Shown: positions 1 to 64,000, counted from the stretch's first letter. The stretch is DNA of 64,000 nucleotides from Octopus sinensis (GCF_006345805.1 NC_043003.1:20770001-20834000); one strand, 5' to 3'. The notes: a model not told the origin generated them from the sequence alone. Program-made: numbers and translations.

Positions 1-577
1 TGCTTACAAAGAATAAGTCTTGGGGTTGATTTGCTTGACTAGAGGTGGTGCTCCCGCATGGCCACAGTCAAATGACTGAAACAAGTAAAAGAGTAAAAAG
101 AGAGAGTATATATATATATATATATATGGGTGCTGGCATGGCTGTGTGGTTTACTTTGTAACCATGTGGTTTGGGGTTCAGTCCCACAGCACAACACCTT
201 GGGCTATATCTCTGGGCTGACCAATCCTTTGTGAGTAAATTTGGTAGATGGAAATTATGTGGAGGCTCATCATATATGCATGCGTGTGTGTGTGTGTGTG
301 TGTATGTGTGTGTGTGTACGAGTGTGTGAGTGTCATTGCTTGTGTTTGTCCCTCCATTGCATAGCTTGAAAATTTGTGCTGGTTTGTTTACATCACTGTA
401 ACTTGGTAGTTTGACAAAAAAAAAAGACTGATAGAATAAATACCAAACATAAAGAACAAGTACTGGGGTCAACGAGTTTGATTAAACCCTTGAAGGCAGT
501 GCCCCAGCATGGCCACAGCCCAATGACTCAAGCAAAAAATAAAAGATAAAAAATATGGTAGAAAAATATTTAGTATA

Positions 578-817
578 AATATATTTATTTCATTATTGCC
601 CACCGGGGGCTAAACATAGAGGGGACAAACAAGGACAGAAAAAAGAATTAAGTCGATTACATCGACCCCAGTGTGTAACTGATACTTGTTTAATTGACCC
701 TGAAAGGATGAAAGGCAAAGTCGTCCTCAGCGGAATTTGAACTCAGAACGTAACAGCAGACGAAATACCATTAGTATTTCCCCCGGCGTGCTAACAATTC
801 TACTAGCTCACCGCCTT
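578..817 (-). mobile_element. tRNA-derived SINE family B (head ggcggtgagctagtagaattgttagcacgccggg; body ...gagttcaaattccgc...cctttcagggtc...)
   Basis: A/B-box-like head. The same sequence recurs at ~7585-8165, 36335-36940 (interrupted), 45945-46362, 51645-51850, 63262-63513. Confidence 0.85.
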
Positions 818-850
818 TTATTAAGATATTAGTATTAAGATATTACTTAC

Positions 851-938
851 AAAAGGGTAAGCAAACAATGAAAGAATTCTGTTAAAACCTTCACAGGTTC
901 TTGCTAAGAACATCTCTTTACATGGTTTCTCATGTTTT
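851..938 (-). CDS. FAAH: FAAH-like exon 13 ([29 protein letters not shown])
   Basis: TTTTTTTTTCTTCAG acceptor, TTT|GTAAGT donor, phase 2/0 as required. Low sequence similarity (variable membrane-binding region). Confidence 0.75.
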
Positions 939-3900
939 CTGAAGAAAAAAAAGCAAGAAAGAGAGAAATATATAACATTATATAGTACAGTTTTAAAATA
1001 CAACTTACAAACTGGTTAGTTTTTCACTTTACTTTTATCAAACAGAAACTGAAAGAATGTCTTAAACAAGGATGCAGGTAAGGCCACAGCACTGTGAAGC
1101 TAACTTACCTACAGCAAATACCATTTACCAAAACATTAAGGTGACCAATGATTTCTGAGTGAAGCTTGGTAGTCAGAAAATGTGCAGAAGTCATGTGTGC
1201 ACGTATGTACACAGATACACACATGATCATCATCACCACCACCACCACCACCACCACCATCATCACCATCATCACCACCACCACCACCACCATCTTTTAA
1301 GGTTTCATACTAGCATGGGTTGGAAGTTTTGGCAGGATCCACTGGATTCAGAGACTGCACCGTGCTCTAGTATCTACTTCAACATAGCTTCTATGGCTGG
1401 ATGCTTTTCCTAATGCCATCCACCCTATAGAATGTTCCGAGTGCTTTTCACATGCCACCAACACTGGTGAGGTCGCCAAGCATTCTGCAAGACTGTGAAC
1501 CCAAAAGAAGCAAGCAACTTTACACTGGAAGATGAGGTATCAATGTATGAGAGAAGGGACCAGAACAATACAAATTTAGTTGCTGCTGATATAGAAATGC
1601 AGCAACTGAAAAAAATCACTGATGTCGCAGTTAGTCATCAGATTTAAATCTGTCTTAACAAGTGGATACAGCTACTGATGATGCTCAAAGGAGGAGAAAT
1701 ACGTATCTAGCAAAAGCACACCCAATTCTTGATGATTTTCATCTACTACTGATATATTTGTGTGTTTTCTTTAACAATATATGTTTATAAAAGATGCTTG
1801 CTTGGGATGAATACTGCAGTTTTCAGGTTTTGAACAGTATATCTGTTTTAAGTATTATATACAGATTGCTATTTTGCTGCTTCTGTCAGTAACGACCAAT
1901 ATATATATATATATATATAATATAATAATAAGAGTAAATAATTTTTATAAAGGCTTTTAAAAAAAACCCCAATTATTTACTGGTAGAATTCGGTATGTAA
2001 ATATAGCCGATTACCGGCAGGAACTTCTGTAAAGTTCAGTATATATATTGTATATAAGAAAAAGGGACAGGCAAACAGGTTGCTTGACCGCATACCGAAA
2101 AAATAGAAATAGCAGTCAAGAATGCTTATTTCTATCAAAGTTGGACTCCAGGCACGACAAACCCTGTAATTCACATATGCAAAACAGAAGGAATAGATAG
2201 CGAAAACGAAGTCTGGTGGTTATCTGTGAACATCATGTTTCTGGATTATAAACATATTGAATATATATTTCATATATATTTTTGATATATATTTCATATA
2301 CATTGCATATATATTTCACATCCTTCTTCAGCACAGCTTTCCATTGAAAAAGATTTATCATAGATTTATCAAATGCTACGTACCTCAAACCTTCTGACCA
2401 TGCGACATCAAAATATTTGAAGAAAGTGAGCAAAAGCTAAACCTACATAGACATTTGAATTCGTAAATCTTCCCTCCAAAATTTTGCCATGCGCACTACA
2501 AAAATAGTTCCATAAGATTGGGAACTATTGGGTTGTCATAATGGAGTGAAAAATCCAAATAGTAATATAATAATAAGAGTAAATAATTTTTATAAAGGCT
2601 TTTAAAAAAACCCCAATTATTTACTGGTAGAATTCGGTATGTAAAAATAGTTTTTTAAAAGCCTTTATAAAAATTATTTACTCTTATTATTATATTACTA
2701 TTTGGATTTTTCACTCCATTATGACAACCCAATAGTTCCCAATCTTATGGAACTATTTTTGTAGTGCGCATGGCAAAATTTTGGAGGGAAGATTTACGAA
2801 TTCAAACGTCTATGTAGGTTTAGCTTTTGCTCACTTTCTTCAAATATTTTGATGTCGCATGGTCAGAAGGTTTGAGGTACGTAGCATTTGATAAATCTAT
2901 GATAAATCTTTTTCAATGGAAAGCTGTGCTGAAGAAGGATGTGAAATATATATGCAATGTATATGAAATATATATCAAAAATATATATGAAATATATATT
3001 CAATATGTTTATAATCCAGAAACATGATGTTCACAGATAACCACCAGACTTCGTTTTCGCTATCTATTCCTTCTGTTTTGCATATGTGAATTACAGGGTT
3101 TGTCGTGCCTGGAGTCCAACTTTGATAGAAATAAGCATTCTTGACTGCTATTTCTATTTTTTCGGTATGCGGTCAAGCAACCTGTTTGCCTGTCCCTTTT
3201 TCTTATATATATGGACTACACTCACGGAGTGGTTGGCGTTAGGAAGGGCATCCAGCCGTAGAAACACTGCCAGATTTGACTGGGCCTGATGAAGCCTTCT
3301 GGCTTCACAGACCCCAGTAGAACCGTCCAACCCATGCTAACATGGAAAACGGACGCTAAACGACGATGATGATGATGAAGATGATATATATATACACACA
3401 CAATTATGTGCTTTTTCTACAGTATTACAGCATTTTAGCTCTTATTTCTAGCAATATAGGTACTCTGACACCCTTGATCACTTTTAGTGACAATTATATT
3501 TTTCCTTTATAGTAACACATTGCACATGGCTTTTTATATTAATATATATATATATATGTATATGTATACATTTACATGTCTATGTATATCCACACACACA
3601 CACACAAATACACCGATGTAAGTGAAAAGACATGAATAAAATTGAAAAGCAAAAAGGGAAATTTTCCTATTTAGTCATCATGACTACCAGATTCATTATG
3701 ATATTGGCTTATACTGGTGATTGTAAGCAATTACTATGGTTAAAGACAGAACATTTTATGAAGTCTTATGGGTTGACACACAAAGCAAAGTTTCTTGGGA
3801 CAACAGCAAAAGAGATGAGAAAAAATAAGAGTTTTGTGGCCTGATATAAAAGCAATAATATCTTTTAACAAAGAATGAAACAAAGATGAAGTTTGTACTG

Positions 3901-6900
3901 GGGAAAACAGAAATGAAGACTTGGAGCAAAATAACACTGGAGATAAAGTGAGACATGAAGTTAGTGAGAAGTTAGAGAGAAGAAAGGCTGGCAGAGAAGT
4001 GTGTTGAAAAAAAACCAGGAGCAACAGTAAAGTGCTAATGTAGGAGTGGGGGGGGAGAGAGGAAGTGAGTGTGTGTGAGATAGAAAGAGAGAAAACATAA
4101 TAGAGAGGGAAATAAAAGTTTAAATCACCATAGATGGGAAAATCCGTTAAGGTAAACAAAAAGTAGACTTTCTGTTTGGATTATAAATAATTGTAAAAGA
4201 AAAGATTTGGAAAATAATGAAAAGACAAACAAAAATAAAACATGGAAGTACCCCTCATTAACTGCAGATACCAGATTCATGATAGTTTCAACCCTAAACC
4301 TGGAACTACTTGTCTGGCAAATATGAGTGACTGTAAACAATCCATAGAGAGAAAGAGAACATTTAACAATGTCTTATAATTAATTAAACACTCAAAAGAT
4401 ATTCTTTCTCAACAAGCTACAAAGTAGTGATATACTGCACTTAATGAAAACACATTCGGATTAATTCAATACTACTGGATTTCTCTTAAGAAGTTATCTT
4501 TTATGCAAGAAATTAAACTGTTAGCCATTTCTAAAAACCAAGCCAAATCAAACTGGAACCTGGTGCAGCTCTCCGGCTTGCCAGCATGGTGGAGGGACGT
4601 TAAAGGATGATGATGATGGTAATGATGATGATTCTCTCATACTTTTACCCATCTTTTTCCTCTCATAGTCTTGTAAACTGTAAAATGGCATCACTGGTGC
4701 TGGTGGCACAAAAAAACACATCTGCCACATGCTGTAAAGTGGTTGGCAGTGGGAAGGCCATTCTGTTGTAGAAACCATGCCAAAGTAAACATTGGAGCAT
4801 GATGCAGCACTTGGGGCCCCATTAGATACTGTCAAACTATCCAAACCATGCAACCATGAAACATTATTGTTTAAATGTTGATGATGATGATGATGACAAT
4901 GACAGCGATGGTGGAAATGACGGCAACAGCGACAGTGGCAGTGACAGCAATGGTGACAACAACAATGATGACAATGATGATTTGATATATGTGTAGCAGT
5001 CTGATGATGGTGCATGGCTCAGTGGTTAGAGCATCAGGCCCACAATCATGAGGTAGTGAGTTCAATTCCTAGATTGGGCTGTGTGTTGTGTTCTTGAGCA
5101 AGACACTTTATTTCACATTACACCTCTTTACTCAGCTGTATAAATGAGTTGCAATGTCACTGGTGCTAAGTTGTATCAGCCTTTGCCTATCCCTTGGTCA
5201 ACATCAGTGGCACGGAGAGGGAAGACTGGTATGCATGGGTGACAGCTGGTCTTCCACAAAACTACCTTACCCAGATTTGTGCCCCGGAGGGGAGCTTTCT
5301 TGGTGCAATCTCATAGTCATTCATGACCGAAGGGGGTCTTTACCTTTTTAAGCAATTCGATGTCTAATGCACTATACTACAGATACATCCCCGATATTAA
5401 TCATATATTTTGTAATTTAACAGTGTAAAAGCCGCATGTTCAATTCAAGCATTTGAAAGTATTTCTGAACATCAACCATTATCATTAATTTTGATATTAT
5501 TCATTTTTCGTTTTGGGATTTGGTTTGCAAGGTTCTTTATATGAGTTCGTGTGTTGAAGCATATTCTGTTGTGTCTGGGGAGAGTCATTTTCTTTTTGTG
5601 CCTTATAATGTAACACACTCACCGGTAAAATTTCCACTTTTTTTCTTATTTTTATTTTCCTAAAATTTTCGTTGCGTCTTGCAACCTTTTCAATAGTTTT
5701 TGACTCAATAGTCTTGATATTATTCAATTCTTTAATTAATTTGAAAAACATGTAGAAGCCCACCATGGAAGTAAATTCATTCTTGTAACATGTGCGACAG
5801 AACTGCTCAGAATAAATATTTGACCAAAATACGTGTAATGGTGAAGTCAAAATCAACCCCAAGCTTATATTGAATCTGAACCAACCATAGTCTTCAGAAT
5901 TCTAAAAAAAATGTCATGTCTGCCTCTAAGGACAATACAATGTTTTTAGTTTTTACTAGGAGTGCAAAGAGATTGTGTGAACTTCCAGGAAGCAAGGTAG
6001 ATAGCGTGCAAGTGTATTTCTGTGTATGTATGTATGGTTACATGTGTATGTGTGTTAGTGTGTATTACATTAATTATACTAATTCTTTAATTATATTAAT
6101 TACTAGCAGTATCGCCCGGCGTTGCTCGGGTTTGTAAGGGAAATAACTATATAAGCATTTTTAGAGAGTTATAGCCAAAAAATAGCAAAAAAATGCATTA
6201 AAAATGGAAAAAAAAATTATGGTAAATTCTTTTTAAATCGTCGACTCATCGTAGACATTTTTAGAGAGTTATTTCCCTTAGCGAAAAAAATGCATTAAAA
6301 TGGAAAAAATGATGGTAAATTATTTTTTAAATCGTAGACTCATCGTAGACGCGCGCTAATACCCAGAAGGGCTCGATATGAATCACAACTATAAGATACC
6401 CGCTTTTGGTTACACTGCACCGCAAAATGTGGGAGTAGTTAGGAATCTAAATCGTAGGAGACAGACACACAACCTCTCTTTTATATATAAAGATTACTGA
6501 AAATAACCCTCACTAGTTTCTTTATATTCTGTATTTTACTCTATACCAATCATGGGTAAACTGAGTCAGTCAGAAAGTTCCATGGGCCACATACAGCCCA
6601 CAAGACTTTCTTTCTGAATGGCATGCCAATGAAAATTTACTTTGGATTTTTTAGTAGTGCAGCCTAACGATGAGCCATGTCTTACGCAACTCATTTCTTG
6701 AAAAAGATTGCCCATGCCTGGTCTAAACAATACTTACATTATTCTTCTCAGGACATGGCCATCAGACCACAATATATGCATTGTTATACAGAGAGCATCC
6801 AAGATTCTAGGAGGAGTAAATTCAACGACCTGTAAATCAAATGAAACAGCAACATTTATCAGTGATGGATGCTTCATTGCAAGAACAAATAAGAGAGAAC

Positions 6901-9900
6901 TCAATTGTCTCTGGATGTTTGAAAATTGAAGGGAAACATAGAAGATGATGGACATGGAAGATCCTTAGTGAAAAGAGATGGGAAATCAGAAATGTTCAGA
7001 AATTGAGCATCGTCCAAATGTGATGCATGCAACCAATAGAACCCATGTGGAAGTGTTCCAATATTACTAATAAAACTTTATTTCTTTGCCTATGTTTTCC
7101 AATTAACCCTGCTAAGTTATCCTCGTTTTTCATTTCTTTTTGATTTTTTCAAATTGTAAAGGTAATTTATGGACATGCTGTATTATATTTCTACAAGAAG
7201 AAAATCAAAGTCAACTCCATAGCAATGATCCAGAATGTTAGGGAATGAAATTAAATACTGTATGGCCTTTGGCTGTACTTTATCATTTATGCAACTCTAA
7301 CAACTTCTTTATGGTACTAATAATAATTGTTTCTAATTTTGGAACAAGGCCTGAAATTTGTGGTGGGAGGCAGGCAGTTGATTACATTGACTCCAATGCT
7401 CATTTTATTAACCCTGAAAGGATGAAAGGCAAAAAGGCAAAGTTGAGTTTCAACACAAAATGTAAAAAAAAAAAAAAAAAAAAAAAAAAGGATGAAATGC
7501 TAAATGATTCTGCTAGCACACTGCACCACCACTATCACCACCACCACAACCAACCACCACCACCACCACCACTACTACTACTAATAATAATAATAATAAT
7601 CCTTCCTATTACAGGCACAAGGCCTGAAATTTTGGGGAAGGGGACTGGTTGATTACATTGACCCTAGTGCTTGACTAGTACTTATTTTATCAACCCCGAA
7701 AGGATGAAAGGCAAAGTCAACCCCAACAGAATTTGAACTTAGAACATGAAGACAGCTGAAATACCTATTTCTTCACTACCCACCAGGGGCTAAACATAGA
7801 GTGGACAAACAAGGACAAAGGGATTAAGTCAAGTACATCGAACCCAGTACATAACTGGTACTTAATTTATCAACCCCGAAAGGATGAAAGGCAAAGTCAA
7901 CCCCAACAGAATTTGAACTTAGAACATGAAGACAGCTGAAATACCTATTTCTTCACTACCCACCAGGGGCTAAACATAGAGTGGACAAACAAGGACAAAG
8001 GGATTAAGTCAAGTACATCGAACCCAGTACATAACTGGTACTTAATTTATCGACCCCGAAAGGATGAAAGGCAAAGTCGACCTCGGCGGAATTTGAACTC
8101 ACACTGTAACGGCAGACGAAATACTGCTAAGCATTTCACCAGGTGTGCTAATGATTCTGTCAGCTTGCTAGCTTGGGCATGGCTGTGTGGTTAGGGAGCT
8201 TGCTTCCTAGCTACATGGTTTCGGGTTCAGTCCCACTGCGTGGAACTTTGGGTAGGTGTCTTCCACTATAGCCCCGAGCCGACCGGAGCTTTGTGATTGA
8301 ATTCGGTAGGTGGAAGTTACTGCCGTGTGTGTATGTGTGCGTATAGCTGCTCAGTGCCTCTCCGAAAGAGAGAGAGGGAAATAATAATAGTAATAATAAT
8401 GATAATGATGATGATGAATCCAACAAGCCAGGCATTGTTACCAAGGACAGAAGAACAGGATATGTATATTTATTGACATTGCAATACCTTTCAAGAGACA
8501 CCTTCAAGAAAATTACAGAGAAGCTGATTATGTACAATGGCCAGGAAATCAAACTCAACAAGATGAAGAAGATGAAACCTGAAACAATGCCAGTGATCAT
8601 TGGAACACTAAAACTCATTAAGCAGGAGATGGAAAAGGTCATCAATTGCATCCGAGGCAACATCAATATTTATGTAGTCCAGAGGATTGTGCTACTTGGA
8701 ATGGTTCATTGAGGTCAGTCAAGTGACATCAGGCCCATCGTTTGGACCTAGCTCAATAAGATATAGTAAATAGAAAGAATAAACAATGGTTGTTTCTAAT
8801 AAAGGCACAAAGCATGAAATCTTGAAGGGAGAAGTTGCCAAGCTAATTAGATGGCAGGCTAAGTGGGATTTGAACTCAGAACTTGAAGACCTGAAAGAAA
8901 CAACACATGGCATTTTGTCTCATGCTTTAGTAATTCTGCAAGAGCAGCAACAGCAACAACAACATTAACATTCTTACCGTATGGCCTCTGGCTTCCAAAG
9001 CTTTCTTTGCTAAAAGAACTGCTCGCTGGCAGGCAGGAGTGGCATGAACTACATTATCAGTCACATAATATCCAATCCGCAGTTTTCTTGTATCTTCAAA
9101 CAGCTGGAAAGTATCAAGAAAAATTAATTCATTATTAGTATAAGAAATCATTACAGAAAACTACATTAGCTCAGCTGTGTTTTTATTATTATTATTATCT
9201 TGAATTGGCAAGATCATCATCATCATCATCGTTTAATGTCCGCTTTCCATGCTAGCATGGGTTGGACGATTTGACTGAGGTCTGGCGAACCAGATGGCTG
9301 CACCAGACTTCAATCTGATCTGGCAGAGTTTCTACAGCTGGATGCCCTTCCTAACGCCAACCACTCCAAGAGCGTAGTGGGTGCTTTTACGTGCCACCAG
9401 CACAAGGGCCAGTCAGGCGGTACTGGCAACGGCTATGCTCAAATGGTGCTTTTTATGTGCCACCTGCACAGGAGCCAGTCCAGCAGCTCTGGCAATGACC
9501 TCGCTTGAGTGTTTTTTCACGTGCCACCAGCACAAGTACTAGTAAGGCGACACAGGTAACGATCACACTGGGATGGTGTTTTTAACGTGCTATTGGCACG
9601 GAGGCCAGCTTGTTGCTCTGGCAACGATCTCACTCATATCACACTCTTAGTTCATGAAGCCCCCAGTAAGAAAAGATATGTTTGCAAAACTGTCTTATAA
9701 ATTTATTTAGGTAAATTACTTTTAGTTTTTGTTTCTTGTCAGTTTTTTTCCTTGAAATTTGGATGACATATTCTGATATTTCTTTTAGAATTCATCCAAA
9801 GAGTGGTGAATGTTAATTATGTATAATTTTCATTGCTTAGTAACCAAAACAAAAAGAAACAATTCAACATAAAACAAGGGCACTCAGAGAGGGCAATCCT

Positions 9901-11146
9901 CCACCAAAACAACACCAATATCCTCTCAGTGATTAACTGGAGATGATTTTTAAAATGAGAATATCTGAAATATACTTGACTGCTCTCACAAATGAGAATA
10001 CTAAAAATGAACCAGACCACTGTCAAAAATTAAGAATCCTTGTCCAGTACAGGATCATGCCCAAAATCTAATCAGTTCATACCAGTCACGAGGCCAAACA
10101 TCCCTGAAAGTTTCATCTGAATCCATCCAGCGGTTCTTGTGATATCTTGTCCATGGACAAACAAAGAAACAAACAAACACGACTGAAAACAATACCTCCA
10201 CCTTTGTTAAGGCGGAGGTAATAAATGGTGATGAAGTAAGCCACTAAAACATGCAAAAACCATGAAATTAGAATGAAAATCATACAGAAATAAAAAAAGG
10301 TGAAAAAAAATAGTATTTGAGAAAATACTAGCATTTTGAAAATGAAATAAACCCTATGCTCTTTATATGTATGTCAGTAATATTGCTCTCTACTGATAAT
10401 AACTCTTTCAAAGAATGTATGTCAGTAATATTGATGGCAGTTTCTTCATGTCTGAAGATCCCGTTGAAGTGCAGCATGCCTACAAGTGACTATATGATGC
10501 TGCAGGACTTTTCTTCCTACCTGCACTTAATATTTTTATAGTGTGATTCAGTACACACTATCCAATCCCACTTGATAGAGTTGGAGGATAGACCACAGTG
10601 GCTCAGCAGGCTAAGACAGCTGCCGTGGCCATCAAACTGTAGGTTTCATACAGCAATGGCCTTCTCCTAGGTGAACTGCCTTACAGGGTTGGAAATCTCC
10701 ACCAAGCCTATTGTCAGTGATATTAATGACTTAATTAAACAAGTGAAGGTGCATGGTTTAGTGGTTAAAGTATTCAGCTCATGATTGTATGTTCGTGAGT
10801 TCAATTCCTGGCGACATGTGTCTTTAAGCAAGACACTTTATTTCATGTTACTTCAGTCCACTCAGCTAGCAAAACTAAGTATAATGAGTAGTACCCACAT
10901 TTCAAAGGGCCAGCCTTATCACGCTGTCTCATGCTGAATCTCCCTGAGAACTATGTTAAAGGTACACATATAGGCATAGGAGTGGCTGTGTGGTAAGTAA
11001 CTTGCTTACCAAGCACTTGGTTCCAGGTTTAGTCCCACTGCGTCACACCTTGGGCTAATGTCTTCTACTATAGCCTCAGGCCGACCAAAGCCTTGTGAGC
11101 AGATTTGGTAGACAGAAACTGAAAGAAGCCCGTCGTATATATATAC

Positions 11147-11192
<46 letters not shown>

Positions 11193-14100
11193 ATGTATTC
11201 GTGTGTCTATGCATGTGTGTGTGTATGCATGCATATGTGTATGCCAGTTTGACACACACACACACACACACTTTTTAACAAATGAAGAAAACAATGAAAA
11301 AGACACCAATGATAGTAGTTGTAGTCATGACAATACAGTGGGTGGAAGAAATGAAAGAGATAAATGGCAGTTGTAAAGATGGTATTGGTGATGAAATTAT
11401 GATGTTATGGTGGTAATGGTGGAGGTAAACATGGTATTTCTGATCAAACAGTACAGCAGTAATTCTGGAAAGTGTATAAAAATTAATCAAAGCAATTCCT
11501 TACATGATTTTGGAATTCCACAGGAATTATTTTGTGATCCATTTCAAAAACTTCAGGGGAAAACAGTGCTTTTGCCGTAATAACTAGACCATCGGCAGTC
11601 TGAGACATTGGACCAATGGAATTCTCGACTGTAATTGAAGGAATAATTAATAATTAACAACAAATTTGTTATGTAAATAGGCATAAGTGTATGGTTAAGA
11701 TGCTCACTCTATGACACCATGATGGGAACTGTTACAACCTGTCCTTTGTTATGACAGCATGAAAAGGAGATGCATGCACATTCATACAGACACGTATACA
11801 TATACATGCACACATATAAATACATACACACACAGATACATACACATGCACACATATAAATACATACACACACATACATACATATGTTCACACTCACACA
11901 TCCACACAAAGACATACGTACACACACATACACATGTGCATGCATACACACACACAGTTGCATGCACACACATGCATATATCCACACAATCTTATACATA
12001 CATGCATATACACACACACATACTCACATACAAGTACATATACCTATTCCCTTAACTACAGACCCAGTCACACTGTCCCCACCCATTTCCTCTTCAACCA
12101 CATAATCCATTTCCTGTTTGTCATGCAGCCTTTTTGCCAAGGAGCCATTGTCTCTGTACTACCAATATTAAAAATGTGACATCATGTGACCATCCTTGAT
12201 CAATTGCAGCCCATCTGCCAATAGCCATCTTGGACTTACTCTATCTTTATTCAAATGTCCACTGGCTCGATGACAAGCCCTGTTAGAGGCTTTTAAACTT
12301 TAAGTAGCATGTAATCTGAAGCAAACTATCTGATCCATATATATATATATATAAGAAATAATTGAGATTCAGTTGAATTAGGTACTTAAGTTGAAGCACC
12401 AAAACAGTCTGGTATTAACTGCAGAACTCGAAGTAAGCTGAATAAAATCAAAATAAGCAACAGGATATCAAATAATGATGTAGTACAACCATTTCAAGTG
12501 GCTCCATTTAATTGAACAATGCAATCATTACATCAATTTAAATTCAATGCCATCTTCAGCTGTACAAAAAAATAAATGGAATTTTAACAAGTAGGACACA
12601 TTAAGAAGTTGTGGTCTATTCTTATCTGCAATAGTGACAACATGAATTTCTTCCATCTTTTCACTCTGTTAAAATATTTAAGAAAAATTATATTAATGTG
12701 TCCTACTTGTTAAAATTCCATTTATTTATTTGTGCAGCCGAAGATGGCAATGCATTTAAATTGATGAAATGATCGCATTGTTCAACCACACTGCTATGCC
12801 TGCACCTGTATATGTGTGTGTGTATGTGTATGTTCATATATATATATATATGTGTGTATATATACATATATATATGTATATGTCAAGTTTGTGATTTTCG
12901 AGTGGCATGGATAGTACGGGAATGTTTCTGTCAGACACCATATGATGTAGTTTCTCTGCAGAAATGTGGTGGCACCAATATGTAAATAACGAAGGCAACA
13001 GTGCTGGGAGGGGGTAAAGAGATGGGAGAACAAGAAGGGGGGGAAAGGGGAGAGGTGAAAGAGGGAATAAACAAAAAAACAAACAAGGAAAGAATGAAAG
13101 AAAGTGAAAATAAAGAAAATAGAAGGAAGGAAAAGAAATAGAGAAAACAAGAGACACAGAGAGAAAGAGAGAGAGGGGAGAGAAAGAAGAAAGAAAGAAA
13201 GAAAGAAAGAATGAAAGACAAGAGCCAGAAGTGAAAAGAAGATATGAAGATTTAACGAGTGAGGCAAATAAGTACAAGTAAAAACAAAGGTGGATATAAG
13301 AGAGTAGAGTACCTTATATACACCGGCACCATCCTGTTGGTGTTGTTGAAGACTCTATAATAGGGAACATACTGTCACAAACTTCTGACAAAGGACACCC
13401 ATGGTAAAACATTCCAGCCACAACTATCATGTACCTGTAATGTTATTATCTGTCCAAGTATGCTTGAGGCACGTTTGAACTGGGGAACAAGCTACTCACT
13501 GTGTTTTGTCACAGAAAATTATATCCCGTTTGTTGACAAATGGTGTGTATACACCTAGATTAAATGTGCCCCTAGCATATTCGGGCTGATAATAACATTA
13601 TGTTGAGACCCCCTTTGGTCATGACTGACCGTGGAATTGCTTCCAGAAAGTTACCCTCCCAGGCGGAAGTCAGGGCAAGGTTGTTTATGGAGGACCCGCA
13701 GTCACCCATGCATACCGGCCTCCCCTCTCCATGCCATCAGTGTTATCCAAAGGAAAGGCAAAGGGGCCGATACAGCTTGGTACCTGTGATGTCGCAACTC
13801 ATTTCTACAGCTGAGTGAACTGGAGCAACGTGAAATAAAGTGTCTTGCTCAAGAACACAACACGCAGCCTGGTCCGAGATTCGAACTCACAACCTCACGA
13901 CCGTAAGCTCGATGCTCTAACCACTGAGCCATGCGCCTTCACTTAATAACATTACAGTTTTACTTATCACTGATTAGCACTCCCCCACTGTAATTTACTT
14001 ATGGTGAGCCACCAAATAGCGCTGCCAGTCACCGTATGATAACTGGAAAAGCATAAGAGAGTCAATCTCTTTAATCAGCTCATAGCACCACCTGCTTGGT

Positions 14101-17100
14101 GTCTGTGACCAAGAGGAAATAACTACTCCGAAATTCTAGCATCTCACAGACTGGGTAGGAAGCACTATGAGCTGATCTAGGTCTGTACACACCATTTGTC
14201 AACAAATAGGATATATTTTCCATGACAAACGCAGTGAATAGCTTGTTCTCCAGTTCAAATGTCTAACAAGCATATTTGGACTGATTACAATACCATTACA
14301 ATTTTACTTATCACTGCTTAGTATCCCACCTCTATAACATCTTGTACTTATTTACCAGACACAGTAAATCCAGAACTAATTTATCTAATGTCCTTTGCCA
14401 TTTTTTTTAGAGGTAGGGTCAGTGAGGGAAATTTACCTGCTATTTCTAGCAGGTTAAGTGATTGCATAGTGGTTACCTTATTGGTTCATGTCACCAAAGC
14501 TTTTGTGCATAAATGGAGACAAGAAGGGAAAAATAGTGATATAATTCTTACTGAGAATTTGATCCTTGAATGCATTACATGTGCTTCCTGTCCTGTAATT
14601 GGAATTTGAAAATGAACTAATTCACAAATGTATGATTTAATTAGCAATATTATATTCACACTTAGCAATTAATAAAAGAAAATATAATTACAAATAAAAT
14701 CATCTCATGACAAAATTCCATGCAGCACAGAATTTTGTCAGTGAACAGGTCACAGTCTCAAAGTGACGAAAATATTTTGGCAAATTAAATTTAAATGTTG
14801 AAGTGAATCTAACGTATTTTCTACGTTTCTTAAATGGCTTATAAACACCTTCCATGCTGCAATTGTTTTCGTTCCAGCACACAATCTCAGATCAAGTCAC
14901 TTGCTATGCAAGTACATCTCCATAATATATATACTTTTCATTTGTCTTGCTCGCTTACGTTTCTGGTGTTTGCTAAATTTTCTAGAGAACAATTCTTAGT
15001 GGTAAGATGGTAAGACCATAGCGGATCTTCTAGCATAAGGGTTTCCACAGAGTGGTAAATTCCCTCTTATATGTATGTAATACTATATATATATATATAC
15101 ATATATAACTGAATAAAGATTATGAAACTGCTGTAAACATATGGGATAGATTATTTTTATCTCTCACTTCACCTAAATTTGATTTTATATATATATATAT
15201 ATATATAGACAAATCAAAAATTAAAAATAGCAAAACAACAAAAGTCAAAAAGGCATACACATTGACATTCAGTATAAGATGGAGAAAAAGAGCGGGTGTA
15301 TGTTTTGATCATGGTTCTTCATCAGAAAGAGAAGAAAGGAAATATCCAGTGAAAGAAAAGAAGTCCAAGAAAAGCATGTGTGGTTACATATATACATACA
15401 TTCATACACATACGTGTGTGTGTGTGTGTGTTTGTCTCTTTATCTTTCATTTGTCATTGGACTGTGGCCATGCTGGTGCACTGTCATGAAGGATTTAACC
15501 AAACAAATCAATCCCAGTACTTATTGATTTTTATTGGTCTCTTTTGCCAAACTGCTAAGTTAAGGAATGTACACAAACCAACATTGGTTGTTAAGCAGTG
15601 AAAGGAGAAATGCAAAGACAGAAGCACACACACACACACACACACACGCACACACACGCACACACACACGCCAGGATTCCACAGAATTTTATCAACCAAT
15701 TTCACTCATATTCACAAGGCTCCTTGTCAGCCAGGGGCTGCAGTAGAAAATACCTGTCCAAGGTGCCACGCAATGGGATTGAACCCAAAACAACATAGTA
15801 GCAATCCACAGCCATGCCTATGCTAAAAAAAAAAACATTTTATAAACTTACCCAAAACGATTAACCGTTGTTTTGAATCCAAAAACACCACAAAAATGAG
15901 CTGGAGCCCGAATGCTACCACCTAGGTCTGTTCCAATGCCTAAAATCGATCCACCAAAACCAATGAGGGCTGCTTCTCCTCCACTGGACCCTCCAGGACA
16001 TCGATCAGCTTTATGTGGGTTAAGAGTTTGTCCATAAATATTATTATCACAGGCAATGCTGAAAAGAAAATATGAAAATAAAAAATGTAAAAATAACTAA
16101 TAAAAACCATTTGGGTTTTTTTTTTACTTTTGCTTGTTTCATTCATTGGACTGTGGCCATGCTGGGGCACTGCCTTGAAGGTTTAGTCGAAGAAATCAAC
16201 CCTAGTGCTTATTTTTATTTCTAAATCCTGGTACTTATTTTATCATTCCCTTTCATCAAACTGCTAAGTTATGCATGCCCATGTAAAATGATCAACACTG
16301 ATTGTGAAGCAGTGGTGGGGAGACAAACACGAACACAAGGTACACACACACACATATACACGCTCACACACACACAACAGGCTTCCACACAGTTTCTATC
16401 AGATAAATTCATTCACAAGGCATTGGACTACAGGGGAAGATAGTTGCCCAAGGTGCCACACAATGGGACTGAACCCAAAAACTATGTGGTTGCAATGCAA
16501 GCTTCTTAACCACACAGCCATGCCCATTGTAAATGCTTCAATATCATTACATAAGTTATGGGTAATAACAACCATTTTGTTTTTATCTTTTACTTTTTTC
16601 AGTCATTGGACTGTGGCCATACTAGGGCACCATCTTCAAGTACACCAGTACTTATTTTTCATGAGCCTGATACTTATTCTATCAGTCTCTTTTGCCAAAC
16701 CACTAAATTATGGGGACACTTGCTCAAGGTGCACACAGTGGGATCGAACCCAAATCTATATTTTTGGGAAGCAAGCTATTAAAACACACAGCCTGACTAA
16801 TTTGTAAGAAAAACAAGTTGCAGTTATTGTTTAACCCCAGTCAGGCCCAGTGATAGAGAAGACTTATTACCAAGGACATACAGCCATCTCTTATATATAT
16901 ATATATATATATATATAATGGACTACACTGTGGTCAGTGTGATCTTCTTCAAGTCATTAGGATGTGTATTGAAAGCAATCAGGCTGCTTGTTCTAGTAGA
17001 TCAAGTAAAGTAGCACAGAGGCATCTTCTTTAGATTGAGAAAGAGAAGTTTGATAGCAGAGGTGAAAACTCAGCAGAAGACAGAATATTCATTAGAAAGA

Positions 17101-18297
17101 GAAAGGTAACATGATTTCAAGGTGTTAATGAAAGCTTACGTTAACATAGCCTGTGGTACATTTGTTGTAACAAATGGAATGGCACCAAGCTCTTTCAGGC
17201 ACTGAAATAGAAATTTAGATATTCGATATCAGTTTAGTTGCACAAGACATTAGAAATTAGTTCATAAAGGAAAAACACAAGAAGCAAATCTAATTCATTG
17301 TCTTAAGATGATTTAATACACAATAGATAATATGTAAGTGTGAATGTGTGCATGATTGTGCAGTGTGTGTGTGCGTATTACATACACACATATATATATA
17401 CATACATATACATATACATATATATATATATACATACACATACATATACATATATATACATACACATACATATACATATATATACATACACATACATATA
17501 CATATATATACATACACATACATATACATATATATATATATACATACACATATATATATATATACATACACATATATATATATATACATACACATATATA
17601 TATATATACATACACATATATATATATATACATACACATATATATATATACATACACATATATATATATATACATACACATATATATACATATACATACA
17701 CATATATATACATATACATACACATATATATACATATACATACACATATATATACATATACATACACATATATATACATATACATACACATATATATACA
17801 TATACATACACATATATATACATATACATACACATATATATATATACATACACATATATATATATATACATACACATATATATATATATACATACACATA
17901 TATATATATATACATACACATATATATATATATACATACACATATATATATATATACATACACATATATATATATATACATACACATATATATACATATA
18001 CATACACATATATATATATACATACACATATATATATATACATACACATATATATACATATACATACACATATATATACATATACATACACATATATATA
18101 CATACATATATATATATATACATACACATATATATACATACATATATATATACATACACATATATATACATACATATATATATATATACATACACATATA
18201 TATATACATACACATATATATATATATACATACACATATATATACATACATACACATATATATATATACATACACATATATATACATACATATACAC

Positions 18298-18358
<61 letters not shown>

Positions 18359-18975
18359 CATATACATACATATACATATACATACATATATATACATATA
18401 CATATACATACATATATATACATATACATACATATACATATATATACATACATATACATATATATACATACATATACATATATATACATACATATATATA
18501 TACATATACATTTATACATACATATATATATACATATACATTTATACATACATATATACATATACATTTATACATACATATATACATATACATTTATACA
18601 TACATATATACATATACATTTATACATACATATATACATATACATTTATACATACATATATACATATACATTTATACATACATATATATATACATATACA
18701 TTTATACATACATATATATATACATATACATTTATACATACATATATATACATATACATTTATACATACATATATATACATATACATTTATACATATATA
18801 TATATATATATATACATATACATTTATACATACATATATATATACATATACATTTATACATACATATATATATACATATACATTTATACATACATATATA
18901 TATACATATACATTTATACATACATATATATATACATATACATTTATACATACATATATATATACATATACATTT

Positions 18976-19035
<60 letters not shown>

Positions 19036-22000
19036 GGTGCATCTGTTTTTTGAGGTCATTTGCATTAATTCAGAAAAAAGTGTATAGGTCATCAAAGAAA
19101 AGCTGCATTTGAAAACAAATTGGTACAATTAGTTTTCAGAATCCTTTCATCACATCTATTCAATGAATCCAACATTAGCATAAAACAGTGCTTCAATATG
19201 GGTCTGATGTGGTGACATGCCCCAAAATCAGATGTCCTTTATCATTTCTAGACACAGTGTTGGTTATATCAGACTCGAGAAACTGTGTGGTATTGAAGGT
19301 GTAGATTGACTTCTCTCTTGAATATGCCCCATTTTTAATAGGCCAGTGGATTGAGGTCTGGTGAGCCAGGAGGTCACGTGCCTGGGAATGATCATATAGA
19401 TTGTCACACATCCATACTTGGGTTGTCCAAACCTTATGAGATGGCACAGTCTTGTTGGAAGAAATACAGTGTGCCGGTGGCACATAAAAAGCACCAACCG
19501 ATCGTGGCCGTTGCCAGTCTCCCTTGGCACCTGTGCTGGTGGCATGTAAAAAGCACCCATTACACTCATGGAGTGGTTGGCATTAGGAATGGCATCCAGC
19601 TGTAGAAACACTGCCAGATCAGACTGGAGCCTGGTGCAGCCTTCTGGCTTCCCAGACCCCGGTTGAACCGTCCAACCCATGCTAGCATGGAAAACGGACG
19701 TTAAATGATGATGATGATGATGATGTTGCATTCTATACCTAACCAGACCTCGTAACTGTCTTCAATAGCAATGTCGATTCTTAAGCCCTGTGTAAAAAAG
19801 GGTAAAGGCATGACATCTACCTAATTGCAACAACTGCCAGAACCATCACTCCACATCCCTCAGCATAAAATTGCTCGCCTTTGGGTTTGCAGTCTTGAAA
19901 ACTGCATGAGAACTTCACCAGTGTTGGTGGAACAAAAACAAAAAAAGATGCAATAGAGGCCATATAAAACTTGCTAAAGCAAACACTGGAGCACATTGCA
20001 GCCCTTGGCTCATCAAGTACTGTCATACCAATAGTAGTGGCAGTGGCGATGGCGACGATGATAACAATGATGTTGATTTGCTTTAATCACTTGTCTTTGA
20101 TAATGAGGAAATCCAAGCCTTTTGTTAATATTATCTCATTCTACTATTGCCCGAGGTAGTAATTAACCTAGTTAAATTAATTGCAAATGACTGAAATGTT
20201 TCCTGGATATAAAAATAATACAAACCTTAACGAGATTTGAATCTTCGGTGGCAGGTGGGTACAACAGGCTGGAACCTAACCCCCAAGTCATTCGAAGTCC
20301 CTGAATCAGTGAAAACAAAGGAAGGATGAGTACAATTATGGTGAGAACAGGGTTCAATAACCATAGTAACAAGCATTTTAGTTCATTGTACAACACTAAC
20401 AATCACAATCACATGTCAGAGAGTTTCTATGTGATTGTTTGACCTGCTGGGAAATCTCTATATATATAAAGCTGAAGTTGTCTGTGTATGGCAGGTTTGG
20501 TAGCCTTCAACTAACACTATCTCTTCCGAGACCCTGCAGCGCAAGTTGACCAAAATTGAGAGTATGATAGAAGAAGGCTTGCTCTTCCTTCCGTAGAAGA
20601 TAAAATTCAAATCAGACCATATTAACACCAAAAATTATTTACATCAAAAAGGTGCTTTTTTCTATGAAAATCCCTATTTTTTATGATTTTTTTATTGCTG
20701 TGTCGCCATTTTTCGGTGTATTTCAAGCAGAAAAATGTTCACTTAAAGAGAATAACAAGCTACATAATACAAAATTTTTACTTTTCAAAAATTCCAATTC
20801 TAAAGGGTTGAAACAAACCCTAGCAATGCCGGGCGATACTGCTAGTAGAAGCTAAATCTCCTTCAAATTACACCTTGTTGTCTTAAAAGCTAAGAAATGA
20901 CAAAAGGAATACTGTAATCCTAGATACACTGTGACAGGAGAAAAACAAAAGTAGGAATATCATGAATGGAACTTAGTGATCATAAAATTGCTATTGTTGT
21001 TTAGCTCCTGGTCAGCCTTGATCAAGCAGACTTATGGTCAAAGGCATTCTGGCCATGACCATCTGATACTTTTACATATGAAGAACAACATAGTCAACCC
21101 CATTCTTCTTAATTTAAAATATTAGAGTATAATTTGAGAGTGATTTGTTGGTTACTTCTTGTAGGCTGAGTGACTGCAGAAATTACCTCATTGGTTCATA
21201 TGGTAACATGTACTGCAGTCCAGTGGAGAATGTAGCAATGAAAATAACCAGCTTTTAACCCAGGGATGAGGAAATTTTTTTCTCTCTTTTCTTCTATTCT
21301 TTCCTCTCCAATCCCACAATCCTCATTATGCTCATACATTATAGGCAATGACTGAGTAGACCTTTTCCAGAACAGCTCTCATTGCAGTTACCAAATATAA
21401 CTGGTATTAACAGCCTTGATAACGACTATTGGGACATCTACTTAGCCATTGTCAGTTCTTGAATGCTATTACCAACTATTATCTATGTTGGTTATAGGCC
21501 TACCTGTCCATACAAGCAAACTGTAGATTGAACAATGTACTCCCATGGAACTGAGTTGTCTTAGAAAAGAGATTAAGATTCACTTCACAGTTGTATTGTA
21601 GCAGTCACTAAACGAAGAAAAGTTACTAAAAATTAACTTTCAAATAAAAACCAACCTTGTGGAATATGGTTTCTTTCAGACTAATTGGAATTCCATGGAG
21701 AGGTTTGGTCACAGATGGTTGAGCATCACATTTCAGTGCTAATTCCTGAGTAAAAAACAAATAAGATCATTAATACTTATTTTGCATTTAAACTATGATC
21801 TCTGATAGATCAAGGAAATGTTTATTGTATCATCATTGCTATATAAGTTAAAATCTAGAACTGAGGAAATTGTAGGTCTGTGTCAGTAAAAAATAATTCA
21901 TGAAGGAGTATAAAAATTTAAATAAATGTGGTTACTACGAAGAGAGAAAGAGATCTGTACTTTCAGATTAAGGGTCTTTAATGAAGAAAGGAGGGTTCTG

Positions 22001-22748
22001 TGTGTTGTGGTTGAATTATAACCAGAAAGTCTTATTACAATATGGTTGTGTGGTTGATAAGTTCCTTTGTAGTTGTGTAATTCCAAGTTCAATTCCACAA
22101 CATGATATTTGGGTTAACATGTAAAAAAAGGAAGAACTCTGTAATTTTAAATTAAAGGTCTTTATTGAAGAAGGGAGAGTTCTGTGTGCTGTAGCTGAAT
22201 TATAACCAGCATGGTACCTGGGACCAATGTCATCTACAGTTGTCTTGAGTCAATCTAGGCAACAGGTGAGTGCACATTTAAACATAAATGACAGCAGAGA
22301 TCATTGAGTGTTGTTGGATCTGTATGCATACAAATATCTTATACTGGTTTCCTGATATGTGATCTACATAGATAGCAAGACTATCTTTTTGCAAATGTAA
22401 TCAGCTCAGAGCTGTGGCCATACTGATGCACCACTGTTTTGCTACACAGTTTTTACTGAGATCCTCCTCCAATATGTGGCACTTGATGAAGAATGGGGTT
22501 TGATGTAGCTACCCTCATTTGCACCTCTTGCCGTGAAGTAGGTTCATCTGAGACTCTCAACAGGAAGAGGTCCAGCTTTGATTATAGTAGATTATTTCGG
22601 TAACCATGGGAGCTATGAAAAAAAATACAAAGCTCAGCATCACCACCAGATCATTCTACACATCTGTGTAATGTTTTGTGCAATTCCACCAAGCCATTTG
22701 ACCATGAATCCCAAGGCAAGAAAGAATTGCCCATGTCAAATTTATACA

Positions 22749-22783
<35 letters not shown>

Positions 22784-22959
22784 GACAGGCTTCTTTCAGT
22801 TTCCATCTACCAAATCCACTCACAAGGCTTTGGTCAGCCTGAAGCTATAGTAGAAGACACTTGCCCAAGGTGCCACTCAGTGGGACTGAACCCAGAACCA
22901 TGTGGTTGGGATGCAAGCTTCTTACCATACAGCCACTCATGCATGCATGCATCCATCCA

Positions 22960-22990
<31 letters not shown>

Positions 22991-25900
22991 AACAGTCATT
23001 TACAACACTCATTCAAAGCACACACACACAATGTCAAGACAAAGAAGACCAATGGTCACATACTCACTTTCAAACACACATACATATATACATCACAGGC
23101 ACAAAATACAGATGAAGAAAGAACTGTAGACACAAACAGTACAGGTAAGACTGGAAACAAACACAGGAATCTAGAGAACACTGTATGGCATAATACATAG
23201 CATATACATTGTGGTCTGCTTAGAAAACAAACACAGAATAGATCATGTCTCCTTACCTCAGCATCAGGAATTATAGCAACAATGCAGTTGATTTTCTCTT
23301 GAGCTTCAAGTGCCTACAGCAGAAAAATCAGAGATTATTAATGCTAAATATAGGTTCATAACATTGGCAAAAGGAAGGTTGTTTTGAGTGGTTAGGTACA
23401 ATCGCTTAACAAACCTTCAGTATAAATGCAATATACCTTTTTACTTGTTTCAGTCATTTGACTGTGGCTGGCCAAGATGGAGCATAGCCTTTAGTTGAGC
23501 AAATCGACCCCAGGACTTATTCTTTGTAAGCCTAGTACCTACTATCTGTCTCTTTTGTCGAACAGCTAGGTTACGGGGACGTAAACACACCAGCATCAAT
23601 TGTCAAGCGATGTTGGTGGGACAAACACAGACACACAAACATATACACACATAAATATATATATATACATATATACAAAGGGCATTTTTCAGTTCCCGTC
23701 TACCAAATCCACTCACAAATCTTTGGTCGGCACAAGGCTCTAGTAGAAGACACTTGACTAAGGCGCCACGCAGTGGGACTGAACCCAGAACCATGCGGTT
23801 CATAAGCAAGCTACTTACCACACATCCACTCCTATGCCTATATGCTGATTTTTGTTCATAACTTTTCTCAGTTTGGTCAGAATTTGATTCTTGTAAATTA
23901 TAAACAGACAAGCTTGGCTGTGTGGTAAGAGGCTTTCTTCCTAACCACATAGTACTGGGTTCAGTCTCGCTGTGTAGCACCTTGGGCAAGTGTCTTCTAC
24001 TATGGCCTCAGGCCAACCAGCGCCATGTGAGTGGATTTGGTAGATGGAAATTAGAAGAAGCCCGTCATATATATGCTTCGGTGAATTTTAGTCAAAGGAA
24101 TCAAAGCCACTATATATTTTCTTTGTAAAGCCTGATAGCTATTCTGTCGATCTCTTTTGCCAATTACTAAGTTACAGGGACATAAACACACCAACACCAG
24201 TTGTCAAGTGGTGATGGGGGACAAACACAGACCAGACACAAAGACACACACACATATTTATATATGTGTCTGCATGTATACATATATACATACATTCCAT
24301 CCTGTGCCTGTGAAATCTTGTATCCCTGCCGTAAGGCTTTACTTCCACACACGCCTGCTTAATTTAATTCTTCCTTGGTCGAAAGACACCTCTTGTTATG
24401 TACTGTTATTTGTATTTGTGTAACATTCTTTGTTTTTTTCCTGCCATTTTTTCGTATACATTCCATGCTTTCTTCCAAGGAATCAAATGCTCTTAGCTTA
24501 GTTTTTCCTTGGGGTTGACCAGATTGGAGCAATCTCGAGTATAACCAGCTGAAATTGCAAAGATAATCTGGAACTCGACTGAGAAAAGAAAACTCCAAAT
24601 GACCTGTCCTTGTTTTCTTTGTATTGCCTATCTGAATGCTTTGTTGTCCCATTTTTGTATCACCTAACTGTCTGAATGTTTTGCAGTCTTGTCCATTTTG
24701 CATTTATATATATATATACATATACACATAGACACAAACACACTTGATAGGTTTCTTTCAGTTTCCATCTACCAAATCTACTCACAAGGCTTTGGTCAGC
24801 CTGAGGCTATAGTAGAAGACACTTTCCCAAGATTCTATGCAGTGAGACTGATCCTGGAACCATGTGATTAGGAAGGAAACTTCTTACCACACGGCCAGGC
24901 TTGCTCTTCCTTCCGTAGAAGAAAAAATTCAAATCGGATCATGTTAACAGCAAAAATTATTTACATTAAAAAGGTGCTTTTTTTCTATGAAAATTCCTAT
25001 TTTTTATGGGTTTTTTACTGTGGTGTCGCCATTTTTCGGTGTATTTCAACCAGAAAAATGTCACTTAAAGAGAATAACAAGCTATATAATGCAAAATTTT
25101 TACTTTTCAAAAATTCTAATTCTAAAGGGTCAAAACAAACCTGAACAACGCCGGGTGATACTGCTAGTAGTGAAAAAATTTTGAGTGGATATATTCAGGG
25201 AGTTAAAAACCAATTAATGAATGGCTTTAAAAAAAAAACACAACATAAAATAAATAAAAATTAAACAACCTTGAACTGATAAGCACGAAGGACATCAATG
25301 GCTTTTAATGAGCGATCTTTGAGAAACTTCTGCAGATTGACAATATCCAGTGATAGAATTTTGTTCCTCATCTCTAAAGTCAGCTGAAAGAGAAGAACAG
25401 AAGGAAAATTAAATCTTGTATGGAAAAGAGTGAAAAATAAGAAATGAATTCCTTAATATTTCAAATATTGTTTTGTTTCCACCTTGAATTATGAATTTGA
25501 TTCTTGACTCACTACGGAATTTGCTTCCTAGCCACATGCTTTCAGGTTCAATCTCACAGTGTGGCACCTTAGACAAGTATCCTCTGCTACAGCCCCAGGC
25601 CAACCAAAACCTTGTCGATTGGCTTTGGTAGATGAAAAATGAAAGAAGCTCATCATATATATCTCTCTCTATATAAACGGCAGTTTGTCTGTGCGTGTTT
25701 CTGTGTGTCTGTTTTCTCGTACCCTCACCCTGACCACGGCTTTCAACCGATTCTGATGAACTTGACACACACATAGCCCAATGTCATAATTCAAAACTAA
25801 CGCAGCGAAAATTTTGAAAAGTTCCCCCAGTTCTGAAAAAATCGATAAATTCGACATGGGGTCGAGAATAAAAAAAAACAAACCCCAGACTGTCTAGGGG

Positions 25901-28900
25901 ACGCAACTCAACCTTTTTTTACTCTCAAAAAAAAATTTACCATCATTTTTTTTCCATTTTTTTGCTATTTTTTGGCTATAACTCTCTAAAAATGCTTTAT
26001 AGTTATTTCCCTTACAAACCTGAGCAACGCCGGGCGATACTGCTAGTTTAATATATATGTGTGTGAAGGCAAATGGTTTGGTGGTTAGAGTGTCAGACTC
26101 ACAATCATGACGTAGTGAACTCAATTCCCCAACCAGGCTGTGTATGGTGTTCTTGAGCAAGACACTTTATTCCACATTGCTCCAGTTCACTCAGCTGTAG
26201 AAATGAGTTGCAACATCACTGGTGCCAAGCTGTATCGACCTTTGCCTTTCTCTAGGATAACACTGGTGGTGTGGAGAGGAGAGACTGCTATGCATGGGTG
26301 ACAGCTGGTCTGCCACAAACAACCTTGCCCAGACTTGTGCCTCGGAGGGGAATTTTCTAGGTGCAATCCCATGGTCATTCATGACCAAAGGAGGTCTTTT
26401 ACTTTTTATATGAGTGTGTGTGTGTGTGTGTACACATGCACGTATGTGATGCTTTGCTTTGACTGTACATGATAGTTGTAAACAAATGTTACCATCATGC
26501 AAGCAGTGTCCTCCATTCATCTTCCATGAAGACATGTCTGGTTAAGGGAATTATTACCTTCCTTGGAAGCCAGTTGAGGAATGACAACAGGTAGGGCATG
26601 TGGCTGTAGAACATCTGCCTCAACAAAATTCTGACTGACCCATTCAAGCATGGAAAAGTGAATGCTATGACGATGATGATGATGATGATGATGACAATGG
26701 TGAAGATGATAATGACGATAAGCAACGTTATGGTAGGGTCAACTAAGTATTTTTTATAAAATTCTGCCCTTTTATTTGCTAGAAGAGAGCTTAATTTGAG
26801 TTGCCATTAAATTTGAGTCACCATTAAATGTAAACCATTAAATCTTTCACCAGTTCCCTTTCTCTTTAGCACTTTCATCATGAGCCATTTTCTCTCTTTT
26901 CAGTGAATCAACAAGAGAATCGCTATGCAGTCATTTAACCTGATAGAAGCAGTAGCCAAATTTTCTTCAAATCACACTCTACAATCTTGCCTTTATAACC
27001 CCTAAAATATCTATATGCAGAAACAATTATTTGTTGCTTTTTGTAAGCTTATTTAACACTAGGTAAACTTATCATCATCACCATCATCCTTGTTTAACGT
27101 CTGCCTTCCATGCTGACATGGGTTGGATGGTTTGACAGGAGCCGGTGCAGGCAGAAGACTGCATCAGACTTCTGTGTCTGTTTTGGCATGGTTTTTGCAG
27201 CTGGATTCTCCTCCTAACACCAACCACCCCACAGAGTGAACTGAGTACTTTTTATGTGGCACCAGCCCAGGCAAGGTCAGTTTTGGCATGATCTTTACAG
27301 CTAGATGCCTTTTCCAAATGCCAACCACTTCACAGCATGGACTGGATGCTTTTTACATAGCACCAGCACTGGCAGGGTCACCAAGTAACTTTCAAGACAA
27401 AGATCTTTTCAGAGGGGTGGTGGCATTGCAGGAGCTGATCTTGTATCACCTGATGAAAGGTTAGAGTGTGACAGAGAGAGACAGACAGAAGCAGGTGTCT
27501 TAATATAAACTGCTTGATATGACTACATTTTATTACACACACACACACACACATATGCATATAATACCAAAATATCAATAATCATGCAAAACCTACCAGG
27601 TATTATAATCCCTTACACATAAGTGGCGCAGGAGTGGCTGTGTGGTAAGTAGCTTGCCTACCAACCACATGGTTCCGGGTTCAGTCCCACTGCGTGGCAC
27701 CTTGGGCAAGTGTCTTCTACTATAGCCTCGGGCCGACCAAAGCCTTGTGAGTGGATTTGATAGACGGAAACTGAAAGAAGCCCGTCGTATATATGTATAT
27801 ATATATGTGTGTGTGTGTGTGTGCGTGTATGTTTGTGTGTCTGTGTCTGTCCATCTAGCATTGCTTGACAACCGATGCTGGTGTGTTTATGTCCCCGTCA
27901 CTTAGCGGTTCGGCAAAAAGAGACCGATAGAATAAGTACTGGGCTTACAAAAAGAATAAGTCCCGGGGTCGAGTTGCTCGATTAAAGGCGGTGCTCCAGC
28001 ATGGCCACAGTCAAATGACTGAAACAAGTAAAAGAGTATAATAATGTTTAAATGTAAAAAGTCCTTAGAGCTCATCCAACTTTTCTATTTCATCATTTTC
28101 TTTCCACAACAACAAAGTATTAGAAGCATCAAGGATTATAAATAATAAGTGTTATAGGATTAAACAGAAATTAATGCACTGGACAATATAATCCCTGATA
28201 TACAAAAGCACAACAGTGACTTCTCATTTCCTGTGCTAATAACCTATTACATGAAACAAGGGATGTGTTCAATAACTCACTTTAGTACAGGAGTCACAAA
28301 ACATTAAACATTCATCTCTCCCCAAACACAACATATTTTAACTTGACTCTTATAAAATAACTAGTTTGGTTTAGGAAGCCTTTGAGAATTGCAAATCAAC
28401 AATTTTAGAATGTAGATATGACTTCTCTACAAATATCTCATCAGTTACTATTAATGTTTCTTAACTGTCATTTTATTTTAAACTAGATTAAAAGCCACAC
28501 TTTTAAACCAGCTCCAGTGGAAGGCTAATTAGACCCAAAACTGAAAAGAGCTAAATTATCATGACTATAATACATCTATAATGGCTATATGCCCCAGTGG
28601 TGTTTGATCAGAAGTTATGGATGGATGAGAATTAATTCTGTAATGCTATCATTCTATTATTCCAGTCTAAATTTGAATTCCAACTGTTGGCTAATTTGTC
28701 CCAAAGTTCTTATCTCGACGTAAAATTAATAAAGCGAATGTCATTTATTTCCCCCCTTGATCTCTGACATCATCTGACAAATGCCACCAAGATGGTGTGA
28801 ATCAGCCAAGCTTTACCTGCTAGAAATAGCAACCCAAATGCTTTTAATTCAGATCTCAATGCTGCATGTTCAAGAACCAAATAAACAGATTTTCAATCCC

Positions 28901-31900
28901 AGGATCATTCTGATTCTGGAAAATGGATGTTAAATGATGATGATGATGATGACGATGACAATAACAAGAATGATGGGAGAGAAAAAAGAAAAGCAAATAA
29001 GAGTAAAGGAAAAATCTATCTTTCTTCACTCAGCTGATCATTGGAACATACTGGAAGATTTCATTTATTTCCTGATCAAAGACATTCCGGCTGTGACCAA
29101 CCCAACATTTATGTTCTTTCAGTAACATTAAATCTTGCATTGTTTTATTTGATTATTCAATAAGAAAGACAGAGAAAAGAGATGTGAGAGAAAAATAAAT
29201 ACAGAAAATTATATTTCAAATACTTACACCTGAATTCTGTAGCCTTTGTTTTAGACATTTCAGCTGTTCTGCACGTTTAGAGCGGGCATCTCTCATAGCT
29301 CTTTTGACCTTTAGGTGCATGCGTACTCTGTTGAATATAGTGAACAGAATGGCAGAACCTGACACAAATAGGATTGCATAAATGCTTGGTTCTAGATAAG
29401 TCTGCACCTCTTCGGGTATATAGAGATCATAGTATTTCTGAAGTGCGTCTCCCATCTTTCCCTGGAAATAAAGACATATGTTAACTCTTTAGTAGATAGA
29501 TTACTCGGTCAAATGTAATGTTTATTTATTCACATCATTTTGAACAAATCCTGTATTATCTCATAGCTTCATAGTCTCAATGATATGATAATGTATTTTT
29601 GGAATAACATTTTGGAAATAAAAATTTCCACAAAAATCAAATGAAAATTGTAGTTAAGATACCCGTGCTGGTGGCACGTAAAAAGCACATCCGAGCATGG
29701 TTGATGTCAGCTCCGCCTGACTGACATCTGTGTCGGTGACACATAAAAAGTACCAACCGATTGTGGCCGTTTGCCAGCCACCTCTGGCCCCTGTGCCGGT
29801 GGCTTGTAAAATGCACCCACTACACTCACGGAGTGATTAGCATTAAGAAGGGCATCCAGTTGTAGAAACAGTGCCAGATCAGACTGCAGCCTGGCGCAGC
29901 CTCCTGGCTTCCCAGACCCCGGTCGAGCCATCCAATCCCTGCTAGCAATGGAAAACGGACGTTAAACGATGATGACGATGATTGTAGGGTACATATGAGA
30001 TGCCAGTTATAACCAGTTTGAACATAAAATAAGTAGAATATTTGGGCCGGATTTGGCCGATTTAAATGCTAAAGGGTTAATAAAAACAAGATTGAATGTG
30101 ATACAAGCTTAACAAAATATTTTACACAATATCAATTCCAAGCCTTCCATGCTAGCATGGGTTGGACAGTTTTGACAGATGCTAACCAGGCAGAAGACTG
30201 TACCAGACTTTTGTCTGTTTTGGGCATGGTTTTTATGGCAAGATGCCCCTCCAAACTCCAAGCACCTCAGAGTGGACAGAGTGCTTTTTATATGGCACCA
30301 GCACAGGCGAGGACAGTTTTGGCTTAGATTTTGCAGCAGGATGCCCTTCTTAACAACAACCACTTTACAGTGTGGACTGGGTGCTTTTTATGTAGCACCA
30401 CCTTTCCACACACCAACCAGCTTGCAGAGTGGACTGAATGTTTGTATGTGGCACCAGCACAGACGAGGTCAGTTTTGGCATGGTTTTTACTGCTTGATGC
30501 CCTTCCAAATGCCAACCACTTTACAGTGTGGACTGGATGCTCTTTACATGAGACTATGTACATAAATCATTGTATGGTTAAAAAGTTCACTTCACAACCA
30601 CGAGATTTCAAGTTCAGTTCCATTCTGAAGTATCTTGGGTATGTGCCTTCTTCAATGGCCTTGTGCTGACCAATGTCTTGTAAGTGGAAATTGAGATTGG
30701 AACTGTATGTAAACTCAACCTGTGTGTATGTGTGCATTGTGTTCTTGTATATGTTTGTGTGTGTAATGTGTGTGTGTATATAGTGTGTGTATGTGTTCGT
30801 GTGTGTGTGTATGTGTGTGTGTATGTGCATGCATGCATGTGTAATGTTTGTAGTGTGTGTGCATGTGCATACAAATGTGCATGTATGTAGACATTATGAT
30901 CAGTCCCTCCTTCTGCACTCCCAAGGAGCAGCAGAATAAAACAAAACAATCCCTTACTTGAAAAACAGGTTAAATGTTGATGTCAGGAAGGGCATCCAGC
31001 CATAAAAATGCTGCAACAAATAAGTGCCCACCCAACCAATGCTAGCATGGAAAAGAGCATATCAAACAAATGAACAAACAAACAAAACAAATATATTCTT
31101 TTACTGGTTTTAAAAGAATGGACTACCTTCAAGGATTTTAGTCAATTATATTGATCACTTTTACCATAGGCATATCACCCAAAGATGAAGACAAGACAAC
31201 AATGCTATCATGTTGAGGAACAGAGCTAGCTTTGGACAATCAATGAGGGATCTTTACCTTTTGACCTACAGATTTAAAAAATAATTTTTTGTAACTAAAC
31301 ACTTTCAAACTTCGGACACTGGTAGAATGTGTCATATAAAACATGTTTTACTCTTAGCATTTTTGAGAAAAACTTATATTTATGAAGTAATTTCACCTTA
31401 AAGTTCTCATATTTCGGTAATTTCAACCAATCAATGACGTGTATTCAACTGAATAAAATTACTGCTGTTGTTTGCCAACAAGAACTTCCAGCGATGTATA
31501 TTTCATCCACAGACCAAATCCTGCACCTGGTGCAAAGTCCCATCCAGACCTAGGGTGATGTGGTGGTGGAGCGATGCTGTAGACAAGGCCATTAGAGCAA
31601 AGAAACAGGCCTGGAAGGACTGGAAGCTTTGGGGTAGCAGGGAATTTATCAGATAGTCAGAAAGGAAGCTAGGAAACAGGTGTATCTAGTCAGGGGAGAA
31701 ATAGAAAAGAAGTTTTCCTATGTTCAGCAATGTGAGGACCAGAGACTTGAAGTGTTTCAGATTGCAAGACAGTGTGTGAGAGAAAATCATGATGTCATAG
31801 GAGAAAAATGTATCTGCTTGAATGGTGGTGCACTTGCATTTAATGATTCTGCAAAGGAAGGAGCTTGGAAATGTCATTATGAAAAGCTGCTAAACGTGGA

Positions 31901-33602
31901 GAATAAACAGAAGGAGAGTTTGCCAAATGTTGACCCAACTGAGGGACCAGCTATCTGAATCAACAATAGCTTAGTAGATAAAGCAATAAAGAGCATGCAT
32001 GCAGATAGGGAAATTAAGTGCATGCAGACAGATGTGGAAGCGCAATGGCCCAGTGGTTAGGACAGTGGACTCACAGTTGGAGATCGCGGTTTCGATTCCC
32101 AGACTGGGCGTTGTATTTATTGAGCGAAAACACCTAAAGCTCCATGAGACTCCAGCAGGGGGTGGTGGCAACCCCTGTTGTACTCTTTTGCCTCAACTTT
32201 CTCTCACTCTTTCTTCCTGTTTCTTGAGTAACACTGCAATGGACTGGCATCCCATCCAGCTGGGGGGAACACATACGCCACAGAAACCGGTAAACCGAGC
32301 CCATGAGCCTGGCTAGGCTCGAAAAGGGCGCATAAATAAAAAAAAACATAAGACAGGGAAAGGCCCCAGCCCATCAGGAATCACAGCTGAAATTTTAGAA
32401 GTATTATATCATAATGGTATCACTAGAAGTGAACCATGTTTTTGATATGTAAAGCTTTTGTAAGCAAGCATTAACACAGACAGTTAAACAGGCATTGAGT
32501 TATTCAGATTCACCTTTTACTAACCTGTTGAATTAGCTCATATAATATCAATAAATAAAGGACAGAGACAAACATGAGGATTTACTTACGACAACCTGCA
32601 TTTAGTTGTAGGCAGTTATATGTTGTATTCTCTAAGGCTAGAATATTAACTGATGGTAACTGACACAAATAAGCATGGAAAACATGGATAAATTTTGCAG
32701 TAAAATGTGAGGTTTACAAAATAGTATTAAATTAAACAGGATAATTGATGTGTAATGACTTTAATGAGACAGTGAAGTAATTATTATACTAACATGAAAT
32801 GATGATGATGAGAGAAATTTTCCTTCTCACATGATAAATTACAACAACAAAATTATGTGTAATTATACAAATGTATATCAGTAATTATGTAAGTTATCAA
32901 GGACTGAAATTTATACAGGTCCAGCTGGTTAAATATTAGAAATACAAGATTAATTAGCAGCATTATGCCTGACATGGAGATACGAGTGTACTAAACGACA
33001 ATCACAAAGAATCGAGGTTTTCTGGTGGGGGGAAGGGTTGTGCCTATTCATACAAGTTTTTCTTTTCATACTACTAATGTTATCTAAAAGAAAAGCCTTC
33101 ATTTTAGGGCTGATACAGCTTGGCACCAGCACCACCACTGATGTTGCTATCAGAGCACCAAGAACCAGAGAAGATATACTACAAAGCATCTAGTCTGATG
33201 CTTTAATAGTTCCACCAATTCACTCCCTTAGATCGGTCATTTCTTATTATTGACCTTAAACAAACAAAAGTAAAGTTGACACCAGTGACATCTGAATACA
33301 GAATGCAAAAATTCAGAAGAAATACTGCAAAGTATTCTATCCAAAGCTCTATCAATTCTACTAGTAAGATAATCATTAAAACATTAAAAAAAATTCACAT
33401 TCTCTCTTTACTCACTTTTACTTGTTTCAGTCATTTGACTGCAGCCAAGTCGACCCCAGGACTTATTCTTTGAAAGCCTAGTACTTACTCTATCAGTCTC
33501 TTTTGCCGAACTGCTATGTTACGGGGATGCAAACACACCAGCATCAGTTGTCAAGCAATGTTGGGGGGACAAACACAAACACACAGACACACACAGATAT
33601 AT

Positions 33603-33635
<33 letters not shown>

Positions 33636-36600
33636 TGAGAAAGTTGGTGTGTGAAAGCACGTGGTTGAATATATAGAAAATAGTAAAAAGTGAAAAAACT
33701 ACAGAAGGCTTGTTTTGAAAGGTTAAAAAATATATTTGAGTTATTATGTCAGAAGAATGTTATAAAATTTGTTCATACAGTGACATACTTTTTGAAGAAA
33801 TGACTCGAGTTTCAGGGTATTGACCTGTCATCGGCGTGTGACAATCACAGTTGTCGACAACTGTGATTGTCACACGCCGATGACAGGTCAATACCCTGAA
33901 ACTCGAGTCATTTCTTCAAAAAGTATGTCACTGTATGAACAAATTTTATAACATTCTTCTGACATAATGACTCAAATATATTTTTTAACCTTTCAAAACA
34001 AGCCTTCTGTAGTTTTTTCACTTTTTACTATTTTCTATATATATATATACATATATATGATGGGCTTCTTTCAGTTTCCGTCTACCAAATCCACTCACAA
34101 GGCTTTGGTCAGCCCGATGCTATAGTAGAAGACACTTGCCCAAGGTGCCATGCAGTGGGACTGAACCTGGATCCATGTGGTTGGTAAGCAAGCTATTTAC
34201 CACACAATCACATTGATCATATTTTGATTCTTAAAAATAGCCAATTTAAATTCACTAATTTTGGAAATATTGTATGATCCAATACTGGACAAAATCATTA
34301 ATAGAATAGAAAGTTAAGTCCTGAGCAACTGATCCATCTAGAAAGACTCTATAAGCATATTAAACAGGGATTACCCTGGAGAATCGCATCTTTTGCAACA
34401 ATGGCCTTACTGTTTGGTCAGAAGTATCCAGAAAGAAAATCGTTTAATCATGACATATCTATTGTGACATTACTATTTCATGCATTCACCTGAAGCTTGT
34501 AGTAAGGCGACCCAACTCTTCTTGACTAGAAGTGGACTAAGTATGCAGAGATAAAAAATTTTGAAAAGGATGGTCTTCACCAGCAGCCAAGACATTTTGG
34601 ATCCTTGAACTCTTGTACATATTGATTAAGTCTTCATGGATTCCAGTTCATGATTGTCAAATGTTATTTGAGTTCCCCAATAGGAAGAGCTCAACCATAA
34701 AACAGCCACTATAAGTAATTTTCTTTTGGAACAGTGTGCTCAAAGATTTACTGCCAAACAACATTCCAAAATATCTTGATAATAATGTGTTGTCAATTAC
34801 AGAAAATTGGCTGTATCCCTTACAAAATGCTGCCATATCATCTATAATTAAATGGACTTATGGAATGGATGATTTAAACACTCAAAGATGGGATTAAAAG
34901 ACATTTTCACCCCATAGAGGAAACTTTGAGTTATTTTTATTCAGACTATATTTAAACTATTTCCCTCATGCAAACAGGTTAGAGTAACTTTCTGTTTTGA
35001 TGTATCAGTTCCATACACCTTTTACTTAATCCTATTCCACAGATCATGAAATATGATATAAAAAAATAATGATTCAAAACCAGTATTGGTAAAGCTTTAT
35101 AATGCAAGTTGGAAATAACATTGTTTTCATAGAGAGGGAACTTTGGCTCATGCAGACCCAAATCAGCCCCAAACTCCCTTAAATAAAAAAACCTTTTTGT
35201 CTGAAAATAATTAGAATTTTTCTTTTTCTTTCCATTTTTTTTCTTTTTTACCATAAAGACTTCATAGAGCCAAAAGAATTGACAAAAAATGAATAGTTTT
35301 TAATGAAATTTTCTACAAATGCACTACAGATTGTGTAGATTCTGATTATAAATTTGTTGAGAAAAATATCTTCTATGGGTGGGAAGAGGAGTTTCGGAAA
35401 ATTCACACGAGACAGCTTTGTTTCCTTGTAACTTTCAGAAAAACGGATATTTTTCAATGAAATTTTCTAGAAATACTTTTCAGAGTCTGTAAATTACAAT
35501 TATATCAGAATTTGATGTGAAAAGAAAAATAGTGAGTACACACATACTAACACACATCAAAATTCTTTCAGAAATTTCATGTTTATAGGTGCAGGAGTGG
35601 CTGTGTGGCAAGTAGTTTGCTTACCAGCCACATGGTTCTGGGTTCAGTCCCGCTGTGTGGCACCTTGGACAAGTGTCTTCTACTATAGCCTCGGGCCGAC
35701 CAAAGCCTTGTGAGTGGATTTGGTAGATGGAAACTGAAAGAAGCCCAACGTATATATGTATATGTGTGTGTGTGTGTGTGTGCTTGTGTCTGTGTTCGTC
35801 CCCCCAACATCGTTTGATAACCGATGCTGGTGTGTTTACGTCCCCGTAACTTAGCGGTTCGGCAAAAGTGACTGATAGAATAAGTACTAGGCTTACAAAG
35901 AATAAATCGTGGGGTCGATTTGCTCGACTAAAGGCGGTGCTCCAGCATGGTCGCAATCAAATGACTGAAACAAGTAAAAGAGAGTAAAGATTTTTATTTG
36001 GTAGATATATGTGACGTGTGTCAGTATGTATACGTGCCCTACACAGTTTTTCAAATTCAGTTCTTTTACATTAAATTCTGATATAATCATAATCATATCT
36101 ACACACTCTGAAAGGTATTTGTAGAAAATTTCACTAAAAATTACCCATTCTTCTATCTCGTGTGAATTTTCCGAAACTCCTCATCCCACATCTGAAGCGT
36201 ATTTGTAGAAAATGTTATTAAAACAATATCCATTTTTCTGGAAAATACGAGGCAACAAAGTTAGGTGTGCACACATGTGTAAGAATGCCCCATAAAACAG
36301 ACATGTGCATCTTTATTGTTATTTTTAAAAAAAAGGTAATGAGCAGGCAGAATCGCTAGAACTCCGGGCAAATTGTTTAGTGGCATTTTGTTGGTCTTTA
36401 CGTTCCAAGTTCAAATTCCACCGCGGTCCATTTTGCCTTTCAGCCTTTCGGGTTTGATAAAATAAGGGCGAAGGTAAAAATACGCACACCACCCGTTTTC
36501 GGCGTAGTAAAAACCCTAACCCTAAACCTTAACCCTAAACACCGGGTGTACGTATTCTTTATCTTTGAGTGCTGGAGTCGATGTAATCTACTTCTGCCCT

Positions 36601-38209
36601 CCTGCGAAATTGCTAGCCTTGTACAGGAATTTGAAATTAATATTTTTAGCACACCGGACCAAATGCGGTTAAATTTTCGTGTAACACCCGCACGATTTTC
36701 ACTAAGGAAAAAAAAATCTCGGATTTTTTGCGTGGAATCAAGTACCCTGACCTCGTAATATGTTGCAAATCCCATATTTTTGTTCGGAATTGGGGGGTGT
36801 TACACGAAAATTTTACCCTTCTCTGGGTCGATAAAATAAGTAGCAGTTGAGCACGGAGGTCGATGTGGTCGAGCAACTCTCTCTTCCCTCCAAATCTCAG
36901 GCTTTGTGTCTATAATAGAAAAGATTAATTTCTAAAGAAAATGAAAGCAATTCTTATCAGTCATACAAAACAACATCTGTGTAGAAAATTTGAAAGAAAT
37001 ATAACGTTATTGACATATGTACAAAGAGAGAGAAAGAGAAAGCTACATAGAGTGAAACGAAGAGGGGTGGGGGTTGCCAAAGAATAAAAGAGAACGAAAG
37101 AAAGAAAGAAAAAAAGAAACATACAAACATTTAAACAAGGACTCGACTTCTATTTCTAGCCCTCCTTTATAGCTTATTTTTATTCTGTCCTTTCATAGAA
37201 AGATTGCCCAAACATTTGATAAAAAAATGAACAAAAGCGGTCATCGACCACTTTGACATACTTAACAAGGGCGTCGTAGAGATCCTGTTGATTCGGTTTA
37301 TATTCGGCGGTTTACTTTTCTTTCAACTTTCCCGGAAAATGGGACATTTTAGTATAAACATCCTTTTTCTGGGTAACAGTTAGTTTAACAGGAAAAAAAA
37401 AAAAAAAAAACGAAACCTTCGACCTTTAGGACGCAAGGTATATATTTCCAGACATAATTTTGGAATAAACAGCGTCCTCGACGCCGGGAAAATACAGTAC
37501 ACATGTACGCAAGCACGCAGACAGACAGGCAGGCATACAGACACATATACATAAGTATTCTCTTTTTTTACTCTTTTTACTTGTTTCAGTCATTTGACTG
37601 CGGTCATGCTGGAGCACCGCCTTTAATCGAGCAACTCGACCCCGGGACCTAAATTTTTAAGTAAGCCCAGTACTTATTCAATCGGTCTCTTTTGCCGAAC
37701 CGCTAAGTGACGGGGACTTAAACACACCAGTATCGGTTGTCAAGCAATGCTAGGGGGACAAACACAGACACACAAACACATACACATACATATATATATA
37801 TATATACATATATACGACGGGCTTCTTTCAGTTTCCGTCTACCAAATCCACTCACAAGGCTTTGGTCGGCCCGAGGCTATAGTAGAAGACACTTGCCCAA
37901 GGTGCCACGCAGTGGGACTGAACCCGGAACCATGTGGTTGGTAAACAAGCTACTTACCACACAGCCACTCCTACGCCTATATATGTTATTTATTAACTTT
38001 TTTTCTTTTTTAGTTTAATTTGAGTTCTGCTTGAGAGATTTCAAACCGGTTTTGCTAACAAAGCTAACAAAAGTGAGTCGTTGAACTTGTCGATGTATAC
38101 ACCGAAGTGTATGCATCGATATCGACCCCGGGTGGTCATTGGGACTATTCAAGAGGCCGGCATCATTGTCTCCATGTCTGCTCACCTCGATTTCTCTCAT
38201 AGCCACCAT
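851..38209 (-). CDS. FAAH: Fatty acid amide hydrolase 1-like amidase (amidase-signature family), 13 coding exons in window, 3' end off the left edge
   Basis: Manual splice: join(38209-38186,29461-29228,25383-25270,23313-23257,21745-21656,20300-20226,17201-17140,16058-15852,14592-14552,11628-11504,9103-8978,6829-6738,938-851). All introns are GT..AG, phases are compatible, there are no stops, 445 codons. Motifs: [10 protein letters not shown] (catalytic Lys), [26 protein letters not shown] (nucleophile Ser), RIGYY. Confidence 0.93.
1919..3209. repeat. Direct repeat (1919-2001 / 2564-2645) plus 559-bp inverted repeat (2051-2609 / 2651-3209)
   Basis: Arms are reverse complements read directly; identical mirror ORFs in the track at 2233-2433(-) and 2827-3027(+). 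Confidence 0.97.
3212..3385 (+). mobile_element. RTE-LINE 3'-end-related short repeat with (GAT)n tail
   Basis: gttggcgttaggaagggcatccagc...aacccatgctagcatggaaaacggacg(gat)n. Other copies at ~1250-1490, 9213-9640, 19470-19725, 27070-27400, 29655-29985, 30135-30550. RTE assignment is by recollection of the tail type. Confidence 0.7.
5005..5345 (+). mobile_element. tRNA-derived SINE family C (gtggttagagc...gagttcaattcc...cttgagcaagacactttatttc...gaagggggtcttta)
   Basis: A/B boxes. Copies at 13597-13945(-), 26058-26402(+), partial 10748-10870, variant 32035-32335. Confidence 0.8.
6103..6493 (-). mobile_element. Non-autonomous Helitron-like element
   Basis: 5'-TC...gcaacgccgggcgatactgCTAG-3' inserted between A and T, no TSD. 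Confidence 0.8.
6546..6719. mobile_element. Old hAT-type MITE next to the exon 12 donor
   Basis: Degenerate TIRs caatcatgggtaa / ttgcccatgcctg flanked by ctctatac / gtctaaac (NTCTARAN-like 8-mers). Confidence 0.45.
6738..6829 (-). CDS. FAAH: FAAH-like exon 12 ([30 protein letters not shown])
   Basis: TTTACAG acceptor, AT|GTAAGT donor, 92 nt. Aligns to LVPF.P......SDG. Confidence 0.88.
7686..8051. repeat. Perfect 180-bp tandem duplication inside a SINE-B dimer
   Basis: Lines 7741/7921 and 7801/7981 are identical. Confidence 0.95.
8405..8712 (+). mobile_element. Decayed R4/Dong-type RLE endonuclease C-terminus
   Basis: NKPGIVTKD.../...KITEKLIMY...[16 protein letters not shown]...QRIVLLG resembles the PD..D..K RLE and VPVIIGALG motifs. 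Frameshifted, follows a (TAA)n tract. Confidence 0.6.
8978..9103 (-). CDS. FAAH: FAAH-like exon 11 ([42 protein letters not shown])
   Basis: TTTCCAG acceptor, ACG|GTAAGA donor, 126 nt. Matches FAAH LRVGYYETD...RRAV...LEAAGHT. Confidence 0.95.
10025..10222 (-). mobile_element. Helentron/HINE-like non-autonomous element
   Basis: Terminal hairpin tacctcc...ggaggta followed by (gttt)n-type repeats on the minus strand. Confidence 0.5.
11504..11628 (-). CDS. FAAH: FAAH-like exon 10 ([41 protein letters not shown])
   Basis: ATTACAG acceptor, CAT|GTAAGG donor, 125 nt. GPM motif. Confidence 0.93.
12512..12785. repeat. Inverted repeat, 93-bp imperfect arms, 88-bp spacer
   Basis: 12512-12604 vs 12693-12785 are reverse complements. 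Confidence 0.9.
14552..14592 (-). CDS. FAAH: FAAH-like exon 9 ([13 protein letters not shown]), 41 nt
   Basis: ATTACAG acceptor, A|GTAAGA donor. Phase 2/1 is exactly what is needed between exons 8 and 10. Confidence 0.85.
15852..16058 (-). CDS. FAAH: FAAH-like exon 8, amidase signature ([42 protein letters not shown])
   Basis: TTTTCTTTTCAG acceptor, GG|GTAAGT donor, 207 nt, phase 2/2. Confidence 0.97.
17140..17201 (-). CDS. FAAH: FAAH-like exon 7 ([20 protein letters not shown])
   Basis: CTATTTCAG acceptor, AC|GTAAGC donor, 62 nt, phase 0/2. GAIPFVxTNVPQ motif. Confidence 0.95.
17378..19032. repeat. ~1.65-kb compound (TA/CA) microsatellite-minisatellite
   Basis: Units such as catatatatatatacataca (left) and catatacatttatacatacatatatata (right of ~18509). 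Source of the 377-590 aa artefactual ORFs. Confidence 0.98.
20226..20300 (-). CDS. FAAH: FAAH-like exon 6 ([25 protein letters not shown])
   Basis: GATTCAG acceptor, AAG|GTTTGT donor, 75 nt. Confidence 0.9.
20455..20845 (+). mobile_element. Non-autonomous Helitron-like element (second subfamily)
   Basis: A|TCTCTATATATATAAAGCTGAAG...gccgggcgatactgCTAG|T. 5'-truncated copy at ~24898-25167. Confidence 0.85.
21656..21745 (-). CDS. FAAH: FAAH-like exon 5 ([30 protein letters not shown]), catalytic Lys
   Basis: TTTTTTACTCAG acceptor, AAG|GTTGGT donor, 90 nt. [11 protein letters not shown] amidase motif. Confidence 0.93.
23257..23313 (-). CDS. FAAH: FAAH-like exon 4 ([19 protein letters not shown])
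   Basis: TTTTTCTGCTGTAG acceptor, GAG|GTAAGG donor, 57 nt. NC motif as in FAAH (TNCVT). Confidence 0.9.
25270..25383 (-). CDS. FAAH: FAAH-like exon 3 ([38 protein letters not shown])
   Basis: CTTTCAG acceptor, AAG|GTTGTT donor, 114 nt, phase 0/0. Resembles FAAH ILALPLPQLVQKL...VLFTY region. Confidence 0.9.
25662..26046 (+). mobile_element. Non-autonomous Helitron-like element
   Basis: A|TC...gcaacgccgggcgatactgCTAG|T; shares its 3' part with 6103-6493. Confidence 0.8.
27625..28038 (+). mobile_element. tRNA-derived bipartite SINE family A (head + body + internal TA/CA microsatellite + tail ...aaacaagtaaaagag)
   Basis: ggcgcaggagtggctgtgtggtaag...ggttcagtcccactgcgtggcaccttgggcaagtgtcttctac. 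Many more full or partial copies in both orientations, e.g. 128-520, 10972-11250, 23440-23840, 33413-34210, 35588-35988, 37570-37978, 43058-43467, 55593-56025, 57063-57462, 60830-61290. Confidence 0.92.
29228..29461 (-). CDS. FAAH: FAAH-like exon 2 (GKMGDAL...QNSG), N-terminal hydrophobic/TM segment
   Basis: TTTCCAG acceptor, GGT|GTAAGT donor. Contains [18 protein letters not shown] followed by a basic stretch, as in the FAAH N-terminus. Confidence 0.9.
31468..32420 (+). mobile_element. Decayed RTE-clade LINE ORF2 fragment, interrupted by a SINE at ~32035-32335
   Basis: [21 protein letters not shown]...[11 protein letters not shown]...[14 protein letters not shown]...GKAP motifs, with stops and frameshifts. 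Confidence 0.8.
33669..34042. repeat. 374-bp spacerless palindrome inserted in the (TA)n of a SINE-A copy
   Basis: Centre GTTGTC|GACAAC at 33855/33856; one mismatch seen. Confidence 0.97.
38186..38209 (-). CDS. FAAH: FAAH-like candidate exon 1 (MVAMREIE), 24 nt coding
   Basis: ATG GTG GCT ATG AGA GAA ATC GAG|GTGAGC in a CpG-containing non-repeat island. Phase 0 joins in frame to the acceptor at 29461 (CAG|GGA AAG ATG). Confidence 0.6.
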
Positions 38210-38340
38210 TTACTCCACGAACACGAACTTAGTCCTCGGTAAAAGTTTCAGAGTGTAAGTTCAAATCATTTGAGCGCTGCTAAGTGTTTTTTTATATCGA
38301 GAATTTCTGGATTTCATCTGTTGGCTGGCTCGCTCTCTCT
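38210..38340 (-). promoter_or_regulatory. Probable 5' UTR/proximal promoter of the FAAH-like gene
   Basis: CpG-containing non-repeat sequence immediately upstream of the candidate ATG. I saw no strong acceptor, so this is inferred to be the first exon. Confidence 0.35.
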
Positions 38341-38842
38341 CTCTCTGTGTATGTATGTATGTATGTACATGTGTGTGTCGTTTGTACTTTTACTCTATTA
38401 ATATATAAATGTTTATATATGTATATATAGTGGCTGTGTGGTAAGTATCTTGCTTACCAACCACATGGTTCCGGGTTCAGTCCCATTGCGTGGCACCTTG
38501 GGCTAGTGTCTTCTACTATAGCCTAGGGCCAACCAAAGCCTTGTGAGTGGATTAGGTAGACGGAAACTGAAAGAAGCCCATTGTATATATATATATATAT
38601 ATATATACATATGTATGTGCGTGTATATGTTTGTGTCTGTTTGTCCTCCTAACATCGCTTGACAACCGATGCTGGTGTGTTTACGTCCCCGTAACTTAGA
38701 CACCGATAGAATAATTACTAGGCTTACAAAGAATAAGTCCTGGTGTCGATTTGTGCGGGGACGTAAACACACCAGCATCGGTTGTCAAGCGATGTTGGTG
38801 GGGGGACAAACACAGACACACAAATATATACACATGCATGTG

Positions 38843-38901
<59 letters not shown>

Positions 38902-39770
38902 TACGACGGGCTTCTTTCAGTTTCCGTCTACCAAGTCAACTCACAAGGCTTTGGTCGGCCCGAGGCTATAGTAGAAGACACTTGCCCAAGGTGCCGCGCA
39001 GTGGGACTAAACCCGGAACCATGTGGTTGGTAAGCAAGCTACTTTATTTCATAAAACTTGCAGACACTGTTGCAACCGAAATCTGGGGCTCCAATGGAGA
39101 ATTCTGAAACTCTCGTTTTTACACGAATCAATTATCATATTGCATTGCTTTCTTTCCAGCACCAGAGCAGCCACCTGCGAAGGCCACTCTGGGCTTTCAA
39201 TGCAATTCGCCTCCCTCAGGATCCGACTGTCCATTTCATTTTCGACAAAACAGTCGATAGCCCCTCCCTTGAGCTAGCAGAACATACATTCTTCACCACC
39301 TTCACTGGGAGGGGGCCCTCAACTCCCTCACTCGGTGGCACACATCCCACTGGCGAGGTCATATTTTTCCCACCCCTCCGGTGGCACACATCCCACCGAA
39401 GGGGTTTCGGAACATGCCGTCCCCGGCAATGCCCCGTTTTTCTTTTTCTTGTTCTTTTTTCCTTTTACGACGGGAGAGTGGAGTTCCTCCAACATCTCCG
39501 AAGAACCCTCCCTCGCTACCGCCGTCTCAGGATCCATGGGTGGGCAACCATTGTTGTCCCCCTTACAGCCACTCCTGCGCCTATAAATGTAGATAACGTA
39601 CACAATGTCACATTTTAAACTTGAGAAAAGTCTCGGATAGTTTTACTGATCCACTGAAAATCTAAGCTTCTCCAGACTGATAGATAAACAGGTTAGTGTT
39701 TGCTTTAACACCCGGCCACTGAAGCAAAACCGAAAAAGTGTAAAAGGTGTAACAAAAAAAAAAAAGTGGG

Positions 39771-40721
39771 CATAGTTTCGGTTGTAGTAGCACAGATTTC
39801 CGTCGATTTCCGTAAAAAACTTTTATTTTTTTTACATAAGTAATGAGAGCGAAAGAGACTAAGAGGAAGCGGTTTTACGACGAGAAGGTTTCTCTTTGAA
39901 GTCGGCCTGTGTGTGTTTGATGGGGTGTGGGAGACAGACAGTATGTTGTGTAAGTGAAGTGCTTTTGTTAGTGTGCGAAGAGACAGACATACATATACAC
40001 ATACACCGAGTAAAAAATTACGATGAATCGGCCAAACATACATACATACACACACACACATACATAGATACATACACACACACACATACATACATACATA
40101 CACACACACATACTTACACACACACACACACATAGATACATACACACACACACATACATGCAGACATACATATACACATACACCGAGTAAAAAATTACAC
40201 TGAATCGACCATACATACATACACACATACATACATACACACACACACATACACAGATACATACACACACACACACATACATGCAGACATACATATACAC
40301 ATACACCGAGTAAAAAATTACGATGAATCGGCCATACATACATACATACACACACACATACTTACACACACACACATACATAGATACATACACACACACA
40401 TACATGCATACATACATATACACATACACCGAGTAAAAAATCAGTTATCTCTCTCTTTCACACATTACTCTCTCTGTCTCTTCGCACACACTAACAGAAG
40501 CACTTCACTTACACAACATACTGTCTCCCACACCCCATCAAACACACACACACACACACATGTACATCAATGCTTCCCCTAGACGGTAACTTCAAAGACA
40601 AACTTCCCTCGTCATAAAATTGCTTCCTCTTAGTCTCTTTCGCTCTCATTACTTATGTAAAAAAATAAAAGTTTTTTTACGGAAATCGACGGAAATCTGA
40701 GCTACGACATGCGAAACTTCG
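39771..40721. mobile_element. Foldback-like element: ~200-bp TIRs enclosing a CA/TA-built tandem array
   Basis: 39775-39990 vs 40472-40718 inverted. Anchor ccgagtaaaaaat at 40006, 40183, 40306, 40429. Confidence 0.8.
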
Positions 40722-41715
40722 CCAAAAAGTGTATTAAATGAATATGAAAACAAAAATTTGCGCCAAAAGTTTTGCCAAAAAAATTTTTTCCGAAGAGGTA
40801 GAGAGAAGACTTTCGAAGAGAAAAAAAAATCAGAAAAAGGAAGGAAGGAAGGGAAGATAGATAGATAGATAATGTAGGTAGGTAGGTAGGTATGTATGTA
40901 TAGCCAGAGCATGTAATTTTAATAAGTACACCGTAATAATTTAAGTATTACTAGTGATCGTTACCAACGGGTAACGTAGTAACGACTACGGTGCCGGTAA
41001 AAAAAATATTTGCTAATTATGTACGTACCTTCAAAAGTTATTCCAAGAGAGTCTTTTTTTTAAGTGTTTTGCGTTGTCTCTGTTTACAAACTTGTACTTT
41101 CGCGCGCTTTTAATAAAAGTTTATTGGGTAAATTTCTTATTTAACATCCGCACGATTTCAACAAAGAAAAAAAAACGTGCGTATGTTACATACATTTACC
41201 TAATATAATAACAATAGATACATATTTAACTTTTACAGAAACACACATAAGCTGAGTGTATGTTTCGAGTCGCTTCGGCTGCAGAGTTTCCCTTTTTTGT
41301 GCTCATAAAGCATTATGTGCCTTAAATGCTCTTTGGACACGTCCATGTTAGAAAGTGTTTTAATCAAAGAAATTTTAATTCTATTATTCTGTAAAATAAT
41401 ATTTAATTAGTTTTAATGTACACAAATGCATAAAAATAATTTTTAATTCCATTAAACATTCTAAAATACTATTAAATTTCATTCAATTTTAAAAAAAGGT
41501 AAAATTAGACAGAACTTATGGGATGACCTGATAAGTTTGTAAAAAAAATTTTTTTTAAGTGTAAATGAAGTCGTTCAGATGTGGGGTCAAGTGGCTTCGT
41601 TCCATTTCATTATTCATTTTTTCCATTCGTTTGTCTTTTTTTTTTCGTCCCCACTTATATGTTTGTATTTGTCCCTTTGTGGGTAATAAAGAAATCGTTG
41701 TTACAATAATCTGAA

Positions 41716-42820
41716 ATGGAACTGTCAAAGCGCGATATTCGAGCAATTTTGCTATTCAACTTCAGAAAAGGACGTAAAGCAACTAAAACTGCTCGCGATA
41801 TCAATGAAAAAACATTTGATGAGGAAATGACCAGTGAGTGGTCAGCTCGAAAATGGTTTAAATGATTTTGCAGTGGAGACCTGAGCCTTGAAGATCATGA
41901 GCGTAATGGACGCCCATCTGTCATCGATGACGGTCAATTAAAGACCGTTTTTGAGAAAGATCCATGTAAAACCACTCGAGAACTGACAAAAGAACTTCAA
42001 GTTAGCCATAAAACTACCCGCAATTATTTGCATGCGATGGGAAAATCAAAAAAGCTCGACCAAACGATTTGAATGAAAATCAGAAAATGAGCAGCTATGA
42101 AATTTGCTCGTTGCTTCTTCTCTGTAACCAGACCAATCCATTTTTCGACTGTATTGTAACTTGCAATGAAGAGTTGATTCTGTATAATAATAAAAAAGAC
42201 AAACGTTCTTCGCTGTGGTTGGACCAAAATGAAGCACCGAAAACCTTCCCTAAACCCGAGTTCTTCAAAAAGAGGGTTATAGTGACTGTTTGGTGGTATA
42301 CTACTGAACTCATCCACTATAACTTCTTAAAATCCGGGAAAACCATTGCTGCTCAAAATTATTCCCATGAAATTGGCAAAATGAACGAAAAATTGGCACT
42401 CCTCCGTCCCAGACTGGTCAACAGAAGAGGGCCAATCATTCTTCATGACAATGCTTGACCAAAAGTTTCACTAATGACGCTCCAAAAATTAAGGGAATTT
42501 GGCTATGAAGTTCTTCCCCGGTCAGCTTATTCCCCAGACCTTTCTCCTACCGACTACCACTTTTTCAAGCACCTTGATGGTTTCTTGTGTGAGATGGAGT
42601 TCAAACATCGAACCGATGCTGAAAATGCGTTCAAAGAGTTGATCAGCTGCAAAACTCCATATTTTTTATGTTACCAGAATAAACAAACTTGTAACTCGTT
42701 GGCAAAAATGTGTTAATTGTAATGGTACTTATTTTAATGAAAACATTTCTGCATTGTTGAAATATATTACGATGAATTTCATGTTTCAAAACGTTGCCTA
42801 CTTTTTACTAAGCCTGATAT
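41716..42820 (+). mobile_element. Decayed mariner (DD34D) transposase
   Basis: MELSKRDIRAILLFNFRKG..., IVTCNE (first D lost), LHDNA*P, YSPDLSPTDYHFF. Stops and frameshifts; left TIR not evident. Confidence 0.9.
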
Positions 42821-42874
42821 ACAGAGTCCAGAGTTAAATTGTCTCATAAATCATTTGTTTACTTTCGTCTAGTT

Positions 42875-43700
42875 CAGTGTTCCGCAACCTTATTTCACTT
42901 GCGATACACTTGTATTTTTATCAAAATTCGGCGGTACACCTGAACTAAAAGTATAACTAAATGAGCATTCTTTCGGTGGAGAAGAGATAGAAAGAGAGAG
43001 AGAGAGCCACTTAGACATCACTCTCTCTCTCACACACACACACGTGCACACATACATACTCTTTTACTTGTTTCAGTCATTTGACTGTGGCCATGCTGGA
43101 TCACCGCCTTTAGTCGAGCAAATTGACCCCACGACTTATTCTTTGTAAGCCTAGTACCTATTCTATCGATTTCTTTTGCTGAACCGCTAAGTTACAGGGA
43201 CGTAAACACACCAGCATCGGTTGTCAAGCCGATTGTTGGGGCGACAAACACAGACACACAAACAAATACACACACACACATATATATATTTATACATATA
43301 TCCGACGGGCTTCTTTCAGTTTCCGTCTACCAAATCCACTCACAAAGATTTGGTCGGCCCGAGACTATAGTAGAAGACACTTGCCGAAGGTGCCACGCAG
43401 TGGGAGTGAACCTGGAACCATGTGGTTGGTAAGCAAGCTACATACCACACAGCCACTCCTACGCCTACATATGCATACAAAAAAGATGTATGCATATGTA
43501 TTTATGTATGTACGTATACATGACAACACACCCCTTCACTCTGCCCCTCTTTCACACACACACACGACCATTCCATATACACGTACAAAAATCGTCTCTA
43601 AAAGTATAGGGGGAAAAATTACATTCAAGTTACACCGCAGCCATCTAGTGTCGTCTCGTAGCACACGAGTGTGCCGCAGCATACTTGTTGCGGAGCACTG
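42875..43700. mobile_element. hAT-type non-autonomous element with nested SINE-A
   Basis: TIRs cagtgttccgcaac / gttgcggagcactg; perfect 8-bp TSD gtctagtt (42867-42874, 43701-43708). Confidence 0.9.
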
Positions 43701-43789
43701 GTCTAGTTTAAGATTAAACTATGCGTTTCTTTTCATTGAAAGAGAATTAACTAAATGCTGTAGTACCCAATCCATTTTTTTAAATAAAG

Positions 43790-44298
43790 GGTGGAATTCT
43801 GGTTTAAACACCCCATATAATCCATCATAACTTTTCTTTACTTTTTGGAATTTTCAAAAACTTTTAGCGAATTTGTGTTCTATACACGGGAATTCATATA
43901 ATTATGCAAAAAAAAATTGTGTGATTTAAGGGCAATTTAGTTGTTGTTTTTAGCACATCTCACGACCACCTGATAACTTCCTCGTTTCTTTGTCACTCTG
44001 ACATGTATTGATGTTTTTCAATATTTTTCTCCTCATAAACACATTTAATGGAATCATGATGCACCTAAGGGTGTCCCACAGTTGGGATTTAAGCAAAAAA
44101 TTCGGACTATCTAGATTTTAAACTAATTTAAATATTTAAAAAATCAAGAAAGAGAGGAGCTTATAAGATTTTTAAAAATTGTTTTGCATAATCGTATGAA
44201 CTCCTGTGTGTAGAAAAGAAATACGCAAAAATTTTCTGAAAATTCAAAAAAAATTCAAATGATACGTGTTAAATGGGGAGCTTAAACCAGAATTCCAC
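43790..44298. mobile_element. Small TIR element (MITE)
   Basis: ggtggaattctggtttaa / ttaaaccagaattccacc inverted ends; TSD not resolved. Confidence 0.55.
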
Positions 44299-44299
44299 C

Positions 44300-45535
44300 A
44301 AAACAACAATTCCCAGTCCGGTTTGGTGCACCTTAGACTCCCCAATCACTGACCTTGCCTTTGAGTCCATCTTCCAGTCGAAGGTGGCTGCCCCTGAGCA
44401 ACTGCTGAAAATTACTGAAGCAATCGAACCCCATTAAGGTTTTTTCATACTTAGGAATTACCTCTCGATCCCTAAGCTTCTATATTTGCTCAGAGCCAGT
44501 TCATCTTACCGATTCCCATCGTGCCTCCAATGCTTTGACAACCTAATCTTTGAGAGACTGAAATGATTGGTCAATGTCAGACTCTCTCCAGTGTCCCGCG
44601 ATCAGGCTGCATTGCCCAAGCGATTTGGAGGTCTTGGTCTTCTTAAGTGTTCGTCCGTCTCTCTCCCCTGCTTCCTTTCCCCCACTCACGCCTGCTCCAC
44701 TCTGGTGAGCAACATCCTCTCCTCTCCAATACTGGAGGGAATTGGGCTTCTCTGCTCCTGAGAAGGTGGAGGACTGTGGGAGTCAGAGAGCTTGAGACAA
44801 TATAATTTCGAAGGCCACCTTCGACTCCCTCTTCATCTAGTCGGACCAGTTCTTAAGATGCCGCTTACTGTCTGCTAGCGCCAAACACTCAGTGAGTGGC
44901 TAATGTTGATGGCCTACTCAGCTTGGACGAACTTCGTGTCTCCATTGCCCTCAGAGTGGGAGGTGACGTATGCACGGGTTTGATCTGTCGTTGTGGCCGG
45001 CTCCTCGACTCCACAGGCCTCCATGGTCTTCCTTGCTACCTGAATGCTAGTCGCTTCGCGCGTCATACGGAGTTGAACCTGATACTCAAGAGGAGCTTGG
45101 TCCGGGCAAACATTTCCTCCATCTTGGAACCCATCTGAATTGTCCAGATGTGATGGGAAAAGACCTGAGGGCCTCACCCTTTGCCCCTGGTCACGAGGCA
45201 GATGCCTTGTCGGGGATGTCACAGTTAGCGACTCCTTTGCTTCTTCTCACATTCTAGATGTTGTGGTCAGGGCGAGATCCACAGTTTCTGCGGCCGAGCA
45301 GAACAAAATCCTAAATACCGCGATCTGTCGGCCAACTACAGATTCCATCCTGTGGCGTTCGAGACGTTTGGTGGGGTCGGACCACTAACTGCGAGATTCC
45401 TGTCTTCACTGACAACTCACCTAGCAGAGGTAACCGGTGAGGCTCGTGAGGATGCTTGGCTGTTCCGGCGCATCAGCGCCGCCATCACCCGCGGCAACGC
45501 TGCAAGCGTGCTGGCGTGCCTCAATAGCCATTAGA
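44300..45535 (+). mobile_element. Decayed CRE-clade non-LTR retrotransposon, C-terminal Zn-knuckle + RLE endonuclease
   Basis: CRCG..LD..GLH...C..RFARHTELNLILKRSL..LEP / DGKRPEGLTLCPWSRGRCLVGDVT / AFETFGGVG...ISAAITRGNAASV. Frameshifted. Confidence 0.8.
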
Positions 45536-45659
45536 GAAATTTTCCAGCGCCCCCAACTTTTCAAATTAAGCTGGTGAATTGTTTTGGGTTTTTCTCATTT
45601 CTCTTTTTCTTTTTTCCTTTCTTTCTTTCTTCTTTTCTTTTTCATTTTTAATTTTTTTC

Positions 45660-48600
45660 AATTGTGTTCTGTTTTGTCCAGTTTTCTAATTTAATTTTGT
45701 AAAACTATTCAGCATTATTGAAATAAAAATAATGTGTACAGTAGGTTAATATAAGTACTAAAAATAATATTAGCCAAAAGGATGCAAATTAGGTCCACGT
45801 TTATTGACATCTCAATGAAACATAATTTCAAACTCTTAAAACAATAACTGGTTAACATAATTGCTTGACTATTAATAGTTCTACAGATAAAGCGGCAAGT
45901 TGGCAGAATTGTTAGTACGTCGGGCAAAAATACTTTTCTACTCTAGGTACAGGGCCCAGAATTTTGGGTGAGGAGGCCACTCGATTAGATCGACCGAGTA
46001 CACAACTGGTGATTAATTTATCGATCCCGAAAGGATGAATGACAAAGTTGACCTCGGCGGAATTTGAACTCAGAACATAAAGACAGATGAACTACCGTTA
46101 AGCATTCCGCCCGGCGTGCTAACGTTTCTTATTTCTTTATTGCCCACAAGGGGCTAAACATAGAGGGGACAAACAAGGACAGACAAAGGGATTAAGTCGA
46201 TTACATCAACCCCAGTGCGTAACTTGTACTTAATTTATCGACTCCGAAAGGATGAAAGGCAAAGTCGACCTCGGCGAAATTTGAACTCAGAACGTAATGG
46301 CAGACGAACTGTCTCTAAGCATTTCGCCCGGCGAGCTAACGTTTCTGCTAGAACGCCGCCTTACGTCAGGTGAAAATACTAAACTGCATTTCGTCTTTAT
46401 GTTCTAGGTTCAAATGCCACCGAGTCTTTCGGAGTCTTTCAAATAACGGTGTATGTAACACTATCATACATAATTTGTGGACAATATATTTTTTGCTTTA
46501 TTACTTTGTTTAAAGTATTTAAAATGTGACATTTTTCCTTGTTAAAATCGTGACCCTTTTTTTCCGGACACCTTAAGTAAATATGTCCCCACAAAAATAA
46601 AATACAGATTAGGATCATTTCCTAGTTAACTAAACACTTTAAAACTTCGTATACTGGTAGAATGTGTCAAAATAAAACATTTTTTCTCTTGGCCTTCTTG
46701 ATAAAATAGTAATTCGTTTGTTTAACGTAGTTTAATTTTTCGAATTTTAACCAATGAATCGCCTCTAATTGAGCTAAAATCATTTGCTGCGTCTAAAACT
46801 GAGACAACATTCTGTCACTAACTCTAAACCTCCCCTAACCCCAATTTTTTTTTCTTAATTGTTAAATTAATTTAATTGTTACGCGTGTAAAAAAAAAACG
46901 AAAGCAATGGAAAATAATTTAAACAATTAACAAACAAAATAATTCTATAATTTTATACACACGCATTCCGTAACACACGCTTTCCGTATACGTACAGAAA
47001 GCGTGAATATAAAATTATAGAATTATTTTGTTTATTAATTGTTTAAATTATTTTCCATTGCTTTCGTTTTTTTTTTACACGCGTAACAATTAAATTAATT
47101 TAACAATTAAGAAAAAAAATTAGGGTTAGGGGAGGTTTAGGGTTAATGACAGAATGTTGTCTCAGTTTTAGACGCAGTTTTAGCTCAATGGAGGTAATCG
47201 ATTGGTTAAAATTGCCGAAATGCTCGAAATTTCAGACGAAATATCTTACAAACTATAGAATTTTCTCAATAAAACCAAGAGAAAATGATGTTTTATAAAC
47301 ACATTCTACCAGTATACGAAGTTTAAAACTTTTTAGTTACCTAGAAATTATGTTACAAAGTGCCGTTCAAAAGGAAAAGATCCACAGATTATTTAATAGT
47401 TAACTTTTTAAGCATTTAAATATTCCTTCCTCTTATTCGGCTATCCAAGCCTAATTTTGTAATTACTCATTCATTGTCTAGCGGGTATATGAACTTAAAA
47501 CAAAAGCTCACTTTTTCAACACCCAGTATTATTATACAACATTAGTCAAGAATGAGTGTGTGTTGGACTACTCATCTCTGTCGAGCAGATAAAAAGACGT
47601 CACAGAATCGCTCATGATGTATGTTACAGACATTAATCGAAAGGTTGCCGAAATAAGTACCAGTTGAGCACTGTAATCAATGTAATCGAGTAGCCTTTCC
47701 CTGCAAAATGTCAGGTTTCGTGCCTAAAGTAGAAAGAATTATCAGTCTCACAGATACATGAACCGAAAACCAAGGATGAGCCGCTGCATGGCGAGCTTTT
47801 GGTTTTGTTGTTCGTTTAAGATCGGCAGTTGTCTCCCTTCCAACTATGATTGCTACATGGTTAACGGGTATCCTCGGTACTTGTTAATTATGATATTGCA
47901 TGCTATAGTGCCATTAGGTAGGAGGGGCACCTAGATGATGGCGTTATAATATATAAGTTGACTGAGTCATTGAGGGGCAGTCCTGTATCAGTCTGGCTGA
48001 ATGCTAGAAGTTGTCAGAGTGATTAGGCTAGAAGCGGGCTCGGATCTTGTTAAATTTCTTCCAACCACTTGAAGATTTTTCATATTTTCACCAGATAATT
48101 TTCAAAAAGTGTAGATTTGTTGTAGTTTTGTGAGCTAATGACGAAAAATATATTCATTTTAAAAAAATTAATAATAAAAAGTTATATGCATTTAAAATTA
48201 AGTAATTTCAGCTGATTGAAGCCTCAATTACCGAATATATTGTAAGTTGTGACAATGTAGCCCCATGGGAACAGTACACTTCGTGAAAACCTTTAAGTGG
48301 ATTCTGGACATCCTAAAAAGAGCAGCCAAATCGTTAAAGTACACCACAATGTCAAAAGAAAAAAAAAGGACGACATAGTGTGCCACATAAAACTTTGAAC
48401 GAAATGGGCCCCAAGATCGATATTAATTTGTTTGTTTTTTGTTTTTTTCAATTACGTTCTCTGTTTTGTCCAGTTTTCTAATTTAATTTTGTAAAACTAT
48501 TCAGCATTATCGAAATAAAAATAATGTGTACAGCAGGTTGATGTCAGTACTAAAAATAATACCAGCCAAAAGGATGGAAATTAGGCCCATAATTATTGAC

Positions 48601-49420
48601 ATCATTTCAAACTCTTAAAACAATAACTGGTTAAATTAATTGCTTGACTATTAATAGTTCTACAGATAAAACGGCAAGCTGGCAGAATTGTTAGCACGTC
48701 GGGTTGAAAATTTACCCTCGAGCAGATAAAAGACGTTACACAATCGCTCATGATGATACAGACATTAACCGAAAGGTTGCCGAAATAAGTACCAGTTGAG
48801 CACTGTGATCAATGTAATCGAGTAGCCTTTCCCCGCAAAATTTCAGGTTTCGTGCCTAAAGTAGAAAGAATTATTAGTCTCACAGATACATGAACCGAAA
48901 ACCAAGGATGAGCCGCTGTATGGCGATCTTCTTGTTTTGTTGTTCGGTTAAGATCGGCAGTTTTCTCCCTTCCAACTATGATTGCTGCAGGGTTAACGGG
49001 TATCCTTGGTACTCGTTAATTATAATATTGCATGCTATAGTACCATTAGGTAGGAGGGGGCACTTAGGTGGTGGCGTTAGAATATATAAGTTGACAGAGT
49101 CATTGAGGGGCAGTCCTGTATCAGTCAGTCTGGATGGTAGAAGTTGTCATAGTGATTAGGCTAGAAGCGGGCTTGGATCTTGTTAAATTTGTAATGATGA
49201 AAATTGTATTCATTTTTTAAAAATTAATAATAAGTTATATGCATTTAAAATTAACTAATTTCAGCTGATTGAAGCCTCTATTGCCGAATACTGTCTAGCC
49301 CCATGGGAACAGTATACATCGTGAAAACCTTTAAGTGGATTCCGAACTTGCTAAAAAGAGCAGCCAAATCTTTAAAGTACACCACAATGTCAAAAGAAAA
49401 TAAAAAGGACGACATATTGT
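45660..49420. repeat. Local direct duplication (A 45660-45925/A' 48455-48710; C 47578-48385/C' 48718-49420) plus inverted B/B' (46445-47515 / 49722-50038)
   Basis: Segment pairs aligned by eye. Confidence 0.85.
46612..47383. mobile_element. Palindromic MITE/foldback with 8-bp TSD acagatta
   Basis: Ends ggatc...gatcc; arms ~370 bp; TSD at 46604-46611 and 47384-47391. A related terminus occurs at ~31248-31465. Confidence 0.92.
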
Positions 49421-51614
49421 GCAACATCTAAACTTCGAAATTAAATTTACTTTCTCTTTTCTTATGATAAAATTGTAAATTTTAAAAATAGAAACAGATG
49501 GTCGCGGAGGCAACGGTGGTGATGGAGAAAAAAAATTGGTGGCCAATGTTATTGTACGGTAGGATAGATGGTGAGGGTAGTGGTGGTGGTGATGGTATTG
49601 ACCGTATTCATTCACCATCACCAAACCTTGTAAAAAAAATCTTACCATTAGGGAAAGAACATTTAATATCACTCTGCAGAGTCTTGTGCTTTAAGAATCT
49701 TAAAGTACTTACTTGCAAAAGAGAGCTTTTGTTTTAAGTTCATAGACCCGCTAGACAATGCATGAGTAATTACAAAATTAGGTTTGGATAGCCGAATAAG
49801 CGAAAGGAATATTTATAGGCTTAAAAGGTAACTATTAACTAATCTGTATTTTATTTTTGTGGGGACATATTTACTTAAGGTGTCCGGAAAAAAAATTTTA
49901 CAGAAAATAAGGGTCACGATTTTAACAAAGAAAAATGTCACATTTTAAATACTTTAAACAAAGTAATAAAGCAAAAAATATAGTGGTATTTTTACCAATA
50001 CAGGGTCCACAAATTATGTATGATAGTGTTAGACATACCCTTAATCCTTTACTTGTTGCAGTCATTAGACTGCGGCCATGCTGGGGCACCACGTTGAAGG
50101 TTTTTAGTCGAGCGAATCAACACAATACTTATTTACCTGGTATTTATTCTATTGGCTGTTTTGCCAAACCGCTAAGTTAGGGGGGGGGGTGTAAACACAT
50201 CAACAAACTGTGGCCGGGGACAAACACACACAAACATTTATACGACGGGTTTCTTTTAATTTTCGTCTCCCAGATCCACTAACGAAGATCTGATCGACCC
50301 GCAGACACTCTCTCAAGGTGTCACTCAGTGGAACTGAACCGAGAACCATGTGGTTGGAAAGCAAACGTTTACCACTCAGTCATGCTTCCGCTTATTTATT
50401 GGGTTACTCTTTTACTCTTACTTGTTTCTGTCATTTGACTGTGGCTATGCTGGAGCACCGCTTTTAGTCGAGCAAATAAACCTCCAAAGCTTATTCTTTG
50501 TAAGCCTTGTACTTATTAAGTCGGACCCTCTTTTTGTCGAACCGCTAAATTGCGGCGATGTAAACAAACCAACAACGGTTGCCAAGCGGGGTGGGTACAA
50601 ACACACAAACACATGCACAAGGACGCACGGACGCGCGCGCGCGCTCATATACAATACATGTTTTTTTTTTTGTTTTTGCGAACAGTGATTGTGTATTTTT
50701 GTGCATGTACAAATGTATGTATGTGTATGTACGTATGTATGTATGTGTTCACGTCCTCCAATTATGTATATACATATACTGTATACACACACACACGTCT
50801 CCCGCTCTTTCTCTGTATGAATATGTGTGTGTGTGTGTGTAATTATGAAAGTTTTATTCATAACACGAACACAGACGCGTGTTATTTAAATTATATTATG
50901 GAAACTGACGTACCGTATGTCTTTGTTGGGGAAGTGATATACAATTGAAAGGAAATTTGATACACGAATCCTTTTCCTTTGTTGCTAAGTTTGAATCGAA
51001 TTAAGGGTTCAGACACGTGTGGAGATTTTAAAAATTACACGTTTCAGCTCTTTTTCTTCTTTTCTCATTTCAGAGACCACACCCCGTTTGTATAGCCATC
51101 GATCGATCGGATTAATAAAGTCTAGTGATCAATTTATAATTCGAGTACGTGATCTGGTTTATGTTTACTTTTAACACCTGGCCACCAAAACAAAAAACAC
51201 TAGAGTAATAGGTGTTTAAAAAATGTGTATTAAACGAATATGAAAACGCGCTAACAACCCGGGCGATGGGGAGAGGACGTTCAGAAATCATATTCAACGC
51301 AGTATTTATGAATTTGTTTCTCTCACCAAGATACGTGGAATCTTTTTGAAAACCTTTTTCTATTACTCAAACAGAAAATAAATGAATCTAAAATTTTTTT
51401 CCGAATTTCTTTCTCTCTCTACCCCCACCGGGAAAAATTTTCCCCACAAATGTGTGTTTGCAGGAAGGCACAGTATCCAGCTAGATGACAAAGGGAAAGA
51501 CATTGTTATATGCCAAGGATTCTGAAAAGGGAAATGTAGTATCCAACTTTAGACCAAAAACATGCCTTCTGCTCATGTAGATTATTATTCTGGTATCATT
51601 ATTACATATAAATG

Positions 51615-51646
<32 letters not shown>

Positions 51647-51854
51647 GGTGGCAAGCTGGCAGAGTGGTTAGCACACCGGGCAAAATGCTTAGCAGGATTT
51701 CACTCATCATTAGGCTCTGAGTTCAAATCCTGCTGAGGTTGACTTTGTCTATAATAAATTAAGTATCAGTTGAGTACTGGCGTCGATGTGATCGGCTGTC
51801 ACCGTCCCCACAAAATCCAGGCCTTGTGCCTAGAGTTGAAAAGATTATTATTAT

Positions 51855-52660
<806 letters not shown>

Positions 52661-53186
52661 ATATGCATCTACATTATATCCATTATATCGGCACAGGTCA
52701 GTGTGACCAAAGGAAACTGGTATTGCCAGTTTGCATCATTAGGCTGTAGCTAGCATTATATAATTGGAGATTTTATATGTTTATTCAAAACACTACTGTA
52801 TTTATTTTGAGATGCTCTGTGTTTCTTTCAATTACTTTAAATATAATAACGAATTTAGTAAAATAACTTAATTATCATTCAGCTAGTTTTAGGAACATTA
52901 ATCGTGACTAAGGCTTGATGGAAGATTTTAATTCAAAACTTATGAAAACAAGACATTTGTACTCAGAGCCAGAGGTGGTTTCAGCCGGGTTGGCAATGAA
53001 AGGGTTAATGGTGCTTGACTCTAAAAGCGGTTAGAGCATCTGCAGAGCAACACCTGTCACTTAGCATTTCTGGTTGTTACGTACTCCCACTCCTTTTGTT
53101 GTTTTAGTTTCCCTCTGCAAGTATGACAGGTGTGGGGAAACATTTTTTATTATGTTTATTATCTAAAATTTATATATATATATATA

Positions 53187-53730
53187 TTGGGTTGTCCGGA
53201 AAGTTCATGCCGATTTATAGTAACTTACCTTTCAACTTATTTTAGAACATGGCTGAGTGCATAAAATAGGATTTGACTACACCTCCATTTAGAACACAGT
53301 TTAAGCTCTCTTTCCGTGGAAGAAGGTTTATGTTCCTATAACCTGTGTTAATTCAGTAACCCTTTAAAATAGAAGATAAGAAAGTTCATTTTCAGCACTT
53401 GATGTTTTGGGAACCAGACAAAAATTGCTGCAGCTCGACTGGGATGTGTTACCCCACCCTTCATATTCACCAGATATTGCTCTTTCGGATTTCCACTTAC
53501 TCAGGTCTCTAAAGAATAGTCTTAATGGTAAAAATTTCAATTCCTTGGATGAATTCTTTGCCATGAAACCACCTCAATTCTGGGAAGAGGGTATTTTCAA
53601 GTTAAGGGAAAGATGGAGATGCATGTGCAACAAAATGGTTCATATTTGGTTGATTAAAAATGTAATGGCAAGTATTTATTGACCTTTTTCTTTCCTATAA
53701 AAGTCGGCATGAACTTTCCGGACAACCCAA
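53187..53730 (+). mobile_element. Internally deleted mariner (MITE-like)
   Basis: TA|ttgggttgtccggaaagttcatgccga ... tcggcatgaactttccggacaacccaa|TA; retains HPSYSPDIALSDFHLLRSL. Confidence 0.93.
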
Positions 53731-54656
53731 TATATATATATTCCAAAGCACATGGTTCTGAATTTAGTTCCACTGAGTGGCACCTTGGGCAAGTGTTTTT
53801 TTCTCTATTGTATCCTAGGATTAGCCAAAGCCTTGTGAATGGATTTTGTAGATGGAAACTGAAGGAAGCCTGCCATATATATATTTGTATATATCATTCA
53901 AATGTACAGAAAACAAAAGAGAAACAGGTGAGGGAACAAAAAGCAGGTGTATTAGTTTGACATGTAGGCAAATGGAAAAGTCTTTGATATTTTGAGCCTA
54001 TGCTCTTCAAGGGATGAGAAAGAAAAAAATGGAGAGAGAAAAAAATGTGTCATGACTAACAGTTTCACATGTTGAGATGCTGGAAAATGTCTTTGAGTCT
54101 GTGTTTTTCCACCACCACTGCTTGACAACCAGTGTTGGTGTGTTTAATTTCCCCATAACTTAGCAGTTCATCAAAAGAGAACAATATAATAAATACCAAG
54201 TTTTAAAAAATACTTTTTCAAAATTCCACAGGGTGAATCCCCAGTAAGGTTACTTTCTAGGAACTGAAACTAGCAAAAGATAAAATATAAAAGACATATA
54301 TATATGTGTGTATTTTACATTTCACTAAGAAATGGCACATGGTACCAGAATTTTCGATTATCATCTAATTTAAAAATCTATTCAAAATTGTTGTTAGAGT
54401 AACCATGTATGTATGCTTCAGGTTTGCATAATTTATAATGAGAAATGCATTTATTACATAAACTTCCCTTGATTAAAACATTTCAAAATATTTCGGAATG
54501 TTTTCATTGAGGAAGGTCTTACATAATGGATACATTTACTATTACATATTACGCAAATCTGAAACATACATACTAAATGATATCAAAATATCACTATTTG
54601 GTTTGACTTCGTTATTACAATATATATATGCATGAATGTGTGTGTGTGTGTGTGTG

Positions 54657-54692
<36 letters not shown>

Positions 54693-54915
54693 ATAATAAT
54701 AATAACTATAATCCTTGGATGGAATTTATAAGCATTTAATGCATTGCTACATGCATTTCCACAAATCTCATGTTTTTAAAATCAGAATCCATATTCTTGG
54801 GATGAATACAGTGTAATCTGTAGTATCCATGAACATTGAGTTGATCATCTTCATGGATTCATTTCTTCAGGCAATATAACATTAATAGATGTGCAATGGA
54901 GGGATGCTTATGTGC

Positions 54916-54959
<44 letters not shown>

Positions 54960-55756
54960 ATTTAATCATAATGTATATACTCTATAGCTAGGACAGTTAC
55001 TGTGGTATTTGTCCTGAGATAATATCTCTAATGGACATGCCGTGTTAAAAGCATAATGAATATCAGAAGGAGACAAAAATTCATCCCATTAGTGACCAGT
55101 GAAAATGCCAGATGCATTTTGGGCCTTTTGGGGCCTTTTCAATGGTGCATACTTGCAGCTAGCCCCAAGCTCTGGTGATAGTTTGTCCCCTCTGATATGG
55201 GTATGGATGTGTTGTCATCTTCATCATCATCATATTAACATCCACTTTCCCATGCTTGCATGAGTCAGATGGAGTTTATTTAGGTAGGAATTTTATGACA
55301 GGACATGTCTTCACCAAATATTTGAAATGATATTTGTATCAATGTGACACTCATTTACAACTCTCACACAATACAAAGCAACACATACATACACACATGC
55401 ATGCATACTTGCACATATACATATTATGGAGGTATAAGGATATGTAACACACTGCCTAAATACCAATCTTGAGAAATTAGGCCTCTCAAAACCAGAAAAG
55501 AGAAAACTAATTCGAAGACTACAGAACAAATCCATTACTGGAATTGTAAAAATCTGTAAAACTTTCCAGAATTTTCTCATTTAAATATATATAGGCACAG
55601 GAGCGGCTCTGTGGTAAGTAGCTTGCTTACCAACCACATGGTTCCTGGTTCATTCCCACTGCATGGCACCTTGGGCAAGTGTCTTCTACTATAGTCTCAG
55701 GCTGACCAAAGCCTTGTGAGTGGATTTGGTAGGTGGAAACTGAAAGAAGCCCGTTG

Positions 55757-55815
<59 letters not shown>

Positions 55816-56224
55816 ATATGTTTGTGTGTCTGTGTTTGTACCCCTCAGCATCGCTTGACAACCGATGCTGGTGTGTTTACGTCCCCATAACTTACCGGTT
55901 TGGCACAAGAGACTGATAGAATAAGTACTAGGCTTCTGAAGAATAAGAACTGGGGTCGATTTGCTAGACTAAAGGTGATGCTCCAGCATGGCTGCAGTCA
56001 AATGATAGAAACAAGTAAAAGAGAAAGAGATACGAGCATGTCTAGATACGGAACTATATGAATGAGAATACATACATAACGCATACAAAACTGCACATAC
56101 CTACACACATACATACATACAAAAATATCCTGCTGTTGATGTTGAAATTCCAATGAAGGCGCCTTGGATCTAGGTTAAAAACTGGTTCTTTAATGACAAG
56201 AAATCATGAAATAAACTAAATATT

Positions 56225-56585
56225 GACATACATACATACATACATAATACATGCATACATAATACATACATACATACATACATGCATGCATGCATACATA
56301 CATACATACACACACACATACATACATACACACACACACATACATACATACATACATACATACATGCATACATAAAACATACATGCATAATACATACATG
56401 CCTGCATGCATGCATACATACATACATACATACATAATACATACATGCCTGCATGCATGCATACATACATATATTCATAATACATACATGCATACATACA
56501 TACATAATACATGCATGCATGCATACATACATAATACATGCATGCATGCATACATACATACATACATAATACATGCATACATACA

Positions 56586-56619
<34 letters not shown>

Positions 56620-56624
56620 ATACA

Positions 56625-56656
<32 letters not shown>
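56225..56656. repeat. (CATA/TGCA)n compound microsatellite
   Basis: Seen directly. Confidence 0.95.
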
Positions 56657-57556
56657 GGTATTAGCTGGATATTGTTGTTTGGGACAGACAAGAAAATTTA
56701 TCTACTGTCATAGAGGTCAGCTGTCTTGCTGATACGAATATCTCTTTTAAAATAAAATAAAAGGAAGATACCTGCTTTGATCCAGCTTCTTTATCCAGGT
56801 AATATCATCACGTTTATACCAATACTAATTGGTATATTTGGCTTTGTGAGTAAATGCTTAACCAACAGTTGGATAAGCTTGGATTTTTTGAAAAAGATAT
56901 CGACCAACTAACTCTCACATTACAAATGCAATCCATAATGGAGACAGTAAAAATATGCAAGACTCTTCTCTAGTTTCAAAAGTATCATTGTTTGCATATT
57001 ATACATTCCAACAATCGATCTTTGTGTCTTTGTTAGAAGCTATCACCTTCCTTGGAGAAATAGGCATAGGAGTGGCTGTGTGGTAAGTAGCTTGCTTACA
57101 CACCATATGGTTCCGAGTTCAGTCCCACTGTGTAGCACTTTGGGCAAGTGTCTTCTAGTCTAGCCTCGGGCCGACCAAAGCCTTGTGAGTGGATTTGGTA
57201 GACGGAAACTGAAAGAAGCCCATCGTGTATATGTATATATATGTATGTATGTGTATATGTTTGTGTGTCTGTGTTTGTCCCACCAACATCGCTTGACAAC
57301 CGATGCTGGTGTGTTTATGTCCCTGTAACTTAGTGGTTCAGCAAAAGAGACTGGTAGAATAAGTACTAGGCTTACAAAGAATAAGTCCTGGGGTCGATTT
57401 GCTTGGCTAAAGGTGGTGCTCCAGCATGGCCACAATCATATGACTGAAACAAGTAAAAGAGTGATTGAAAAGAGAACTACACACATACGCACACACACAC
57501 ACACACTATCCGTTTGATAATAATGGTTAAATACACAACAACAAATATATAGTGTA

Positions 57557-57863
57557 CAGTTCTATATTTAAGAGATAAGGAATTATGTACATTATTTACA
57601 TCATTTACATTATTTACATTCAACGGATATTTGTATTCATCTTGTTTGTTGTTAACACAACGTTTCAGCTGATATACCCTCCAGCCTTCTTCAGGTGTCT
57701 TGGGGAAATTTCAAACCTGGGTTCTCATTCCTAAGTTATTTTACAATGTTATTATTATTATTATTATTGCTATTATTATTATTGTTGTTCAGGTCACTGC
57801 TTGGAATCAAACTTGGAATCTTGGTGTTAGTAGCCAACACTCTTAACTACTACACCTACAGGC
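57557..57863 (-). mobile_element. tRNA-headed SINE family D with hammerhead-ribozyme motif, copy A
   Basis: tRNA-like head, (AAT)n linker, 3' domain containing the hammerhead core. Confidence 0.8.
57654..57699 (-). ncRNA. Minimal type-I hammerhead ribozyme motif
   Basis: GACAC-CUGAAGA-A-GGCUG-gagggtatat-CAGCU-GAAAC-GUU-GUGUU: stem I GACAC/GUGUU, stem II GGCUG/CAGCU, palindromic ACGU stem III, NUH = GUU. Confidence 0.7.
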
Positions 57864-58052
57864 ACATGGTGTAGTGGTTAAGAGCGTGGGCTACTAACCC
57901 TAAGATTCCAAGTTCGATTCCAAGCAGTGACCTGAACAATAACAACAACAACAACAATAATAATAATAATGATAATGATAATAATAATAATAATGATGAT
58001 AATAATAATAATAATAATGATAATAATAATAATGATGATGATAATAATAATG

Positions 58053-58088
<36 letters not shown>

Positions 58089-58212
58089 TCAAAAAATACC
58101 TTAGGAATGAGAACCCTGAGACACCTGAAGAAGGCTGGAGGGTATATCAGCTGAAACGTGTTAACAACAAACAAGATGAGGGCAAATATCTGTCAAATGT
58201 AATTAATGTAAT
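57861..58212 (+). mobile_element. SINE family D copy B (A box TGGTGTAGTGG, B box GTTCGATTCC), hammerhead stem I damaged
   Basis: Same head and 3' domain as copy A; GAAACGTGTTAAC lacks 3 nt relative to copies A and C. Confidence 0.8.
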
Positions 58213-58579
58213 TATGTAGTGTGTTTGATTTCAAGAAATGTGATCTGATATTTCAATAATCTGGAAACCATCACCAGAAGATGGTTTAGAAATTTCTTAA
58301 CCAAAATCACCATATATGTAAAGATTATTCAACTTACCTCTTCGCACTATTTGAAGCTCTCCTCCTCTTCTCTTTGGCTTGTTATTCTATTTCTGTATCA
58401 CAATGCTTTGTGCACACTGGGACAACACTCTTCTTTCAACTGTCTAAAATACTAATAAAAGAAACACGCACTTGACACACATAGAGCTTTTAAAATTATT
58501 ATGAATTCAGCACTTGTTAAAAGTATGTGTGTGTGTGGTGGGGTCCTCTGATATCACATAGAGTGTTAAGCACTTAGAG

Positions 58580-58819
58580 CAGCGTTTCTCAACCGGAGTT
58601 CCCAAGAACCCTGGGATTCCACGAAAGGCTCCTTGGAGTTCCGTGAGAAAGATTGAGATAAGCTAATGCTAATATTATGATCCTAATATTACTATACATG
58701 CACAACATATTATTGGTTATTGTAATATAGATATCATCCTATCTAACCTATTATGTTATCAAAAAAATATAAGAACCATTGGGGATATATTTAGTGTTGT
58801 CTGTAATTTATGGACACCC

Positions 58820-58851
<32 letters not shown>

Positions 58852-59113
58852 ATATAAATTAGAGATAAAACCACTATTATGCAACAAATTGAATTTTTCC
58901 CTGAAAGTTTGGAGTTATACTCCCTTATATTATTATTATTATTATTATTATTATCATCATTATATATATATATATATATGATATTTACCATGTGAACTAC
59001 AAGGAAAAAAGTATAAGAAAGATATGGTATATAATTTATTTTGTGCAGTGGTTCCTTGAAACATGTAATTTATTTTGAGGGTTACATAGGGGTAAAAAGG
59101 TTGAGAAACACTG
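58580..59113. mobile_element. hAT/Charlie-type MITE with nested microsatellite/Tc1-like fragment
   Basis: TIRs cagcgtttctcaacc / ggttgagaaacactg; TSD acttagag/acttagaa. Confidence 0.85.
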
Positions 59114-59614
59114 ACTTAGAATATGGAAATTAGTATTCCCAGTTCTCTAGCGTTACTAGATTTGATGTGAATGTAAACAGATTAGCTACTAATCTCTCTG
59201 GGATTGGTCAAGTGATGTAAACACTTCTGACTCCTAATAAGAGTCATTTGCACAGACAACCCCAGGTTTTTAAACAGACCCATTCTGAACATTCACACAA
59301 TGTCTCACAAGTAACTATACTGACACAGCACAGTTCTGTCTGTTTCAGTACGTAATTACTAACGTTATTAATTGTAAATGACCAACAACAAATATCCTTG
59401 CCTTCAGCAATCATTATTTCAGTTAAAAATTCATAGGTTTTACATCAATTATTTTTCTTGCAGCCAACGAAATATATGTGCATTTACAAACTCAATATTG
59501 CACCAACCAAACAACCACTGCAACACATCTTTCTCTTACTCCTTCTCCCACCCTCTCATTCCAATCACTTTGTTTCTACCATCCTACTCTTGCTTTCACT
59601 GAAAGAAGCCTGTC

Positions 59615-59653
<39 letters not shown>

Positions 59654-59833
59654 TCTACATATATATATGTGTGTGTGCCACTATGTCTGTGTTTGTTTCC
59701 AGCTCCATTGCTTGACAGCCAATGTTGGTGTGTTTACATGCATATAACTTAGCAGTTCAGCAGAAGAGACTGATAGAATAAGTACCAGGCGTACAAAGAA
59801 TAACTCCAGGGATCAATTTCTTCGACTGCCCGT

Positions 59834-60354
59834 GGGCATATGGTGTAATGGTTAAGAACCACGGGCTACTAACCCCAAGATTCCGAGATCGATTTCAAGC
59901 AGTGACCTGAACAATAACAACAATAATAATAATAACAATAATAATAATGATAATAATAATAATAATAAAACATAATTTGCGTTTTTTTTTTTTTTGACAT
60001 TCACTAGTACAACTCCCAAAAAAACCCCAAATATATGGCACACTAGGCATAACAACAACATGAACTTCCAACCTGTTGTCTCTTGAGGTCTCTGGGTGAG
60101 ACTTGAGCCAACTTGTACAAATATAAAGCAAAAGTCAAACATAGAATAATAATAATAATAATAATAATAACATCGAAAAATACCTTAGAAATGAGAACAC
60201 AGGTTCGAAATTTCCCCTAAGTCACCTGATGAAGGCTGGAGGGTATATCAGCCAAAACGTTGTGTTAACAACAAACAAGATGAGGGCAAATATCCGTCAA
60301 ATGTAAATAATGTAATTAATGCACATAATTCCTCATCTCTTAAATATAGAACTG
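59834..60354 (+). mobile_element. SINE family D copy C with extra ~170-bp internal segment between two (AAT)n tracts; hammerhead G12 mutated to A
   Basis: gtcacCTGATGAaggctg...cagccAAAACGTTgtgtt at 60221-60266. Confidence 0.8.
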
Positions 60355-60479
60355 AAATACACACTTTGATGTAAAATCTGTGGTTTCACTTAATTACTGG
60401 TATTCTCACCTGAGCCTGACACTAAGTATTAATCATGGAGATTCAGTGAATGATACTTGCATTCTACAGGCGTTTATCA

Positions 60480-60760
60480 TTATAGTCCATTGTTGTGCAG
60501 ATGTCTCTTTATGGTGACCTCATTTGTTATTCTGTCAACTGAAAGCCTTGTGGTGATCAAAGAATGGTAACATGTGCAGACAAGCAGGAAGTGCACAATA
60601 ATTTACACACGTTTGTCTGTCAACTATGCTTCAAAGCAAGCAATTACATACAACAGGACTGCATAGTCACCTGAGAGGTCAAGGATGGAAAATCAGAAAT
60701 ACCATTGACAATGAGGAAGCAGTAGGAAGCAGCAATCATCTGTGAAGATGGAGCGATTAC
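60480..60760 (+). mobile_element. Decayed RTE LINE 3' end (C2H2 remnant FVCQLC...GLHSHLR)
   Basis: Frameshifted zinc-finger remnant typical of RTE ORF2 C-termini. Confidence 0.5.
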
Positions 60761-61052
60761 CGTGTATATGTATATGTTTGTGAGTGTGTGTGTGTGTGTG
60801 AATGCGTGTGAGTGTGTCTATATATATATCTTTTACTCTTTTACTTGTTTCAGTCATTTCACTGCGGCCATGCTGGAGCACCGCCTTTAGTCGAGCAAAT
60901 CGACCCCAGGACTTATTCTTTGTAAGCCTAGTACTTATTCTATCAGTCTCTTTTACCAAACTGCTAAGTTACGGGGATGTAAACACACCACTATCGGTTG
61001 TCAATCGATGTTGGTGGGGACAAACACAGACACACAAACATATACACACACA

Positions 61053-61122
<70 letters not shown>

Positions 61123-61834
61123 CAATGGGCTTCTTTCAGTTTCCGCCTACCTACCAAATCCACTCACAAGGCTTTGGTCAGCCTGAGACTATAGTAGAAG
61201 ACACTTGCCCAAGGTGCCATGCAGTGAGAATGAACCCGGAACCATGCGGTTGGTAAGCAAGCTACTTACCACAGAGCTACTCCTGTGCCTATATATGAGC
61301 ATCGGTTGTCAAGCGATGTTAGGGAGACAAACACACACACATAAATATACATATATATGACGGGCTTCTTTCAGTTTCCATCTACCAAATCCACTCACAA
61401 GGCTTTGGTTGGCCCAAAGCTATAGTAGAAGACACTTGCCCAAGGTGCCACGCAGTGGGACTGAACCCAGAACCATGTGGCTGGTAAGCAAGCTACTTAC
61501 CACACAGCCAACAATGTAAACTTCATCAAGGTGTCTCAACCTGAAGACTAAGCTATGCCGAGAAGTGTTCATTGTGCAACAACTTACATAATTGAACATC
61601 ATTGAGTTATGAAACAATTATGGTCGATATTCTACCTGTTCCACTCCTTATATGTTTTAAAATCTTATTTGATCATTTGCAACATTAGTTGTTAAACCAC
61701 AAACTGTGTTGAAACAATCATCTTATCACTTAATCACTATTAGATTCATCAAACTCTTACCAAATCCTATACACTGTCCTCAGATTAACACCCAAACACT
61801 CTGAAATGTTTGTATTGGAGCTTCTAGCATGAAC

Positions 61835-61886
<52 letters not shown>

Positions 61887-62389
61887 TCTATATATATAAG
61901 TCTACATATATATATATGTGTGTGTGTGTGTGTGCCTTTATGTCTATGTTTGTCTCCAGCTCTATTGCTTGACAACCAAATATCTGGCAGAGTGAATTGC
62001 ATCATGGTGCTGTTTTTCTCACAGATGGTGCCCAACTAACTCTACTATGCTGTGTAGCCAACAAAATCAAAAACAAACAATGCACATGCACAAAATTACA
62101 AATGTAAAATGGTGACAATTTACTCATCGCACCCTGTATATAAAGATAAAGACTTCTGTGTTATTCTTCATTTTCAAATGCAGAAGTCGATGTGTGTGTG
62201 TGTGTTTGTGAAAATTTTAACTTACTCCACTAGTATGTGTTTCTATGTGTAACCACTCTATAATTGTTTGGGGTCCTTTCTTTACAACATCAGAGCTGCC
62301 TGGGGACACCCACCAATCTACGCAACATGACTCTCATAACTCATGCAACAGCATAGACTTTGTTGAGAAGCCATTAACTATACAGCTGT

Positions 62390-62595
62390 GACACACACAT
62401 ACAAACACACACACACATGCACACACACACAAGCGCGCGCACACACACACATACAAACACACACACACACACATGCACGCTCACACACAAACACACACGC
62501 ACACACGTACACACACACACAAACACACACACACAAACGCACACACATGCACACACACAGAAACGCACACACGTACACACACAAACACACACACA

Positions 62596-62676
<81 letters not shown>

Positions 62677-62766
62677 AGGCTGTAATCTGACCTGAAGTCT
62701 GTTGTTTCTTTGTCTATCCTTTTATTCTATCATTCGTTCATTAATTAATTAATTCATTCATTCATT

Positions 62767-62822
<56 letters not shown>

Positions 62823-62864
62823 CATACATGTATATATATATATACATACATACATACATATATA

Positions 62865-62898
<34 letters not shown>

Positions 62899-62945
62899 CA
62901 TACATACATGCATAGTTATATGTCTATGAGTGTGCACGAGTATGC
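62390..62945. repeat. (CA)n and (TA/CATA)n microsatellite cluster
   Basis: Seen directly. Confidence 0.95.
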
Positions 62946-64000
62946 CTGTATATATATATACATAAATACCTGTATGTGTATATGTATGTATGTATGTATG
63001 CAAAATATTTAAATTTAGGTCTGCTTGATAAGAGTTTATCTGGGTTAAATATGTTTGACTGACCAAAAGTGATATAGAAATGTGTATGCATGCATCCATG
63101 TGTGTGTGTGTATGCATGCATGTGTGTGTGTGTATGCATGCATGTGTGTGTGTGTTTGTGTGCATTTGTGTGTGCGTGTGTGTGTGTGAAAATTTTAACT
63201 TACTCCACAAGTATGTGTTTCTATATGTGACATTCCTGTACCGGTTTCCTATTTCTTCATTGCCTTAAGGGGCTAAACATAGAAGGGACAAACAAGGACA
63301 GACAAAGGGATTAAGTCAATTACATCAACCCGAGTGCATAACTGGTACTTGATTTATCAACCCAAGTGCATAACTGGTACTTAATTTTTCAACCCTCGAA
63401 AGAATGAAAGGGGAAGTTGACTCGGCGGAATTTGAACTCAGAACATAATGGCAGACGAAATACCACTAAGCATTTTACCCAGTGTGCTAACGTTTCTGCC
63501 AGCTCACTGCCTTTACAGGCTTCCATTGATATTTATCACAATAATCTGAATACCCAAAATGTTTTGTTTTTTTTTAAAATTATATAATAAAAATAGATAA
63601 GTTTGACATAGAAGCTAGTAAAGGAGCTGGGCTGAAATAGAGTATGAAGGGAAAATGGACAGTAAGAGATGATGATGATGATGAGGAGGAGGAGGTATGT
63701 AATGTGATGTGACTGTACTTTTTTTGTATCTGAAGATCACACGGAAAAGTGACGCAGCTTCAAGTGATTCTCTAAGCCAATCCTTGATGCTTGTAGGGCT
63801 TTCCTTCCTGCCTGCACTGAGTAGTTTTAATGTGAGAGTCAGTCCATACAATCCAATCCCAGTCTTTTAGACTTGGAGGTCTGACCACAGCTCGTTGGCC
63901 ACTGTAGCCATCACTCAATGTAATAAACAAAAACACCTTGTTATCACACACAGCATCCTTGTCAACAAGAGGGGATTAGAATACTTGGTTGTGTGTTCCA

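What the first reader, a model, noticed from the sequence alone, without database searches (positions are those of the whole stretch)
1919..3209. 559-bp near-perfect hairpin preceded by a direct terminal repeat, inside FAAH intron 12
Seen: X(1919-2001)-Y-Z-X(2564-2645), then an inverted copy. Arms are 2051-2609 and 2651-3209 with a 41-nt loop; one mismatch found by eye (2453/2807). It is TA-flanked. The X-Y-Z-X layout (~645-nt period) is what reverse transcription of a circular or terminally redundant RNA followed by foldback would give. A weak hammerhead-like string, CTGAAGA aggatgt GAAATATA, lies near 2930-2950 but has no proper stem II. Inference: a very young PLE/retrozyme-like or foldback insertion. 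In the FAAH pre-mRNA it would form a long dsRNA, an ideal ADAR substrate in a lineage known for extensive A-to-I editing, and might affect splicing of the 5.8-kb intron.
Basis: partly seen in the sequence, partly recalled or inferred. Interest (0 to 1): 0.7.

Follow-up and report, generated by a model that had tools for sequence, protein, structure and literature searches.

The report
Near-perfect 1.2-kb intronic palindrome
A 559-bp stretch of an intron of a fatty-acid amide hydrolase (FAAH)-like gene has been copied in reverse right next to itself; it looks like an ordinary local DNA-repair or replication accident, not a mobile element or ribozyme, and it matters mainly because the gene's transcript should fold there into a very long double-stranded RNA.

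Summary
Arms 2051-2609 and 2651-3209 are 559 nt each, with one mismatch (2453/2807) and a 41-nt loop. An 88/89-nt direct repeat (1918-2006, 2563-2650) lies 645 nt upstream. The structure sits in a 5,799-nt intron of a minus-strand FAAH-like gene, and I confirmed both flanking exons.

No hammerhead ribozyme, tRNA, Rfam family, protein domain or target-site duplication beyond a palindromic TA was found. No second copy occurs in the 64-kb window. The layout is a-b-s-Y-a-b-a'-Y'. The right arm is an inverted copy of the 559 nt that end 41 nt upstream of it. Its outer end lies in a TA tract next to an older, 5'-truncated SINE.

Best explanation, at about 0.5: a recent local fold-back (snap-back or template-switch) inverted duplication with a 41-nt spacer. 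Rivals are:
- a low-copy foldback/MITE-like transposon;
- an assembly artefact;
- an older palindrome kept uniform by arm-to-arm gene conversion.

The retrozyme/PLE reading is not supported. The predicted consequence, a 559-bp intronic dsRNA stem (-974 kcal/mol) that ADAR could edit, is a sound inference but untested. No reads, other genomes or RNA data were reachable. Interest is modest.

The parts
1899..1917 (.). (TA)n microsatellite directly left of the complex
   Evidence: TRF period 2, 13.5 copies over 1899-1924; sequence
1918..2006 (+). X1: upstream copy of the 88/89-nt direct repeat (segments a + b)
   Evidence: blastn 1918-2006 vs 2563-2650, 97.75% over 89 columns; D6/D11 and I4
2007..2050 (+). 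s: 44-nt single-copy spacer between X1 and the left arm
   Evidence: No match elsewhere in the window; sequence
2051..2609 (+). Left arm (Y 2051-2562 plus a 2563-2609); inferred template of the inverted copy
   Evidence: I1; one mismatch in 559. X1 is contiguous across the arm/loop border, so left arm + loop is the original configuration (inference)
2563..2650 (+). X2: second copy of the direct repeat, spanning the inner 47 nt of the left arm (a) and the whole loop (b)
2610..2650 (+). 41-nt loop/spacer (segment b); genomic sequence, also present in X1, not a sequencing adapter
2651..3209 (-). Right arm: inverted copy (a'Y') of 2051-2609
2453..2453 (.). The single arm-to-arm mismatch (A here, C at 2807); U-G wobble in the minus-strand RNA
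   Evidence: stem is uninterrupted in the fold
2254..2318 (.). Degenerate 11/24-nt AT-rich tandem repeat inside the arm; mirrored at 2942-3006 and identical between arms
   Evidence: D1
3215..3385 (+). 5'-truncated SINE-like repeat with (GAT)n tail, starting 5 nt after the right arm; not part of the palindrome but marks its outer junction
   Evidence: Alignments A1 and A2: three other window copies extend at least ~130 nt further 5'. It is 84-90% identical to those copies, so not young. The missing head is not found left of the complex
939..6737 (-). The 5,799-nt intron that holds the whole structure (GT at 6737-6736, AG at 940-939)
6738..6829 (-). Upstream exon ([30 protein letters not shown])
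   Evidence: tblastn with mollusc and vertebrate FAAH fragments; spliced alignment to FAAH
851..938 (-). Downstream exon ([29 protein letters not shown])

Best explanation
This is a recent, local, inverted duplication of pre-existing intronic DNA made by fold-back synthesis. The intron already carried the order a-b-s-Y-a-b, that is, an 88-nt direct repeat 645 nt apart whose own origin is unresolved. A break or collapsed fork occurred just right of 2650, in or near a TA tract upstream of an old SINE. The 3' end turned back on its own or its sister strand and left 41 nt unpaired. It copied 2609 back to 2051, and the new strand was rejoined to the right-hand end inside TATATA microhomology, possibly with loss of intervening DNA. 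The product is a 1,159-bp quasi-palindrome with a 41-nt spacer. It has no evident dedicated function. In the minus-strand FAAH-like pre-mRNA it should fold into a 559-bp perfect duplex, which is a likely ADAR hyper-editing target, and be removed with the intron. At the DNA level the 41-nt spacer should make it much less breakage-prone than a spacerless palindrome. Shown here: the anatomy, the near-identity of the arms, the lack of mobile-element or ribozyme hallmarks, the intron context and the predicted fold. Inferred: the mechanism, the order of events, and editing.
For: 1) The arms are 558/559 identical, while every other repeat in the window is 82-95% identical. Even the slippage-prone internal tandem repeat is identical between arms.
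2) The geometry is that of a fold-back event. The inverted copy starts 41 nt after the end of its template, as in the fold-back model with a single-copy spacer (PMC3907307). It also matches the yeast break-repair foldbacks, which by coincidence also had a 41-nt loop and whose far end was captured by end joining with 0-5 bp of microhomology (PMC11724301).
3) X1 is contiguous across the arm/loop border, so left arm + loop is the original and the right arm the copy.
4) The outer junction lies in TATATA, which is self-complementary and so offers microhomology on either strand.
5) GC content (31%) equals that of the neighbouring intron.
6) No hammerhead or other Rfam family, no tRNA and no Pfam domain were found, nothing related turned up in the protein collection, and there is no TSD of 3, 4, 6 or 8 bp (flanks read).
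7) The adjacent SINE is as diverged as the other copies (84-90%), so it predates the arm duplication and is not its cause.
8) The loop is genomic sequence, and the contig returns to gene-collinear sequence after 559 nt, with exons on both sides in order. A single chimeric read would not produce that.
Against: No microhomology is visible at the inner junction: 2650/2610 and their neighbours do not pair. Any priming inverted repeat would now be hidden inside the arms. Reported break-repair foldbacks of this type are mostly under 150 bp and constitutional ones are kilobases to megabases, so 559 bp lies between the documented ranges. The 88-nt direct repeat is not explained by the model. The ancestral empty site could not be seen because no reads, second assembly or related species were reachable. 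Near-identity of the arms could also come from gene conversion rather than youth.
Confidence: 0.5

Rival explanations
1. It is a copy of a non-autonomous foldback/MITE-like DNA transposon with very long terminal inverted repeats (element about 2053-3207, TA target duplication). X1 would be a fragment of a neighbouring copy.
For: It is a compact hairpin-shaped unit with a short loop. TA sits at both outer ends. There is a short internal tandem-repeat block in each arm. Absence from a 64-kb window says little, since a 1,000-copy family in a genome of gigabase size would be expected about 0.02 times per window.
Against: TA is palindromic and is part of a TA tract, so it is not evidence of a TSD. 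No 3-, 4-, 6- or 8-bp TSD exists. No other copy or fragment occurs in the window apart from X1. X1 equals exactly a+b and has neither Y on its left nor a' on its right, which is not what a second element copy would look like. There is no transposase remnant. The tandem block is only about 65 of 559 nt, unlike Drosophila FB arms (from my own knowledge of that family).
Confidence: 0.2
2. It is an assembly or library artefact (a foldback chimera fixed in the consensus) and the real intron lacks the right arm.
For: Perfect palindromes are a known failure mode of long-read libraries (general knowledge). The single mismatch could be a polishing error. Nothing in the window can prove physical existence.
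Against: The loop is genomic sequence that also occurs in X1, not an adapter. After 559 nt the sequence returns to the forward, gene-collinear path with correctly ordered exons on both sides. That needs two switches, not one chimeric join. There are no Ns and no other anomaly nearby.
Confidence: 0.12
3. It is an older palindrome whose arms are kept nearly identical by arm-to-arm gene conversion, so it is not young.
For: Closely spaced inverted repeats are known to homogenise, as in the primate Y-chromosome palindromes (my own knowledge). The adjacent SINE junction and the 2 differences in 88 nt between X1 and X2 show that the neighbourhood is not new.
Against: There is no direct evidence for it. 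The identical microsatellite-like tracts inside the arms are more simply explained by recency.
Confidence: 0.1
4. One reading: it is the reverse-transcribed product of a circular or terminally redundant RNA (retrozyme or Penelope-like element) followed by foldback.
For: The a-b-s-Y-a-b order (1.14 units of 645 nt) is what rolling-circle copying of a 645-nt circle would give.
Against: No hammerhead at E <= 10 in Rfam. The candidate core has one helix-II pair. No RT or GIY-YIG remnant and no other copies. The facing ends of the direct and inverted parts differ by 41 nt.
Confidence: 0.04

Closest known systems
Fold-back inverted duplications with a single-copy spacer (Hermetz et al. 2014, PMC3907307; yeast break-repair foldbacks, PMC11724301)
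   Same: Inverted copy lies adjacent to its template. An unpaired spacer lies between the arms (41 nt here; also 41 nt in the yeast MAT case). The far junction has little microhomology. Loss of distal sequence is possible.
   Different: The size, 559 bp, lies between the yeast events (mostly under 150 bp) and the human ones (kilobases to megabases). The event is interstitial, with return to the original strand. The short priming inverted repeat at the spacer border cannot be seen.
Human palindromic AT-rich repeats (PATRR11/17/22; PMC1851657)
   Same: Several-hundred-bp, AT-rich, near-perfect palindromes in non-coding DNA that can adopt hairpin or cruciform structures.
   Different: As far as I recall, PATRRs have essentially no spacer. 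Their total length is about 190-600 bp, whereas here each arm alone is 559 bp and the loop is 41 nt. In yeast, spacers of 9 bp or more sharply reduce breakage (PMC8053094). No rearrangement role is known here.
Intronic inverted repeat pairs as ADAR substrates (inverted Alus in primates; repeat-derived dsRNA across Metazoa, PMC9989829)
   Same: Intramolecular dsRNA forms in a pre-mRNA from nearby inverted copies; this is the main class of A-to-I hyper-editing target.
   Different: The pair here is a unique, perfect duplication rather than two diverged copies of a dispersed repeat, and its duplex is far longer and cleaner than is typical. Editing was not tested.
Drosophila hairpin-RNA (hpRNA) loci
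   Same: Long, young inverted duplications that are transcribed into hairpins.
   Different: hpRNA arms derive from target genes and are diced into endo-siRNAs. Here the arm has no detectable genic origin, and molluscs showed no dedicated endo-siRNA pathway (PMC12479628).
Foldback (FB) elements and long-TIR MITEs
   Same: Hairpin-shaped, non-coding, and flanked by TA.
   Different: No copies, no verifiable TSD, and arms not built from tandem subrepeats.
Retrozymes and Penelope-like elements
   Same: A partial tandem layout combined with an inverted part.
   Different: No hammerhead ribozyme, no RT, and no dispersed copies.

Membership tests
Fold-back inverted duplication | Inverted copy directly adjacent to its template with a single-copy spacer between them | tested here: met
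   Arms 2051-2609 and 2651-3209, spacer 2610-2650
Fold-back inverted duplication | Short inverted microhomology at the spacer/duplication border that primed the fold-back | tested here: inconclusive
   No pairing between 2610-2629 and 2631-2650 next to the junction. A pre-existing inverted repeat would now be indistinguishable from the inner ends of the arms (TTTTAAAAAA / TTTTTTAAAA).
Fold-back inverted duplication | Derived state relative to an ancestral allele that lacks the inverted copy | not testable with these tools
   No reads, second assembly or related species could be retrieved
Hammerhead-bearing retrozyme / Penelope-like element | Hammerhead ribozyme core (CUGANGA, helix II, GAAA, with three helices) | tested here: not met
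   No Rfam hammerhead at E <= 10 and none at gathering score in the window. The only core-like string has one helix-II pair.
Hammerhead-bearing retrozyme / Penelope-like element | RT/GIY-YIG coding remnant (PLE), or dispersed tandem copies (retrozyme) | tested here: not met
   No Pfam hit in any arm ORF, nothing related in the protein collection, and no further copies in 64 kb. The genome-wide copy number is not testable here.
Foldback / MITE-type DNA transposon | Target-site duplication flanking the terminal inverted repeats | tested here: inconclusive
   Only a palindromic TA inside a TA tract. There is no 3-, 4-, 6- or 8-bp duplication: the flanks are ...ATATATTG | element | TATGGACT....
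Foldback / MITE-type DNA transposon | Multiple dispersed copies with the same termini | not testable with these tools
   None in the 64-kb window and none in the metagenome scan. The host genome itself is not in any searchable collection.
LTR-type / TRIM retroelement (for the X1...X2 direct repeats) | TG...CA repeat termini, a tRNA primer-binding site after the 5' repeat, and a TSD | tested here: not met
   X starts TAAT and ends ATAG. The sequence after X1 is CCGATTACCGG, and no tRNA-like match was found.
FAAH (amidase-signature) gene, host of the intron | Amidase signature and collinear similarity to FAAH across exons | tested here: met
   GGSSGGE exon at 16066-15851. Best database hits are FAAH1-like with PF01425. 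The spliced exons flanking the intron align to rat FAAH structures at E = 1.3e-10.
ADAR hyper-editing substrate | Long, nearly perfect intramolecular dsRNA in a transcribed region | tested here: met
   The minus-strand RNA folds into one 559-bp stem, MFE -974 kcal/mol, inside a confirmed intron.
ADAR hyper-editing substrate | Observed A-to-G clusters in RNA relative to DNA | not testable with these tools
   No RNA-seq access

The most novel reading that the evidence does not exclude
The palindrome is a real, lineage-specific (possibly still polymorphic) structural allele whose 559-bp intronic dsRNA is heavily edited or otherwise sensed. It would then measurably alter splicing, nuclear retention or the level of the FAAH-like transcript. 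That would be a naturally arising cis-acting dsRNA switch in an endocannabinoid-hydrolase gene of an animal with unusually active ADAR editing.
Probability: 0.06. Interest if true: 0.6.

Novelty: new member of a known kind. Interest (0 to 1): 0.3.

Why it matters
If the palindrome is physically real, it is a clean natural example of an interstitial fold-back duplication of intermediate size (559 bp, 41-nt spacer) with both junctions readable. It is also a convenient positive control for hyper-editing pipelines, because it offers a perfect 559-bp duplex inside a defined intron. It also marks a site that short-read mapping and PCR will handle badly. It does not appear to be a new kind of genetic element, and nothing indicates an effect on the encoded protein.

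Tried and rejected
- **Retrozyme/PLE:** rejected after the Rfam scans and an explicit hammerhead core scan.
- **LTR/TRIM reading of X1...X2:** rejected because there is no TG..CA, primer-binding site or tRNA match.
- **Insertion into an intact SINE:** rejected because the missing SINE head is not on the other side of the complex.
- **SINE retrotransposition creating the hairpin by template jump:** considered and set aside. The SINE copy is 84-90% identical to its relatives, so it is old, while the arms are 99.8% identical.
- **Coding or gene-derived arm (hpRNA-like):** no Pfam hit and nothing related in the protein collection.
- **Finding the same locus or family elsewhere:**
  - protein search with one exon found nothing;
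  - a 207-aa multi-exon query found only distant FAAH fragments, at most about 44-50% identity over most of the query (up to 62% on short partial hits), with no close relative of the source organism;
  - an exact 22-mer scan of metagenome contigs gave 0 matches;
  - exact look-ups of 20 ORFs in and around the structure were all absent.
- **Three-frame intron translation submitted to Pfam:** The exons were instead found by tblastn. The result was then confirmed against PDB FAAH chains.

Full report
**1. The observation**

The repeat finder reports inverted arms 2051-2609 and 2651-3209, each 559 nt, with 41 nt between them. A base-by-base comparison finds exactly one mismatch, 2453 A opposite 2807 C. 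The pairing cannot be extended by a single base outward (2050/3210) or inward (2610/2650).

I name the segments as follows:
- a = the first 47 nt of the repeat
- b = the remaining 41 nt
- s = 2007-2050
- Y = 2051-2562

With those names the locus reads a-b-s-Y-a-b-a'-Y'. Segment a is identical in its three copies (1918-1964, 2563-2609 and, inverted, 2651-2697; I4). The only X1/X2 differences are an A8 against A7 run at the a/b border and one substitution (2002 T / 2646 A). Both fall in b, which is the loop.

Self-comparison of the whole window shows that every other repeat pair is 82-95% identical. The arms are therefore by far the most similar duplicated DNA present. No other copy of a, b, s or Y occurs in the 64 kb.

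**2. Context**

The window carries a FAAH-like gene on the minus strand.
- One exon (9103-8978) matches rat FAAH structures at E = 2.6e-7.
- The amidase-signature exon (GGSSGGE) lies at 16066-15851.
- The best database relatives are FAAH1-like proteins with PF01425, led by a snail protein at 44% identity.

The two exons that bracket the palindrome are 6829-6738 and 938-851, with canonical AG/GT signals. The peptide spliced from three consecutive exons aligns in a single stretch to FAAH, chain residues 289-394, at E = 1.3e-10.

The complex lies 3,528 nt from the donor and 979 nt from the acceptor. I could not confirm the number 12. My partial exon map is compatible with it.

**3. What it is not**

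*Ribozyme or retroelement.* Rfam finds no hammerhead or any other ribozyme in 1500-3700 even at E <= 10. The only hits are sub-threshold plant and animal miRNA-precursor models, which score on any long perfect stem. Nothing in the whole window reaches a gathering score. No tRNA-like sequence is present. The repeat does not have TG..CA ends and is not followed by a primer-binding site.

*Coding content.* All arm ORFs are short and have no Pfam match. Nothing related was found in the large protein collection.

*Transposon insertion.* No target-site duplication of 3, 4, 6 or 8 bp flanks either 2051-3209 or 1918-3209. The 'TA' at the ends is palindromic and embedded in TA tracts, so it carries no information. 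GC content (31%) is that of the surrounding intron.

**4. The right junction**

Five bases after the right arm begins a SINE-like repeat (3215-3385, with a (GAT)n tail). Three other copies in the window extend at least ~130 nt further 5' (alignments A1 and A2), so this copy is 5'-truncated at the junction. Its missing head is not found to the left of the complex, so the complex is not a simple insertion into a whole SINE.

The copy is 84-90% identical to its relatives, like the other copies are to each other. It is therefore old relative to the arms. Either the SINE inserted already truncated into a TA tract and that tract later broke, or the rearrangement removed the SINE head. I cannot tell which.

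**5. Most likely origin**

X1 is contiguous across what is now the arm/loop border. The left arm plus loop is therefore the original sequence, and the right arm is the derived copy.

The right arm is an inverted copy of the 559 nt that end 41 nt upstream of where the copy starts. Its far end lands in TATATA, which reads the same on both strands. This is the signature of fold-back (snap-back or template-switch) synthesis:
- a 3' end at a break or collapsed fork turns back, leaving a loop;
- it copies its own or its sister strand;
- the new strand is captured by the other end with little microhomology.

The same logic explains large human inverted duplications with a single-copy spacer (PMC3907307). 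It also explains short inverted insertions at yeast breaks, where the loop happened also to be 41 nt and capture was by end joining with 0-5 bp of microhomology (PMC11724301).

The model has weak points:
- No priming microhomology is visible at the inner junction.
- The size, 559 bp, lies between the documented ranges.
- The older 88-nt direct repeat is unexplained. It could be a remnant of a 645-bp tandem duplication, or part of the same multi-switch event with error-prone synthesis near the junctions.
- The ancestral allele was not available.

I put this explanation at about 0.5.

**6. Rivals**

- *A low-copy foldback/MITE-like transposon (0.2).* This cannot be excluded, because absence from 64 kb is nearly uninformative and the host genome was not searchable.
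- *An assembly artefact (0.12).* The loop is genomic, not adapter sequence. The contig also returns after 559 nt to the collinear gene path, which needs two switches. Only reads can settle it.
- *An older palindrome homogenised by arm-to-arm conversion (0.1).* This would change the age, not the nature.
- *The retrozyme/PLE model (0.04).* It fails its defining test.

**7. What it does**

Nothing suggests a dedicated function. Folded as minus-strand RNA, 2040-3220 gives one uninterrupted stem with MFE -974 kcal/mol, and the single mismatch becomes a G-U pair. Nearby inverted repeats that form intramolecular dsRNA are the conventional source of long ADAR substrates across animals (PMC9989829), so hyper-editing of this intron segment is a reasonable prediction.

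Dicing into siRNAs is less likely. A mollusc-wide small-RNA survey, which sampled one octopus, found no dedicated endo-siRNA pathway and suggested that editing may 'melt' such dsRNA (PMC12479628).

At the DNA level, yeast data show that breakage and fork stalling at inverted repeats fall steeply once the spacer reaches 9 bp or more (PMC8053094). A 41-nt loop should therefore allow the structure to persist.

**8. Limits**

Every attempt to reach the same locus in another data set failed. The evidence shows only a FAAH-like gene, whose best-scoring database hit is a gastropod FAAH-like protein at 44% identity, closely followed by vertebrate and nematode FAAH fragments. Physical reality, age, copy number and editing therefore all remain untested. 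The tests are listed under decisive next steps.

**9. Verdict**

This is a new instance of a known kind of rearrangement. Its interest is modest unless it proves to be polymorphic with an effect on the transcript.

Noticed in passing
window 3215-3385(+), 1290-1470(-), 9214-9540(-), 19400-19723(+), 29650-29982(+), 27071-27400(-), 4738-4896(+): A SINE-like family with core GGAGTGGTTGGCGTTAGGAAGGGCATCCAGCTGTAGAAAC, an internally repeated CTGTGCTGGTGGCACGTAAAAAGCACC head and a (GAT)n tail. Copies are 83-90% identical and several are 5'-truncated. Two of them (1290-1470 minus, 3215-3385 plus) form an inverted pair that brackets the palindrome.
   Followed up: partly
window 23433-23843, 27618-28044, 35584-35988, 37555-37987, 43056-43473, 55584-56032, 57060-57480, 60827-61296: A second, roughly 420-nt interspersed repeat family in both orientations, 82-92% identical, often next to (TA)n/(TG)n tracts. 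It is the most abundant repeat in the window.
   Followed up: no
window 7654-8099: A tandem duplication with a 180-nt period (7654-7919 vs 7834-8099, 94.7%) in the preceding FAAH-like intron. It translates as repeated SINE-like ORFs.
   Followed up: no
window 47581-48057 and 48718-49190: A direct repeat of about 475 nt at 92.5% identity, 1.1 kb apart. After the palindrome arms it is the best-scoring repeat pair in the window (a shorter 176-nt pair, 37780-37955 vs 38869-39044, is 95.5% identical).
   Followed up: no
window 17390-19030: A 1.6-kb block of TA-rich short tandem repeats. The spacing of self-hits suggests units of about 22 nt in one part and about 30 nt in another. It lies upstream, in transcript terms, of exon 17204-17139, in the intron that ends at that exon.
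   Followed up: no
window 56173-56697(-) and 62761-63264(-): ORFs of 175 and 168 aa that are artefacts of compound microsatellites (an ATGTATGTATGC-type unit and a CACACA/TGTG-type unit). They are not genes.
   Followed up: no
window 25386-25267, 23313-23197, 21763-21635, 17204-17139, 16066-15851, 11629-11501, 9103-8978, 6829-6738, 938-851 (all minus strand): Partial exon map of the FAAH-like gene. The gene spans more than 25 kb of the window and runs off its low-coordinate end, so its 3' exons and stop codon are outside the window. Exons for about rat residues 149-171 and 263-275 were not located.
   Followed up: partly
protein searches: The large protein collection returned only FAAH fragments of 360 aa or less, at 33-62% identity. 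No full-length FAAH came back, not even a vertebrate one. Either the word index favours short entries or relatives of the source organism are absent. Negative results should be read with that in mind.
   Followed up: no
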